A stretch of 64,000 nucleotides of DNA. Origin: Dehalococcoidia bacterium. Its GTDB lineage: Bacteria > Chloroflexota > Dehalococcoidia > SM23-28-2 > RBG-16-64-32. Shown here piece by piece: positions 1 through 64,000 of the stretch (its first letter is position 1; each line of letters starts with the position of its first letter). The notes under the pieces were generated by a model. That model did no database searches. It worked only from the letters and a program-made list of their open reading frames with translations, and was not told the DNA's origin. A program made the translations under genes and the position numbers. Location: positions 352,001 to 416,000 of the forward strand of contig CAXXTF010000001.1 of the NCBI GenBank assembly GCA_963665775.2, read 5' to 3'.

Positions 1-1
1 C

Positions 2-370
2 CACCTCCCCTACGACCGCCGCTGCCTGCACGAGGCGGTGCTCTCCGGCAGCAAGCAGCGGGCTAAGGAGGTCAAGACCCTGGATATCGCCAAACGGCTC
101 ATCGACTACGGCTTTCACCCCCCCACGATATACTTCCCCCTCATTGTGGACGAGGCGCTGATGATCGAGCCCACGGAGACGGAGGGGAAAGAGGCGCTGG
201 ACGCCTTCTGCGAGGCGATGCTGGCGATAGCGAGAGAGTCAGAGGAGGAGCCGGAGCTGGTGAGGGGCGCGCCCCATACGGCGCCCCTGCGCCGCCTGGA
301 CGAGGCGACGGCGGCCCGGCGGCCGGTCCTCAGATGGCAGCCTACAGAGGAGCGCGACGATGACCGGTGA
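2..370 (+). CDS. gcvPB: Glycine dehydrogenase (decarboxylating) subunit 2, C-terminal part (5' end outside window)
   Basis: [34 protein letters not shown] and [17 protein letters not shown] are the conserved GcvP C-terminus; the frame is open from the window edge. Confidence 0.93.
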
Positions 371-1547
371 CTTCAGCGAGCTGAACGTCCCCTCGCGGCT
401 GCTGCTGGGGCCTGGCCCCAGCAACGTCCACCCCCGCGTCTACCGGGCGATGATGACACCGGTCATCGGCTACCTGGACCCCCAATTCCTGCAACTCCTG
501 GACGACACCCAGCGGCCCCTGCGCAGCCTCTTCCGCACCGAGAGCGATCTGACCATCGCCATCTCCGGCACGGGTAGCGCGGGGATGGAGGCGTCCATAT
601 ACAACGTCTTAGAGCCTGGAGACAGAGCCGTGGTCTGCGTTAACGGCTTCTTCGGCACGCGGATGGCGGAGATGGCCCGCCGCTGCGGGGCCGAGGTGAC
701 CACGGTGGAGGCCGACTGGGGCCGCATCATCGAGCCGGATCAGGTAAAGGCAGCGCTACGGGCCAACCCCGGCACCAAGGCCGTGACGATCGTCCACGGC
801 GAGACCAGCACCGGCGTCCTCCAGCCCCTGGAGGAGATCTCGCGCATCGTCCACGAACACGGCGCCCTCCTGGTGGTGGACACCGTGACCACCCTGTCCG
901 GATGCGAGCTCCACGTCGACGAGTGGGGGATCGACGTCTGCTTCAGCGGCACCCAGAAGTGCCTGTCGGCGCCGCCGGGGTTATCGCCGATCACCTTCAG
1001 CCCCCAGGCGATGGCAGTCCTCGCCGCCCGCAAGGAGCCGGTGCGTAGCTGGTACCTGGACATCTCCCTGCTGCATCGATACTGGGGCGGCGGCGAGACT
1101 CGAGTCTACCACCACACACCGCCGATGACGATGCTGTACGCCCTCCGAGAGGCCCTACGCATCGCCCTGGAAGAGGGGTTGGAGACGCGCATCGCCCGTC
1201 ATCGGCGCCACGCGGAGGCGCTGGCGGCCGGTCTGGAGGCGATGGGCCTGCGTCTGCACGCCCAGGAGGGCTACCGGCTGCCCCCGCTGACCACCGTGCG
1301 CATCCCGGAGGGGGTGGACGACCTGGCCCTGCGCCGCGGCCTGCTTCAGGAACACAACATCGAGGTCGGCGGCGGCATCGGGGCCATGCAGGGGCAGGTG
1401 CTGCGCATCGGGCTCATGGGGTTCGGCTCCAGCGAGGCGAACCTGCTGGCGCTGCTCTACGCCCTGGAGACAGGACTGCTCAAGCAGGGCTTCCGGCTGG
1501 AGCCGGGGGCCGGGGTGAGCGCCGCCGCCAGCGCCCTCAACGCCTAA
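360..1547 (+). CDS. Alanine--glyoxylate / serine--pyruvate aminotransferase (class V PLP enzyme)
   Basis: LLLGPGPS N-terminus, [24 protein letters not shown]-lysine motif, YHHTPP; overlaps the gcvPB stop. Confidence 0.92.
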
Positions 1548-1657
1548 CGTCAGCTAGGCTCGCGCCCGGCCAGCCTAACACCCTCCACCGCTGAACTCAC
1601 AAGTACGCCTTTCAGCACTCAGAAACCGTAAGCGACGACATCCCCTCCTTCCATTTA

Positions 1658-1677
1658 TAGAACATACATCCTACTAT
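1658..1677 (+). promoter_or_regulatory. Putative LexA (GAAC-N4-GTTC type) operator overlapping a -10 box upstream of the capsid gene
   Basis: TAGAAC-ATAC-ATCCTA (2 mismatches to AGAAC-N4-GTTCT) overlapping TACTAT at 1672-1677. Confidence 0.45.
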
Positions 1678-1721
1678 TGCCCTTGCCAACGTTCCCTGAA
1701 CCAGAAGGAGGTACCAGCCCC

Positions 1722-2608
1722 ATGGCCCTCACCCTCGCCGAATCCGCCAAGCTCTCCAACGATACGCTCCTCACCGGCGTCATCGAGACCATCGTCAAGG
1801 ACTCCCCCGTCCTCCAGCGCCTGCCCTTCATCGAGATCGTGGGCAACGGCCTCACCTACAACCGGGAGGCCACAGCCCCCTCCGCCGCCTTCTTCGACGT
1901 GGGCGACAGCTGGACCGAGTCCACACCGACGTTCACTCAGCAGACCGTCACCCTGAAGATCATGGGCGGCGATGCCGACATCGACAACTTCATCCTAGCC
2001 ACCCGCTCCAACCTCCAGGACATGGAGACGGCAATCGTCCAGCTAAAGGCGAAAGCCGTCCGCGACCTGTTCGAGGACACCTTCATCACCGGCGACGCCA
2101 CCGCCGACCCCAAGACCTTCGACGGCCTGGACCAGCTCGTCGACGCCAGCCAAACGCTCTCAATGGGCGTCGCCGCGGCTCCCTCACCCTGGACAAGCTG
2201 GACAAGCTAATCGACACCGTCCTGGGAGGCAAGCCGGACCTGCTCCTCATGAGCCGGCGCTCCCGCCGCATCATCAACAAGCTGGCCCGCACCTCCGGCT
2301 CCTTCCTGGAAGCCGACCGCGACGAGTTCGGCCAGATGCTCCAGTTCTACGACGGCATCCCCATCGGCGTCTCCGACTACATCTCCGATACCCAGACCGT
2401 CGGCACAAGCACCGATTGCTCCACCATCTACGCCTTCCAGACCGGCGAGGGCGCCCTGTTGGGACTGACCTCCCCCGGCGGCCTCCAGGTGGAGCGCGTG
2501 GGTAGTCTGGAGACCAAGGACGCCACCCGCACCCGCATCAAGTGGTACTCCACACTGGCCCTCTTCAACACCGTGAAGCTGGCCTCGCTCACAGGCGTCC
2601 GCCCGTAG
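1722..2608 (+). pseudogene. Phage major capsid protein (HK97-like, ~295 aa), split by a 1-nt deletion near 2175 (true pseudogene or sequence error)
   Basis: RBS GAAGGAGG then ATG 1722; MALTLAESAKLSND..GVIETIVKDSPVLQRLPFIEIVGNGLTYNRE..GGDADID..FDGL; after the shift LTLDKLDKLID..GGKPDLLLMSRR..RTRIKWY..LTGV joins ORFs 1677..2210 and 2249..2608. Confidence 0.82.
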
Positions 2609-2625
2609 TCTTCCCCTCCGGCCAA

Positions 2626-2664
2626 GCTGGCGGGGCCCGGCCTGACCTCCCGGACCCCGCCAGC
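2626..2664 (+). other. GC-rich hairpin after the capsid gene (stabiliser or attenuator; no U-tract)
   Basis: GCTGGCGGGG...CCCCGCCAGC inverted repeat. Confidence 0.55.
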
Positions 2665-2696
2665 GCCCCTTCACCCTGACTCAGGAGACCAACACC

Positions 2697-3038
2697 GTGA
2701 CCACCATCAAGAAGGCGATCATCAAGACCTACGACCCCGCTGCACACGAGGCCGCCATCCAGATAGCGGGCTCCCTCGCCGTCTGGCTGGAGGCCGTTGC
2801 CGTCGCCGCCGACATCCCGGCCGGCGAAGTCCTGGCCGGCCGCGAGTGCAGCGTCCTCTTTTTCACTGACGACAACCCAGACGACGCCGTCGTCTTCACC
2901 ATCCACGGCGTCGTACCCATCCCCACAGGCCCTCTCGATATCGAGGTACTAGAAGGCGGCGTCACCGTCGGCACTACCACCTGCGTAGGCACGATCCAAG
3001 TCTACGAAGACGGAATCCTAGTAGGGAGCACACCGTGA
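2697..3038 (+). CDS. Hypothetical virion protein, possibly OB-fold spike/baseplate-like
   Basis: RBS AGGAG; beta-strand pattern KAIIKTYD..AAIQIAGS..GRECSVLFF..DAVVF; C-terminal repeat IEVLEGGVTVGT / IQVYEDGILVGS; position in module. Confidence 0.6.
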   Translation: MTTIKKAIIKTYDPAAHEAAIQIAGSLAVWLEAVAVAADIPAGEVLAGRECSVLFFTDDNPDDAVVFTIHGVVPIPTGPLDIEVLEGGVTVGTTTCVGTIQVYEDGILVGSTP

Positions 3039-3874
3039 GCACCTTCAAAATCGACTTCGGCTCAGGTTTCGACGTCACCGAGTCCCCCGCCGACGAGTTC
3101 AACATTGTTCTCGACCTGTCAGAGCTCACCGCCGCGGGCGAGCTCGGGGGCACCCTCGACGCCCCGACAGTAGACGCTACCCACTCCGGCTCTGCGCACC
3201 ACCTGGCAAGCGACCCTGGTCCGCCTAACGGTGCCGCAGGTGGCGAACTGGGCGGCACCTACCCCAGCCCAACCGTCGACGCCACCCACGCCGGCTCTAC
3301 CCACCACGCCGAAGGCCATACCATCCCCAGCCACTCCGATACGACAGCCACCGGTGCCGAGCTAGAGGAGCTGACCGACGGCAGCCAAACCGCTCTCCAC
3401 TCCCACGCTGGCGGGGGCGGCCCCACGAAAGTTCACAAAGCGGCCGATGAAAGCGTCACCTCTTCAACCACCCTCCAAAATGACGACGACTTCTCCTTCG
3501 CCGTCTCCGCCAACACCGACTACATCTTTGAAATACACGCTGCAATCACCTGCGACTTCCGGAATGGCTCCATCAAAGTGGCTATTACTGTTCCCTCCGG
3601 AGCCACCATGCTACTCATGGCTCAACTCCTGCAGAACAAGCAAAGCGAGGTCGACAACGCATCGCGTGCAGGCTGGACAACCATCAGCGGAACCGCCATC
3701 TCCCTTCGCACCAGCATCGTCAACGCCGGCTCGGGTAACGGCCTGCTCAGCATTTACGGCCGCGTAAGCGTCGGCGGCACCGCCGGAACCGTGCAACTGC
3801 AGTGGGCCCAAGAAATCAGCGACACAGACCCTACAACTCTAAAGGCTAATTCGTGGATGCTCGTGTTCTCCTAA
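3035..3874 (+). CDS. Fibre/receptor-binding-like virion protein
   Basis: Two repeats G(G)ELGGT..PTVDATH.GS.HH, a Gly linker and a beta-rich C-terminal domain (KAADESVTSSTTLQNDDDFSF..GTVQLQWAQ). Confidence 0.6.
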   Translation: MSTFKIDFGSGFDVTESPADEFNIVLDLSELTAAGELGGTLDAPTVDATHSGSAHHLASDPGPPNGAAGGELGGTYPSPTVDATHAGSTHHAEGHTIPSHSDTTATGAELEELTDGSQTALHSHAGGGGPTKVHKAADESVTSSTTLQNDDDFSFAVSANTDYIFEIHAAITCDFRNGSIKVAITVPSGATMLLMAQLLQNKQSEVDNASRAGWTTISGTAISLRTSIVNAGSGNGLLSIYGRVSVGGTAGTVQLQWAQEISDTDPTTLKANSWMLVFS

Positions 3875-3925
3875 TCAACCTACCTCCATCAATCCAGAGC
3901 AGGGCCCTACGACGACACCATCATC

Positions 3926-4036
3926 GTCGGCGGCACAGCCGGAACCGTACAGATGCGATGGGCCCAGAAGGTCGCCCACGCCAGCGATGCCAAAATCCTC
4001 AAAGGCTCCTACCTCATAGGCTGGAAGTTGTCCTAA
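3926..4036 (+). pseudogene. Stranded alternative C-terminus of the fibre-like gene
   Basis: Reads VGGTAGTVQMRWAQKVAHASDAKILKGSYLIGWKLS*, homologous to VGGTAGTVQLQWAQEISDTDPTTLKANSWMLVFS* (3770-3874); no start codon or RBS. Confidence 0.75.
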
Positions 4037-4145
4037 GCCCCACCCTCACACCGAGGACCGGCCTGTTATCGGCATCGGCCAGCGTGCTGGCGCAGTCCGC
4101 AGCGTATGACATCAGCAACCCTTCGCCCAGATAGGAGGACAGAAG

Positions 4146-4781
4146 ATGAACTTGAGTGATATGCGGGGCCGGCTACGCCAAGACCTGCATGACGAAGACG
4201 CTACCAACGAGCGCTGGACGGACGCCGAGCTGGATCGCCACATCGAGCGCTCCGTCCGCGAGTTCAGTCTCGCCGTCCCCCTGGAGACTAAGTCCACCCT
4301 CATCACCACTGCCGACAGCCGCGACCTGTCCATCTCCGGCCTCACGGAGCTTGTTTCCATCGCGGCGGTGGAGTATCCGGTGGACCAGTACCCACCGGCC
4401 TACGTGCGATTCTCCGTCTGGGAGTCCACCCTGACCCTGCTGGTCGACTCGGAGCCAGCAGCCTCCGAGAACGTCAACGTCTACTACACGAAGCTGCACA
4501 CCATCGACATCAGCTCATCGACGGCGCCGCCGCGATTCGAGGGCGTCATCGCCACCGGTGCCGCAGGCTATGCCGCCCTGGAGTGGGCCTCCTTCGCCAC
4601 CAACCGGGTGAACGTGGGTGGGCAGGACGTGTGGCAGGAGTATCTGACCTGGGGAGAGGAGAGGCTGGCCGATTTCCAGCGGGAGCTGGCCCGCCACGGC
4701 AGGCGCAACGCCCTGCGCGCCCGCCGCCTGTATCCGCCCGCAACACCGTCTGTCGATCAGTCAACCGTAGTGGGGCCGTAG
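4146..4781 (+). CDS. Phage head-tail adaptor/connector-like protein
   Basis: RBS GGAGGA; MNLSDMRGRLRQDLHD..RWTDAELDRHIERSVREFS helical N-terminus typical of adaptor proteins; position in module. Confidence 0.6.
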   Translation: MNLSDMRGRLRQDLHDEDATNERWTDAELDRHIERSVREFSLAVPLETKSTLITTADSRDLSISGLTELVSIAAVEYPVDQYPPAYVRFSVWESTLTLLVDSEPAASENVNVYYTKLHTIDISSSTAPPRFEGVIATGAAGYAALEWASFATNRVNVGGQDVWQEYLTWGEERLADFQRELARHGRRNALRARRLYPPATPSVDQSTVVGP

Positions 4782-4786
4782 CCCTC

Positions 4787-6745
4787 ATGCGCACCCTTGC
4801 TTCGCCGCTCCTGGACGCCCAAAAGAGTGACTCCGCCGTTCCCTACCTCAAGGTGGTGATCTCCGACCGCATCGGCGGCGTGCGGCGGCTGGACTTCACC
4901 CGACTGTACACAGGCAGCGAGCCGGACGGCTACCACGCCGCCGCTATGCCCGGCGACGGCTCCCTGCTGCGGGCCCGCGTCTCCTCCGGGCGGCTGTACT
5001 ACCAGCGCGTCGCCACCCCCGGCGCAAGCAGCGACTTCTCCACCTGGACGGACCTCAGCGCCGCCGCCAGTGCCGATGTCGCCCTCTGCGCCGACGGATC
5101 GCGCGCTCTTCTGTTCTACGTCGACAGCGACGGGCTGACCCTGAAGGTACGGGAAAGCACCGATAACGGGATCACCCTGGGCTCGGCGGTGACCGTGGCC
5201 ACCGCCTCCGACACCGTCGGCTGGCTGGCGGCGGACGTCAAGTCCAGCGGCGACACCCTCCTGCTGTACTCGGTGGGCGCCACGGTCTTCTCCGTAAAGC
5301 GCAGCGGCGGCAGCTGGGGGTCGGCCACAGCCTGGAGCAACAGCGTTGCCTCAGTGGCCGGGTTGGCCTGCTTCCACCAGGGCGATTTCAACGCCGTGGT
5401 GACGGGCACCGACAGCTCGGGCGACGCCTTCGTATGGACATCCATCTTCGGCGACGGCTTCTCCCAGGCCCCCAACACCTGGTCGTCGCTGCGGGAGGTC
5501 ACCCGTGCCAGCAGCGGCTCCGGCGTCAGCCTCCAGGCCCCCTTTCTGGCCCAACCGGACACCTACCGGCTCACCTTCGTAGAGAAGTATACGGGGAGCC
5601 TCTCGTACAGCCGGCCCTACCACAGCTACTCGCCCGCCACGGCCGATTTCGCGACGAACCTGTGGCGAGAGCCCGTCCCCTTCAATCTGACCTCCGATTT
5701 CGGCCTGGCCCTGGCCTTCAGCAGCGGCGCCGCCTGGTTAAGCACACCGGCCGGGGTCTGGACGGCCTCGCTTTCCTTCCCTTCCCTGGACGTGACGACC
5801 GACGTTCTGGAGGCTACGACCCGGGTCCGGCCGTTCGAGGGTCGACTGCGGTTGGTGCTGCGGAACGATGATGGTCGCTACTCGTCCCTCCCGCCCGCCG
5901 TGAAGCTGGCCGCGGAGGTGCGGGTCAGCCCCGGCTACATTACCGCCACCGGCTCCCAAGCATCCGATGGCCCGGCCTACTGGATCGAGGGGATCGAGTG
6001 GGCCTCCGGAGCCGGAAAAGGGACGCTGGCGCTGGAGACGAGAAACGCCTGGAGCCTGCTGGACGGCTGGCGCGCCCGCCGCCAGTATAGCTGGGCCGCC
6101 GGCCAGAAGAACGTCTTCGGCATCCTGCAGTTCCTATTCGCCCGCGCTGGGCTGGAGTTCTCGTCCGCCGGCAGCAGCGCCGCCGCCGGCAACCTCTACC
6201 CCACCTTCACGGTGCACCCCGGCGACTCCGGCCTGACGGCCGTGCAGCGGCTCCTGACCATGCTCCCGGACGTCGTACTCGTTCGGGGCGAGTTCGGCTA
6301 CCTGGTGGAGCCGACCGCCAGCCAGGCGTCCGACTATGTCTACGGCACCGATCACTCGCTGCTGACCGGACGCTACGCCGACCTCCTGCCCGGGGCCAAC
6401 CGGGCGCAGGTCTTCGGCGCTGGCGTGTTCGCCGAGGGGTTCGACTGGCCAGGAGTGGAGTCGGTCTACGATCTGCTGCGACAGGTTCACGACGCCAACC
6501 TGACCACGACGGGCCAGGCCCAGGACCGGGCCGACGCCTTGCTCCGCCACGAGCTGTTAGCGGCCAGGGGCGGCGAGATCGTGGTACCGGTAAACTGCGG
6601 CCAGGAGCTGTACGACGTCGTGGAGGTGACAGACGTCGGCGCGGGCCTAGCGGCAGCGAAGCGGCGGGTGCTGGGGCTGTCGCTGCGCTACTCCACAGGG
6701 GAGCGGCCTCTGTACGAACAGCGCATCACCCTGGGCGGGGTGTAG
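4787..6745 (+). CDS. Phage tail/baseplate hub-like protein (652 aa)
   Basis: Likely start ATG 4787 (MRTLASPLLDAQK); beta-rich N-half with Asp-box-like STDNGITL; C-half RLVLRNDDGRY..ELYDVVEVTD like tail hub proteins. Confidence 0.6.
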   Translation: MRTLASPLLDAQKSDSAVPYLKVVISDRIGGVRRLDFTRLYTGSEPDGYHAAAMPGDGSLLRARVSSGRLYYQRVATPGASSDFSTWTDLSAAASADVALCADGSRALLFYVDSDGLTLKVRESTDNGITLGSAVTVATASDTVGWLAADVKSSGDTLLLYSVGATVFSVKRSGGSWGSATAWSNSVASVAGLACFHQGDFNAVVTGTDSSGDAFVWTSIFGDGFSQAPNTWSSLREVTRASSGSGVSLQAPFLAQPDTYRLTFVEKYTGSLSYSRPYHSYSPATADFATNLWREPVPFNLTSDFGLALAFSSGAAWLSTPAGVWTASLSFPSLDVTTDVLEATTRVRPFEGRLRLVLRNDDGRYSSLPPAVKLAAEVRVSPGYITATGSQASDGPAYWIEGIEWASGAGKGTLALETRNAWSLLDGWRARRQYSWAAGQKNVFGILQFLFARAGLEFSSAGSSAAAGNLYPTFTVHPGDSGLTAVQRLLTMLPDVVLVRGEFGYLVEPTASQASDYVYGTDHSLLTGRYADLLPGANRAQVFGAGVFAEGFDWPGVESVYDLLRQVHDANLTTTGQAQDRADALLRHELLAARGGEIVVPVNCGQELYDVVEVTDVGAGLAAAKRRVLGLSLRYSTGERPLYEQRITLGGV

Positions 6746-6817
6746 AGGCCCAATGTTGAACGTCCCACCCCCCGCTTCGCCATCCTAACGGAGATGGACG
6801 GGTGCCGGTTCCGCCCG

Positions 6818-6847
6818 TATAATGGCCCCCAGTAGCACAAGTATTCC
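6818..6847 (+). promoter_or_regulatory. ruvB promoter -10 (TATAAT) with a degenerate LexA-like box
   Basis: TATAAT 6818-6823; AGCAC-AAGT-ATTCC 6834-6847. Confidence 0.4.
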
Positions 6848-6864
6848 ACAGAGATCGGACGGCG

Positions 6865-7887
6865 ATGCCCGAACGGATCATCTCCGGCGAGATCCAGGAC
6901 GCGGACCTGACCCTGGACACCACCCTCCGCCCCAGGCGGATCGATGAGTTCATCGGCCAGGAGAAGATAAAGGATAACCTGGCCATCGCCATCGCCGCCG
7001 CCCAGCAGCGGCAGGAGCCCCTGGACCATATCATGCTCTACGGCCCGCCGGGCCTGGGCAAGACCACCCTGGGCCACATCATCGCCCACGAGATGTCCGT
7101 CTCGATCCGTGTCACCTCCGGCCCGGCGATCGAGCGGGCGGGGGACCTGGCCGCCATCCTCACCAACCTCCAGGAGAACGACGTCCTGTTCATCGACGAG
7201 GTACACCGACTGCCGCGGGCGGCGGAGGAGGTGCTCTACCCAGCCCTGGAAGACTTCGCCCTGGACATCGTCCTCGGGCGGGGGCCCGGAGCCCGCAGCG
7301 TGCGCCTCTCGGTGCCCCGTTTCACGCTTGTGGGCGCCACTACCCGTTACGCCATGCTCAGCCCACCCCTGCGGGACCGCTTCGGCGCCGTTTACCGGCT
7401 GGACTTCTACGACCAGGAAGCGATCGCCGCCATCATCCGTCGCAACGCCACCATCTTACAGGTGCCCCTAGAAGCGGAGGGCGCCGAAGAGATCGCCCGG
7501 CGCTCCCGGGGCACGCCGCGGGTCGCCAACCGACTGCTACGGCGGGTGCGGGACTACGCCCAGGTGCGGGCCGACGGCGTCATCACATCGGAGGTGGCCA
7601 AGCAGGCCCTGGCCCGGCTGGACATAGACGACTTGGGGCTCGACGAGGTGGATCACAAGGTCCTGCGCACGATTATCGAGAAGTTTGACGGCGGCCCTGT
7701 GGGGATCGAGACGATCGCCGCTTCCATCTCCGAAGAGGCGGATACGATCATGGACGTATACGAGCCTTACCTGATGCAGGTGGGGTTCCTTCAGCGCACC
7801 GCCCGCGGCCGGATGGCGACACGCCACGCCTACGCCCACCTGGGCATCGAGGCGCCGCAGTCTCTCCAGGGAGGCCTGTGGGAGTGA
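6865..7887 (+). CDS. ruvB: Holliday junction branch migration helicase RuvB
   Basis: [57 protein letters not shown]. Confidence 0.98.
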
Positions 7888-7918
7888 GCGGGCGACAGCA
7901 GCTGGGGTCCTCGTTGCC

Positions 7919-9832
7919 TCAGCCAGCGGGCAGCGAGGACGGCGAGAGCCTGGTGTCCGGCGAGCGACCGTCGTCGCCGGGAGCCGCCTGCTCATACGTC
8001 ATACGGTAGAGCCGAGCGTATAGGCCGTCGAGGGCCAGGAGCTGATCGTGGCTCCCCTCCTCAGCAATGCGGCCCTGCTCCACTACCACCACCCGGTCGA
8101 CGTCGCGGATTGTGGAGAGCCGGTGGGCTATGACGAAGGACGTGCGCCCCTTGAGCAGCCGCTTGAGGGCTTTCTGGATTACCACCTCCGTGCGGGTGTC
8201 CACGTTCGCCGTCGCCTCGTCCAAAATGAGGATTCGCGGGTCGGCCAGGACGGCGCGGGCGAAGGCGACGAGCTGGCGCTGGCCCTGGGAAAGGTTCTGG
8301 CCACGCTCTTGGAGGACCGTGTCGTAACCGTCGGCCAAGCGCTCGATGAAATCGTGGGCCCCTACCGTACTGGCCGCCTGTCTGACCTCATCGTCGCTGG
8401 CCTCCAGCCGGCCGTACCGGATGTTCTCGCGCACGCTGCCTGAGAATACGAAGGGGTCCTGGAGCACGATGCCCAGACGGCGGGCCAGAGAGCGGTGCTC
8501 AATCTGACGGATGTCCGTGCCGTCTATGCGGAGACTGCCCTCGCTGACATCGTAGAAGCGGGCGACGAGGGCGGTGAGGGTGCTCTTACCGGCACCGGTG
8601 GGCCCCACCAGGGCCAGGCTCTCGCCGGGGCGGATGTGCAGGTTGATGTCCTGCAGCACCGGCACCCCGGGCACGTATTGGAAGCTGACGTGGTCGAACA
8701 CGATGTCGCCCCGGACGTCGGGCAGCTCGATGGCGTCCTCGGCGTCCACGATCTCCGGCTTCGTATCCAGCACCTCGAAGATGCGCTGGCCCCCGGCCAT
8801 CGCCCGCTGTAGCTGCGTATACTGCATGACGAGGCTCCGTACGGGATCGAAGAATCGCTGGACGTAGAGGGCAAAGGCGACGAGGATGCCGATGGTCAGG
8901 GTCTCTTCAAACACCCGTATCCCACCGAATACGATGATCAGGGCCGTGGCCGCTGCCATCAGCAGTTCCACCACGGGCAGGACGGCCGCCGTGAGGCGGC
9001 CAGCCTCCACGTTAGCGCTCCAGTTATCGGCGTTCACCGCGTCGAAGCGGCGCAAGTTCTCGCCCTCTCGGGAGAGACTCTGGATAACGCGCACCCCGGA
9101 GACGTTCTCCTGAAGGTTGGCGTTGACGATGGCGATCTTCTGCCGGGCCCGGCTGAACACCCGGCGAGCGCGGACCTGCCATATGGCCATGATCACGATG
9201 AGCACAGGCATGAAGGTGAAGGTGATGAGAGCGAGCGGCACGTCCATGACTAACATGAAGATGACTATCATGCCGAGGCCGACGAACTCCGACATGATCA
9301 AGAGGATGCCGCTGGTAAGGAGCTCCTGCAGGACGGTGACGTCGTTCTGGACGCGGGACATCACGCGGCCCACCTCGTTCCGGTCCAGGAAGCTAACCGA
9401 GAGCTTCTGGATGTGATCGAACATGTCCGTGCGCAGCTTCCGCAGCACGCTGTGCCCCATGTAGGCGGTCGTGATCTGCTGAATGAACTGTCCGATCCAG
9501 CCCATGATGGCCAGCCCCACCAGGGCAGCGCCGATAAGGGCTACCCCCTGAAGATCGCCGTCCTTGAAGATGTAGCTGTCGATGGCCAGACCGATGAGGA
9601 AAGGCTGGCTGGCGCCGGCCCCGGCGAACAGGAGCATACCAAGAAAGGCCAGGGCAACCTGCCTCTTATACGGCTTAACATAGGGGATCAGCCGCCGCAC
9701 AACCCTATGGTCGTAAGCGCTGCCCAACTCCTCGTCGTCCCAGCCGTCGGCGCTAGGCTGACCGCTGCCTCGCCGCATTGCGTTGGCCCCCCAGCCCCCG
9801 CCGCCCCCGTGTCCACCACCCCAGTGACCCAC
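7919..9832 (-). CDS. ABC exporter, fused permease/ATPase (heterodimer subunit B)
   Basis: TM domain, GPTGAGKS, LSQGQRQL, ILDEAT, AHRLST. Confidence 0.95.
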   Translation of the reverse strand: MGHWGGGHGGGGGWGANAMRRGSGQPSADGWDDEELGSAYDHRVVRRLIPYVKPYKRQVALAFLGMLLFAGAGASQPFLIGLAIDSYIFKDGDLQGVALIGAALVGLAIMGWIGQFIQQITTAYMGHSVLRKLRTDMFDHIQKLSVSFLDRNEVGRVMSRVQNDVTVLQELLTSGILLIMSEFVGLGMIVIFMLVMDVPLALITFTFMPVLIVIMAIWQVRARRVFSRARQKIAIVNANLQENVSGVRVIQSLSREGENLRRFDAVNADNWSANVEAGRLTAAVLPVVELLMAAATALIIVFGGIRVFEETLTIGILVAFALYVQRFFDPVRSLVMQYTQLQRAMAGGQRIFEVLDTKPEIVDAEDAIELPDVRGDIVFDHVSFQYVPGVPVLQDINLHIRPGESLALVGPTGAGKSTLTALVARFYDVSEGSLRIDGTDIRQIEHRSLARRLGIVLQDPFVFSGSVRENIRYGRLEASDDEVRQAASTVGAHDFIERLADGYDTVLQERGQNLSQGQRQLVAFARAVLADPRILILDEATANVDTRTEVVIQKALKRLLKGRTSFVIAHRLSTIRDVDRVVVVEQGRIAEEGSHDQLLALDGLYARLYRMTYEQAAPGDDGRSPDTRLSPSSLPAG

Positions 9833-9834
9833 GA

Positions 9835-11649
9835 CTAACTTCCTGCCGCCGAGGCCGCCACCTGTTCAGAGGTGCGCCTTGTGTCCAGCGCCTCCTCCTG
9901 GTCTCGCAGCTCCAGGTCGTATATCTGCCGATAGAGGCCGCCTTTGCTCAGGAGCTGATCATGCCGGCCCCGCTCCACGATCTGGCCATCTTCCAGAACC
10001 AATATCTGATCGGCCATCTTCACGGTGCGCAGCCGTTGGGCGATGACGAACGTGGTGCGGCCCTTCATAAGCTCCGCCAGTGTCTGCTGGATCAGGTACT
10101 CTGTCTCCGTATCCACGCTGGAGGTAGAATCGTCCAGAATGAGGATGCGAGGGTCCATCAGCATCGTCCGGGCCAGAGCGATGCGCTGCTTCTGGCCGCC
10201 GGAGAGGGTGATGCCCCGCTCTCCCACCCAGGTGTCGTAGCCATCGGGCAGGCCGACGATGAAGTCGTGGATATAGGCCGCCTTGGCCGCTGCCTCGATC
10301 TGCTCCTGGCTGGTGCCTACGGCACCGTACGCGATGTTGTCCCGGACGGTAGCGGAGAAGAGGAAGACCTCTTGCTGGACGGTGCCGATGGCCGCGCGCA
10401 GGGACGCTAGGGTGGTGTCCCGAATGTCCACGCCGTCGATTGTGATGCGACCGTTGGTGACGTCGTAGAAGCGCGGCATCAGGTTGACAACGGTCGTCTT
10501 ACCGCTGCCCGTGGGGCCCATGAGGGCCACCACCTGGCCCGGTCGAGCATCGATGTCGATCCCGCTCAGGACCGGACTGATCGAGTCGTAGCCAAAGGAC
10601 ACGTCCTCGAACCGGAGGTGGCCCTTCACCGCCGCCAGATCGGCGGCGCCGGCCGTCTCCTGGACCGCCGACTCAGCGTCCAGGATCTCGATGATGCGCT
10701 GGCCGGCCGACTGGGCGCGCGTCGCGATCATGATGATCCAGCCCAGGCTTCGCACCGGCACCTGCAAGATCGTCAGATAGAGGAGGAAGAGAACCAGACC
10801 TCCCTCTCCCAGATCGCCGGAGATCACCTGCCGCCCGCCGAACCAGAGAACGGCAGCCGCCGCCCCCAGCCACAACCCCGACATGATGGGGGCGTTCACG
10901 GCTTGAACGCGACTGGATTGGTAGGAGTCCTGGAACAGGGCATCGGCCTCTACGCGGAACTTTCGGCCCTCGTGCTCTTCACGGGCGAAGGCCTTGACCA
11001 CGCGGGCACCGGTGAGGGCCTCCTGAAGGACCGTGGTCATGCGCGCTAGGCCCTCTTGCACCCTCATCCACAGAGGCCTGAGCGTAAGGGACATGACTGC
11101 GGCGCGCCAGGCGATGAAGGGCAGGAAGGCCCACACGACCAACGCCAGCTTCCAATTTACAATGAGCATGATGGTCAGAACGGCGATCAGCAGGATAAAA
11201 ACGTAGACGAAGCGCAGCACGCCCATCTGGATGAACTGGCGGACCGCTTCCACATCCTGCGTCGCCCGCGACATCAGCTGGCCGGTCTGCTGCTGGTCGT
11301 GGTAGGCGTAGGAGAGCCGCTGTAGCCGGTCGTAGATGCTATTTCGGAGGTCGTAGGCCACCCGCTGACCGAGCCACTCACCCAGATAGGTCTGACCGAA
11401 GGCGAACACCCCGCGCAGAAGGGCAACGGCCACGATCGCCGCAGCCGCTATCAGCAAGAGGCTGCGATTGCCGGTGGCAATCTGTAGCCCATCCTCATCG
11501 AATTCGGGCGCCAGGCCGTAATCGATGGCCCAGGCAATGATCAGGGGCATGGCGAGCATGAAGGCGCCGGCGGCGAACACACAGAAGAGGGCCAGGGCCG
11601 TTCGCCGCTTATAGATGCCGAGGAAGCTGATCAGGCGTATTGCGTACAT
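9835..11649 (-). CDS. ABC exporter, fused permease/ATPase (heterodimer subunit A, degenerate site)
   Basis: GPTGSGKT, LSGGQKQR, ILDDSTS and AQRL (E>D and H>Q, as in TM287-like subunits). Confidence 0.95.
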   Translation of the reverse strand: MYAIRLISFLGIYKRRTALALFCVFAAGAFMLAMPLIIAWAIDYGLAPEFDEDGLQIATGNRSLLLIAAAAIVAVALLRGVFAFGQTYLGEWLGQRVAYDLRNSIYDRLQRLSYAYHDQQQTGQLMSRATQDVEAVRQFIQMGVLRFVYVFILLIAVLTIMLIVNWKLALVVWAFLPFIAWRAAVMSLTLRPLWMRVQEGLARMTTVLQEALTGARVVKAFAREEHEGRKFRVEADALFQDSYQSSRVQAVNAPIMSGLWLGAAAAVLWFGGRQVISGDLGEGGLVLFLLYLTILQVPVRSLGWIIMIATRAQSAGQRIIEILDAESAVQETAGAADLAAVKGHLRFEDVSFGYDSISPVLSGIDIDARPGQVVALMGPTGSGKTTVVNLMPRFYDVTNGRITIDGVDIRDTTLASLRAAIGTVQQEVFLFSATVRDNIAYGAVGTSQEQIEAAAKAAYIHDFIVGLPDGYDTWVGERGITLSGGQKQRIALARTMLMDPRILILDDSTSSVDTETEYLIQQTLAELMKGRTTFVIAQRLRTVKMADQILVLEDGQIVERGRHDQLLSKGGLYRQIYDLELRDQEEALDTRRTSEQVAASAAGS

Positions 11650-11789
11650 ATAGTCTGAACTAGATATTAGTGACGACTTAGCCCATTGTAGCTACATCTT
11701 ACGCTAACGTAAAGGGCGCAGATGGCCCGCTCTCCCTCGCCGTTTCGGACGGCGCTCCGCCGAAGGGCTATGCTAAAATTAGCGCTGAG

Positions 11790-12485
11790 ATGATAACGGC
11801 GGCTGGACGGTACCATATCCGCCCCATGAACCTGTCAGATATCCATCAGGTGATGGAGGTGGAAAAGCAGTCCTTTCCCACCATGTGGCCCCAGACTGCC
11901 TTCAAGCACGAGCTGGAGGAGAACCGGCTGGCGCGCTACCTGGTCGTCGTAGAGCGCGACGATCCCCCCACGCGAGAAGCGGCGCCATCGTCCAAGCTGC
12001 CGGACGCCGGAGCCGCGCCGGGCGCCCTCGGCCGCTTCCGCTTCCTGGGAAAGCTCCGGCACAACCTGGGCGGATCCGAGGGGAGGAGTCCGCCACCGCC
12101 AGAGGAACGGCCTGAGGCAATCCTAGGATTCATCGGCGTATGGCTGCTGCCGGACGATGCCCACATCGTCACCGTGGCCGTGCGCGAGAGCCACCGCCGG
12201 CGCGGCATCGGCGAGCTTCTCGTCATCGCAGCCATCGAGCTGGCCCAGGAGGATCAGCATTCGCAGGTCAGCCTGGAGTGCCGTGTCTCCAACACGCCGG
12301 CCCTCGCCCTCTACGAGAAGTACGGGTTCCGCCAGGTGGGGCTCCGCCCCCGCTACTATTCCGACAATCACGAAGACGCCTACATCCTGGCCGTCCGCTC
12401 CGTCACCTCTCCTCAGTACCGCAGCGAGTTCCAGCGTCTGAAGATAGCGCACCAACAACGCCGCGACAACGAGCCCGATCTGTAG
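11790..12485 (+). CDS. rimI: Ribosomal-protein-alanine N-acetyltransferase (GNAT) with internal insertion
   Basis: IRPM..DI..V..E..SF..W, AHIVTVAV..RRRGIG, LECRVSN..ALALYEKYGF..RPRYYSDNHEDA. Confidence 0.88.
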   Translation: MITAAGRYHIRPMNLSDIHQVMEVEKQSFPTMWPQTAFKHELEENRLARYLVVVERDDPPTREAAPSSKLPDAGAAPGALGRFRFLGKLRHNLGGSEGRSPPPPEERPEAILGFIGVWLLPDDAHIVTVAVRESHRRRGIGELLVIAAIELAQEDQHSQVSLECRVSNTPALALYEKYGFRQVGLRPRYYSDNHEDAYILAVRSVTSPQYRSEFQRLKIAHQQRRDNEPDL

Positions 12486-12513
12486 CTCGTATCCCCCAGG
12501 CCAACCCCACCAG

Positions 12514-13245
12514 CTACTGGGGGATCACCAGGACATCGCCGGGATGGAGGAGATCATCCTCCGTGAGGCCGTTGACAGCGAGCAGGTCTTCTATGCTCAC
12601 GCCGAACGAATCGGCGATCCCGTAGAGAGTGTCGCCCTCAACGACGGTGTACTCAAGAGGGCCGTCGGCGGTGGGCACAGGGGTTGCGGTGGGAGATGGG
12701 GCCGGCGTGGCGGTAGGGGTGGCTTCTGAAGCGACGGTGGGAATCACAAGTATCTGGCCGACCTGTATCAGGCTCTCCAGGGTGAGTCCGTTAACGGTGG
12801 CCAGCTCCTCGGCATCGACTCCGAAGACGTCTGCGATGCCGTAAAAGGTGTCCCCTTCGACAACGGTGTACGCGATGGGGGTAGGCTCAGGAGTTGGTGT
12901 GGGAGTCAGCGTGGGAGTCGGCGTGGCCGGTGGAGGCAGCGTAGGTATGGGAGTGGGAGTAGCGGTAGGGCTGGACACGCTGGGCCCGGGGCCGGGCGTG
13001 GGGTCTGGCAGGCTAACCTCTGAGAGCTGGCCCGGGATCGAGGGCGGCCGAACGAGCAGCCAAAGAGCCAGGACGCTGGCGAAGAGAAGAGCCAAGATGG
13101 AGATGCGGAAGACGGCGCCGGAAGGGGCAGCGTTAACGGGATTCAAGCAATCGGCGCAAATATCGTCGCCGTGGGCACCGCAGTAGAGGTTCCCACAGAG
13201 GGAACAGGACGCGGTCGCCTCTTGGTCGCAGGCGTAGCAGTCCAT
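12514..13245 (-). CDS. Membrane protein: N-terminal Cys/His Zn-finger, TM helix, Pro/Thr linker, two LysM domains
   Basis: CxxC..CxxC..CxxH..CxxC; hydrophobic stretch; PTPT repeats; two YTVVEGDT.YGIAD.FGV..L..NGL LysM units. Confidence 0.85.
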   Translation of the reverse strand: MDCYACDQEATASCSLCGNLYCGAHGDDICADCLNPVNAAPSGAVFRISILALLFASVLALWLLVRPPSIPGQLSEVSLPDPTPGPGPSVSSPTATPTPIPTLPPPATPTPTLTPTPTPEPTPIAYTVVEGDTFYGIADVFGVDAEELATVNGLTLESLIQVGQILVIPTVASEATPTATPAPSPTATPVPTADGPLEYTVVEGDTLYGIADSFGVSIEDLLAVNGLTEDDLLHPGDVLVIPQ

Positions 13246-13258
13246 CTTCGTTTATCAC

Positions 13259-13291
13259 GGGTCGGGTCGGCAAGAGGTACCGACCCGACCC
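13259..13291. terminator. Hairpin downstream of rplL
   Basis: GGGTCGGGTCGG-N9-CCGACCCGACCC, 12-bp perfect stem; no clear U-tract. Confidence 0.55.
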
Positions 13292-13302
13292 AATTTTACT
13301 CG

Positions 13303-13716
13303 CTATTCAAGTTCGACGGTAGCTCCGGCCTCCCGCAGCTTGCCGACCACATCCTCCGCATCGACCTTCGTGACACCCTCCTTCACGTTAGTCGGGGCGG
13401 CCTCCACCAGGTCCTTGGCCTCCTTGAGGCCCAGCGTTGTGACCTCCCGGACGACCTTGATGACGTTGATCTTCTTGTCGCCGATGTCCTTGAGCACCAC
13501 AGCCCACTCGGTCTTCTCCTCCTCGGCGGCCGGTAACTCGCCCGCCGAGGCAGCGGCAGCGGGGGCAGCGGCCACCGCCACAGGGGCGGCGGCGGTGATG
13601 CCAAACTGGTCCTTCATGCGCTCGTTGAGGTCGTGCAGCTCCAGCATCGTCATCTGCCCGATCAGGTCGACAACTTGATCCACTCGCTTCTGATCGTCGG
13701 TTGCTCCTTTAGCCAT
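13303..13716 (-). CDS. rplL: 50S ribosomal protein L7/L12
   Basis: Ala-rich hinge, EEKTEW.V.L, KINVIKVVRE.T.LGLKEAKDLVE. Confidence 0.97.
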   Translation of the reverse strand: MAKGATDDQKRVDQVVDLIGQMTMLELHDLNERMKDQFGITAAAPVAVAAAPAAAASAGELPAAEEEKTEWAVVLKDIGDKKINVIKVVREVTTLGLKEAKDLVEAAPTNVKEGVTKVDAEDVVGKLREAGATVELE

Positions 13717-13734
13717 TGCAGGTCTCCTTTCTTC

Positions 13735-14295
13735 CTATTGCGCTTCTTCGAGCTGATTCGCTCTGGCTTCTATAAGGCCTGGAAATTCCGAGAGAGCGGA
13801 GTGTAAGAGGCCGGAGAGCTCCTGGAGGGGTGCGTCCAGGAGGCCCAGGAACCCCGCCAGCGGCGACTGGATCTGGCCCAGGATATTGGCCAGCATGACG
13901 GGCCGGGCGGGCAGGCGCACCAGCTCGCGGAGCTCCGCCGCCGAGACGACCTGCCCATCCAGGAAGGCGCCGCGTACAGCGAAGGCGGAAGGGGCGCCCT
14001 GGGCGTACTCTGTGACCGCCTTGGCGGCCTCGACGGAGTCGCCGTAGGAGAAGGCGAGGGCGGTGGGCCCCTCCACGATGCTCATGAGCTCCGCCTGCCC
14101 GGCCTCCTGAGCGGCGAGGCGGAGGAGGGAGTTCTTGATCACCTTGACCTCCACGCCGCCGGCCCGCAAGCGGCGGCGCATCTGGTCCACCTCCCTCACG
14201 GTAAGGCCGCGGTAGTCCGCGCTGACGACGATCGAGGCCCGCTCTATACGGTCCTTCAGATCGGCGACCGTCTCGATCTTCTTCTGGGTGGGCAT
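13735..14295 (-). CDS. rplJ: 50S ribosomal protein L10
   Basis: DYRGLTV..RRRLR..VKVIKNSLL..GPTALAF; position. Confidence 0.96.
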   Translation of the reverse strand: MPTQKKIETVADLKDRIERASIVVSADYRGLTVREVDQMRRRLRAGGVEVKVIKNSLLRLAAQEAGQAELMSIVEGPTALAFSYGDSVEAAKAVTEYAQGAPSAFAVRGAFLDGQVVSAAELRELVRLPARPVMLANILGQIQSPLAGFLGLLDAPLQELSGLLHSALSEFPGLIEARANQLEEAQ

Positions 14296-14335
14296 TGGCC
14301 CTCCTCGATTCAGAGGCCCGAAGGCCCCCTATCCA

Positions 14336-14490
14336 CAACAAAAAGCCCTTGCCGTAAGAGGCAAGGGACACCAACTCTCGTCTTTGCTTCCAGCCTTAAG
14401 GCTGGGGCAGCGGACGGTGATCGATCCGGTTGCCTCGGCGGGCCAGCGATTAAGCCCCAAAGGGCGCCCGCTATCTGCGGCGGTTCGTCT
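14336..14490 (-). ncRNA. Ribosomal protein L10 leader with attenuator hairpin
   Basis: Minus strand AGAUAGCGGG..UUAA..CCCGCCGAGG core; downstream hairpin CCCUUGCC..GGCAAGGG followed by a U-run before rplJ. Confidence 0.65.
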
Positions 14491-14494
14491 GGTA

Positions 14495-15217
14495 TTATAC
14501 GGCAGCGTCGCCGCTTAGGGAAAGGGCGGCGGGGATATCCAGCTTGATGCCGGGACCCATCGTCGCGGTCAGAGTCATAGAGCGAATATACTGCCCCTTG
14601 GCGCCGGAAGGCTTCTCGTGGACAACGGCATCGATGAGCGCCGTCAGGTTCTCCAGGAGAGCGTCCTCTGTGAAACCGACCTTGCCCAGGGGCACGTGGA
14701 TCAGGGAGGTACGATCCGTGCGGAACTCTACCCGGCCCTGCTTGGCGTCACGGATCGCCTTGGGGAGGTCTTCATCCTGGACCACCGTGTTCGTGCGGGG
14801 GTTGGGCATGAGACCGCGCGGGCCGAGGACGCGGCCCAACCGTCCAACCTTGGGCATAACTTCCTTGACGGCAAGGGCAACTTCGAACTCCATCCAGCCA
14901 CCCTCGATCTTCTTCGCCAGCTCGTCGGTGCCCACGTAGTCGGCGCCCGCCCCCTCAGCGATACTAGCAGCCTCCCCTTCGGCGAACACGAGGACGCGCT
15001 GCTCCTTACCCAGTCCGTTAGGGAGGACGAGTGTGCCCCGAATCTGCTGATCGGCGTGGCGGGTATCCAGGCCGGTGCGGATATGCAGCTCCACCGTCTC
15101 GTCGAACTTGGCGAAGGCGGTCTCCTTCAAGAGGCTGACAGCCTCACGTGGCTCATAATTGCTGAGGCGGTCGATCCTTTCCACGGCGGCTTGGTACTTT
15201 TTCCCAGGTCGGGGCAT
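14495..15217 (-). CDS. rplA: 50S ribosomal protein L1
   Basis: AKFDETVE, LGRVLGPRGLMPNP, TMGPGI. Confidence 0.98.
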   Translation of the reverse strand: MPRPGKKYQAAVERIDRLSNYEPREAVSLLKETAFAKFDETVELHIRTGLDTRHADQQIRGTLVLPNGLGKEQRVLVFAEGEAASIAEGAGADYVGTDELAKKIEGGWMEFEVALAVKEVMPKVGRLGRVLGPRGLMPNPRTNTVVQDEDLPKAIRDAKQGRVEFRTDRTSLIHVPLGKVGFTEDALLENLTALIDAVVHEKPSGAKGQYIRSMTLTATMGPGIKLDIPAALSLSGDAAV

Positions 15218-15229
15218 GCTAACGTCTCC

Positions 15230-15652
15230 TTACGCTACCTCAACGCCCATGGAGCGGGCGGTGCCCTCCACCATGTGCATGGCGGCCTCGATATCGTTGG
15301 CGTTGAGATCTTTCATCTTGATCTCGGCGATCTGCCGGACCTGCTCCCGGCTGAGGGTGCCCACCTTCTCCCGCTTTTGGGCGGGGCTCCCCTTCTCTAT
15401 GCCCAGGGCCTTGCGGATAAGGTCCGAGGCCGGCGAGGTCTTGAGCACGAAGCCGAAGGAGCGATCCTCGTAGATGCTAATCTCCACGGGAACGATGCTG
15501 CCGGCCTGGGCGATGGTGCGCTCGTTATACTCCTTGCAGAAGGCCATGATATTGGCCCCGTGCTGTCCCAGGGCGGGCCCCACCGGCGGCGCCGGGGTAG
15601 CCTTACCGGCCTCCAGCTGAAGCTTGACGACGGCGCGGATCTTCTTAGCCAT
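15230..15652 (-). CDS. rplK: 50S ribosomal protein L11
   Basis: [31 protein letters not shown]. Confidence 0.98.
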
Positions 15653-15717
15653 GCTGATACACCCTCTCCATCACTGCCCGGACTCCCCTTCTCAATAGAG
15701 CCCCGTCGGCGCCCCGG

Positions 15718-16395
15718 CTATAGACGCTCCACCTGGAGGAAGTCCAGCTCCACCGGAGTCTCGCGACCGAAGAAGGAGACGAGAACCTTAACCTTCCCCT
15801 TCTCCGGGTTGATCTCGTCGACGGTGCCCACGAAGTCGGTAAAGGGGCCGTCAACGATGCGGATGCTCTGGTTGAGGGTGAAGCCTACCTTGACGCGAGG
15901 CTCCTCTGAGCGCATCTGCCGCAGGATGGAGCGCAGTTCCGGCTCGTCCAGGGGGGTAGGCGCGGTGCCGGAGCCCACGAAGCCGGTGACGCCCGGCGAG
16001 TTGCGGACGACTGTCCAGGCCTTGCTGGAGTAGGCCTTGTCCTGGTCTGAGGCTGCGGGGTCCTCCTGCTTGAGCTCGATCATCTGAACGAGGACATAGC
16101 CGGGGAAGATCTTGCGGAGGACGGTGCGGCGCTGGCCGTCTCGAACCTCAACCTCCTCCACGGAGGGCACTATGACGTGGAAAACCAGATCCTCCGCATC
16201 CATTGACCGGATGCGCTGCTCCAGGTTGGTCTTGACCTTGTCCTCGTAGCCGGAGTAGGTATGGATGACGTACCAGCAGCGGTCCGCCCGGAAAACCTCG
16301 TCCTCACTGAGGCCGGGATCGCGGGGCTTGTCCTCGCGGACTTCGCCGGGGGTCTCCTCCAGAAGGGGCTGTGCGCTTCTCTTCCTTTTCGCCAC
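15718..16395 (-). CDS. nusG: Transcription termination/antitermination factor NusG
   Basis: WYVIHTYSGYE, FPGYVLV, VTGFVG, KOW motif, FGRETPVEL. Confidence 0.97.
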   Translation of the reverse strand: MAKRKRSAQPLLEETPGEVREDKPRDPGLSEDEVFRADRCWYVIHTYSGYEDKVKTNLEQRIRSMDAEDLVFHVIVPSVEEVEVRDGQRRTVLRKIFPGYVLVQMIELKQEDPAASDQDKAYSSKAWTVVRNSPGVTGFVGSGTAPTPLDEPELRSILRQMRSEEPRVKVGFTLNQSIRIVDGPFTDFVGTVDEINPEKGKVKVLVSFFGRETPVELDFLQVERL

Positions 16396-16407
16396 TGCAA
16401 ATCCCCC

Positions 16408-16737
16408 TTAGCGCAGGAGTGTGTTATCGACGAGCCAACCGAAGCCGATGTCTATGGCGCCGAGGAGGGCACCCAGAATGAGGGCGACGACGACGACAAC
16501 GCCAGTTAAGTGGACGACATCGTCTCGGCTGGGCCAGGCAACCTTGCGCAACTCGTTGAAGATATCCATGAAGAAACGGGGACGCCAGCTCCGGAGCCCG
16601 ACCGACCCCGAACCGCCATCGCGACGGGGGGGAGCCCGACCGGCACCTTGGCGGGACCCGGGGAGAGCGGCGGCCCTGGCGCCCCTGCCCTCCTTGGCCT
16701 GCCTGGTGGGATGTCGTCTGACGGAACGATTACTCAT
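16408..16737 (-). CDS. secE: Preprotein translocase subunit SecE
   Basis: ELRKVAWPSR followed by one TM helix; position upstream of nusG. Confidence 0.92.
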   Translation of the reverse strand: MSNRSVRRHPTRQAKEGRGARAAALPGSRQGAGRAPPRRDGGSGSVGLRSWRPRFFMDIFNELRKVAWPSRDDVVHLTGVVVVVALILGALLGAIDIGFGWLVDNTLLR

Positions 16738-16757
16738 GGTACTGCCCCAGCGCCTGT

Positions 16758-16922
16758 TTACCTGGACTCCCTGTGTGAACGATGGGCGCGGCAGCGCGGA
16801 CAGTACTTACGCAGTTCGATACGATCCGGATCGTTGCGCCGGTTCTTCTGCGTGCTGTAATTCCGGGACCGGCACTCCGTGCAGGCCAGGTCTACCACTA
16901 CCCGGTCTTCCTTTCTTGCCAC
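16758..16922 (-). CDS. rpmG: 50S ribosomal protein L33 (Zn-binding type); absent from the ORF track
   Basis: Manual translation from GTG: [54 protein letters not shown]. Confidence 0.95.
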
Positions 16923-16963
16923 GTTACTCGGTTACCTTCCTTGCCATGTTACTCCGTTATCTT
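16914..16963. repeat. 25-bp tandem duplication of the tuf stop / rpmG start junction
   Basis: 16914-16938 and 16939-16963 are 21/25 identical. Confidence 0.8.
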
Positions 16964-18148
16964 TGTGATCACCCCGGCGCCCACGGTTCGCCCCCCCTCC
17001 CGGATTGCGAAGCGAACACCCTCCTCCAGAGCGACAGGGGTGATAAGATTTACGTCCATCTTTACGTTGTCGCCGGGCATCACCATCTCTACCCCCTCCG
17101 GCAGGGTAACATCGCCGGTGACGTCGGTGGTGCGGATGTAGAACTGGGGCCGGTAGCCCTGGAAGAACGGCGTATGGCGGCCACCCTCGTCCTTCGCCAG
17201 AATGTAGACCTCCCCCTCAAACTTCGTGCGGGGGCTAATAGAGCCGGGAACAGCCAACACCTGGCCGCGCTCTACCTCGTCTCGCTCGAGGCCGCGGAGG
17301 AGGCAGCCGACGTTGTCGCCGGGCTCCCCGGAGTCCAGTGTCTTGCGGAACATCTCCACGCCGGTGCAAACCGTCTTGCGAGTCTCACCGAAACCGACGA
17401 TCTCGACCTCCTCGCCGGGCTTGACGACACCCCGCTCGATGCGACCGGTGACGACGGTACCCCGCCCCTTAATACCGAAGACGTCCTCAATCGGCATGAG
17501 GAAGGGCAAGTCCCGCGGGCGGGCAGGCTCCGGAATGTACTCATCCAGGGCCTTGAGCAGCTCCCAGATGCTCTGGAACTCCGGCGCACTGGCGTCCGTG
17601 CTGGTGCTCTCCATGGCCTGGAGGGCGCTGCCACGAATGATGGGGATATCATCGCCGGGAAAGCCGTACTTGCTGAGGAGCTCCCGGACCTCCAGCTCGA
17701 TCAGGTCTAGGAGCTCCGGATCTTCCATCATGTCTACCTTGTTGAGGTAGACCACCATCGCGGGGACCTCCACCTGGCGCGCCAGCAGCACGTGCTCGCG
17801 GGTCTGGGGCATCGGTCCGTCATTGGCCGCGACGACCAGAATCGCTCCGTCCATCTGGGCGGCACCGGTGATCATATTCTTGATGTAGTCCGCGTGGCCG
17901 GGACAGTCGATGTGGGCGTAATGGCGCTTTTCCGTTTCGTACTCTACGTGCGCGATGGCGATCGTGATTCCGCGCTCACGCTCCTCGGGAGCCTTGTCGA
18001 TGCTGCCGAAGTCAACATATTCGGCCATTTGACTGACAGACATGGCTTTAGTCATCGCTGAGGTAAGGGTCGTCTTGCCATGATCGATATGGCCGATAGT
18101 ACCCACATTCACGTGCGGCTTGGTACGCACAAACTTCTGCTTGGCCAT
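16949..18148 (-). CDS. tuf: Elongation factor Tu
   Basis: [49 protein letters not shown]; start at ATG 18148. Confidence 0.99.
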
Positions 18149-18235
18149 GTAGAGGTTCCTCCTATACCTGTGGCTCGTGGGCCAGATCCCGGTTTTCCAG
18201 CGGAACCCACCCACCCCATAATAGCGCCACTATAC

Positions 18236-18263
18236 GGAACTGGGAACTGGGAACTGGGAACTG
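18236..18263. repeat. Heptamer tandem repeat (GGAACTG)x4
   Basis: Read directly in the tRNA-tuf spacer. Confidence 0.85.
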
Positions 18264-18314
18264 GCTCCGACTGAGCCTGCTCCCCTCCGGCTCCTTTTTC
18301 CATCTCCCTGCATC

Positions 18315-18390
18315 TGGAGCCCACGACCGGATTCGAACCGGTGACCCCGTTCTTACCAAGAACGTGCTCTACCTGCTGAGCTACGTGGGC
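18315..18390 (-). tRNA. tRNA-Thr(GGT)
   Basis: GCCCACG acceptor, anticodon loop TTGGTAA, GGTTCGAATCC, encoded CCA. Confidence 0.96.
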
Positions 18391-18404
18391 TTTTAAGCAT
18401 CAGC

Positions 18405-18492
18405 TGGTGGCGGGGGCAGGATTCGAACCTGCGTAGCCCGTCAGGGCGCCGGGTTTACAGCCCGGTGGTATTAACCACTCACCCACCCCGCC
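18405..18492 (-). tRNA. tRNA-Tyr(GTA)
   Basis: Anticodon loop CTGTAAA, long variable arm, GGTTCGAATCC, encoded CCA. Confidence 0.96.
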
Positions 18493-18505
18493 TAATTCCA
18501 GATTC

Positions 18506-18580
18506 TGGAGCCGAAGGGGGGAGTCGAACCCCCAACCTAGCGATTACAAATCGCTTGCGCTACCGTTGCGCCACTTCGGC
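18506..18580 (-). tRNA. tRNA-Thr(TGT)
   Basis: GCCGAAG acceptor, anticodon loop TTTGTAA, GGTTCGACTCC, encoded CCA. Confidence 0.95.
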
Positions 18581-18642
18581 CTCGCCTCCCCGGCGGGCGC
18601 CTATAATTCAAAGCTCGCTCCCAAAGGAGCGACACCTACCGT

Positions 18643-18672
18643 AGTATAGTCATGTAGAAAGGCCAAAGTCAA
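18643..18672 (-). promoter_or_regulatory. Sigma70-type promoter of the tRNA-tuf operon
   Basis: Minus strand TTGACT-N18-TATACT. Confidence 0.6.
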
Positions 18673-18848
18673 GAATTCCCGTCTCCACAGGGAACCCCGG
18701 GGCTCCCGCTTCTTTGATAGTTTGGAAAGCCCCCTATCATCCTCCCCACATTGACATAAGCTAGTTGACTCCCCTGCCTACCCCTTGGTATTGTTCCGCC
18801 GTCTGCTCCCCCCAGCCACCCTAATGTACCGTACTTGGAGGGGTCCAA

Positions 18849-20183
18849 ATGGTCGAGCCCGCCGCCCAGCGGATCTGGGAAGCTGCCCTAGGCCAGCTTC
18901 AGATTCACGTCACGAAACCCAACTACGAGACCTGGCTCAAGGACACCGTGGGCCTACACTTTGCTGACGGCCGGTTCGTCGTCGGCGCCCCTACCGAGTT
19001 CGTCAAGGAATGGCTGTCCACACGGATGCGCAGCCTCGTCTCGCAGACCGTGGGGGGCATCGTAGGACAGCCTACGGAGGTGTCCTTCCAGATCATCACG
19101 CATGAAAACGGCGGCACTGGAAACGGCGCCACAGCTTCACCCGCCCAGACCGCAAAGCCGACGCCATATCCACACCCCAACCCAAAGCTCACCTTCACCA
19201 GCTTCATCGTTGGCCCCTCCAATCACCTGGCCGCTTCCGCCGCGCTGGCCGCAGCGGAGCAGCCGGGCAAGGGCTACAACCCCCTGTTCATCTACAGCGC
19301 CCCAGGCCTCGGTAAAACACACCTTCTGCAAGCCATCGCCCAGCGTGCGGCCAGCACGAACTACAACACGCTGTACGTGACCTCAGAGCGATTTACCAAC
19401 GACTTCGTCACGGCCATTACTCAGAGCCGCAGCGATGAGTTCCGCCAGCGCTACCGATCCCTGCAGCTCCTCCTCGTCGACGACGTTCAGTTTCTAGCCG
19501 GAAAAGAGCGGACCCAGGAAGAGTTCTTCTACACGTTCAATGAACTCCACGCCGCCGGATGCCAGCTCGTCCTGGCCAACGACCGCCCACCATCCGACAT
19601 CTGCGGCATCGAAAGTCGCCTCAGCTCCCGCTTCCAGTGGGGCCTTATCGCCGATATCCAGCCCCCAGACCTCCCGACACGCCTCACTATCCTTCAACGC
19701 AAGGCCCGCGAGCAACAGGTTGACCTGCATCCAGACGTAAGCCTATTCCTGGCCAACCGCACGCGTAACAATATCCGGGAGCTAGAGGGATCACTCAACC
19801 GGGTTATCGCCTACGCCCACCTCCCTGGTGTCGCCCCGATCACCCTCAGCATCACGCATCAGGCTCTCGCCGCACTCACCCCCGCACCAGACACCTCCTC
19901 AGACCCAGACCAGATTCTCCAAGCCGTCGCCTCCTACTTCCGAATCTCCTCTAAGACTCTCACCAGTAAGCTGCGGACCCAGGCCGTCGCCAACGCTCGC
20001 CACATCGCTATGTACCTCCTCCGCGAGGACTCTCAACTCCCGCTCAAACGCATCGGTCTTCTCCTCGGCCACCGCGATCACGCCACCGTTATTCACGGTG
20101 TTCAGAAGATAACCCGCGCCATCAACAATGACCCCCAACTTCTCACACAGATCGCTGAAATCCGCACCTCTGTTCGCCGTTAG
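18849..20183 (+). CDS. dnaA: Chromosomal replication initiator DnaA
   Basis: YNPLFIY..GLGKTHLL, LLVDDVQFL, QEEFFYTFN, SRFQWGL, RELEGSL, RDHATV. Confidence 0.98.
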   Translation: MVEPAAQRIWEAALGQLQIHVTKPNYETWLKDTVGLHFADGRFVVGAPTEFVKEWLSTRMRSLVSQTVGGIVGQPTEVSFQIITHENGGTGNGATASPAQTAKPTPYPHPNPKLTFTSFIVGPSNHLAASAALAAAEQPGKGYNPLFIYSAPGLGKTHLLQAIAQRAASTNYNTLYVTSERFTNDFVTAITQSRSDEFRQRYRSLQLLLVDDVQFLAGKERTQEEFFYTFNELHAAGCQLVLANDRPPSDICGIESRLSSRFQWGLIADIQPPDLPTRLTILQRKAREQQVDLHPDVSLFLANRTRNNIRELEGSLNRVIAYAHLPGVAPITLSITHQALAALTPAPDTSSDPDQILQAVASYFRISSKTLTSKLRTQAVANARHIAMYLLREDSQLPLKRIGLLLGHRDHATVIHGVQKITRAINNDPQLLTQIAEIRTSVRR

Positions 20184-20400
20184 CCATAGCAGGACCTCAA
20201 CCCCTCACCCAGAGTAGCGTTACCCCCTTGGGTTCCTAATTCCTTATGAACGAATATGCCACACCTCATCCCCCTCTCTCCACATAATCCCCACAGCCCC
20301 GCTGTAGCCATACAGTCAGGCCTCACCACACTATCCACACACCTACGACTAATACTCCGCATCCACACTCTTCAACCACTTGCTTATAATAAGAATTACT
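20184..20400. other. Putative replication origin oriC
   Basis: Co-oriented DnaA-box-like 9-mers (CTCTCCACA 20276, CTCACCACA 20322, CTATCCACA 20331, GCATCCACA 20359), trio-like TAC GAC TAA TAC 20344-20355, AT-rich end, visible C-rich to G-rich switch on the + strand. Confidence 0.75.
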
Positions 20401-21666
20401 ATGATCGATCGTATTGATATCACAGTTACTGGCGGCAATGGGGGCGCTGGCTGTGTGAGCTTCCGGCGGGAGAAGTATGTTCCACTGGGTGGCCCTGATG
20501 GAGGTGATGGTGGGCGTGGGGGGTCAGTTCTATTGATAGTGGTGGGGTCCGTGAGAACGCTGAAGGAGATAGGCCGAAAGAGAACATATACCGCTGGGAA
20601 AGGCAGAAATGGTGCGGGGGGTAACCGTATTGGACGCGGAGGAGGGGATGTAGTGATCCAGGTGCCACGAGGCACGGAGGTATGGTGTGTGGGAGCGGAG
20701 CCAGGCGAATGGAACAGGTTAGCTGATCTTTTGGATGCGGGTCAGGTGCTCTCTGTAGCGAGAGGGGGAAGGGGGGGGTGGGGTAACGGGCGGTTCGCAA
20801 CGTCAATACATAGAGCACCCAGAATAGCCCAACGGGGGCAGGACGGTGAGCGGCGGCTACTACGGCTAGAACTCAAGCTGCTGGCGGATATCGGCCTTAT
20901 CGGCCAGCCGAATGCGGGCAAGTCAACGTTGCTGAGGTCGATGTCACAGGCTCGTCCAAAGGTGGCGGATTATCCATTCACAACGTTGGAGCCGGTGCTT
21001 GGCGTCGTGGACTGTGGTTGGCAAACGTTCGTGGCAGCGGATTTGCCGGGCTTGATTGAGGGGGCGCACAGCGGGGTCGGTCTAGGCCTCGAGTTCCTGA
21101 GGCATGTCGAGAGGACGAAAGTGATTGTGCACTTGGTCGACGGCAGTGTTGAGGAGCCGCTCCAAGGGATGGAGCTCGTCAACGAGGAGTTAAGGCGATA
21201 TGGCAAGAGGCTAGGCGACAGACGGCAAATCGTAGTGGTAAGCAAGATTGACATCTCAGAAGTGAGCGAGAGACAGGAGGAGCTGACACGGCAGTTCGCG
21301 GCGAGGAATGTAGAGCTGCTATTCGTGTCTGGTGTGACCGGTAAGGGGGTTGCTGACCTGATCCAGCGGCTTGCGGCGGTGCTCCACGAGCTGGAAGATG
21401 CGCCGACGGAGGTGAGACTAGAGGTCAAGCGACCAGCTCCCATCCAGCGTGGGGTCCAGATTCGCCGAGAGGATGACGTGTTTTGTGTGGAGGGTGAGCG
21501 GGTAGTGGTCTTCGCGGAGATGATGCCCGTAGAGGAGGAGGAGGGGAGAGCCGAGCTGTGGCGAAGGCTGAAGAGGTGGGGAGTAAACAGCGCCCTGCGT
21601 CGGGCGGGAGCGAAGCCGGGGGACCGCGTGCGACTGGGTGCGGTCGAGCTGGAGTACTTGGGGTGA
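20401..21666 (+). CDS. obgE: GTPase ObgE/CgtA
   Basis: GGNGGAGCVSFRREKYVPLGGPDGGDGG, GQPNAGKST, DYPFTT, DLPG. Confidence 0.97.
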   Translation: MIDRIDITVTGGNGGAGCVSFRREKYVPLGGPDGGDGGRGGSVLLIVVGSVRTLKEIGRKRTYTAGKGRNGAGGNRIGRGGGDVVIQVPRGTEVWCVGAEPGEWNRLADLLDAGQVLSVARGGRGGWGNGRFATSIHRAPRIAQRGQDGERRLLRLELKLLADIGLIGQPNAGKSTLLRSMSQARPKVADYPFTTLEPVLGVVDCGWQTFVAADLPGLIEGAHSGVGLGLEFLRHVERTKVIVHLVDGSVEEPLQGMELVNEELRRYGKRLGDRRQIVVVSKIDISEVSERQEELTRQFAARNVELLFVSGVTGKGVADLIQRLAAVLHELEDAPTEVRLEVKRPAPIQRGVQIRREDDVFCVEGERVVVFAEMMPVEEEEGRAELWRRLKRWGVNSALRRAGAKPGDRVRLGAVELEYLG

Positions 21667-22256
21667 GGCTAGGTATTCTGGGGGGAACCTTTGATCCGGT
21701 TCATCTGGGACACCTGGTTCTGGCAACGATGGCCGGCGAGCAGCTCTCCTTGGATCGGGTGCTGTTCGTCCCGGCGGGTCAGTCCTGGCGGAAGGCGGGG
21801 CGGCCTGTCGCGTCCGCGGAGCACCGGCTCCAGATGTTACGGCTGGCGACCGCGCACAACTCCGGCTTCGACGTTGTTCCCGTAGAGCTGGAACGGCCGG
21901 GCCCTTCCTACACGGTCGATACCCTGAAGTGGTTTCGGGAGCAGCAGGCCACCGCAGAGCTGTTCTTCATCGTGGGGCAGGACGCCCTGGCTGACCTGCC
22001 GAGCTGGCATCAGCCGGGCCAAATCCTGGAGCTGGCGGGTCTAGCTGTGGCGCACCGGCCCGGAGTGGAAGGTAGCCTGGAGCAGGCTGGTATCTCCCTG
22101 CCGATGCTTGAGGGACGTGTGGAATGGGTAACGATGCCACAGATTGAGATAAGCGCTACGATGATAAGGGAGCGAGTGAAGGATCGCCTTCCGATCCGGT
22201 ACCTCGTGCTGGATACGGTCGAGGCCTACATCCGTGAGCACGGGCTTTACCGATAG
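21663..22256 (+). CDS. nadD: Nicotinate-nucleotide adenylyltransferase
   Basis: GILGGTFDPVHLGH, SYTVDTL, FIVGQD, ISATMIR; GTG start overlaps the obgE stop. Confidence 0.95.
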   Translation: MRLGILGGTFDPVHLGHLVLATMAGEQLSLDRVLFVPAGQSWRKAGRPVASAEHRLQMLRLATAHNSGFDVVPVELERPGPSYTVDTLKWFREQQATAELFFIVGQDALADLPSWHQPGQILELAGLAVAHRPGVEGSLEQAGISLPMLEGRVEWVTMPQIEISATMIRERVKDRLPIRYLVLDTVEAYIREHGLYR

Positions 22257-22274
22257 TCCGGGGCTGGCTCCGAT

Positions 22275-22718
22275 TCAGATGACGTAGGTCAGCCGGACCT
22301 GAGCCGCCCGCTGAGCCGCCCAGTCGGCCATGTCGGTCAGCTCCCGTAGCCGCTCTGGTAGCTCCGGGAAGTCAGTCGTGATTGCGCTCAGCTCCGGCTG
22401 CTCCTCAATCGCCCCGGCTACCTGTCGGGCGCACTCAGCGAGGGGAGCTGCCTCCTGCCAGACGTCCGCCAGCAGCCGCTCGTCGTCGTCGTTCTCGGCG
22501 CGCGCGTCGGCGAAGGTGAGGAGGGGTGAGAGGTTGAGGTGGAGTCGGCGCTTCATGATGGAGGCGGCCCTGGAGAGGGGATGGTCGGCCCCGTAGCGCT
22601 CCGAATGGGCGAAGGAGATGAAGTAGACCAGATCCGCGCTATCCCCCATGAAATCTATGGGGCACTCTTCGTCGTCGGTGGTCTCGACGATGAGGATGGT
22701 AGGGGATGGCTGCGTCAT
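22275..22718 (-). CDS. Hypothetical protein
   Basis: 147-aa ORF with RBS GAGG following gyrB; protein-like composition. Confidence 0.7.
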   Translation of the reverse strand: MTQPSPTILIVETTDDEECPIDFMGDSADLVYFISFAHSERYGADHPLSRAASIMKRRLHLNLSPLLTFADARAENDDDERLLADVWQEAAPLAECARQVAGAIEEQPELSAITTDFPELPERLRELTDMADWAAQRAAQVRLTYVI

Positions 22719-22746
22719 TCCGCCTCTCGTTCAGGGCTGGAGCGGA

Positions 22747-24690
<1,944 letters not shown>

Positions 24691-24952
24691 CTATCATATC
24701 TGAACGTATTTGGCATGCCTCACGTTAACTGAGTGCTCCCTGAGTGATCTCCTCCGGCCCGCGCTGGCGAGTTCAGCCTGGAGATCGACGAGGTGAGGAA
24801 GGGTGATCGGGTGGTCAGACCCGGCGGTTATTCGGCCGCCGGAGGGAGCGCAGCTGACCCTCCGCCTGCCCAGGGGCGCATAGAGATCGCAACTTCGCTG
24901 CCGGTAATCCATCGTTGGGCTCTCCGCCGGCGTATGACTAGGGGAGGATACC

Positions 24953-25138
24953 GTGTCTGATTCGTCGCCAGAGGCCGACTTGCGGCCCTCCTGGAGCCGG
25001 GCTGCCCTCATCGCCTTCCTGATAGTAGTTGTGATCCTGCCCGTAGCGGTGGGCATCAACGCGGTCATCGGCAGCACGATTCACTGGGATATGGTCTCTC
25101 TCGTGGCTGCGGTGGCTTCCTGGGCCTCACGCTGGTGA
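24953..25138 (+). CDS. Small membrane protein
   Basis: RBS GGGGAGGA before GTG; two hydrophobic stretches. Confidence 0.5.
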   Translation: MSDSSPEADLRPSWSRAALIAFLIVVVILPVAVGINAVIGSTIHWDMVSLVAAVASWASRW

Positions 25139-25241
25139 TCCGCTACTCGCGCTGATAGCGGCGCCACCTCGCATGGCGGAGGCGCTGCCGATTCGCCTAT
25201 AATGGGGGGCACGAGCAGGATAAGCGCGTCGCGGCGCGCCT

Positions 25242-25784
25242 GTGCCGACAATCATGCTGGATCGCCTCCGTCGCCTTTTCGCCCGTGAGCACGAGCGGTT
25301 CGCGGAGCTGGCGGAGATCACGCTCAGGCCCATCGGCGTGGTCCGCAACCGGGTCCGGCAGCCCATGCCCTCGGGCTGGCGGGAGGTCACCTCCCGCATC
25401 GTCGTGCGCCCGGAGGTGGAGGGTGCCCTCCTTGGGCTGGACGCCTACTCGCACATCCTGGTCCTGTTCTGGCCTCACCTGGTGGCGGAGGATGTGCGCG
25501 GCTCCAAGCAGCGCCTGCACCCCCTGGACGACCCCCAGTACCCTCTACAGGGTGTTCTGGCTACCCGCAGTCAGATACGATTCAATCCCCTCCTGGTCAG
25601 CGCTGTACCCCTGCTAGGGGTGAGGCGCAACGTCCTTCAAGTGCGCGGCCTTGATGCTGTGGACGGGACACCGGTGCTGGACGTCAAGCCGTACATCCCC
25701 CACTACGATGCGGTGGCCGATGCTCAGGTGCCCCAATGGGTGCTGGAGCGGGCGGAAGGGCCGCCGCCAGCACCGCAACGCTGA
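25242..25784 (+). CDS. tsaA: TsaA/TrmO-like SAM-dependent tRNA methyltransferase
   Basis: LRPIGVV, GLDAYSHILVLF, GVLATRSQ.R.NP, GLDAVDGTPVLDVKPY. Confidence 0.85.
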   Translation: MPTIMLDRLRRLFAREHERFAELAEITLRPIGVVRNRVRQPMPSGWREVTSRIVVRPEVEGALLGLDAYSHILVLFWPHLVAEDVRGSKQRLHPLDDPQYPLQGVLATRSQIRFNPLLVSAVPLLGVRRNVLQVRGLDAVDGTPVLDVKPYIPHYDAVADAQVPQWVLERAEGPPPAPQR

Positions 25785-25795
25785 GAGATGGAGCG

Positions 25796-26479
25796 GTGAC
25801 CTGTCGCGAACGTCTTCTCGATATATACGAGCGGCTGTACGCGGTTCACGGGCCCCAGCGCTGGTGGCCGGGGGAGACGCCGTTCGAGGTTATCGTAGGG
25901 GCGATCCTTACTCAGTCCACGGCCTGGCGCAATGTCGAGGGGGCCATCACTAATCTAAAGGCGGCCGGAGCGCTTTCGCCGGAGGGGCTGAGCCGCCTCA
26001 GTGAGGGGGAACTGGCCCGCCTCATCTATCCCAGCGGCTACTTCAATGACAAGGCCCGGAAGCTTAAGGCTTTTCTGGCGCTGCTGTCTGAGCGGTTCCA
26101 GGGCGATCTCGAGGCGCTGCTGGCGTCCCCTAGCGAGGCGCTACGACCCCTGCTCCGGGCTACCCACGGGATCGGGCCGGAGACAGCCGACTCGATTCTG
26201 CTGTACGCCGCTGGACGGCCGGCCTTCGTCGTGGACGCCTATACGCGGCGGCTCTTCTCCAGGCTGGAACTGGCACCCCAGAGGGACACCTATGAAGGGT
26301 GGCAGCGGCTGTTCATGGACGCCCTGCCGCCGGAGGCGCCGCTGTTCAACGAGTACCACGGTCTGATCGTGCGCCACGGCAAGGAGGTGTGCCGCCGGCG
26401 GCCTCTATGTACGGAGTGTCCCCTCCTTGCCGTGTGCCCGGCAGGCCGGGCGCAGGTCGCCGGAGCGGGCAGCCAATAG
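25796..26479 (+). CDS. Endonuclease III-related HhH-GPD glycosylase with 4Fe-4S motif
   Basis: WWPGETPFEVIVGAILTQ, GIGPETADSILLY, VVDAYT, C-x5-C-x2-C-x5-C cluster. Confidence 0.9.
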   Translation: MTCRERLLDIYERLYAVHGPQRWWPGETPFEVIVGAILTQSTAWRNVEGAITNLKAAGALSPEGLSRLSEGELARLIYPSGYFNDKARKLKAFLALLSERFQGDLEALLASPSEALRPLLRATHGIGPETADSILLYAAGRPAFVVDAYTRRLFSRLELAPQRDTYEGWQRLFMDALPPEAPLFNEYHGLIVRHGKEVCRRRPLCTECPLLAVCPAGRAQVAGAGSQ

Positions 26480-26543
26480 CAGGTGTAACAGCAGGCGCCG
26501 TATTGCGTCTACATATACAGTCCCAAACCCTCCCTTTTGGGCG

Positions 26544-26586
26544 CATCACAGGAAAGCTCCGGCAGGCTTTCCTGTGATGTCTTTTT
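26544..26586 (+). terminator. Intrinsic terminator between convergent genes
   Basis: 14-bp stem CATCACAGGAAAGC/GCTTTCCTGTGATG followed by TCTTTTT. Confidence 0.8.
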
Positions 26587-26627
26587 GGGGCCATAGCGCA
26601 CTGCCCGCGAAGACGCCGGGCGGTGCG

Positions 26628-27980
26628 TCAGTCGATCCCCAGCTGCCGCTTGAAGTCCGGGTCCAGGGCGGCCAGGGCGCCCATCTCTAGAAGCGTTTCG
26701 AGGGGCCACTCGAGGTCCGTGCGTATAGCCTCGATGGGAGCTTCGAACAGGGGCGTATCGCCGATAGCCTTCTCCGCTTCGAGGTCGGCGAGCTCTTCGT
26801 CGCTTAGGCCGAGAAGCCCCTGGAGCACCTCGCGGTTGTGCTCCCCCAGCTTCGGGGCTGGGCCGCGGCTGGCCGCCTCGAAGGCGGAGAAGCGGGCGCC
26901 GAGCTGCCTGGGAACAGGCCTGGGCCCGATGCCGGGCTGATCGATCGTCTCGAAGTGGTCGCGCTCTCGCAGGTGTGGGTTCAGGAGGACCTGCTTGGGG
27001 TCCAGGACGGCGGCGGCGATGATCCCGGCTCCCTGGAGGAGGCTCATCGCCTCGATATGGTCCTGCTGGCGGGTCCAGGCGGCGATGAGTTCGTCCAACT
27101 GGTCGTGGTGGCGGAGGCGGCCCAGGACATCGCCGAAGCGCTCGTCCTCGGCCCACTGGGGCTGGTCACTGGCGTCGCAGAAGGCCCGCCATTCGGCGTC
27201 GCCACGGATGGTGAGGACGAGCCAGCGGTCATCGCCGCGGCAGGGGTAGCAGCCCTGCGGAGCGAACCAGGGGCTGCGGTTGCCCCGGCGCGAGGGGAGG
27301 CGCTGGTTGAGGATGTAGTCCATGAGGGCGTAGCCGACGACCGGGATAGCCGCTTCCTGCTCCGAGAGGTCGATGTACTGGCCCTTGCCGGTGCGGCGGC
27401 GGTAGTGGAGGGCGGTCAGGACGGCCCCTGCCCCCAGGATGCCGCTATAGGGGTCGGTGAAGGAGATGCCGGTGCGTGCGGGATCGCCGCCGGGGTAGCC
27501 GGTCAGTGAGGAGATGCCGGAGGCGGGCTCCAGCCCCATGCCGTAGGCGGAGTAATCGCGCCAGGGGCCGTCCTGGCCGTAGCCGGAGAGGCTGATCATG
27601 ATGAGGTCCGGCTTGATGCGACGAAGGGATTGGTAGTCGAGGCCGTGCTGGGCCATGACGCGCGGGGTAAAGCTCTCCACGACCACGTCGGCGTGGGGGA
27701 CGAGCCGTTTGAACAGCGCCACGGCTTGTGGGGTGGCGAAGTCCAGGGTGAGGGACTTCTTGCCGGCGTTGCGATAGAGGAAATAGCCCATCCGGTTCCA
27801 GAAGTCGCCCTCGGCGTTGTTATCGGCGATGACGAGGCCGCGGGTGACGTCGACCCGCTTGAGGCCCTCGATCTTGATGACCTCGGCGCCCAGGTTGCCG
27901 AGGATGCGGGTGCAGGTGGGCCCAGCGTAGACCTGGGCCAGGTCCAGGACGCGGACACCGGAGAGGGGGAGGTCAGACAT
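26628..27980 (-). CDS. Family III (CaiB/BaiF) CoA-transferase, catalytic Asp subunit
   Basis: [43 protein letters not shown]; start ATG 27980. Confidence 0.93.
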   Translation of the reverse strand: MSDLPLSGVRVLDLAQVYAGPTCTRILGNLGAEVIKIEGLKRVDVTRGLVIADNNAEGDFWNRMGYFLYRNAGKKSLTLDFATPQAVALFKRLVPHADVVVESFTPRVMAQHGLDYQSLRRIKPDLIMISLSGYGQDGPWRDYSAYGMGLEPASGISSLTGYPGGDPARTGISFTDPYSGILGAGAVLTALHYRRRTGKGQYIDLSEQEAAIPVVGYALMDYILNQRLPSRRGNRSPWFAPQGCYPCRGDDRWLVLTIRGDAEWRAFCDASDQPQWAEDERFGDVLGRLRHHDQLDELIAAWTRQQDHIEAMSLLQGAGIIAAAVLDPKQVLLNPHLRERDHFETIDQPGIGPRPVPRQLGARFSAFEAASRGPAPKLGEHNREVLQGLLGLSDEELADLEAEKAIGDTPLFEAPIEAIRTDLEWPLETLLEMGALAALDPDFKRQLGID

Positions 27981-29179
27981 CAGGTGATCCCCCGCTCGCG
28001 CAGAATAACCGTGTCTTCCGGGCTGTAGTCCAGCTCCAGGAGGAGTTCCTGGGTATGCTGGCCCAGGAGGGGAGCGGCCCCGTGGCGCAGGGGTGTCTCG
28101 CTCATCCGAAAAGGGGGGCCGGCCAGGGGTAGGCGGCCCAGTTCCGGCTGCTCGATCTCCCGGAAGAATTCGCGCTCCTTCAGGTGCGCATTCTGGAGGA
28201 GCGTCTTCGGGTCGAGGACGGCGGCGAAGGGCATGCGGAGCTCTTGGGCGCGGGTCAGGATCTCCTGCCAGTCGTGCTCCAGCAGATAGGGGCGGGCGAT
28301 CTCCTCGAACTGGCGCCACTCGATGGCACGCATCCATAGGTTCTGGAACAGAATCAGCTGTTCCAGAACCGGCTGCTCCAGGAGAATGGCCATTCCGGTG
28401 GGGAAGCCGCTGACGCCGCCTATGACAACGATGTGGCCGTCCTTGCAGGGGAAGATGTCGGCTGGGTAGGCCGCGACGTGATGTCGTGAGTAGAAGCGCT
28501 TGCGGACGGCGCCCAGGAAGGAGTACATGGTGGTGTTGTACTCGTCGGCGGCGCCCATCGACTCCAGCATCGAGACGTCCAGGTGCTGGCCCTGGCCGGT
28601 GCTCTCCCGGTGCTCCAGGGCGGCGAGGACGGCCACCCAGCCGTTAAGGGCTGCGAAGTACTCGGCCGGCTCGCCGCCGGTGCAGAGGGGCTCTTTGTCC
28701 GGGTCGCCGGTGACGTACATGAGGCCGGAGAGGGCCATGCAGGCCAGGGAGTTGCCCACGAAGTCTCGGTAGGGCCCGGTCTGGCCGAAGGGGGTGATGG
28801 AGCAATAGACGAGCTGCGGAAATTCGGACTTCAGGTCGTCGTAGCCCAGATCGAGGCCGGCGAGATGGCCGGGCGCATCGTTCTCAACCAGGACATCGGC
28901 CTTGGCCAAGAGCTTGCGGAGGACGACGCGGCCGCTTTGGGTCTGGAGGTCCAGGGTGATGCCCTTCTTGCTGGCGTTGAGGTGGACGAAGAGGCCGGCC
29001 CTATCGGGGTCGGGTATATCGTCTGGGAAGGGACCCAGGTTGCGGGCGTAGTCCCCCCCGGGCGGCTCGACCTTGATCACATCCGCGCCCGAGTCGGCCA
29101 GGAGACGGGTGCAGTAGGGGCCGGCGATCCCCTGGCTGAGGTCGATTACGCGGAGCCCCTCAAGGGCGAGGTCTGACAT
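27980..29179 (-). CDS. Family III CoA-transferase, subunit lacking the catalytic Asp
   Basis: LEGLRVIDL, GADVIKVEPP, PFGQTGPY; AEY at the position of the usual D. Confidence 0.92.
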   Translation of the reverse strand: MSDLALEGLRVIDLSQGIAGPYCTRLLADSGADVIKVEPPGGDYARNLGPFPDDIPDPDRAGLFVHLNASKKGITLDLQTQSGRVVLRKLLAKADVLVENDAPGHLAGLDLGYDDLKSEFPQLVYCSITPFGQTGPYRDFVGNSLACMALSGLMYVTGDPDKEPLCTGGEPAEYFAALNGWVAVLAALEHRESTGQGQHLDVSMLESMGAADEYNTTMYSFLGAVRKRFYSRHHVAAYPADIFPCKDGHIVVIGGVSGFPTGMAILLEQPVLEQLILFQNLWMRAIEWRQFEEIARPYLLEHDWQEILTRAQELRMPFAAVLDPKTLLQNAHLKEREFFREIEQPELGRLPLAGPPFRMSETPLRHGAAPLLGQHTQELLLELDYSPEDTVILRERGIT

Positions 29180-29344
29180 GGGTTGTTCTCCTCAAGTGAG
29201 GCAGTTTCGAGGGAGATGATACTATAGGGAAGCGGCAACCCGGAACACGGCTACCCAATCTGGGGGAAGATGCGGCCTCCCGCCCCCGGTTTCTTGTTCG
29301 CAGTTGCTTTGCTACAATGCGGGTCGCTGGAGGTATGCCTGACC

Positions 29345-30118
29345 GTGCGCAGTCTGTCCCTGGAGAAGCGAGGCCGCATCGCCCATCTGCTGTTGAGGAG
29401 GCCCGAGAAGCGGAACGCAATCGACGGCGCGATGCTGCGGGAGTTGGCTGACGCCTGCGAGGCGATGAGCGGAGACGAGGAGATATGGGCAGTGATCGTG
29501 AGGGGAGAGGGGTCGGTCTTCTCCTGTGGCTGGGACAGGGAAGCCCTGGCCGGGGACGACCCCCTGGCGGCGGCCGGTCGCCAAGGGCTGTCGAACGACC
29601 CCTTCGGCTGCCTGGCGGAGCTATTACGACCGGTCATATGTGCCATGAATGGTGATGCCTTGGGTGCTGGACTGGAGCTTGCCCTGGCCTGCGACATCCG
29701 TGTGGCGGCGGAGGAGGCGCGAATGGGCCTGCCGGAGACGGCGATGGGGATGGTCCCGATGGGGGGCGGCACCCAGCGACTGCCCCGACAGGTGGGTCGG
29801 GGGAAGGCGCTGGAGATGATCCTGACGGCCGAAACCATCAGCGCGCAGGAGGCGCTCCGTACCGGCCTGGTGAGCGCTGTCGTGCCGCGAGATAAGCTCG
29901 AGGCCGAGACGGACGCGATCGCTCGGCGGATAGCGGAGCGGGGGCCGCTGGCGGTGCGCTATGCCAAGGAGGCGGTGCGGCGAGGGATGGAGATGCCCCT
30001 GGAGCAGGCGCTCCGCTATGAGACGGATCTGACGGTTATCATGCAGACTACGGAGGACCGGGCTGAGGGAGTGCGGGCCTTCTTGGAGAAGAGGAAACCG
30101 GAGTTCCACGGACGTTAA
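29345..30118 (+). CDS. Enoyl-CoA hydratase/isomerase
   Basis: RPEKRNAI, FSCGWD, GAGLELALACD, LPETAMG, AFLEKRKPEF; start uncertain. Confidence 0.92.
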   Translation: MRSLSLEKRGRIAHLLLRRPEKRNAIDGAMLRELADACEAMSGDEEIWAVIVRGEGSVFSCGWDREALAGDDPLAAAGRQGLSNDPFGCLAELLRPVICAMNGDALGAGLELALACDIRVAAEEARMGLPETAMGMVPMGGGTQRLPRQVGRGKALEMILTAETISAQEALRTGLVSAVVPRDKLEAETDAIARRIAERGPLAVRYAKEAVRRGMEMPLEQALRYETDLTVIMQTTEDRAEGVRAFLEKRKPEFHGR

Positions 30119-30141
30119 TTCAGAGTCGGAGGTAGTAGCGA

Positions 30142-30414
30142 ATGCAAGTCATACTGGAGCCGGACGAGGCGGCGACGGTGATGTCCGCCGTGACCTCGAC
30201 GGTCATCGATCAGAGCGGAATCTCGCAGGGCGGCAAGCAGGCGATTCGCCGCTGGCGCAGCGACAGGCCCCCAGGGTCGGTGCCGATGGGAGAGCTTACG
30301 GAGGCTATCAACGGGGCACTGGAATCGCTCGTCGATACGAAGACGAATCGGACGGTGCGGAGGAAGGGGCGGCACATGTCATCGCGGGAACTGGCTAGCC
30401 GCCGCCGCGGATAG
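30142..30414 (+). CDS. Small hypothetical protein (paralogue of the next gene)
   Basis: RBS GGAGG; shares I(R/K)RWRS..GS..M.ELT..N..LE...TK with 30425..30664. Confidence 0.75.
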   Translation: MQVILEPDEAATVMSAVTSTVIDQSGISQGGKQAIRRWRSDRPPGSVPMGELTEAINGALESLVDTKTNRTVRRKGRHMSSRELASRRRG

Positions 30415-30424
30415 AGGAGGCCCC

Positions 30425-30664
30425 ATGAAGTTGGAACTGACACCGGAAGAGTCGCGCGAGATGCTGGATGCCGTCGTGGACACCCTGATCGAGGAGGTCG
30501 AGATGTCTGATGGGGATCTGGCGACGATCAAGCGTTGGCGGAGCGAAACCATGAAGATAGGTTCGGAGAGGATGCGCGAGCTAACCGATAAGATGAACTC
30601 TGACCTGGAACGAGTGCTGCGCACCAAGGAGAAGAGCGCCGTCCGCAAGCCGGACTGGACGTAG
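30425..30664 (+). CDS. Small hypothetical protein (paralogue of the previous gene)
   Basis: RBS GAGGAGG; shared motif as above. Confidence 0.75.
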   Translation: MKLELTPEESREMLDAVVDTLIEEVEMSDGDLATIKRWRSETMKIGSERMRELTDKMNSDLERVLRTKEKSAVRKPDWT

Positions 30665-30684
30665 CGAGGCAGGGGGCGGGAGAG

Positions 30685-31476
30685 ACGAGTAGCGCCTTCG
30701 AGAGCATAGTCTACGAGAAGCGGGACGACGGCGTTGCCTGGGTGACGCTGAACCGACCGCAGCTGCTCAACGCCATCGACATGCGGATGCGGGATGAGCT
30801 CTGGGAGGTAACGCACGCCGTTCGAGATGATCCCGGTGTGCGGGTGGTGATCTTCAGAGGGGCGGGGGAGAGGGCGTTCTCTGCGGGGGCGGACATCGCT
30901 GAGTTCGGGACGGCACCGTCCTATGTGGAGTCCCGACGCGCCCGTCGTGAGCGTGACCTCTGGGGGTTCATCCTCTCCCTGGAGAAGCCGCTGTTGGCCG
31001 CCATTCAGGGTTACGCCCTGGGGGCGGGGATCGAGTTGCCGATGTGCTGTGACCTCCGTATCGCCTCTGAGGACGCGCTCCTTGGTCTGCCGGAGGTGGG
31101 TCTGGGCTATATCCCGTCTGCCGGGGGAACCCAGACGCTGCCGCGGCACCTGCCGCCCGGCGTGGCGATGCAGATGATCCTGACCGGGGATCCCATCGAT
31201 GCGGCGACGGCGCTGCGCTACGGCTTGGTGCAGCGGGTGGTGCCGCGGCAGCAGTTGTACGGGGAGGCGGAGGCGCTGGCGCGAGTGCTGTTGTCGCGGG
31301 GTCCGCTGGCCCTGCGGCTGGCGAAGCGAGCGGTGCGGGAGGGGCTGGAGATGCCCCTGGCGGAAGGGCTGGCCCTGGAATCGCGGCTGGCGGCGCGGGC
31401 GTTGGCCAGCGCCGATGCGCGCGAAGGGCTGGCGGCGGCGCTGGCGGGTCGAGAGCCGCAGTTCGTGGAGGCGTGA
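30685..31476 (+). CDS. Enoyl-CoA hydratase/isomerase (homology extends upstream of GTG 30742 to ACG 30685)
   Basis: FESIVYEKRDDGVAWVTLNRP, FSAGADI, GAGIEL, LPEVGLG. Confidence 0.9.
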   Translation, partial: TSSAFESIVYEKRDDGVAWVTLNRPQLLNAIDMRMRDELWEVTHAVRDDPGVRVVIFRGAGERAFSAGADIAEFGTAPSYVESRRARRERDLWGFILSLEKPLLAAIQGYALGAGIELPMCCDLRIASEDALLGLPEVGLGYIPSAGGTQTLPRHLPPGVAMQMILTGDPIDAATALRYGLVQRVVPRQQLYGEAEALARVLLSRGPLALRLAKRAVREGLEMPLAEGLALESRLAARALASADAREGLAAALAGREPQFVEA

Positions 31477-31477
31477 C

Positions 31478-32005
31478 GTGGGCAGCATACCGGTAGCAAA
31501 GTCTTCGCCGCCGCATCGCCTCACGCTGTCCCGCCGGGCGATCGCCGTGACGGCGATGGCGGCGGCGTTCGGGCTGCTCGCCGTGGTGGCGCTCTTCGCC
31601 TGGCCAACCGGTTCCAACGAGGTCGTCAGGCCGCCGCAATGGGTCGGCGTTGGCCAGGTCGAGGACTTCGCTCCGGGCAGCGTGACGACTTTTCAGGAGG
31701 CGGAGTTCCACCTGGTACGGCTGCCGGACGGCGAGTTTCTGGCCCTGTCTAGCAAGGACCCGCACCTGGGCTGCACCGTTCCCTGGAAGCCGGAATTCCA
31801 GACCATGGGCCAAAAGGGCTGGTTCCGCAACCCCTGCCATGGCGAGACGTACGACCTCGCGGGGCGCCACATCTTCGGCCCCGGTCCGCGCGGGCTGGAC
31901 CGCTTTCCGGTGACCGTTGTGGGGGGTGCTGTACGGGTGAATGTGAACGAGCTAATCCTGGGGCCACCGGCACGCTCAGGAGTCGAGCCGGTGAACCCCC
32001 CATGA
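31478..32005 (+). CDS. Membrane-anchored Rieske-fold protein with atypical ligand boxes
   Basis: N-terminal TM helix; DPHLGC and NPCHG boxes; YDLAG..FGPGPRGL. Confidence 0.8.
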   Translation: MGSIPVAKSSPPHRLTLSRRAIAVTAMAAAFGLLAVVALFAWPTGSNEVVRPPQWVGVGQVEDFAPGSVTTFQEAEFHLVRLPDGEFLALSSKDPHLGCTVPWKPEFQTMGQKGWFRNPCHGETYDLAGRHIFGPGPRGLDRFPVTVVGGAVRVNVNELILGPPARSGVEPVNPP

Positions 32006-32025
32006 ACCGATTCGGAGGGTAAAGC

Positions 32026-33594
32026 ATGAACACATCGGAGTTTCTGACGATCGCCTCGTCGCTGGTGCCGGACCGCACGGCGATGGTCTGCGAGGGTGAC
32101 ACTCGCACCTTCGCTCAGCTTCAGGAGCGGGTGAACCGGCTGGCCAACGCCCTGCAATCGTTGGGTGCGAGCAAGGGCGATAAGGTGGCGGTCATGGCGC
32201 TCAACTCCATGACGTACGTGGAGACGTACTACGCCAGCGCCAAGCTGGGAATGACCTTCGTCCCCCTGAATTACCGGGCCAAGCGGGAAGAGCTCGCCTA
32301 CATGGTGAACAACTCCGGGGTCTCCGTGCTCTTGGTTGGAGAGCGCTACCTGGAGCTGGCCGCCGACATCAAGCCGCAGATGGAGACCGTCAAGCACATG
32401 ATCTCCATCGACACCCAGGCAGAGGGGATGGCCAACTACGAGGAGCTGCTGGCCGCTCATGAGCCAGAGGAGATCTTCACCGATGTCGATGAGATGGATC
32501 CCACCATCATCATCTACACCAGCGGCACTACGGCGCTACCCAAGGGGGTGGTGCTGACCCACCTGGGCCTGTCGGTGTACGTGACGAACACGGCGGAGCC
32601 GGCGGACCCGGCGGCGGAGGACGCTGACGTCCTGGTGGTGTCGGTCCCCTTCTGCCACGTCGCCGGAGCGACGACGATGTTGTCGTCGGTCTGGAGTGGG
32701 CGGAAGCTGGTGATCCTGCCCCAGTTCGATCCGGAGGCCTGGCTGAAGGCGGTGCAGGCCTACCGGGTGACCCACAGTTTCGTGGTCCCCACTATGCTCA
32801 AGCGGATCATGGACCACCCGGACTTCGATAAGTACGATCTCAGCTCGCTGCAGCTGTTGGCCTACGGGGCGGCGCCCATGCCCTCTGAGGTGGTGACCAA
32901 GGCAGTCAAGGTGTTGAAATGTGGGCTGATGAACGCCTACGGCCAGACGGAGAGCACCTCCTCGCTGACCTACCTGGGCCCGGAGGATCATGTGATCCCG
33001 GACGGGCCGCCGGAGGAGCGGGAGCGAAAGCTGCGGCGGCTGCGGTCGGTCGGGAAGACGATGGACGATGTGACCGTTGCCATTCTGGACCCCGACGGGA
33101 ACGAACTGCCGGCCGGGCAAGAAGGGGAGATCGTGGCCAAGGGGGCGCGGATCATGTCCGGCTACCTGGGCCGGAACGAGGAGACGGAGGAGGCGATGCG
33201 CGGCGGCTGGCTGCACACCGGTGACGTGGGCTGGAAGGACGAGGATGGCTACCTGTTCATCACCGGCCGCACGAAGGACCTGATTATCCGCGGCGGGGAG
33301 AACATCGCGCCGGGTGAGATCGAAGCGGTGTTGGACCAGCATCCGGCGGTGCAGGAGGCGGCGGTGATCGGAGTGCCGGATGTGGAATGGGGGGAGGAAG
33401 TGAAGGCGGTGGTCATCCTGCGGTCGGGGCAAAAGGTAACGGAGGAGGAGCTTACGGCCGCTGTGAAAGAGCGGCTAGCCAGCTTCAAAGCGCCCAAGTA
33501 TTATACGTTCGTGGAGGATATGCCACGGAACTACCTGGGGAAGGTGCTGAAGACGGATCTGCGAAAGCAGCACGGGGAGGCGAAGAGCGGCTAA
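32026..33594 (+). CDS. Acyl-CoA synthetase (long-chain fatty acid--CoA ligase family)
   Basis: YTSGTTALPKG, YGQTE, GWLHTGD, GRTKDLIIRGGENI, GKVLK. Confidence 0.95.
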   Translation: MNTSEFLTIASSLVPDRTAMVCEGDTRTFAQLQERVNRLANALQSLGASKGDKVAVMALNSMTYVETYYASAKLGMTFVPLNYRAKREELAYMVNNSGVSVLLVGERYLELAADIKPQMETVKHMISIDTQAEGMANYEELLAAHEPEEIFTDVDEMDPTIIIYTSGTTALPKGVVLTHLGLSVYVTNTAEPADPAAEDADVLVVSVPFCHVAGATTMLSSVWSGRKLVILPQFDPEAWLKAVQAYRVTHSFVVPTMLKRIMDHPDFDKYDLSSLQLLAYGAAPMPSEVVTKAVKVLKCGLMNAYGQTESTSSLTYLGPEDHVIPDGPPEERERKLRRLRSVGKTMDDVTVAILDPDGNELPAGQEGEIVAKGARIMSGYLGRNEETEEAMRGGWLHTGDVGWKDEDGYLFITGRTKDLIIRGGENIAPGEIEAVLDQHPAVQEAAVIGVPDVEWGEEVKAVVILRSGQKVTEEELTAAVKERLASFKAPKYYTFVEDMPRNYLGKVLKTDLRKQHGEAKSG

Positions 33595-33727
33595 GCGGCG
33601 GGCCAGCCGTCGGCAGCGGCGCCAGAGGGGCCGGGACCGCTCGCAAACCGTCCCAGCGGAGGAGTCCCCCGCTGCTAGCCTGGGGCCCACACCGGCAACC
33701 GTCGGCGGAATCTCCTGGCAGGGGCTG

Positions 33728-34027
33728 GTGGGCGGCCTGCTGGGGGCGGTTCCCCTGGGCGCTCTGGGGATCGAACGGCTGCTGGACCCGCCGGGGGCCG
33801 GAAGAGGGATCTGGGTCGTGCTGCTGGCGATGGCCTCGGTGTACCTGCCGGCGATATGGGTCTCCGTGAGGCCCACGCCCAAGCGACGGGCCGTTCAGCG
33901 AGGCGTAGTGGTCGCCTCCATGGTGATGGTGCTCGTGGGGTCGATATTCGGGGCACAGTTCGCCGTCCTGCTGCTGCCGGCCACGGCGCTGCTGGCCGTC
34001 GCCAGCGGGTTGGTGTTCAGGCGCTAG
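33728..34027 (+). CDS. Hypothetical membrane protein (frame open back to ~33587)
   Basis: Four hydrophobic segments; co-oriented with neighbours. Confidence 0.6.
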   Translation: MGGLLGAVPLGALGIERLLDPPGAGRGIWVVLLAMASVYLPAIWVSVRPTPKRRAVQRGVVVASMVMVLVGSIFGAQFAVLLLPATALLAVASGLVFRR

Positions 34028-34151
34028 GCGAGCGAGGAGGGCCGCCAGCACGGTGCGATGTTGACCCTTTGTGCCGTTTGACCGGTGGATTAAGCGCCGC
34101 TATTATGGGTTCCGCGAATAACACAGGGAACTCTTCCTAAATCGGCTAGGG

Positions 34152-36251
34152 GTGGCGATGGTTCCGTCCACAGAATTCCCGGGCAATATCTTCTATGCCA
34201 TCATATTCTTCGGCTTCTTGGCCGTGTTCATCTGGTCAGCGGCGGTGCGCGTCCGCTGGTTCACGCGGGGGAAATGGATCGACCGTTTCACGAACCCCTT
34301 CGCCCGAACTGTAGGGCTGATCCCCTGGCTTCTGGGGAACGCTCGGGTGGCCCGGCGCAAGTACTGGTACTCCGGCGTACTGCACAGCTTCATCTGGTGG
34401 GGGTTCATCGTCCTGCAGGTACGAACGGTGAATTTTCTGTTGGGAGGCATCCATGAGGATGCCAGTCTGCAGAGCCTGCTGGGCGATGTGTACACGGCTT
34501 TGCGGCCGGTGCTGGACGTCTTCAACATACTGGTGATCGTCGGTGTGGCGATGGCCGCCTGGCAGCGCTTCGTGTGGCGGCCGCAGCGGATGACCCTGAA
34601 TATCGACGGCTGGATCCTGTTGGGGCTTATCGGCTGGCTGATGGTGACCGACGTGATGGTCAACAGTGCCGAGATCGTCCTCGGTGCGGACGACCACGCG
34701 AAGTGGTCATTCCTCGCCTACGGGTTCTCGGAGCTGTGGCGAGCGATCGGATTAACGGGGGACAAGATGGAGTGGTTCCTCGTTGCCTTTTGGTACGCTC
34801 ACTTGACGGACTTCATGGTGTTCCTAACCTATTTGCCGTACTCCAAGCACTCGCACGTCCTCACGATCGTGCCGCAGATCTTTGCGCGGTCGCTTGAGAC
34901 CAGCGGCACTCTCCAGCCCATCGTCGATTTCGAGAAGGCGGAGAGCTTCGGCGTGGGCAAGCTGGGAGACCTCAGCTGGAAGCAGATGTTGGACTCCTAC
35001 AGCTGCACGGAGTGCGGCCGCTGTACCGCCGTCTGCCCTGCCAGTCTCACGGGCAAGGAGCTCTCTCCCAAGCAGGTCATCATCGATATACGGCACATGA
35101 TGGAGGAGCAGGTGCCGCCGCTGGCGCCCTGGAGGAAGCGGCCGGAGCAGCTGACGCCCCTCATCGACGGCGTGGGGTTCGAGCCAATATGGGACTGCGT
35201 GACCTGCGGGGCCTGCATGTACGAGTGCCCGGTGTTCATCGAGCACGTGCCGACGATCATGGATATGCGGCGCTACCTGGTGATGGAGGAGTCCAACATG
35301 CCGGAGACGGCTCAGGCCACCCTGGTGCAGCTGGAGCAGCGCGGCCACCCCTGGCGGGGCACCCAGTTGACCCGCACCAGCTGGATCGAGGAGATGGCCT
35401 CGCAGGGGATAACCGTGCCCATCTTCGACGGCTCTCAGGAGTATCTCTACTGGGTAGGCTGCACGGGGGCGCTACAGGAGCGGAACGTGAAGGTGACGCA
35501 GGCCCTGGTGCGGCTTCTGCTGCACGGAGGGGTCAGCTTCGGGGTGCTGGGCGCGGCGGAGGGCTGCTCTGGAGACCCGGCGCGGCGGATGGGCAACGAG
35601 TATCTGTTCCAGACGCAGGCCGAGCAGAATATCGCGCTGTTCAAAGACAAGGCGGTACAGAAGATCCTCACCGCTTGCCCGCACTGCTTTAGCACGATGG
35701 CCAACGAGTATGGCCAGTTCGACGGGAAGTTCGAGATGGTGCATCATACGGAGCTCCTGGCTGAACTCGTCGCTCAGGGCAAGATCACCGTGAATGAGGA
35801 TGACCGCGGTGGGATGTCGGACAAGCTGACCACCTACCACGACGCCTGCTACCTGGCTCGGCATAACAACATCGAGGACGCGCCGCGGCAGGTCCTGGCG
35901 GCGACGAAGGCGGAGTCGAAGGAGATGGCCCGCTCCGGGAAAAACTCCTTCTGCTGCGGGGCCGGCGGCGGACACATGTGGGTTGAGGAGAGCGGCGGCA
36001 AACGCATTAACGAGGTCCGGACGGAAGAGGCGGCGGCTACCGGGGCGGAGATCGTCGCCGTGGCTTGCCCCTTCTGCATGCAGATGTTCGACGCCGGCTT
36101 AGGCGCCGTACCGGAGGCGGTGGAGAGAGGGCTGCAGGTCTTCGATGTCGTGGAGCTGCTGGATATGAAGGTGGCCTATGTCAAGCCGGCGCCGGCGGAG
36201 CCCATTGGACTCATGCAGGAAGTAGAAGATCATCCGCACGCTCCCGCCTAG
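34152..36251 (+). CDS. FadF-like membrane Fe-S oxidoreductase (cytochrome b + 2x4Fe-4S + CCG domains), probable ETF:quinone oxidoreductase
   Basis: TM region with His; CTECGRCTAVCP, CVTCGACMYECP, GCSGDPARR, CCGAGGG, ACPFC; adjacent to etfBA. Confidence 0.9.
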   Translation: MAMVPSTEFPGNIFYAIIFFGFLAVFIWSAAVRVRWFTRGKWIDRFTNPFARTVGLIPWLLGNARVARRKYWYSGVLHSFIWWGFIVLQVRTVNFLLGGIHEDASLQSLLGDVYTALRPVLDVFNILVIVGVAMAAWQRFVWRPQRMTLNIDGWILLGLIGWLMVTDVMVNSAEIVLGADDHAKWSFLAYGFSELWRAIGLTGDKMEWFLVAFWYAHLTDFMVFLTYLPYSKHSHVLTIVPQIFARSLETSGTLQPIVDFEKAESFGVGKLGDLSWKQMLDSYSCTECGRCTAVCPASLTGKELSPKQVIIDIRHMMEEQVPPLAPWRKRPEQLTPLIDGVGFEPIWDCVTCGACMYECPVFIEHVPTIMDMRRYLVMEESNMPETAQATLVQLEQRGHPWRGTQLTRTSWIEEMASQGITVPIFDGSQEYLYWVGCTGALQERNVKVTQALVRLLLHGGVSFGVLGAAEGCSGDPARRMGNEYLFQTQAEQNIALFKDKAVQKILTACPHCFSTMANEYGQFDGKFEMVHHTELLAELVAQGKITVNEDDRGGMSDKLTTYHDACYLARHNNIEDAPRQVLAATKAESKEMARSGKNSFCCGAGGGHMWVEESGGKRINEVRTEEAAATGAEIVAVACPFCMQMFDAGLGAVPEAVERGLQVFDVVELLDMKVAYVKPAPAEPIGLMQEVEDHPHAPA

Positions 36252-36463
36252 ATCGTAGTGCGCGCTCAGCAATAGACGCGCCTAGCGGTGAGGTCGCGCC
36301 AGCGCTCGGCGGCCAGGGCGCTGCCCTAACGTAGCGGTCGTGAACCCCCGCCGGATAGGCTTGCATGGAGCTGGACGCCTGCTATACTGCGGGTGATAAT
36401 TTTCACATCGGCCCGGCTGCCGATCTGCCACGGGGGACGGCCGGCAGTCAAGGAGGATCGCCT

Positions 36464-37255
36464 ATGCCGCACATCATCTGCTGTGTGAAGCAGGTGCCGG
36501 ACCCGGAGACGCCCTCGTCTCAGTTCAAGGTGGACAGCGCGACGAAGAAGGTGCTGCCCGTGCCGGGCATCCAGCCGGTGCCCAGCCAGTTCGATACCCT
36601 CGCCACAGAGGCGGCGCTGCGAATCAAGGATAAAGTGGCGGATACAACTATTACGCTGCTCAGCGTGGGGCCGGACAGCTATCGGGATAGCCTCAAGCAC
36701 TGCCTGGCGATGGGCGCCGACGAGGCCGTGCACGTCAACGATCCGGCTCTGTATGAGGCTGACCACTGGGCCACGGCGGAGGCGCTGGCGGCGGCGATCC
36801 AGAAGCTCGCCCCGTATGACCTCGTCATCTGCGGGCGTCAGGCGACGGACTGGGACATGGGCGTCGTGGGGGCTACCGTGGGCGAGATCCTGGGTGTGCC
36901 GGTAATGACCATTACCAAGGATGTCCAGTACGAGGACGGGAAGGTGACCGTGGAGCGGGTGTTGCCGGACGGCTTCGAGACGGTGGAGGCGCCGACGCCC
37001 TGTGTGGTGACCGTGAGCAACGAGCTGGGAGAGCCTCGCTATCCGCAGTTGCGCCAGATCATGATGGCGGCGCGCAAGCAGGTGAAGGCCTGGACGCTGG
37101 CCGACCTGGGGCTGGCCGAGATCAAGAACCGGGTAGCTTTGCGAGAGCTGTTCGTCCCTGACACCAGCGTGAAGACGGAGTTCATTGAAGGGGAAACGCC
37201 CGCGGAGCAGGCGGAGAAGCTCGCCCTGCGGCTGCGGGAGGCGAAGCTCATATAA
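36464..37255 (+). CDS. etfB: Electron transfer flavoprotein beta subunit
   Basis: MPHIICCVKQVPD, LAMGAD, ICGRQATD, NELGEPRY; RBS AGGAGG. Confidence 0.95.
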   Translation: MPHIICCVKQVPDPETPSSQFKVDSATKKVLPVPGIQPVPSQFDTLATEAALRIKDKVADTTITLLSVGPDSYRDSLKHCLAMGADEAVHVNDPALYEADHWATAEALAAAIQKLAPYDLVICGRQATDWDMGVVGATVGEILGVPVMTITKDVQYEDGKVTVERVLPDGFETVEAPTPCVVTVSNELGEPRYPQLRQIMMAARKQVKAWTLADLGLAEIKNRVALRELFVPDTSVKTEFIEGETPAEQAEKLALRLREAKLI

Positions 37256-37277
37256 CCGACACAGAGGGAGAATTCTG

Positions 37278-38255
37278 ATGGCAAGCGGAGTACTGGTCTT
37301 CGGAGAGGCGACGGAGGACGGGCGGCTGGCACCGGTGGTCGCCGAGCTTCTGGGCGCGGGCAGTCGCCTGGGTACGCCGGTGGTGTGCGCCCTGCTGGGT
37401 TCCGGTGTGGAACCGTTGGCCCAGGAGTGCGTGGCCCGCGGGGCCGACAAGGTCATCGTGGTGGACGATTCGATCCTGAGTGGCTATCAGGCGGATGCCT
37501 GCCTGCCTGTCGCCGAACGTATCAGCCGGGAGACGGATGCGGCAGTCGTCCTGTTTGGGCAGACGATAGTGGGTCGGGATATCGCGCCGCGGCTGGCGCA
37601 GCGGCTGGGTACAGCGGTGGCCATGGATTGCGTGGCCCTCGAGATGGAGGGCGACAAGCTGGTGGCGGAGCGGCCCTGCTACGGCGGCAACGCCCGCGCC
37701 CGCTACACCTTCAATGGCATGCCGCAGATCGCAACGGTGCGAGTCAAGGCCCAGGAGCCGCTAGAGCGAGACGATTCGCGTCAGGGAGAGATCGTCAAGC
37801 AGGCAGCAGACGTGAGTCCGGATGCTGTACGGACGCGTGTCGTGAGCCGACGCAAGGAGCAGGCGGAAGGCGCGCGGCTGGAAGACGCCTCAGTGGTGGT
37901 AAGCGGCGGACGTGGCCTGGGTGGGCCTGAGGGATTCGAACCCCTGGAAGAGCTAGCGGAGGTGCTGGGTGGCGCCGTGGGGGCCAGCCGGGCGGTGTGT
38001 GACCTGGGCTGGTATCCGGTGGGCTCCCAGGTAGGTCTGACGGGCAAGATGGTGACCCCGGACCTGTACATCGCGGTGGGAATATCCGGTGCCAGCCAGC
38101 ATATGGCCGGCGTGTCTCAGGTAAAGAACATCGTGGCGATCAACAAGGACCCGGAGGCCGGCATCATCAAATCCGCTCGTTTCGCGGTAGTGGGTGACTG
38201 GAAGGAGATACTCCCGCCGCTCACGGAGAAGGTACGGGAGCTAAAGGCCTCCTAG
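37278..38255 (+). CDS. etfA: Electron transfer flavoprotein alpha subunit
   Basis: VVVSGGRG, GASRAV, QVGLTGK.V.PDLYIAVGISGASQH, AINKD. Confidence 0.96.
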   Translation: MASGVLVFGEATEDGRLAPVVAELLGAGSRLGTPVVCALLGSGVEPLAQECVARGADKVIVVDDSILSGYQADACLPVAERISRETDAAVVLFGQTIVGRDIAPRLAQRLGTAVAMDCVALEMEGDKLVAERPCYGGNARARYTFNGMPQIATVRVKAQEPLERDDSRQGEIVKQAADVSPDAVRTRVVSRRKEQAEGARLEDASVVVSGGRGLGGPEGFEPLEELAEVLGGAVGASRAVCDLGWYPVGSQVGLTGKMVTPDLYIAVGISGASQHMAGVSQVKNIVAINKDPEAGIIKSARFAVVGDWKEILPPLTEKVRELKAS

Positions 38256-38360
38256 TTGTAACTGAGTGCCCGCGGCGGGGGAGCGCGGACAGTGGCTGGC
38301 GCGGGAGTTGCGATCTCCCCGCATCTGAGCGACTGCCCGTGCCGGGAGGCCGATATTTCC

Positions 38361-38390
38361 TTGACGCGCGCGGAAGGGCCCGCCTACAAT
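38361..38390 (+). promoter_or_regulatory. Sigma70-type promoter upstream of coaE
   Basis: TTGACG-N18-TACAAT. Confidence 0.6.
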
Positions 38391-38480
38391 GTTCCTACGG
38401 TCGGGCGTCCCGACCGGATTTTGTCAGGGCCGTGTAATCGGGCCTAGGGCGGCCCGCTGAGCGAGGTGACAGGGAATTCC

Positions 38481-39125
38481 ATGTACGTCGTTGGTCTCAC
38501 GGGTGGCATCGGCAGCGGCAAGTCCACCGTGGCGGAGATGCTCCAGGAGAAGGGCGCGGCCTTGCTCAGCGCCGACCTCGCGGGGCATGAGGTGTATGAG
38601 CCGGGAAGGCCCGCCTGGCAGGAGATCGTCGACGCCTTCGGTCGCGATGTGTTGGCCGCGGACGGGACCATCGACCGCAAGAAGCTGGGGCCCATCGTGT
38701 TCAGCGATCCGGATGCTTTGGCGCGGCTGAACGCCATCACCCATCCCCGGATGAAAGAGCTGATGCGGGAGAAGCTGAGGGAGCTGGAGGAACAGGGCGC
38801 AGCGGTGACGGTGCTGGAGGCAGCGTTGCTCTTCGACGCCAGCTGGGAAGATCTGACGGACGAGGTGTGGGTGACGGTGGTGGCGCCGCAAGTGGCGGCC
38901 GAGAGGGCAGCCGAACGCAGCAAGATCAGCGTGGAGCAGGCGCTGGACCGCGTCAAGGCTCAGATGAGCGATGAGGAGCGGGTAAGACGATCGCATGTGA
39001 CAATAGGGACGGCCTGCGCGTTAGAGGCGATGCGCGGCCAGATCGATGAGGAGTGGGACAGGCTGCAGCGGCGGTTGGCGTCCCTTAGGCGGACGGCGGC
39101 GCTGGAAGCAGGCAATCAGAGGTAG
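38481..39125 (+). CDS. coaE: Dephospho-CoA kinase
   Basis: VVGLTGGIGSGKSTV, IDRKKLG..VF, LNAITHP, EAALLF. Confidence 0.95.
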   Translation: MYVVGLTGGIGSGKSTVAEMLQEKGAALLSADLAGHEVYEPGRPAWQEIVDAFGRDVLAADGTIDRKKLGPIVFSDPDALARLNAITHPRMKELMREKLRELEEQGAAVTVLEAALLFDASWEDLTDEVWVTVVAPQVAAERAAERSKISVEQALDRVKAQMSDEERVRRSHVTIGTACALEAMRGQIDEEWDRLQRRLASLRRTAALEAGNQR

Positions 39126-39137
39126 GCAAGAGGAAGC

Positions 39138-40028
39138 GTGATGGAGGAGACGTACCGCCAATACGCGATCGAGGAGTACATCCTGAGGGCTGAGCCCTTC
39201 TACGTGTCCGTGAAGGACGAGGTGGAGCTGTTCAATGCAGCCTACGAGCGAAAGATCCCAGTGCTTCTCAAGGGGCCGACCGGTTGCGGCAAGACCCGCT
39301 TCATTGAACACATGGCTTACAAGCTGGGCCGTCCCGTCACCGTCATCCGGGACGTATCAGAGACGGAGGAGCCGGAGGAGCCGGAGGCGGGGGGACGGCC
39401 GCTCGTAACCGTGGCCTGTCATGAGGACCTGACGGCCTCGGACCTGGTGGGACGATATCTCCTGGAGGGCGACTCCACTCGCTGGATCGATGGGCCGCTG
39501 ACCCGCGCCGTGAAGGTGGGAGCGATCTGCTACCTGGACGAGGTCGTGGAGGCGCGCAAGGACACTACGGTCCTGATCCATCCTCTAACAGACCACCGGC
39601 GCATTCTGCTGATCGAGAAGCAGGGGCAGGTCGTGGAGGCGCGGGACGGCTTCCTACTAGTGATCTCGTACAACCCGGGCTACCAGAGCGCCCTGAAGGA
39701 CCTGAAGCACAGCACCCGGCAGCGGTTCATGGCCATAGAGTTCGGGTATCCGCCAAGGGAGATGGAGGCGAAGATCATCGCCCATGAGAGCGGCGTCTCG
39801 CAGTCGGTGGCGGCGGAGCTTGCCAAGCTCGGGGAGAAGGTGCGTCACCTGAAGGAGCACGGCCTGGCTGAAGGCGTCAGCACGCGCCTTCTGATCTATG
39901 CCGGCCGTCTGATCCAGGAGGGGATATCAGCACGGCGCTCCTGCCAGGTGGCCGTGGTCTGGGCGCTGACCGACGACCACGGCGTTCAGCGCAGCATAGA
40001 AGAGGTGGTGTCGTCGATCTTTGAGTGA
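39138..40028 (+). CDS. CbbQ/NirQ/NorQ-family MoxR AAA+ ATPase
   Basis: [60 protein letters not shown]. Confidence 0.93.
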
Positions 40029-43000
40029 CTCAAGGCATCGCCGAATCTACACTCAATACGAGAAGCGCCTGGCCCCCTTCTCCACCACGCTGGTGGGCGA
40101 ATTTCGCCGTTCCGCGGAGAGCGTGGAAGAGCTCCTCACTACGCAGGAGTTGAAGCAGTGGGCGGAAGATGGGTTGGATCTGGCGCAGCAATCCTGGCGA
40201 TCATGGGAGGCAGCAGGGGAGTACTTCCGGGTTAGCAGGGAGATGCTGCCCATGCTGGGCTTCCAGCGGTTCCGCTTCTGGGCCCAGTCCGGACGCGACC
40301 TGGCGGAGCTTTCCTCGGCCCTGGCGGCGGCCTACTTCCGCGCCTCGCCGGCGACGCTGCCTCAGGTGACGTTCCCGCAGTTGGCTGAATGGGTGAGCCT
40401 GGGGCAACGGCTGTACAAGGGGACGTGGCGTTCGGCCTCCCTGGCGATGCAGTTCTTCGACGGGAGCCCCGAGCTGTTCGGGCAGCTGAACGTCGAGCAG
40501 GCGAAGCTCCTGGTACGGTTTGTGGATGCCCTCTGTGACCGCTCGTATGACCTGGCGGCGCACTGTTTGAGCGTGGCGCCGCACGTCCTGACGCCGTTAG
40601 CGGAGGAGGACAAAGAGGCCTTTTTGCGCTTCGCGGAGACGTTGGCTTCTACCGGCTGGGCCGATGCCCGCTCCTATCTGGAGAAGGGGCCGGGGCTTCT
40701 GGCCCACGTCCAGCAGGTGGAGCGGGTGCGGTTCCTGTCCCTGGCTCGCGAGCTGGCGCGGCGAGAAGGCAGACAGGCCTTCGGCTTCTTTGCGGAGGCG
40801 GCGCGGGCCTTATCGCAGGTGGACGCGGAGTCCCACGGGATGTTGCTCTCCTTGTCTGAGGATCTGGTAGGCCGATCGTCCGTGGCGGCCATGGAGTTCT
40901 TGAGGACAGCGCCCAAGGTGCTGGACCGCATCCCCCTGGAGGCGATCGGGGAGTGGCACCGAGAGGGGGCCGCCATCCTGGATGGCGGCTCGGAGGGTGG
41001 TGAGGCCTACTTCCGGCTGGAATCCAGCCGGGGCGAGGAGATACTGGAGTCGCTCTCCTCGCGGGTGGAGCTGAGCCGAGTAGGGGATGTCCTGCAGATG
41101 TACTGCCAGGCGTTGACGGGCGGCGAAGTGGCTGTGCGTTCGGCGGAAGCCCTCGCGGAGAAGGGGATCGGTTGGGTAGAGACGGATGTGCCGTCGACCG
41201 AGGGGACAGCGATCTTCCTGCCGACCTGGGTGGAGGAGTTCCGGGAGAAGGAAGCGAACTTCCTGGTGTACAAGGTGTACGCCACCCACCAGGCGGCCCA
41301 CCTGGAGTTCCGGACCTTCGACTTCATTTTCGAGCGGGACGGCCAGGTCTTTCCTAATCGGCGTCAGCGGCTGGAGAAAAGACGGGTCAGGGCCAGAGGC
41401 CGGGTTGTGGACGGCGAGGAGCCGCGGCGGGAGCCGTTGACGGATATCGAGCGGTTCTTCGATCTCTTCCCGGACCGGCGCCTGGCATCAGACCTGTTCG
41501 CGGTGCTGGAGGATGCCCGCGTCGATATGCTTGTCGGGCGCGAGTACACGGGGATTCAGCGACCCTACACCGAGAGGCAATCTTGGGAGCTGGATAAGCG
41601 GCCGTCTGTGGAGAAGTTGCCGCTAAAGCAGGCCTTTGTGGAGAACCTGGTCCGAGCCAGCCTGGGCGGGCTGGATAGGATCGTGTGGCCGGACTCCCTC
41701 CGACCGCTTATGCGGCGGGCCATCGGGCTGGCGAAGGGGCTACGAAAGCCGGAGGCCACTGTGGAGGACACTGCGGAGGCGACCCTCCGCATATACCAGC
41801 TGGCGGACCGGATTCCCAACGTGCTGCCGGAGACGATGGACGACTGGCAGGAGATGGACGAAGAGGACCAGGAGGCCAAGCCGACTACGTCGGACTCCCT
41901 GGGGAAGGCCGCGGACGTCCAGTTCCCCGAGGAGCAGCCGGTACCCTACGAGAGCCCTGAGTCTGTGGACTTCAGGGGCGAGCTCAAGCCGGAGATGGTG
42001 CAGCTCATCATGCGTATGCGTGAGGAGCGTGAGCAGGACCCCCTTTCCCGCCTGACGCCGGAGCAGATCAAGGGGATGCTGGAGAAGAGCGTGGAGGTCA
42101 CCCTAACCGACGTAGCGGAGGCGGAGCTGACCCAGTCTTCGAACCTGTTCCTGACTAACCTGATCAGGGATATGGACTCCCAGGAGCAGGAGCGGCAGCA
42201 GATGCAGCAGGTGCCGGTGAAGGATGGTCAGCCGGTGAGTGGCTTGAGCAGTGCCGACGATGGGCAGCCGTTGCCCGTGGAGCCGAAGTACTTCTACTAC
42301 GATGAGTGGGACTTCCGGGCCGGCGACTATCGCCCCAACTGGTGCCGGATCGTCGAATCGCCGGTGAGCGAGGGGACGGAGCACTTCTTTGACCAGACGC
42401 TGACGAAGTACGCTTCCCTGATCAACCAGGTCCGTCGCCAGTTCGAGCTGTTGCGGCCGGACAGGTTTCGCAAGATCAAGCGGCTGCTGGACGGCGAGGA
42501 GTTCGACCTGGACGCGGTGACGGAGTACGTGGTCGAGCGAAAGGCCGGCTATACGCCATCCGAGAAGGTCTACTGGCGCCGCAACAAGGTGGAGCGAGAC
42601 GTTTCCGTGGCGATCCTCCTGGATATGAGCGCCTCGACTGATGAGGAGATCGCGAAGCACCAGAGACGCGACATCCAAGACGACGAAGACGATGACCCAC
42701 GGCGCTACTTCTCCTCCTGGATGTCTCGTCGTGCCCAGGATCTCCTGACGCCGCCCAAGCGGATTATCGACCTGGAGAAGGAGAGCATTGTCCTGCTCAT
42801 CAAGGCGCTGGAGACCATCGGCGATAGGTACGGGATCTACGGCTTCTCGGGCTATGGCCGGGACAACGTGGAGTTCTACGTGGTGAAGGACATGGAGGAG
42901 CTCTTCTCGGAACGGGTGAAGAAGCGCATCGATAAGATCGTGCCGGTGCGCTCTACTCGCATGGGGCCGAGCATCCGGCACGCCACGGCGAAGCTGGATG

Positions 43001-43284
43001 TCCAGGAGGCGAAGGTGCGCATTCTGTTCCTCGTCTCCGACGGACGGCCTCAGGACCACGGCTACGGACGCGATCGGACGGAGAAGGAGTACGCTATCCA
43101 CGACACGCACATGGCCCTCGTCGAGGCGAAGCGTAAGGGGATCGTGCCCTTCTGCCTTACCGTGGACCGCTACGGCCACGATTACCTGAAGCAGATGTGC
43201 GACGACGTGGGCTACGCCGTGGTGCCGGACATCGAGTCGCTCCCCTCCCGCATCACCACCCTGTACCGCCGCCTCACGGAGTAG
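40021..43284 (+). CDS. CbbO/NorD-like von Willebrand factor A protein with long helical N-terminus
   Basis: [46 protein letters not shown]-terminal LYRRLT. Confidence 0.9.
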
Positions 43285-43336
43285 GCCACCATCGGCGCCC
43301 GCACCGGCGCGGCTGGCCGCGCATAAAGGAGATAGC

Positions 43337-43831
43337 GTGACCAGTCACCAGCACATCGTCGCCGCCCTGGTGGAGCGGGGAGAAGAGATCCTGCTGGTGC
43401 AGCACCAGGCCCCCCGGGACCCGGCTCCGGCCTGGGCTTTACCAGGCGGGGTGGTGGAGGAAGGGGAGACCTTGCTGGAGGCGCTACGGCGAGAGCTGCG
43501 TGAGGAGGCTGACATCGAGGAGGAGGCTGTGGGACCGCTCCTGTACGTTTGCGAGGTACAAGATGAGGAAGCGGCGACTTGGGCGCTGACCTTCGTATTT
43601 CGGATCGATCGCTGGTCTGGCGAGCCTAAGGCCACGGGTCGCGATGAGTTCGTTCTCGAGGCGCGGATGTTTCCCCGGCAGGAAGTGTCTGGGAAACTGG
43701 CTTCTCTCCCTGAGCGGCTCCGATTCATGCGGGAGCCGGTGGTCGAATGGCTCCAGGGCGGCTTCGATTCAGCCCGTCTCTACTGTTACAAGGTTCGACA
43801 GGGAACAGTCATGAGGCTGTACCGGCCATGA
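43337..43831 (+). CDS. NUDIX hydrolase
   Basis: WALPGGVVEEGETLLEALRRELREE Nudix box. Confidence 0.92.
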   Translation: MTSHQHIVAALVERGEEILLVQHQAPRDPAPAWALPGGVVEEGETLLEALRRELREEADIEEEAVGPLLYVCEVQDEEAATWALTFVFRIDRWSGEPKATGRDEFVLEARMFPRQEVSGKLASLPERLRFMREPVVEWLQGGFDSARLYCYKVRQGTVMRLYRP

Positions 43832-44361
43832 CCTCGCTTTTGGAAGAGTTCCAGCAGGTGGGCCGCCTGCTCTGGGAGGCCGGTCTCGTCTCCTCGCACG
43901 GCGGTAACCTGAGCCGCCGACTGCCGGACGGAGGCATCCTGATCAGCCGCCACAGCGCCATGCTGGGCCGCATTCGGGAGGGCGATCTGGTGGCTGTGGC
44001 CGCCGACGGCTCGGCGGAGGGCGACCCTTCCGTGGATACGGCCCTCCATCTGTCGATCTACCGGCAGCAGCCCCAGGCTCAGGCCGTGGCGCACGCCCAC
44101 CCGCGCCACGCCATCGCCCTCTCCCTCGCCGGCTCGGCCATCGAGCCGCTGGACCTGGAGGGGAATCACCACCTGGGGAGCCTGGTACCTGTGGTCCCTG
44201 TCGACGAGCTGGCCGCCTCTCTTGAGCGGTACCTCATCGCCGTCACCACCGGCCACGGCAGCTACGCCCGTGGCGAAAGCCTGTGGCAGGCGCTACAGTG
44301 GACCAGCATCCTGGAGGAGAGCGCCCAGGTAGTCTGGCTGCTAAAGGGGCTCCGTTCCTAA
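43828..44361 (+). CDS. Class II aldolase/adducin family protein
   Basis: SHGGNLSRR, PSVD..LH, AVAHAHP, GHGS. Confidence 0.88.
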   Translation: MTSLLEEFQQVGRLLWEAGLVSSHGGNLSRRLPDGGILISRHSAMLGRIREGDLVAVAADGSAEGDPSVDTALHLSIYRQQPQAQAVAHAHPRHAIALSLAGSAIEPLDLEGNHHLGSLVPVVPVDELAASLERYLIAVTTGHGSYARGESLWQALQWTSILEESAQVVWLLKGLRS

Positions 44362-44834
44362 AGGCCGCTCGCTCCGCCTGCCGCGGATGGCGAGGGGCCA
44401 GTTGGCGCCGGCCTCGTCTGGAATAAGTGGAGAAAGACCAGGAGGCCCAGCGCCGCCGCCACGCCGATCGGGGCGGCCACGCTCTCGAAGCTGAAGTCGC
44501 CGGCACTCCAGTGGTAGACGTTGGCCAGGATCGCCACGCCCTGTTCGACGAGGGCCAGCCAGAACACGGGATGGTACCGCTTCGGGTCTCGGGCGGCGTA
44601 CAGGTAGAGGATGGCCAGTGGGATCGCCTCCCAGCTCAGGGAGCGGCCGCCCAGCGCTCCGTCCAGCTCCCGGCCGTGGAGGTCGACAAACAGGCCGCTA
44701 GAGGTGAAGAACTCCGTGAGGGCGCCGATGATGGCCCATACCGCCAGGAGGATCAGCAAGAAGCGGGGCTGCCGGATGGCCTTGAGGAAAGAGTTCTCAG
44801 CCGGGATTGGGGGAGCCTGCGGGCTTTCAGCCAT
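44358..44834 (-). CDS. Hypothetical membrane protein
   Basis: Four hydrophobic segments; RBS AGGAGG. Confidence 0.7.
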   Translation of the reverse strand: MAESPQAPPIPAENSFLKAIRQPRFLLILLAVWAIIGALTEFFTSSGLFVDLHGRELDGALGGRSLSWEAIPLAILYLYAARDPKRYHPVFWLALVEQGVAILANVYHWSAGDFSFESVAAPIGVAAALGLLVFLHLFQTRPAPTGPSPSAAGGASGL

Positions 44835-44846
44835 TCGATACCTCCT

Positions 44847-45215
44847 TTAGCCGACGCCTAGCTCCTGCAGACGGTCCTCGTCGATCCCCATATAGTGGCC
44901 GATCTCGTGGAGGAGCGTCTGCTGCACCTGGGACACCATCTCGGCCTCGTCGTGGCAGTAGCGCTCGTGGGTTCGCTGGTAGATGAGGATGGTGTCCGGT
45001 AGGGTCATCGAGTAGTAATGGCCTCGCTGCGGTAGGGGCACCCCTACGTATAGACCGAGCAGCTCCTGCCCGTGCCGCAGCCCGGCCCGGCGCAGTTCGC
45101 CGCTGGTTGGTTGCCAGCGCACCTGAATGTCGATGTTGTCCAGCGCATCGCGGAAGCGGGGCGGTATCTGCTCCAGGGCCTGCAGTATGATGCGCTCGAA
45201 GTCGCGCTGCCGCAT
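44847..45215 (-). CDS. Zincin-like metallopeptidase (minimal zincin)
   Basis: LLGLYVGVP, PDTILIY, LLHEIGHYMG. Confidence 0.88.
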   Translation of the reverse strand: MRQRDFERIILQALEQIPPRFRDALDNIDIQVRWQPTSGELRRAGLRHGQELLGLYVGVPLPQRGHYYSMTLPDTILIYQRTHERYCHDEAEMVSQVQQTLLHEIGHYMGIDEDRLQELGVG

Positions 45216-45219
45216 GGGG

Positions 45220-45657
45220 TCAGGCCTTGCGCTCCCACAGGGCGTGATAGCCGGTGCCGGTGATGGCGTTCTGGGTCTCGACGTGCTCTTGCTGGCAGAG
45301 CTCTCGCAGCACCGCTTCGGCGGAGTCGGCCAATTGGGGGTACCCCTCTTCCGCTAGACGACGCTGGATCCGCTCGAACACCCCGCTATCCTTGAGGGAG
45401 CTGGCGTACTTTGGCCACCAGATAGCGGTGATCCTTTCCGGGACCTTGAACCGAGGCCTGAGCTGCTTGAGCGCCCTGAAACGATGCTCAAGCGAGGTGG
45501 CGCGAGGGATCGTCGTGAGGAGGGGGCTATCCGATTCCGTGTGGCGGGTGTCGAACAGCAGGCGCGGTGAGACGGTGACAAAGCGGAAGGTGATCACCTC
45601 CGCTTTAGCGATGACCTCGAACACGGCCTCTAGGTCGATGGCGTAGTCTGTGTCCAT
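45220..45657 (-). CDS. Hypothetical protein
   Basis: Protein-like 145-aa ORF from ATG 45657, tightly packed with downstream genes. Confidence 0.7.
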   Translation of the reverse strand: MDTDYAIDLEAVFEVIAKAEVITFRFVTVSPRLLFDTRHTESDSPLLTTIPRATSLEHRFRALKQLRPRFKVPERITAIWWPKYASSLKDSGVFERIQRRLAEEGYPQLADSAEAVLRELCQQEHVETQNAITGTGYHALWERKA

Positions 45658-45738
45658 GTTAGAGCAGAAAAGCGACGTCCGTCCGCGCACATTTTAGCAG
45701 GTGTGCGCAGGCGCGGCTATGGAGAGGCTACGGCTCCT

Positions 45739-47907
45739 CTACGGCGCGGCGCTAACGGCGGCCCCGTTCAGGTATGACTCCAGGATGCCCCGCACGATGG
45801 GGCCGGCCTCTCGGGAGCCCGATTCTCCCTCCTCCAGGGCGACCAACGCCACGATGGAGGGGGCCGCCCGGTTGGCGTAGGCCACGAAGAAGACGTGGTT
45901 GGCGCCGAAGGGCAGGTCCTCGGCCGTGCCGGACTTGCCGGCGGCGTCCAGGTTGGAGCCCGCGAACACCGAGTAGGAGGTGCCGCCCGGGTTCTGCGTC
46001 ACCATGGTCAGCCCCTGGCGGATGGCGGCCAGGGTGGCCCCCGAGACGGGCAGGGGGTTGATCTCCTCCGCCGTGAACCCCTGGGCGGCAGAGGTGCCGG
46101 GCTCGGCCGTCCTTATGATCAGCAGCGGCGTACGCAGCACCCCGTCGCCCGCGATGGCCGAATAGACGTTGGCGATCTGCAACGGCGTCGCGGCCAGGAA
46201 CCCCTGGCCGATCCCCATGTTCACGCTGTCCCCGCTGAACCAGGGCTCGCCCTTCACCTCCTCTTTCCACTGGGGTCCGGGAGCCACACCGGGGGCCTCG
46301 TCCAGGGCAGCGATGCCTGTCGGCTGCCCGAACCCGAAGGCCCGCGCGAATCGGGGCAGGGCCGCGTCGTCGATGTGGTCCAGGGCTAGAGCCATCTCGT
46401 AGAACACGGGGTTACAGGAGGCCATCAGCCCCTCGGCGGGTGTCAGAAAGCCTCGGTCCACCGTCTGCCAGTTATTCTTGGGGAAGTCCGGGCCCAACCC
46501 CGTCCAGACGGGCGTGCAGTGGATAGTGGAGCTGGTGCTGAAGCCGCCCTCTTCCAGGCCTGCGGCCAAGGTCACAACCTTGAAGGTGGAGCCGGGCGGG
46601 TAGGTGGCCAGTAGCGGCCGGTGCAGGAAGGGCTTTCGCTCGTCGTCGATGAGGTCGTTGAACTCCTTAACCGTCAGCCCCCTGATGAAAGCGTTGGGGT
46701 CGAAGCGGGGGTAGGAGGCGAGCGCCAGCACCGAGTTGTCCCGCGGGTCCATTACAACCACCGAACCCACTCTCTCTCCCAGGAGGGTCTCCGCGGCCCT
46801 CTGCAGGTTGACGTCGATGGACAGATAGATGTCCTTCCCCGGCTTGGCCGCCTTCTCGGCGATGATCCTGCCGACGGTTCCCTCGGGGGTGACGGTGGCC
46901 AGGGTGCCGCCACGCTCCCCGGCCAGCAGCGCTTGGGACCGGCCCTCCAGCCCGAACGCCCCGACCAGATCGCCGGGTTCGTAGCCTTCGGCACGCAGTT
47001 CATCCAGCTGGTCTGCTGTCACCTCCGCCAGGTATCCGACCAGGTGCGCTGCCAACGACCCCTGCGGATAGAGCCGCAGGCTGTCTTCCTGCACCACCAC
47101 GCCCAGATTTATCAGGTCGCGTAGTTTCTGCACCTCGGCCGGGGACGTCTCGTAGGGGAGCGTCTCAATGGGGATGAAGTAGTAAGACGGGAGATCGGTC
47201 TCCACCTGGGCCCGCACCTCGCTCTCGGGAAGGCTCAAGACCGTCGCCAGGACAGAGATGGTCGCCTCCGGGTCCGTGATCAGGTCGGGAACGATGCCTA
47301 CCACCGCCACCTCGGCGTCGAACGCCAGCTTCTCACCGCTGCGGTCAAGGATACTGCCCCGACGCGGCACTTTGGCGAAGAGGTGGATCAGCGAGCGGTC
47401 GTCCAGCTCGGCGAAGATCAGGGAAGGGCTCCACTGCAGGCGCCACTCCTGGCGGCTCTCCGCCGCCTCCCCTGGTGATGCCGCCAAAGTTATCGTGTCC
47501 CTGACCAGAGGGAGCGTGTTCTCCTGTATGATGTCGCCGAAGAAGGAGGTATGGATCGTCACGGTGGCTGGCATCTCGCCACCTTCTTCGGAGACGAGCG
47601 CGCCCAGCTCGTAATCGATGCCGGTGATGGTGGCCTCCTCCGCGATCGCCTCGTAGCGGTCCACGAACTTCTCCCGGTCGGTCTCCTCCTGAGCCGATAC
47701 GGAGATGAGATCGTACATGGCGTCGTACTGCTTCGCTCGCCAGTGGGAGAGGAAGCGCTCGGCCGCCTCCTCCGGCGTGGTGGCGGGCTTGAGCGGTGTG
47801 GGGGAAGCCGTGGGCGTGAGGGAGGAAGATCCGCTGTTGCTGCTGCTGACGCTGCAGGCGGCAGCCAGGAGGGTGACGATGGTTAGGGATACCGCGATCC
47901 AGCGCAT
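45739..47907 (-). CDS. mrdA: Class B penicillin-binding protein (PBP2-like) with lipoprotein signal and MecA_N-like domain
   Basis: LLAAAC lipobox; RRGSILDR, RLYPQG, GLEG; STFK, SCN, KSGT transpeptidase motifs. Confidence 0.85.
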   Translation of the reverse strand: MRWIAVSLTIVTLLAAACSVSSSNSGSSSLTPTASPTPLKPATTPEEAAERFLSHWRAKQYDAMYDLISVSAQEETDREKFVDRYEAIAEEATITGIDYELGALVSEEGGEMPATVTIHTSFFGDIIQENTLPLVRDTITLAASPGEAAESRQEWRLQWSPSLIFAELDDRSLIHLFAKVPRRGSILDRSGEKLAFDAEVAVVGIVPDLITDPEATISVLATVLSLPESEVRAQVETDLPSYYFIPIETLPYETSPAEVQKLRDLINLGVVVQEDSLRLYPQGSLAAHLVGYLAEVTADQLDELRAEGYEPGDLVGAFGLEGRSQALLAGERGGTLATVTPEGTVGRIIAEKAAKPGKDIYLSIDVNLQRAAETLLGERVGSVVVMDPRDNSVLALASYPRFDPNAFIRGLTVKEFNDLIDDERKPFLHRPLLATYPPGSTFKVVTLAAGLEEGGFSTSSTIHCTPVWTGLGPDFPKNNWQTVDRGFLTPAEGLMASCNPVFYEMALALDHIDDAALPRFARAFGFGQPTGIAALDEAPGVAPGPQWKEEVKGEPWFSGDSVNMGIGQGFLAATPLQIANVYSAIAGDGVLRTPLLIIRTAEPGTSAAQGFTAEEINPLPVSGATLAAIRQGLTMVTQNPGGTSYSVFAGSNLDAAGKSGTAEDLPFGANHVFFVAYANRAAPSIVALVALEEGESGSREAGPIVRGILESYLNGAAVSAAP

Positions 47908-48018
47908 AACAACCGCGAGAGACGATACTATTCTAGCAGAATAACGCCGAAACCGCGTTTGGGGTGCGGCTCGTTTGCCTCTGTACCGCTGCGAGGTTAG
48001 CATTAGCGCGAGTAGTAA

Positions 48019-49284
48019 ATGGAAGAGATCACCGGCATTCTGTTTGACCTGTTCATTATCTTCGCCGCGGCCAAGGCGGCTGGCGAGCTCTTTCTCCGGT
48101 TGCGCCAGCCCCCCATTGTGGGCGAGGTGCTGGTGGGTGTGCTCATCGGGCCTCACGCCCTGGGGCTGATCGGATCGGCGGATGCCGCTCTCATCGCGCT
48201 GTTCGGCGGCGATGAGAAGGCAGCCGAGGAGGCCCTCATCGTAGTCCTCGATGTTATCGCTGAGCTGGGCGTCATCATCCTCCTCTTCTTCGTGGGGCTG
48301 GAGACCAGGCTGCGGGACCTTACGGAGGTGGGAGGGCGCGCCGCCCTGGTGGCCGTGCTGGGGATCATCTTCCCGTTTCTGTTAGGGTTTGCGTTCATCT
48401 GGGCCACGGGGCGGAGCAACGTGGAGGCGGCGTTCGTGGCCACGGCGATGGTGGCTACTAGCATCGGCATCACGGCTCGGGTGCTGGGCGACATCGGCGT
48501 CATCCGCAGCCGCGAGGCCCGGGTCATCCTGGGCGCGGCTGTGGTGGATGACATCCTGGCCCTCCTCCTGCTGGCCGTCGTCATCGGCTTCGGCGGCGAC
48601 GACCTCGATGCGGTAGAGCTAGGCCTTACTTTCGCCGCCGCCATCACCTTCGTCGTTTTCGCCGCCCTGGTGGGAACGCGGGTGATCAAGCAGTACAGTA
48701 TCCATCTTGAGCGGCTGAAGATGCGAAACTCACCCTTCCTTGTCGCTATGATCCTGATGCTGGGGCTCTCCGCCCTGGCCGGTCTCATCGGCCTGGCCGC
48801 CATCATCGGCGCCTTCCTGGCGGGCATGATGCTGGCCGAGGCGCGGGAGAGGTTCAACCTGGAGCAGCAGGCGCTGCCCGTGTACGAGTTTCTGGTGCCC
48901 TTCTTCTTCGTTATTATCGGTACAAAGGTCGATCCGGCGGCCTTCATAGACGTGGAGATTCTGGCCATCGCTCTGGGCGTCACCGCTCTAGCTGTCGTCG
49001 GCAAGCTCCTGGGTGGAGGTCTCGCTTCCAGGGGCCTGCCCCTGCGCTCCGCTGCCATCCTTGGCGTGGGAATGGTGCCGCGTGGCGAGGTGGGTCTGGT
49101 GGTGGCCAGCATCGGCAGCGGCATCGGCGTCATCACCGACGATATGTTCTCCGTTGTTGTCTTCATGAGCATCGCCACCACCATTCTGGCCCCGCCCGCC
49201 CTGGTGGCGCTCTACCGCAACTATCGTACTCCTGCCGAAGAGGCGGCGGCGGGCACAGCAGGTCCCGGCCTGCCGGATCTGTAA
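48019..49284 (+). CDS. Cation:proton antiporter (CPA2)
   Basis: GEVLVGVLIGP, LLFFVGLE, ATSIGIT, AAVVDD, GMVPRGEV. Confidence 0.93.
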   Translation: MEEITGILFDLFIIFAAAKAAGELFLRLRQPPIVGEVLVGVLIGPHALGLIGSADAALIALFGGDEKAAEEALIVVLDVIAELGVIILLFFVGLETRLRDLTEVGGRAALVAVLGIIFPFLLGFAFIWATGRSNVEAAFVATAMVATSIGITARVLGDIGVIRSREARVILGAAVVDDILALLLLAVVIGFGGDDLDAVELGLTFAAAITFVVFAALVGTRVIKQYSIHLERLKMRNSPFLVAMILMLGLSALAGLIGLAAIIGAFLAGMMLAEARERFNLEQQALPVYEFLVPFFFVIIGTKVDPAAFIDVEILAIALGVTALAVVGKLLGGGLASRGLPLRSAAILGVGMVPRGEVGLVVASIGSGIGVITDDMFSVVVFMSIATTILAPPALVALYRNYRTPAEEAAAGTAGPGLPDL

Positions 49285-49292
49285 CCGCGCCC

Positions 49293-50624
49293 ATGGCCGT
49301 CCAGCCGCAGGACATCCGACTCCTCAGCAACCCCCGTTTTAGACGCCTCCTGGAGTCGCGCGTCATCGGGCAGACTGCCCAGAACGCCCTGCTCTACGTC
49401 CTCCTCATCCTGGTGGTCACGAAGACCGACTCCAGCGTTCAGACCACCATCCTCCTCTTGGCCTTCACCATCCCCTCGATCGTCTTGGGCATCCCGGCCG
49501 GCGCCGTCGCCGATTTTCTGCCCAAGCGCTTCACGCTAACCGTCGTATACCTCTTGCGAGCCGCCATCGTCGCCGCCCTCATCTTCTATCGAGGCGATAT
49601 CTGGACCATATTCTTGCTCGCCGCCGCTCTCTCCACTGTGGGCCAGTTCTTCATGCCCGCCGAATCCGCCGCGGTGCCGGCCATCGTCCGGCGGGAGCAG
49701 CTTCCGGCTGCCAACGCTCTCATGGTGTTTGTTCTTATCCTGGGCCAGGTGGCGGGGATGGTGATCCTGGCACCTCTCCTCTTCAAGGTATTCGACGAGG
49801 TTGCTGTTTTCGCGGTGGTGATAGTGCTCTTCCTGGCGGCGACCTGGGTAGTGGCCCGGATCCCCGTGGGCCGGCCGCCCGCGGAAGCCAGGGATGCAAC
49901 GCCTAGTTCTACCGAGGGCATGCTGCAGGGATTCCGGATTCTCCGCACCAACCGGCATGCCTATCTGGCCGTGGTCTACCTGGTGACTGCCACTGCCCTG
50001 ACCAAGGTGCTGGTGATCCTGCTGCCCAAATACACCAGGGACGTGCTGGATATCGCTGCCGAGGACACGGTGTTCGTGGCGGCCCCCGCCGCTATCGGTG
50101 CCGTCTTGGGGTTGCTCCTGGCCCCGGCTTTGGCGCGGGCCAGCGGCTCCTGGCGGGTAGCGGCCCTTGGATTCGTTCTGTTCCTCCTGGGGATGGTCGG
50201 ATTGGGGTTGGTCGTCTACGTGCGTGCCTTCCTGGTAGCCAACCTCGACCTGGGCATCACCTTTGTCGAGGATCGCGCCGGGGTCTCCTCCGTCATTACC
50301 GCGGCCATGTTCCTGGCCATCCCCCTGGGGCTGGCCTTCAGCCTGGTCAGCGTGGGCACCCGCGCCGTCCTGAACGAGGCGACGCTACAGCAGGCCCAGG
50401 GGCGCGTCTTCGCCGTGCAGATGGCGGCGGGCGACTTCCTGTCGTTGCTGCCGCTGCTTGTCGTCGGCGCGGTGGCTGACCTGGCCGGGGTACGGGCGAC
50501 GCTTTTGGCCACAGCCATCGCGGCTCTCGCACTAACGGGATACCTGACCTTCTCTCGTCGCTTCGGCCCGCCTCCGCTGGCACCAGCGCCAGCGCCGCCG
50601 TTGGGCCGGCCTACCGGTGGCTGA
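49293..50624 (+). CDS. MFS transporter
   Basis: About 12 TM segments; AGAVAD, FFMPAESA, QGRVFA. Confidence 0.88.
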   Translation: MAVQPQDIRLLSNPRFRRLLESRVIGQTAQNALLYVLLILVVTKTDSSVQTTILLLAFTIPSIVLGIPAGAVADFLPKRFTLTVVYLLRAAIVAALIFYRGDIWTIFLLAAALSTVGQFFMPAESAAVPAIVRREQLPAANALMVFVLILGQVAGMVILAPLLFKVFDEVAVFAVVIVLFLAATWVVARIPVGRPPAEARDATPSSTEGMLQGFRILRTNRHAYLAVVYLVTATALTKVLVILLPKYTRDVLDIAAEDTVFVAAPAAIGAVLGLLLAPALARASGSWRVAALGFVLFLLGMVGLGLVVYVRAFLVANLDLGITFVEDRAGVSSVITAAMFLAIPLGLAFSLVSVGTRAVLNEATLQQAQGRVFAVQMAAGDFLSLLPLLVVGAVADLAGVRATLLATAIAALALTGYLTFSRRFGPPPLAPAPAPPLGRPTGG

Positions 50625-50904
50625 GCCCCCGCTCTTCCGTTGCTCGGTCGCACGGCACCCCGTGGGGCTCCAGGCGCTCCAGCCACACGTCAACCGGGTC
50701 GGCGGCGAACAGTCGCTCCAGCAGACGGCCCAGTCTACCCCGCGGCGGTGCCGTGCTGGCTGTCTTCCAAGAGCCGGGGTAGGCTAGCTCCGGTCGGCCC
50801 AGGCATTTGGCCAGCGCCCGCCACTGCGCCTCGTCCTGGCAGGCCAGGGCCAGCCGGCCCATCCTACAGCGGTAGCGGCGGCGAACCGCCGAGGCCTTCG
50901 CCAA
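50611..50904 (-). CDS. Stand-alone small domain of family III CoA-transferase
   Basis: YRCR.G.LALACQDEAQWRALAKCLGRPEL..LERLFA..WLERL..HGVPC resembles YPCAGDDQWVAIACEDDAQFAALCAVIGQPDL..GVPA of 55606..56823. Confidence 0.6.
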   Translation of the reverse strand: MAKASAVRRRYRCRMGRLALACQDEAQWRALAKCLGRPELAYPGSWKTASTAPPRGRLGRLLERLFAADPVDVWLERLEPHGVPCDRATEERGLSHR

Positions 50905-50938
50905 CCTATCTGGCCCCAGAGCTTGCGGCCATCCGAGT

Positions 50939-51051
50939 CACTCGTTTGTCATTCTGAGCGAAGCGAAGAATCTGGCACCCCGCTCGGGATAAACTCCGCG
51001 AAGAATCCAGGACAATGTCGTCAGACCCTTTGCTGCGCTCAGGGTGACAAA
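50939..51051. repeat. REP/MITE-like palindromic element, copy 1
   Basis: TTTGTCATTCTGAGCGAAGCGAAGAATCT...AGACCCTTTGCTGCGCTCAGGGTGACAAA imperfect terminal inverted repeats. Confidence 0.75.
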
Positions 51052-51176
51052 CCTTGAATCATGTTCGCTGTCGTTGTGAACCTCGCTTCCTCTCGGGCAA
51101 CTGTAGAGTGCGGCGGCCCGTAGTATAACCGCCACTGGGAATGCCGCAAACCTATGCTATAATGCCCCCGCCAATT

Positions 51177-51851
51177 ATGGAATCACGGAGCGTGGACCGA
51201 GACGACCTTGAGGCCCGCCCGGCGGCGGCGCCGCTTCGCGTCCGCGTCGTCTCCGATTACATCTGACCCTGGTGCTACATCGGCCTGGTGCGGGCCGAAC
51301 GGTTGCAGGAGGAGTTCCAGGTAGAGATGGATGTCTGTGCCTACGATCTCCATCCCGGCCTACCTCCGGAGGGGCGGCCCCGCGAGGAGGCCTACCCTAG
51401 CCGTAAGTCGCCGGAGGGCTACTTCGACCGCCTTCGCCAGATGGCGGCTGAGGCCGGCATCAAGATGGAGCCGCCGCAGGTCATCGCCAACACCCGCAAG
51501 GCCCACGAGGCCACGGAGTTCGCCCGGGAGGGCAGCCGGTTGCAGGAGTTTCAGCGGGCCCTTTTCCGCTCGTACTGGGGGGAGGGCGAGAACATCGGCG
51601 ATGTCGGCGTCCTCTGCTGCGTCGCCGCGGGGTGCGGCCTCGACGCCGATGAGCTGCGCCGCGCCCTGGCCGAGGGACGCTACGCCGCCCGCATCGAGGA
51701 GCAGATCGCCTGGTCCCGGGCCGTCGGCATCTCCAGCGTGCCCACGTTCGTCATTAATGACACGTTCGCCGTCGTCGGTGCCCAGGACTACGACGCCTTC
51801 CGTGATATCGCCGGCCGCATCACCAGCGGCGAACTAAAGGCCGAGGGGTAG
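51177..51851 (+). CDS. DsbA/FrnE-family oxidoreductase, probable selenoprotein (UPWC)
   Basis: ATG 51177 in frame to VRVVSDYI-TGA(51264)-PWCYIG; SECIS-like hairpin 51280-51298; GISSVPTFVIN..VVGAQ. Confidence 0.85.
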
Positions 51852-51905
51852 CCAGCGGTGGAGCGGGATGACAGGAGCGCAAGCCGAAAGGAACACGGTT
51901 CGGAG

Positions 51906-52009
51906 TTTGTCGCCCTGAGCGCGGCGAAGGGCCCAGAATGGCCGGTACGCCCAGAATGACAGAGCAAAGGGCTCAGGATGACCGCTATACTCAGGATGAC
52001 AAACGAGTG
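51906..52009. repeat. REP/MITE-like palindromic element, copy 2 (degenerate)
   Basis: TTTGTCGCCCTGAGCGCGGCGAAGG then repeated CAG(A/G)ATGAC ends, finishing CTCAGGATGACAAACGAGTG. Confidence 0.7.
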
Positions 52010-52040
52010 CCGGTGTCCCCCATCCCTATAAGGAGGCGAC

Positions 52041-53219
52041 ATGGATTTCCGATTCACGCCCGAGGAGGAGCAGTTTCGCCAGGAGATTCGGCAGTTCCTG
52101 AAGGAGGAGCTGCCCTCGAATTGGGAGGATGAGTTCGACCCTGAGACGCAGATCGGCGTTGACCAGCAGTTCGAGTTCGCCCTTCGGTTCAGCAAGAAGC
52201 TGGCCCAGAGGCGCTGGCTGGCCATGCCCTGGCCAACGGAGTACGGCGGCCTGGACGCCTCCGTCATGCAGCAGCTCATCTACAATGAGGAGATGGCCTA
52301 CTACGGCACGCCTGAGACCTCCAGCATGGGTGTCGCCTGGATCGGCCCTTCCATCATGCTCTACGGCAGCGATGAGCAGAAACAGCGTCTCCTGCCCCCC
52401 ATCGCCAATCACGACGAGATCTGGTGCACCCTCTACTCGGAGCCGGGCGCCGGCTCCGACCTCGCCTCTCTCCAGACCCGCGCCGTCCGCGACGGCGACG
52501 AGTGGGTCATCAACGGCCAGAAGATATGGACCTCCGGTGGCCATCGCGCTACCTGGGGCTGGCTCGCCGCCCGCACCGATCCTGACGCCCCCAAGCATAA
52601 GGGGATCAGCATGTTCGTCGTCCCCATGAGCGCCGCCGGCATCACCATCCGACCGCTCATCAACATGGCCGGCCGGCACGGCTTCAACGAGATATTCTTC
52701 CAGGACCTCCGCATCCCCGCCGAAAACCTCGTTGGCCAGGAGAATCAGGGCTGGTACCAGCTCGCCGTCGCCCTGGACTTCGAGCGCTCCTCCATCGCCG
52801 GCGTCGCCCGCACTCGTCGCTGGTGGGAGGAGGTGGTCGACTTCGCCCACGAGAACCGGCGCTTCGTCCAGGCCCGGCCCGAGATCCGCCACCGGCTGGC
52901 CGAGATAGGGGTGGAGATCGAGGTGGGACAGTACCTCGCGTACCGGGTGGCCTCCCTTCAGCAGGCCGGCAAGGCCCCTAACTATGAGGCCTCTATCGCC
53001 AAGCTCTACTGCTCGGAGCTGGCCCAGCGGCTGGCCCGCACCGGCATGGAGCTCCTGGGCCTGTACGGTCAGCTCCAGGCCAGCAGCAAGTACACCCCGC
53101 TAGGCGGCCACATCGAGCACAACTATCTGGACAGCGTAGCCCGGACCATCGGCGGTGGCACCAGCGAGATCATGCGCAACGTCATCGCCACCCGCGGCCT
53201 GGGGCTGCCGCGAGGGTAG
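52041..53219 (+). CDS. Acyl-CoA dehydrogenase
   Basis: WCTLYSEPGAGSDLASL, INGQKIWTS, FNEIFF, TIGGGTSEIMRN. Confidence 0.95.
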   Translation: MDFRFTPEEEQFRQEIRQFLKEELPSNWEDEFDPETQIGVDQQFEFALRFSKKLAQRRWLAMPWPTEYGGLDASVMQQLIYNEEMAYYGTPETSSMGVAWIGPSIMLYGSDEQKQRLLPPIANHDEIWCTLYSEPGAGSDLASLQTRAVRDGDEWVINGQKIWTSGGHRATWGWLAARTDPDAPKHKGISMFVVPMSAAGITIRPLINMAGRHGFNEIFFQDLRIPAENLVGQENQGWYQLAVALDFERSSIAGVARTRRWWEEVVDFAHENRRFVQARPEIRHRLAEIGVEIEVGQYLAYRVASLQQAGKAPNYEASIAKLYCSELAQRLARTGMELLGLYGQLQASSKYTPLGGHIEHNYLDSVARTIGGGTSEIMRNVIATRGLGLPRG

Positions 53220-53221
53220 GG

Positions 53222-53794
53222 GTGGCCGAGACCGCCCCAAGTAGGTGCGCCTGGGCAGACACCACCCCGCTGCTGAGGGAGTACCACGATAACGAATGGG
53301 GCGCTCCGCTACATGATGACAGAGGGCTTTTCGAGTTTGTCGTCCTGGAGGGAGCGCAGGCCGGCCTGAGCTGGGACACCATCCTCAAGAAGCGCGAGAA
53401 CTACCGCGTGGCGTTCGATGGCTTCGACCCGGTCGTGATCTCCCGCTACGGCGATCGTGATGTCCAGCGGCTACTCGCCGATCCCGGTATCGTCCGCAAT
53501 CGGCTGAAGGTCGCGGCGACGATCGGGAACGCCCGCAGCTTCCTGGGGGTGCAGCAGGAGTTCGGGTCGTTCGACGAATATATCTGGCGGTTCGTCGGCG
53601 GTCAGCCCATCAAGAACGGGTTCGGTTCCCTGTCGGAAATACCGGCGCGGACCGGCGAGTCGGATGCGATGAGCGTGGAGCTGCGAAAGCGGGGGTTCAA
53701 GTTCGTCGGCTCCACTATCTGCTACGCTTTCATGCAGGCAGTGGGAATGGTGAACGACCACACCGTCGATTGTTTCCGGTACGGCGAGGTGTAG
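53222..53794 (+). CDS. tag: DNA-3-methyladenine glycosylase I
   Basis: RCAW, YHDNEWG, LEGAQAGLSW, GIVRNRLK, FKFVG, NDH..C. Confidence 0.95.
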   Translation: MAETAPSRCAWADTTPLLREYHDNEWGAPLHDDRGLFEFVVLEGAQAGLSWDTILKKRENYRVAFDGFDPVVISRYGDRDVQRLLADPGIVRNRLKVAATIGNARSFLGVQQEFGSFDEYIWRFVGGQPIKNGFGSLSEIPARTGESDAMSVELRKRGFKFVGSTICYAFMQAVGMVNDHTVDCFRYGEV

Positions 53795-53902
53795 ACGCCG
53801 CGGAGGTTGCCTCTCCCTCTTCCTCCACCCGCTCGTTTCCCCTACCATAGACCCCGCTATTCTCTCAGGACGCGAAACCGCTGGAGCGAGGGGTGAGACG
53901 GC

Positions 53903-54661
53903 ATGGAGCTCGGTCTGCACGATAAGGTAGCCATCGTCACCGGCAGTAGCCGCGGCATCGGTCGGGCCATCGCCCTGGGGCTGGCCGCCGAGGGCTGCCA
54001 GGTCGCCCTCTGCGCCCGCGGCGAAGAGGCCCTGCGCCAGACCGCCACCGAGATCGAGGCTCACGGCGTCTTCGCCCTGCCCGTGGTCTGCGATGTCACC
54101 CTTCCCGCGGATGCCGAGCGGCTGACGGCGCAGACGGCGGATGCTTTCGGTCGCATTGATGTGCTGGTGAACAGCGTGGGTGGCTCCATCCGCGGCGATG
54201 AGGATGAGGCGTGGCAGCAAACCTTCAACGCGAACGTCGTCACGGCGGCCCGCCTGACGCGGCTGGTGGCTCCCCACATGCAGCGCCAGGGCGGCGGCGC
54301 CATCGTCCACATCGCCTCCATCTGGGGCCGCGAGTCCGGTGGCGGGCCCACCTATAACGCCGCCAAGGCCGCTCTCATCAGCCACGCTAAGGCCATGGCT
54401 GCCCAGCTGGCTCCCCAGAATGTCCGTGTTAACTCTGTCGCTCCCGGCTCCATCAGCCACCCAGGCGGCTCCTGGTGGCGGCGTCAGCAGGAAGATCCGG
54501 AGGGGATGGCCAGGTTCGTGCAGGAGAACATACCGATGGGCCGTTTCGGCACGGCGGAGGAGGTCGCCAATGTCGTCGCCTTCCTCTGCTCGCCCCGCGC
54601 CTCCTGGGTCACCGGCGCCTGCGTTGTTGTTGATGGAGGCCAGGGCCGCTCCAACATCTGA
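53903..54661 (+). CDS. SDR-family oxidoreductase
   Basis: TGSSRGIG, YNAAK, VRVNSVAPG. Confidence 0.93.
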   Translation: MELGLHDKVAIVTGSSRGIGRAIALGLAAEGCQVALCARGEEALRQTATEIEAHGVFALPVVCDVTLPADAERLTAQTADAFGRIDVLVNSVGGSIRGDEDEAWQQTFNANVVTAARLTRLVAPHMQRQGGGAIVHIASIWGRESGGGPTYNAAKAALISHAKAMAAQLAPQNVRVNSVAPGSISHPGGSWWRRQQEDPEGMARFVQENIPMGRFGTAEEVANVVAFLCSPRASWVTGACVVVDGGQGRSNI

Positions 54662-55605
54662 TGACCACCCTGGCCGACCTCCGCATCCTCGACCTTTCCG
54701 ATGGTGTGGCCGGCGCCTACTGCACGAAGCTGTTCGCCGGCTTCGGCGCCGATGTCGTCGCGGTGGAGCCGCCGGGCAGCGGGCATCCGCTGCGCCGCCA
54801 CGGCCCCTTTGCCGACGACCGACCCCACCGGGAGACCGGCGCCCTTTGGCTATACCTGGGAACGAACAAGCGCAGCGTAACCCTGGCGATCGGCTCCCCT
54901 ACTGGTCGGGGCCTCTTCCGCCGCCTCGTGGAGGAGGCCAACGTCATCGTGGAGAGCTTCCCGCCCGGTCGCCTCGACCCCTTGGGGCTGGGCTTCCAGG
55001 CGCTGTGGGCCATCAAGCGCCGCATCGTCCTGGTCTCCGTAACGCCGTTCGGCCAAACGGGGCCCCGCGCGGGCTGGCGGGCCACTAACCTCGCCTCGTT
55101 CGCCTCCGGCGGCCAGATGTGTCTCACCGGCGAGCCCGATCGAGAGCCTCTGCTGATTGGGGGCTATCAGGCGGAGTACCAGGCCGGGCTGCAGGCCTTC
55201 GCGGCGACGGCTACGGCTGCCCAGAACGCCGACGCCCTCGAAGTGCCGCAGCACGTCGACCTCTCGGCTCAGGAGGGCATGGCTTCTGCTCTGGAGACGT
55301 GTCTGCCCTCGTGGGCCTACCACAAGCAGGACATCTCCCGGAGACCGGGGGCCGCCGAAGGGGCCCACACGATCGGCCAGCTCCTGGAATCGGAGCAACT
55401 TCGGGCCCGCGACTACTTTCGGGAGATTGAGCACCCGATTTCGGGTCGACTGACCTACCCCGGCCCGCCCTTCCTGCTCTCCGCGCTTCCCTGGCAGACT
55501 GGTCGTGCCCCCACCCTGGGCGAGCATAACGACGACGTGTTCTGCGGCCAGCTGGGCCTCAGCCGTCAGGAGCTGACGCGCCTGCGCGCGGCGGGGGTGG
55601 TGTAG
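54661..55605 (+). CDS. Family III CoA-transferase-like subunit, non-catalytic (AEY) and lacking the small domain
   Basis: LADLRILDL, TNKRSV, PFGQTGP, AEYQAG; only 314 aa, jumps from QDISRR to QLRARDYF. Confidence 0.85.
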   Translation: MTTLADLRILDLSDGVAGAYCTKLFAGFGADVVAVEPPGSGHPLRRHGPFADDRPHRETGALWLYLGTNKRSVTLAIGSPTGRGLFRRLVEEANVIVESFPPGRLDPLGLGFQALWAIKRRIVLVSVTPFGQTGPRAGWRATNLASFASGGQMCLTGEPDREPLLIGGYQAEYQAGLQAFAATATAAQNADALEVPQHVDLSAQEGMASALETCLPSWAYHKQDISRRPGAAEGAHTIGQLLESEQLRARDYFREIEHPISGRLTYPGPPFLLSALPWQTGRAPTLGEHNDDVFCGQLGLSRQELTRLRAAGVV

Positions 55606-56823
55606 GTGTTTCACCTGCCCCTGCACGGCCTCCGCGTCCTGGAGCTGTCCATGGGCTGGGCCGGGCCGTACGCCGGCCGTCTGCTGGCCGACATGGGCGC
55701 CGAGGTGATCAAGATCGAGGCGGTGAAGGGCTGGGACCCACTGCGTTCCTCAACCATCCAACCGCCGGAGACGAAGCGGCCCTGGGACAGAGCGCCCTCC
55801 TTCAACCACCTCAACCGCAACAAGTACGGCTGCGTCCTGGACCTGGCCAACCTCGGTGGCCGCGAGCCCTTCCTGCGTCTGGTCGCCGTCTCCGACGCTG
55901 TGATCTGGGGCGATGATGAGGCGGCGCTGGACCGCCTGGGCCTCGATTATCGGGCGCTGAGCCAGGCCAATGAGCAGATCATCGTCGTCTCTCTGTCGGG
56001 GCATGGCCAGACGGGCCTCGGCGCGGAGCAGACGTCCGGCCTCTCTCACCTGACGGGCTACGCGGGCGGCCCGCCGCAGCGGATCGGAATGCGTTACGGC
56101 GACCCCATGGGCGGTATGGCGGCGGCCGGCGCTATCATCCTCGCCCTCTGGGATCGGCGCCGCACCGGTTGCGGCCAGCGCATCGAGGTCCACGGGAGGG
56201 AGAATCTCATAGGCGTTATCGGGGAGAATGTCGTCGGCTACTCTATGAACGGTCGTGAGCCGTTCCGTCGGGGGAATCGCCACCCCTCGATGGCGCCTCA
56301 TGGCTGCTACCCCTGCGCCGGGGACGATCAGTGGGTCGCTATCGCCTGCGAGGACGACGCCCAGTTCGCGGCCCTCTGTGCCGTCATTGGCCAGCCTGAT
56401 CTGGCCAGCGACCCCCGCTTCGCCGACGTGGTCAGCCGTTATCGGCATCAGGACACCCTGGATGGCATCGTTGCCGCCTGGAGCCGAGAGCGGGCGAAGG
56501 AGGGGGTGGCCACGGCGCTACAGGGCGCCGGTGTGCCGGCCATGCCCGTGCTCAACGTACCGGAGGTTTTTGCCGACGAGCAGCTGCGTGCCCGGGGCTT
56601 CTTCGAGAACGTGTCGCACGCCGTGGCGGACACCTGGGAGATGGAGGGCCCGCACTGGCGCATGAGCGAATCGCCGGGGCACGTCCGGCTGCCGGCGCCC
56701 TCCTTTGGCGAGCACAACGACTACGTGTTCCGTTACCTGTTGGGCTTATCGGAGGACGAGGTCGCCTCGCTGAAAGCGGCGGGCGTCACGGGCCGCGTCC
56801 CCGACTGGCCGGCCCAGGTGTAG
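55606..56823 (+). CDS. Family III CoA-transferase, catalytic Asp subunit
   Basis: PLHGLRVLEL..AGP, MGAEVIKIE, NRNK, YGDPMGG. Confidence 0.9.
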   Translation: MFHLPLHGLRVLELSMGWAGPYAGRLLADMGAEVIKIEAVKGWDPLRSSTIQPPETKRPWDRAPSFNHLNRNKYGCVLDLANLGGREPFLRLVAVSDAVIWGDDEAALDRLGLDYRALSQANEQIIVVSLSGHGQTGLGAEQTSGLSHLTGYAGGPPQRIGMRYGDPMGGMAAAGAIILALWDRRRTGCGQRIEVHGRENLIGVIGENVVGYSMNGREPFRRGNRHPSMAPHGCYPCAGDDQWVAIACEDDAQFAALCAVIGQPDLASDPRFADVVSRYRHQDTLDGIVAAWSRERAKEGVATALQGAGVPAMPVLNVPEVFADEQLRARGFFENVSHAVADTWEMEGPHWRMSESPGHVRLPAPSFGEHNDYVFRYLLGLSEDEVASLKAAGVTGRVPDWPAQV

Positions 56824-56834
56824 CCGAGCCTGCC

Positions 56835-57986
56835 TCACACGTCCGTCGTGATGCCGACAAGGCGCCCGATGCCGAAGGTGAGGACGGCCGCTACGGCGCC
56901 CAGGGCCAGCTGCCGCCCGCCGGATGCGAGTGCGCTGCGGCCCGTAAACAGCGATAGCGAGACGCCGACAGCGAACAGGGCGATGGCGCTGAGTACGGCA
57001 CTGGCGATGATGACAGGGGCGTCTGTGCTGGCGCTGAACAGGAAGGGGATGACGGGGACTACCGCCCCCACGCCGAAGGCCAGGAAGGAGCCGATCGTCG
57101 CGCCCCAGGGCGAGCCCAACTGAGAAGGGTTCAGCCCCAGCTCCTCGCGAACCAGGGTGTCCAGCGCCACCTGCGGGTCCTCCATGATCTTAGCCGCCAT
57201 GGCCTCCGCCTGTTCCTTCGGGAAACCTTTCGCCTGGTAGATGAGCGCCAGCTCTTGCTCCTCCTCCTCAGGCGCTGCTTCCAGCTCCCCCTTCTCCAGT
57301 TCGATCTGGCGCTTGAACAGTTCTCTCTGGGCTTGCATCGAGACGTACTCGCCGCTGGCCATGGAGAAGGCCCCGGCCAGAAGCCCCGCGACGCCCGCCA
57401 GCAGCACGAACTTCCCCTCGACCTGGGCTCCGGAGAAGCCCATGATTAGCGACGTGTTGGAGACGAGGCCGTCGCTGACGCCGAAGACGGTCGCGCGCAG
57501 GGTGCCGCCGCCGCCGGTCCGGTGCCAGGTTTCGCCGGCGGCGATGTTCGTCGTGGGCGCTGCCTCCAACCGCTGCATTCGGGCCAGGGTGCGGTCATGG
57601 GCCCGCTCGTCGGGCGCAATCGCCTGCGCCGCCTTGTCCTGGGCCATGTACACAGAGTAGGCTCCGGCCTCCAGGCTCCTGACGATGGGCAGCACAGACC
57701 TGACGCCGAAGCGCCGAGCCAGGAAGCCCACCAGGCGCATCTTCAGGCTGGGGCCGCGCTCTTTCGGCTGTACACCGGCCTCGCGCAGCTTCTGCCGCCA
57801 CACGTTGGCGTGTCGCTCCTCGACTTCAGCGAGCTTCTCGAAGATCGACCGACGTTCCGGATCGGGTTCCGCCAGGACGAGCATCCGGTAGATGGCGATG
57901 CCGTTGATCTCGTCGTCTAGGTTGGCTTGAAATAGACGGACCTTCTCGGGGTCCGGGGTCTGCGGCTGTTCGCCCTTAGTGACCAT
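56835..57986 (-). CDS. Rubrerythrin-like domain + VIT1/CCC1 metal transporter
   Basis: N-terminal E..ExxH di-iron-like helices; LRATVFGVSDGLVS, AGAFSMASGEYVS. Confidence 0.9.
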   Translation of the reverse strand: MVTKGEQPQTPDPEKVRLFQANLDDEINGIAIYRMLVLAEPDPERRSIFEKLAEVEERHANVWRQKLREAGVQPKERGPSLKMRLVGFLARRFGVRSVLPIVRSLEAGAYSVYMAQDKAAQAIAPDERAHDRTLARMQRLEAAPTTNIAAGETWHRTGGGGTLRATVFGVSDGLVSNTSLIMGFSGAQVEGKFVLLAGVAGLLAGAFSMASGEYVSMQAQRELFKRQIELEKGELEAAPEEEEQELALIYQAKGFPKEQAEAMAAKIMEDPQVALDTLVREELGLNPSQLGSPWGATIGSFLAFGVGAVVPVIPFLFSASTDAPVIIASAVLSAIALFAVGVSLSLFTGRSALASGGRQLALGAVAAVLTFGIGRLVGITTDV

Positions 57987-58053
57987 CGTTATTTAGCATA
58001 GCACGGAAACATATCTTAGCAGTGTGCCACTAATGATTCTTAGTACTGACCCC

Positions 58054-58827
58054 TCATGCGCGGCTCAAGCTACCGCCGTCTATCCATATGACCTGCCCGG
58101 TGAGGTAATCGGCGGCGTCGGACGCCACGTATACAGCCGCTCCCGCTATCTCCTCGGGCTGGGCCAGCCGGCGTGGGGGCAGGTAGCGTTCCAGCTGCTG
58201 CCTTGCGTCCTCCTGGCCCAGGAGGCCCGCGCCCTCGGTCCAGCCGGCGCCCAGGGCGTTGACCCTTATGCCGCTGCGGGCCCACTCCAGGGCCAGGGCG
58301 CGGGTCAGGTTCAGCACCCCCGCCTGGGCCGCGCAGTAGGCGGCGCCGTTGATCATCCCGCGCTCGCCAAGGACCGAGACGACGTTGATGATGCGGCCAC
58401 TCCTCTGAGACAGCATCGGCTGAGCGGCGGCGCGGCAGGCCAGGTAGACACCCGTGAGGTTCACATCGATGACCCGCTGCCACTCGGCTGCGGTGATCTC
58501 GGTCAGGGGCTTGGCGAAGGGGAGATCGGGGGCGTTCACCAGCACGTCCAGCCGGCCCAGCTCGGAGAGCGTCCGTTGCATCAGCGCCTCCACGTCGGAC
58601 TCGCTGGCGGCATCAATGGCCTGGGCGAAGCCCCTGCGATTCAGGGCCCAGATCTCGTTGGCGCAGGAGTTGGCTACCACCTCTTCCCGCTGGGAGCGCG
58701 TGGTCGTGGCGACGGCCACGTTCGCCCCGGCCTCAGCCAAGGCCACCGCCACGGCCCGACCGATGGGACCGGCGGCGCCGATGACCAGGGCGCCTCTCCC
58801 CTGAAGCGAGAACATCTCCTGAACCAT
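58054..58827 (-). CDS. SDR-family protein with degenerate active site (YxxxQ)
   Basis: GAAGPIG, LDVLVN, YCAAQ, IRVNALG. Confidence 0.85.
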   Translation of the reverse strand: MVQEMFSLQGRGALVIGAAGPIGRAVAVALAEAGANVAVATTTRSQREEVVANSCANEIWALNRRGFAQAIDAASESDVEALMQRTLSELGRLDVLVNAPDLPFAKPLTEITAAEWQRVIDVNLTGVYLACRAAAQPMLSQRSGRIINVVSVLGERGMINGAAYCAAQAGVLNLTRALALEWARSGIRVNALGAGWTEGAGLLGQEDARQQLERYLPPRRLAQPEEIAGAAVYVASDAADYLTGQVIWIDGGSLSRA

Positions 58828-59654
58828 CAGGCCTCTCCCTTCAGAGCGTCCGTCGCCAGAGGCACTACCGGTGCGAAGCCGGTCGGGGCCTGCCCGCCGG
58901 CCAGTCCACCGCCGTCCAGCGCCACGATCTGTCCGTTCATGTAGCTGGTGAGCTCCGAGGCCAGGAAGACGCAGAGTGGACCTATCTCCTCGTCCCGGCC
59001 CGGCCGCCCTGTCGGAACGAACCGGCCGGCCTGCGACTGATCTGTCGTGGCCGGGTCCTGGTGGGGAAACAGCCCCGGCGATATGAGGTTGCACTGGATG
59101 TTGTCGCGGGCGTAGGTCGTGGCCAGGGCGCGGGTGAAGTGGATGAGCCCGGCCTTGGCGGAGGTGTATATGAAGTTGTTGCGCACAGTCCTAAGGCCGA
59201 GGCCGGAGGTGACGTTGACGATCTTGCCGCCGCCCTGACGCAGCATGTGAGGGATAGCCGCCCGGCAGCAGTAGAACGTCCCCGACAGGTTGGTGTCGAT
59301 GCCGACGAGCCACTGTTCATCGGTGATCTCCTCCAGGGGGTTGCCCGTTCCGGGGGTGTAGCCGCCGGCGTTATTCACCAGGATATCGATCCGTCCGTAT
59401 TCGGCGATGGCGGTGTCCACCATCGCCTGGGCCGAGCGCGAATCCGTGATGTCGGTGGGCACCGTCAGGCAGCGGCGTCCCCTTGCCCGCACCATCCCTG
59501 CCGTCTCCTCGATCTGGGAGCGGGTTCGGGCCGCGACCACCAGATCGGCGCCGGCCTCGGCTAGGGCGAGGGTCATGGCCCGACCTAGGCCACGCCCGGC
59601 TCCGGTGACGATAGCTACCTTGGCGTCCAGATTCAACTTCTCCAGAACAGCCAT
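58827..59654 (-). CDS. SDR-family oxidoreductase
   Basis: TGAGRGLG, NNAG, YTSAK. Confidence 0.92.
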   Translation of the reverse strand: MAVLEKLNLDAKVAIVTGAGRGLGRAMTLALAEAGADLVVAARTRSQIEETAGMVRARGRRCLTVPTDITDSRSAQAMVDTAIAEYGRIDILVNNAGGYTPGTGNPLEEITDEQWLVGIDTNLSGTFYCCRAAIPHMLRQGGGKIVNVTSGLGLRTVRNNFIYTSAKAGLIHFTRALATTYARDNIQCNLISPGLFPHQDPATTDQSQAGRFVPTGRPGRDEEIGPLCVFLASELTSYMNGQIVALDGGGLAGGQAPTGFAPVVPLATDALKGEA

Positions 59655-59664
59655 CTCCGATCTT

Positions 59665-60240
59665 TCAGCTAGGCGGCTCGGCGCCGCCCTCGCCCGGAAC
59701 CTCCCCGCTATCCGCTCCGCTCGCAACACGTTCCAGCGCCTCCTCGGCGACCTCCTGCGCATCCTTACCCTCCGTGTCGATGGTGCGGAGTTCGACTCTC
59801 GGGGGCGGTTCCCAGGGCCTGGTCATCGGCGGGGCTCCGACCAGTACGAACGTGCCGCTGCCGCCGCGGCGCGTCATCTCCCTGGCGCCGAACCGCAGGG
59901 CCAGCTCTGGGGCAGCCCGGGACGGGGATGCCGGGTCGGCGCATAAGACGACGGCGTCCAGGCCGCCCAGCGCCTTCCCGACCTGGCGGACCATGATCCG
60001 TACCGCCATCTCGTTCGTCCCGTCGATGGCCTGGGCGGGCCGCCGCTCCCGCTGGCCGCCCAGCCTTCTCGAGAGGCGCTGAACGGCGAAGGCCGCCTCG
60101 GCGTCAGTGGTCGCGGCTACGAGGGCCACGCTCGCCCCGGCCTCGGCCAGGGCGAGGGCCAGGGGCCGGGCCATATTCGATTCCGCCCCCAGCAGCAGTA
60201 CTCGTTTTCCACGCAGGTCTGGACTGGCCACGCTGTCCAT
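59665..60240 (-). CDS. Truncated SDR-like Rossmann-only protein
   Basis: LRGKRVLLLGA..LALALAEAGA..LGGLDAVV; no YxxxK. Confidence 0.65.
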   Translation of the reverse strand: MDSVASPDLRGKRVLLLGAESNMARPLALALAEAGASVALVAATTDAEAAFAVQRLSRRLGGQRERRPAQAIDGTNEMAVRIMVRQVGKALGGLDAVVLCADPASPSRAAPELALRFGAREMTRRGGSGTFVLVGAPPMTRPWEPPPRVELRTIDTEGKDAQEVAEEALERVASGADSGEVPGEGGAEPPS

Positions 60241-60396
60241 TGTAGCGTACGCCCTTCCTGACAGCCGAGCGTCGGCCCTTCCTGCCCGCAACTGACCGTG
60301 ATTTGCCCGGTTACGACCTGTCTTTCCCATATAACTTCCCTCTAGCGGGATCGTTTACTTATAGTAGATTCTAGAGTGTTTGCCGGGGGATTGGGG

Positions 60397-62217
60397 ATGG
60401 CGTACAAACCGATAGGCGATTACGGTGTCATAGGGGATATGCACTCCGCCGCCCTCGTCGGCAGCGATGGCTCCATCGACTGGCTCTGCTTCCCCCGTTT
60501 CGACTCAGCCAGCGTTTTCGCCGCCGTCCTCGACGACCACAAGGGGGGGCGCTTCCGCATATCGCCCAGGGGTGAGTACCGGCGCGACCATCAGTATCTC
60601 CCGGACAGCAATATCCTCGTCACTGACTTCAGCACCGACTCCGGTGCGGTCAGCCTCACCGACTTCATGTCCATCTATGACGACGTCTCCCGCTGCGAGC
60701 ACGAGCTGGTACGCATAGTCCGCTGCCACAGCGGCAGCGTCGATCTGGAGGTGGTGTTCGAGCCGCGCCTGGACTACGCGCGCGACCAGACTCAGGTGGC
60801 GGTCGAGGGCCGCCTGGCTCTAGCCCGTCAGGGAGGCGATTCCCTCTCCCTGTCGGCTAGTGTATCGCTGAGCGCTGCGGACGGCGCCGCGCATGGTCGA
60901 TTCACCCTGCGTGAGGGCCAGTGGACCGCCTTCCTCCTGCGCTGGAACGATGACTCCCCGCCTAACATCGAGGATTGTGATGTCTACGGCAAGCTGGGCA
61001 AGACCGAGGCGTTCTGGCGCTTCGTTACCCACGACTGGCGTTACCTGGGCCGCTGGGAAGAGATGGTAAGGCGCTCCATGCTCGCCCTCCACCTCCTCCT
61101 CTACGTGCCGACGGGCGCCGTGTGCGCCGCCGTCACCACCTCCCTGCCTGAGCGCATTGGCGGCGAGCGCAACTGGGACTATCGATTCTCCTGGCTGCGG
61201 GATGCCGCCTTCACCATGGACATCTTCCATCGACTCGGGCACACCACCTACACGCGTCCCTTCATCGAGTGGCTGGCCAGCCAGGCTCTGGGCTCTAACG
61301 GCGAGGAGCTGCACGCCCTGTATGGCATCGGGCGCGAGGCGGACCCCCACGGTATGGTGGAGCATACGCTCGAGCATCTGGAAGGCTACCGTGGCTCACG
61401 GCCTGTCCGGCTGGGCAACGCCGCCTTCCACCAGCTCCAGATCGATCTCTTCGGCGAGGTGCTCCTCTCCTTCGATTCCTACCACCGGGCCGGAGGCATC
61501 ATCGACGGGCAGATGTGGAGGCTGCTGGAGTCCATGGTGGAGTCGGCCATAGACAAATGGCAGCGCCCTGACAACGGTATCTGGGAGTTCCGCACGGAAC
61601 CCAGGCACTTCGTCTACTCCAAGCTGATGGCCTGGGTAGCGGTAGACAGGGGTCTTCGCCTGGCCCGCGCCCTCAAACAGCCCGTGGAGTTCGGACGCTG
61701 GCGACAGGCCCGCAGCGCCATCAGGGAGGAGATCCTCACGAATGGCTGGAACCCTCAGCGGGGCGCCTTTGTTCAGCATTATGGGAGCGCCAACCTGGAT
61801 GCCAGCGTCCTCTTCATGCCGATGGTGGGCTTCCTTTCCGCCCAAGACCCTCGGATGAGCGCCACCAGCGACCTCATACAGAAGGAGCTGGCTGTAGATG
61901 GGCTTCTGCGGCGCTACATCCCCCAGGAGGCGCTGGACGGGATGCCGGGGGGTGAAGGGGCGTTCACCGTGTGCAGCCTCTGGCTGGCCGGCAGCCTCAT
62001 CACCGCCGATCGCATCGATGAGGCGCAGGCGCTGTTCGAGAGGGTGCTGAGCCTGCGCAACCGGGTTGGCCTCTTCTCCGAGATGATCGATCCGACTACC
62101 GGCGAGTACCTGGGGAACTACCCGCAGGCCTTCACGCACATCGCCCTGATCCACACGGCCCGCAACCTGGATCGGGCGCTGAACAAGGTGAGCCTGGGGA
62201 AAGTGGTAGCGGCCTAG
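60397..62217 (+). CDS. Glycoside hydrolase family 15 (trehalase/glucoamylase-like)
   Basis: IGDYGVIGD, IDWLCFPRFDS, RNWDYRFSWLRD, GIWE, LFSE, GNYPQAFTH. Confidence 0.93.
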   Translation: MAYKPIGDYGVIGDMHSAALVGSDGSIDWLCFPRFDSASVFAAVLDDHKGGRFRISPRGEYRRDHQYLPDSNILVTDFSTDSGAVSLTDFMSIYDDVSRCEHELVRIVRCHSGSVDLEVVFEPRLDYARDQTQVAVEGRLALARQGGDSLSLSASVSLSAADGAAHGRFTLREGQWTAFLLRWNDDSPPNIEDCDVYGKLGKTEAFWRFVTHDWRYLGRWEEMVRRSMLALHLLLYVPTGAVCAAVTTSLPERIGGERNWDYRFSWLRDAAFTMDIFHRLGHTTYTRPFIEWLASQALGSNGEELHALYGIGREADPHGMVEHTLEHLEGYRGSRPVRLGNAAFHQLQIDLFGEVLLSFDSYHRAGGIIDGQMWRLLESMVESAIDKWQRPDNGIWEFRTEPRHFVYSKLMAWVAVDRGLRLARALKQPVEFGRWRQARSAIREEILTNGWNPQRGAFVQHYGSANLDASVLFMPMVGFLSAQDPRMSATSDLIQKELAVDGLLRRYIPQEALDGMPGGEGAFTVCSLWLAGSLITADRIDEAQALFERVLSLRNRVGLFSEMIDPTTGEYLGNYPQAFTHIALIHTARNLDRALNKVSLGKVVAA

Positions 62218-62239
62218 GGGGGCGCCTAGAGCGTAAACG

Positions 62240-62273
62240 GGAAGGGCCAGGCCCCGCGGGGCCTGGCCCTTCC
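62240..62273. terminator. Perfect palindrome between convergent GH15 and hsp20
   Basis: GGAAGGGCCAGGCCCCGCGGGGCCTGGCCCTTCC. Confidence 0.7.
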
Positions 62274-62301
62274 TCGCTGCCAGAGGGGCCTCTATCGGCG
62301 T

Positions 62302-62757
62302 TTACTTGGCAGACTCTAGCTCCTTTGCCTTGACCTTTATGGTCTTGGGGCGGACGTCTGCCGCCTTGGGCAGCGTTACCGTAAGCACGCCGTTCTCGAA
62401 TTCGGCCTCCGCGTGCTCCGGGTCCACCTTTGTGGGCAGAGGGATGGTTCGGTAGAAGTTACCGTAGCGAATCTCGTGTCGGTAGTAGCTCTCCTGCTCC
62501 GTCTTCTCGTCGAACTTCGCCTCGCCCTTGACCGTGAGGGCACGGCCGGAAATGGAGATCTCCACGTCGTCCGGCCGGACGCCCGGTAGGACGGCCCTTA
62601 CCACGACCGCTTCCTCGGTCTCGGACAGGTCGATCGGGAACACGACCTCTATCCCGCCCCGCCATAGGCGTGGGGTCGGGAAGCCGTCGAACACGCGGTC
62701 CCCAGAGCGTCGCAGGCCGAGTACCTCAGCGAAAGGATCCCAGCGGATCAGTGTCAT
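62302..62757 (-). CDS. Hsp20/alpha-crystallin small heat shock protein
   Basis: RWDPF, LPGV..DDVEI, YGNFYRTIPLP, AEFENGVLTVTLPK. Confidence 0.95.
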   Translation of the reverse strand: MTLIRWDPFAEVLGLRRSGDRVFDGFPTPRLWRGGIEVVFPIDLSETEEAVVVRAVLPGVRPDDVEISISGRALTVKGEAKFDEKTEQESYYRHEIRYGNFYRTIPLPTKVDPEHAEAEFENGVLTVTLPKAADVRPKTIKVKAKELESAK

Positions 62758-62818
62758 CGTTTTTCACCTCCTTCCTTGCCAGCTAGGTTGGTCGGGTTTT
62801 TTCCGACCTTCCGATGTC

Positions 62819-62916
62819 ATTGTATGCCGTGAAAGGAGCCATGTCAATAGAGTTGATAGCACTACTATCAATGTTCCTTCTAGTCGATTGACATTTCCCC
62901 TCCTTCGCGCTATGAT
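62819..62916. promoter_or_regulatory. Back-to-back sigma70 promoters with a HAIR-like inverted repeat between them
   Basis: Minus TTGACA(62847)-N17-TACAAT; plus TTGACA(62888)-N17-TATGAT; GTTGATA-N7-TATCAAT at 62852-62872. Confidence 0.75.
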
Positions 62917-62939
62917 CGTGATGTAGTTGGAGATACGTA

Positions 62940-63923
62940 ATGGCGAGCAGGGACTTCTACGAGATTCTCGGTATCCGGCGCGACGCCTCCGATAAGGAGC
63001 TCCGCCAGGCTTACCGTCGCCTCGCCCGCAAGCATCACCCTGACGTGAACCCCGGCGACAAGGCCGCCGAGGAGCGGTTCAAGGAGATCAACCGGGCCTA
63101 CGAGGTCCTCTCCGACGCCGAGAAGCGCGTCAAGTACGACCGTTACGGTGAACAGTGGGAGCAGGCCGAGGCGTTCGAGCGGGCCCGGCAGGCCGGCGGC
63201 GCCGGCGGCGTCCGGCGATCGTTCGACTTCGATCTCGGTGACCTGTTAGGGCGCAGCGGCGGTGGCATCTCCGACCTGTTCGGGCGGCGTCGCGGGCCCA
63301 TGCGCGGCCAGAACGTGGAGTACGCCACGGAGGTGACCCTGGAGGAGGCCTACCAGGGCGCCACCCGCATTCTCATGCTGCAATCGGAGGAGCCCTGTGG
63401 CACCTGTAGCGGCAGCGGTGAGGTGGCCGGTGCCACCTGCCACGTCTGTCAGGGCCAGGGCGCCCTCCTGCGGCCCAGGCGGCTGGAGGTGAAGGTGCCG
63501 CCCGGCGCCCGCGACGGCACCCGCGTCCGCATCGGGGGCGAGGGGCGCTTCGGGATGGGCGGCGGCCCCCGCGGCGACCTCTACGTCGTGGTCAGCGTGA
63601 GGCCTCACCCCCACTTCCAACGGCGTGGCGACGACCTGTATGTGGACATGGACGTGCCCCTCCTGGACGCCCTGCTGGGCGGCGAGTTGGAGGTGGAGAC
63701 GATCGCCGGCAAGCAGGTGGCCCTCAAGATACCGTCGCCGACCCAGAACGGCCGCGTCTTCCGGCTGGCCGGGCTGGGCATGCCGAAGCTGAGCGGCCGC
63801 GGCCAAGGCGCTCTCTTCGTGCGGGTGAGGGTGTCGCTGCCGGAGGAGCTGTCGGAGGAGGAGCGGGAGCTGTACGAGCGGGTAAAGGAGGCCGGGCGCA
63901 CCAAAAAGGTGGGAGCTGGATAA
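62940..63923 (+). CDS. DnaJ/CbpA-class J-domain chaperone with reduced Zn finger
   Basis: [21 protein letters not shown] and CHVCQGQG only, GDLYV, DnaJ C-terminal domain. Confidence 0.92.
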
Positions 63924-64000
63924 TGGTTAACTTTGAGCGGATACCGGACGACGAGCCCTGCTACGTGATCAGCGTGGCGGCGCGGATGGTGGGGCTGCAC
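63923..64000 (+). CDS. hspR: MerR-family HspR-like regulator, 5' part (runs off window)
   Basis: [26 protein letters not shown]; start overlaps the dnaJ stop (TAATG). Confidence 0.75.
   Translation, partial: MVNFERIPDDEPCYVISVAARMVGLH

Follow-up and report, generated by a model that had tools for sequence, protein, structure and literature searches.

A candidate phage-derived, GTA-like gene set in Dehalococcoidia, split and probably inactive in one genome

Does a short run of virion-like genes beside ruvB in a Dehalococcoidia genome belong to a particle system maintained by the host, of the gene transfer agent (GTA) kind, or to a phage, living or decayed? An earlier note on this DNA (here "the window," the whole 64,000-nt stretch analyzed) had proposed a vertically inherited, GTA-like system with its packaging genes elsewhere. 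Parts of this proposal are supported here for the class as a whole, but not for the copy in this genome.

The capsid-to-tail locus

The ORFs of the module are co-oriented on the + strand of the window, from 1722-2608 to 4787-6745. They lie, as originally described, between a class-V aminotransferase gene (360-1547) and ruvB (6865-7887), with ABC transporter genes also among the neighbors. The position of dnaA (18849-20183), together with a change in GC skew sign at about 20.2 kb, puts the origin ~12-13.5 kb from the module. The proximity to oriC noted earlier is thus correct here, but it is not conserved: only linkage to ruvB recurs in relatives (13 of the 45 loci with enough downstream flank). 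The sole tRNA group within positions 1-20000 is at 18315-18580, no long direct repeats were found flanking the module, the closest tyrosine-recombinase match genome-wide is ~68 kb off this locus, and no integrase was found within 46 kb of either this or the packaging locus (below); by these searches the reported absence of an integrase, att repeat, and tRNA beside the module holds. With these features not found beside the locus, and host genes as its neighbors, an integrated prophage was rejected as a candidate. The module is also host-like in composition, as the codon style of the capsid, adaptor, and tail genes had suggested: GC3 of its genes is 0.73-0.93 (the minimum being that of p279, below), vs. 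a genome mean of 0.795 (sd 0.066). The listed strain SNPs (n = 23; 11 synonymous and 11 non-synonymous) are non-discriminating.

Five co-oriented genes with good ribosome-binding sites had been described. The sites are of AGGAG type upstream of the capsid, p113, and adaptor genes, but weaker for p279 and lacking for the 652-aa hub gene, which starts 5 nt past the adaptor stop. Orientation and coordinates stand, but the major capsid gene (1722-2608) is split over two frames, a break that had been missed. Its 5′ part (1722-2210; residues 1 to ~150) is in frame 0 and runs, after the frameshift, to a stop at 2208-2210; its 3′ part (2171-2608; residues ~150-295), recovered by three-frame translation, is in the -1 frame, and the listed ORF 2249-2608 corresponds to its last stretch. 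They match the phrog_212 major head protein at profile positions 4-153 of 301 (E 1.6e-40) and 174-294 (E 2.2e-19), respectively. The 5′ part shares 85% identity with the intact capsid (295 aa) of a relative (G015), and residues 149-295 likewise give 85% identity by tblastn. An intact relative's capsid matches the NCBIfam model MCP_gp7_epsi_15 (NF045672) over residues 4-293 (2.6e-58; 197.9 bits vs. a cut-off of 75); by these profile matches, the predicted protein is an HK97-fold capsid of the epsilon15 gp7 type.

DNA alignment with five intact relatives locates the break at a 1-nt deletion within 2165-2175 (GTC-GCCGCGGCTCC in the window vs. GTCAACGGCGGCTCC in the relatives), giving a gene of 887 rather than 888 nt. 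Contigs of runs X1, X4, X8, and X10, from four studies, cover the site without gaps (X1 may be the assembly's own source); since all carry the same deletion, it is a true feature of the population rather than an artifact of assembly. Among the listed runs that contain the stretch, none is an RNA run. The identity of the window capsid to that of G015 is like that of other family members (85-89%), so the break must be recent.

The next gene, p113 (2697-3038; 113 aa), has an N-terminal OB-fold domain (residues 1 to ~72) followed by a short beta extension; in alignments the domain is homologous to a conserved 70-aa gene found after the hub in other families. The best Foldseek matches of its AF2 model (pLDDT 77.7), weak by E-value (3e-3 to 3e-2), are a Mu baseplate chain (9ki1_V), P2 gpV (3qr8), and the R2 pyocin spike (4s37), which suggests a central spike-like protein. 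The hub gene (4787-6745; 652 aa) had no sequence matches in Pfam, PHROG, or NCBIfam, and none to phages by tblastn. In the PDB, Foldseek with its AF2 model (pLDDT 74) matched lectin and sialidase propellers, as well as contractile-injection baseplate chains (7b5h_AJ, 7aef_q, 9gtr_q) and a tail protein (3d37); BFVD matches include "tail protein," "43 kDa tail protein," and Sipho Gp37-like entries, and in the Atlas, Chloroflexota clusters come first, followed by Sipho_Gp37 at 0.91. The hub and spike fold matches are weak (TM about 0.2-0.5), and the hub model is consistent with an N-terminal beta-propeller joined to a C-terminal fold of gp27/gpD/Sipho_Gp37 type.

Between these, p279 (3035-3874; 279 aa) has a His-rich N-terminus and a C-terminal domain (residues 130-274) found in phrog_24062 (E 3.2e-10). 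No homologue was found at the same position in relatives, which have other variable genes there, and the protein looks like a variable fiber- or receptor-binding protein. The untranslated + strand stretch directly downstream (3875-4036) is a duplicate of its C-terminal end: the translation resembles the p279 C-terminus, and a direct repeat (D2; 3756-3810 vs. 3912-3966, 78%) links the two. It is probably the leftover of a cassette exchange. The 211-aa protein (4146-4781) matches Pfam PF24175, SU10_adaptor (E 2.3e-7; 31.9 bits vs. a gathering cut-off of 27), as does its orthologue in L016 (1.9e-11; 45.2 bits); it is present in 67 of 81 loci and on this evidence is a predicted SU10-type head-to-tail adaptor. 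The spike, adaptor, and tail roles first guessed for these proteins were therefore reasonable.

Packaging genes and the state of this copy

Packaging genes elsewhere in the genome, as had been predicted, were found: a TerS-like gene, a putative TerL gene, and an SPP1-type portal gene lie ~205 kb from the capsid-to-tail locus (G000:C1:560.7-564.8 kb). The putative TerL matches Terminase_6C weakly (E 6e-4 to 3e-3, below cut-off), and its three PDB profile matches, all to terminase nuclease domains, are also weak (E 0.17-0.22). Its alignment has invariant GKN and DE motifs, presumably Walker A and B, and its position adjoining the portal gene was counted in favor of the assignment.

The portal gene has a TGA in this genome's assembly sequence at an invariant Trp, conserved in 14 of 14 other portals in one alignment and 11 of 11 in another. 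No homologues of the scaffold, p132, or p80 were found in this genome at E<0.1; the one trace of a scaffold is a 17-residue N-terminal match downstream of the portal, and the gene appears to have been lost or truncated, with at most a fragment left. The adaptor, hub, spike, fiber, and TerL frames are still open. With its capsid frameshift, portal stop, and missing or truncated scaffold, this copy probably does not work as a particle system, and to that extent the earlier proposal is unsupported for the very genome on which it was made.

Distribution, inheritance, and selection in relatives

The Dehalococcoidia relatives mentioned in the note are real, and the set is widespread among relatives: a collinear version is present in 80 genome loci recorded as Dehalococcoidia or Chloroflexota. 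Searches of 41 related genomes recovered the hub in 33 (17 of the 19 of high quality), the capsid in 30 (17 of 19), TerL in 37 (19 of 19), and the portal in 36 (18 of 19), mostly in one copy per genome. The full set in relatives comprises genes for a TerS-like protein, TerL, portal, coiled-coil scaffold, capsid, small head protein, fiber, adaptor, propeller-hub, and OB-fold spike, the last directly 3′ of the hub gene in most families. Host genes (PD-(D/E)XK nuclease, HD domain, phosphotriesterase) occur between its parts. The loci examined showed no integrase, replication, repressor, or lysis genes within or next to the module, and no tape-measure family was found in 5 genomes. Of 15 loci fetched, 10 have the capsid, in each case in frame and 295 aa long, and the protein is 63-95% identical across the class; all 288 matching phage records are below 60% identity, and about 40% among the matches listed.

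The set is nevertheless dispensable, being lost or fragmentary in several lineages (e.g., G007, G019, G024, G010, G020, and a Dehalococcoides-like genus that retains intact TerL, TerS-like, and p70 genes but has portal and hub as fused fragments). TerL is retained in genomes without capsid and hub, hinting that it, at least, may be kept for another reason. The same module is also found on at least 86 short IMG/VR contigs labeled viral, of which the divergent L191, L193, and L195 have a different gene order; free phages of this type are conceivable.

Hub distances follow those of RuvB over 23 loci (Mantel r 0.86, a value reached in 0 of 2000 permutations), although related sequences inflate tests of this type and, because RuvB adjoins these loci, the result reflects the history of the region. 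Hub identity also drops with decreasing kinship. Median NG86 dN/dS values are 0.13 for the capsid, 0.145 for the adaptor, 0.15 for p132, 0.17 for p70, 0.19 for the portal (two pairs), 0.21 for the scaffold, 0.25 for the hub, and 0.08 for TerL (one pair), as compared to 0.17 for ruvB. As judged from these comparisons, the set appears to be inherited vertically with the host genome, as had been proposed, and to be under purifying rather than relaxed selection.

Known systems and possible explanations

GTA-defining traits are taken here from PMC9662315. Caudovirus-like structural and packaging genes in a cellular genome, without replication or integration genes of their own, are what was found. 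Like GTAs of the RcGTA and Bartonella types and Brachyspira VSH-1, the set consists of chromosomal phage-derived head, packaging, and tail genes, shows vertical inheritance and purifying selection, may be split over several loci, and has been lost in some lineages. It differs in its independent origin, in Chloroflexota; in its much smaller size (~9 genes, without protease, tube, tape measure, or terminator); and in a short tail of adaptor, hub, and spike. Epsilon15 gp7-type capsids build T=7 heads, which may have more room than the gene set takes up: all ~12 kb of it could fit into such a head, unlike in classical GTAs, a point against a GTA.

Phages offer a second comparison. The capsid and adaptor families are those of epsilon15-like and SU10-like podophages and phrog_212 siphophages, and phages Rowa and PaMx11 have the identical order scaffold, capsid, small protein, adaptor. 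The hub has no phage sequence match, and the remainder of a phage genome is lacking here; a search of this genome with the TerL and portal of Rowa and PaMx11 gave no matches. Folds like those of the gp27/gpD hub and gpV/gp5 spike complexes of phages with contractile or long tails and of contractile injection systems are seen in the hub's C-terminal half and in p113, but the set has no sheath, tube, or baseplate wedge genes, its hub has an N-terminal beta-propeller, and in most lineages its spike is just 70 aa long. Capsid-forming phage-inducible chromosomal islands (cf-PICIs) are chromosomal elements with their own TerS, TerL, portal, scaffold, capsid, and adaptor, as here, but no full tail; they are mobile, carry genes for an integrase, replication, and regulation, and borrow tails from a helper. 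The Dehalococcoidia set brings a hub and a spike of its own, searches for integrase or replication genes found none, and its divergence follows that of the host; a cf-PICI was rejected on the first two grounds.

The explanation we favor, with somewhat better than even confidence, is an ancient domesticated phage-derived set, GTA-like in relatives and split and inactivated in this species. The locus would be the capsid-to-tail half of this set, captured into the chromosome of a Dehalococcoidia ancestor and since then maintained by vertical descent and purifying selection. In relatives with intact genes, scaffold and capsid would assemble a head around the portal, TerS and TerL would load it with DNA, and adaptor, hub, and spike would seal it with a very short tail, the variable fiber attaching to a target cell. 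The product, as suggested by the genes, would be a host-maintained GTA-like particle, or viriform. In this species the set would have been separated into its two loci and recently inactivated by the capsid frameshift, the portal nonsense codon, and the loss or truncation of the scaffold.

It is also possible, though we consider it unlikely, that the set was domesticated for some other purpose, the particle or some of its proteins serving in interference with infecting phages, delivery of protein or self-DNA, or TerL/TerS-based DNA processing. The retention of TerL in every high-quality relative, even those without capsid or hub, and the intact genes of the Dehalococcoides-like genus fit this, and the hub, adaptor, spike, fiber, and TerL still intact here might stay useful without a capsid. 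Open frames despite head lesions are, however, expected by chance after a recent inactivation, and complete sets keep head, neck, and tip genes together, in phage order and with similar dN/dS, which fits one assembled particle. An ordinary defective prophage remnant, drifting neutrally and of use to the host in no lineage, would account for the lesions here, for the fragments in several relatives, and for the flagging of such contigs by viral predictors. It is disfavored, and seems decidedly improbable, as neutral remnants would not remain intact across a bacterial class, with a capsid of constant length, dN/dS equal to that of ruvB, and divergence following RuvB, in genomes of only 1-3 Mb.

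Even less credible is an active temperate phage or capsid-forming satellite inserting near ruvB. Hallmark virion genes in phage order, the IMG/VR contigs, and the other gene order in three of these would suit it, but the lack of phage functions and of att repeat or tRNA already described, the interspersed host genes, the prevailing single copy, and the two broken core genes here do not, and no terminal repeats were found on the 12 longest viral contigs. We give equally little weight to recoding, in which ribosomal frameshifting and TGA read-through would keep capsid and portal made here and the system functional. Across strains from four studies the frameshift is fixed, and both capsid halves retain their 85% identity to intact relatives; against this, there is no slippery heptamer or homopolymer in 2140-2208, relatives require no shift at the deletion site, the Trp codon is replaced by a stop in none of the other aligned portals, and a scaffold is lacking too.

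The domesticated, GTA-like set might be taken further, as a Dehalococcoidia viriform exapted independently: a minimal, short-tailed DNA-packaging particle of about nine genes, older than the diversification of the class and kept even in genomes of 1-2 Mb. We hold this tentatively, at somewhat less than an even chance; no description of such a Dehalococcoidia system was found in the literature searched. If true, it would be the first such system from Chloroflexota and the smallest GTA-type gene set known, and the survival of TerL and the TerS-like gene in lineages that have lost the head would indicate a second exaptation. To our knowledge only a few independent GTA domestications are known, and a further one would be notable for involving a whole class of slow-growing, streamlined, mostly uncultured bacteria, including relatives of the organohalide respirers used in bioremediation. 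Many of the contigs labeled viral may be host genes, which bears on virus-host statistics for soils, sediments, and groundwater. What this genome itself shows is more limited, a lineage in the course of losing the system. If the system is GTA-like in its relatives, it would show that small genomes pay for a phage-derived particle, would serve as a very small model for how head, neck, and hub assemble, and would provide a path for gene exchange in organisms that have no known genetic tools.

The module genes and their surroundings

Five plus-strand ORFs lie between a class-V aminotransferase gene (360-1547) and ruvB (6865-7887). The earlier note counted five co-oriented genes here; the orientation and the ORFs stand, but the capsid gene is split over two frames by a 1-nt deletion. 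Residues 1-150 of the major capsid protein (1722-2210, + strand) match positions 4-153 of the phrog_212 profile, and the remainder, on the same strand in another frame and ending at 2608, matches positions 174-294. Aligned with five intact relatives, the gene is 887 nt in the window versus 888 nt in the others, one base being absent where they read GTCAACGGCGGCTCC. A long-read assembly error is ruled out as an explanation by independently assembled contigs of four public sequencing runs from four studies (X1, possibly the source sample; X4, X8, and X10, from other studies), which span 1600-6800 or the relevant part of it and are gapless at this point. Since these agree, the deletion is genuine, and fixed in the species. 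Inspection of 2140-2208 showed no slippery sequence near the break. The window capsid is 85% identical to that of the related genome G015, and other family members are equally similar to it; the broken gene being as close as they are, the loss is therefore recent.

The N-terminal domain of the next ORF, p113 (spike-like; 2697-3038, + strand), is a homologue of p70, a conserved 70-aa OB-fold spike gene of relatives. The predicted structure of p113 (pLDDT 77.7) is closest to central spikes (Mu 9ki1_V, P2 gpV 3qr8, and R2 pyocin 4s37), at weak E values from 3e-3 upward. The fibre-like p279 (3035-3874, + strand) has phrog_24062 as its sole match, and its slot is filled in relatives by unrelated variable genes. 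Possibly p113 and p279 are the halves of a single gene; homology to the longer proteins of relatives covers the first ~74 residues only. Genomes of the family that includes this one have the spike domain relocated beside the capsid and fused to variable C-terminal parts. Directly 3′ of the p279 stop is a non-coding copy of its C-terminal end (3875-4036; 78% identity over 55 nt), a duplicated fragment resembling what a swap of receptor-binding cassettes would leave behind.

The 211-aa protein scores over the Pfam cut-off as an SU10-type adaptor; the X8 and X10 contigs skip 45 nt of its gene (4547-4591), so that other strains of the species lack 15 codons in frame. The 652-aa hub has no family match, and its model (pLDDT 74) combines a beta-propeller with the fold of baseplate and tail hub proteins. 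Its nearest neighbors in a protein atlas are Chloroflexota clusters, followed by Sipho_Gp37 tail proteins. PDB profile searches with the hub, p70, and p132 (a small protein of the module in relatives) gave no usable sequence match, and the searches run assigned no family to p132, p82, p136up, or p279. Strain SNPs (23 listed, with 36 further ones) include 11 synonymous and 11 non-synonymous changes, too few to judge relaxed selection. No RNA sequencing run was listed as containing the region.

The lack of phage integration features remarked on earlier is upheld: no att-like repeat was found around the module, no tRNA gene lies closer than 18.3 kb, and there is no integrase within 68 kb of the locus. 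Three tRNA genes (Thr, Tyr, Thr), dnaA (18849-20183), and a change in the sign of the GC skew, near 20.2 kb, follow one another over 18315-20400, which is likely the replication origin region.

A separate packaging locus

The prediction that packaging genes would be found elsewhere in the genome was correct: a TerS-like gene, a TerL-like gene, and a portal gene lie together ~205 kb from the module. The portal, of SPP1 type (560.7-562.1 kb on the window's contig, C1), was found with the SPP1_portal model; a 487-aa open TerL-like gene and the small TerS-like gene adjoin it. The Pfam models Terminase_6N, TerL_ATPase, and Phage_portal had no match in five genomes, and TerL and portal proteins of phages Rowa and PaMx11 had none as probes in this genome (G000). 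The evidence for a putative TerL is weak but consistent: its Terminase_6C matches fall below the cut-off; all three of its PDB profile matches are to terminase nuclease domains (weak E values, 0.17-0.22); its motifs are invariant; and a portal gene is always adjacent.

In the assembly, the G000 portal has a TGA codon at a Trp that is invariant in the 14 and 11 other portals of two alignments. The idea of an in-frame stop recurring in the portals of three relatives (G012, G016, and G022) was rejected, as their stops lie outside the conserved gene, and an internal stop occurs only in G000. No homologue of the scaffold, p132, or p80 was found in G000 at E<0.1. Immediately 3′ of the portal, a 60-aa ORF that shares 11 of 17 N-terminal residues with the scaffold of a relative may be a scaffold stump from the rearrangement that split the gene set. 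Overlapping the portal stop is a 67-aa ORF (C1, 560490-560693) that contains a hydrophobic stretch and could encode a small membrane protein belonging to the module.

Gene order, distribution, and inheritance in relatives

The similar capsid, adaptor, and tail genes mentioned in the earlier note from other Dehalococcoidia do exist, as an ordered set across 81 loci. The constant order is TerS-like, TerL, portal, (host genes), scaffold, capsid, p132, variable gene, p82, adaptor, hub, p70; in some genomes the host genes between portal and scaffold encode a PD-(D/E)XK nuclease, an HD-domain protein, and a phosphotriesterase. Many of these loci are short contigs, on which counts run from 81 for the hub through adaptor (67), p70 (63), capsid (56), scaffold (31), p132 (30), ruvB (24), and portal (18) to TerL (11). 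Where at least 9.5 kb is available upstream of the hub, adaptor and capsid are found in 36 and 34 of 39 loci. The ruvB gene follows the hub in 13 of the 45 loci whose downstream flank is 6 kb or longer, mostly those of nearer relatives. The genomes of genus g30 (G316 and G109) carry portal, scaffold, capsid, adaptor, hub, spike, and TerL, an intact set.

Among 41 genomes of the same order (G000 included; 19 of high quality), the hub is present in 33 (17 of high quality), the capsid in 30 (17), TerL in 37 (all 19), and the portal in 36 (18). Hub identity falls from 71% within the family to 41-43% in other families. In a sample of the phylum, including the unpublished genomes G078 and G185, 80 of 401 genomes matched at E<=1e-10, among them, by the listing, 28 of 45 from the same class. 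A scan of species-representative genomes gave 188 loci, 80 of which were kept (named Dehalococcoidia, Chloroflexota, or Chloroflexi MAGs, and one Acidobacteriota), and 2061 cluster representatives were recovered at E<=1e-3 when 1.84 billion proteins were searched with a profile.

Two relatives have unusual arrangements. In G005 the portal is in two halves ~31 kb apart (C17, 20516-21178 and 52500-53165), as if split by a large insertion; G005 retains intact capsid, hub, and TerL genes. G012 has, in addition to the regular copy of the module, a second one that is compact and far more divergent (C12, 6152-12360; portal 47%, capsid 49%, and hub 38% identical), with TerL present. This copy could be paralogous, could belong to a real prophage, or could come from contamination during binning.

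Vertical inheritance, as originally proposed, is borne out by the co-divergence of hub and RuvB: over 23 loci with both genes, their pairwise distances correlate with a Mantel r of 0.86 (reached by 0 of 2000 permutations), a value inflated by relatedness and, since the two genes are neighbors, one that describes the region. The suggested dN/dS comparison (NG86, pairs of 80-99.5% identity, at most 40 pairs per gene) points to purifying selection, with medians of 0.08-0.25 versus 0.17 for ruvB: capsid 0.13, adaptor 0.145, p132 0.15, p70 0.17, and hub 0.25, and, from few pairs, portal 0.19 (2 pairs), scaffold 0.21 (7), and TerL 0.08 (1). All 10 capsid-bearing loci among the first 15 encode an in-frame capsid of exactly 295 aa. 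Over the wider set, 51 of 56 capsid matches extend without a break over 85% or more of the query, none of the 51 with an internal stop; the rest, judging from position, either run off the end of a contig or represent the window's own frameshifted gene.

None of the 288 phage capsid matches reaches 60% identity (~40% among the matches listed), and the hub has no tblastn match in phages. The same collinear module is found on 86 short IMG/VR contigs labeled viral; none of the 12 longest has terminal repeats. In three divergent ones (L191, L193, and L195) the TerS-like, TerL, and portal genes are downstream of the hub rather than upstream, an order that circular permutation or tandem copies would explain; a check for terminal repeats gave none.

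A proposed particle system and its probable decay

Taken from sequence, the features of the module are consistent with a domesticated phage particle system that arose independently. Vertical transmission is one of the defining traits of gene transfer agents (GTAs) according to PMC9662315; the module shows this, has no replication genes of its own, and is under purifying selection, the latter two being criteria added here beyond the traits in that text. The predicted tail is minimal, with adaptor, hub, and spike, and no tape-measure family was found in five genomes. The capsid is a member of the epsilon15 gp7 family, which forms T=7 heads; head capacity might therefore exceed the gene set, unlike in classical GTAs. 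Our search of the literature on Dehalococcoidia and Chloroflexota particle systems and on Dehalococcoides terminases found no description of such a system; the IME1 elements of the nearest paper, a preprint, are filamentous and a different element.

The proposed particle system is dispensable, as some relatives keep only fragments of it. TerL and the TerS-like gene are intact in five genomes without capsid and/or hub (G019, G007, G024, G010, and G020). In a Dehalococcoides-like genus (loci L116 and L117, 10.6-15.6 kb) the portal and hub are reduced to differently fused stumps, and the reading frames of TerL, the TerS-like gene, and p70 remain open. TerL may have a role of its own. G000, judging from its genes, joins the lineages in which the particle system decays.
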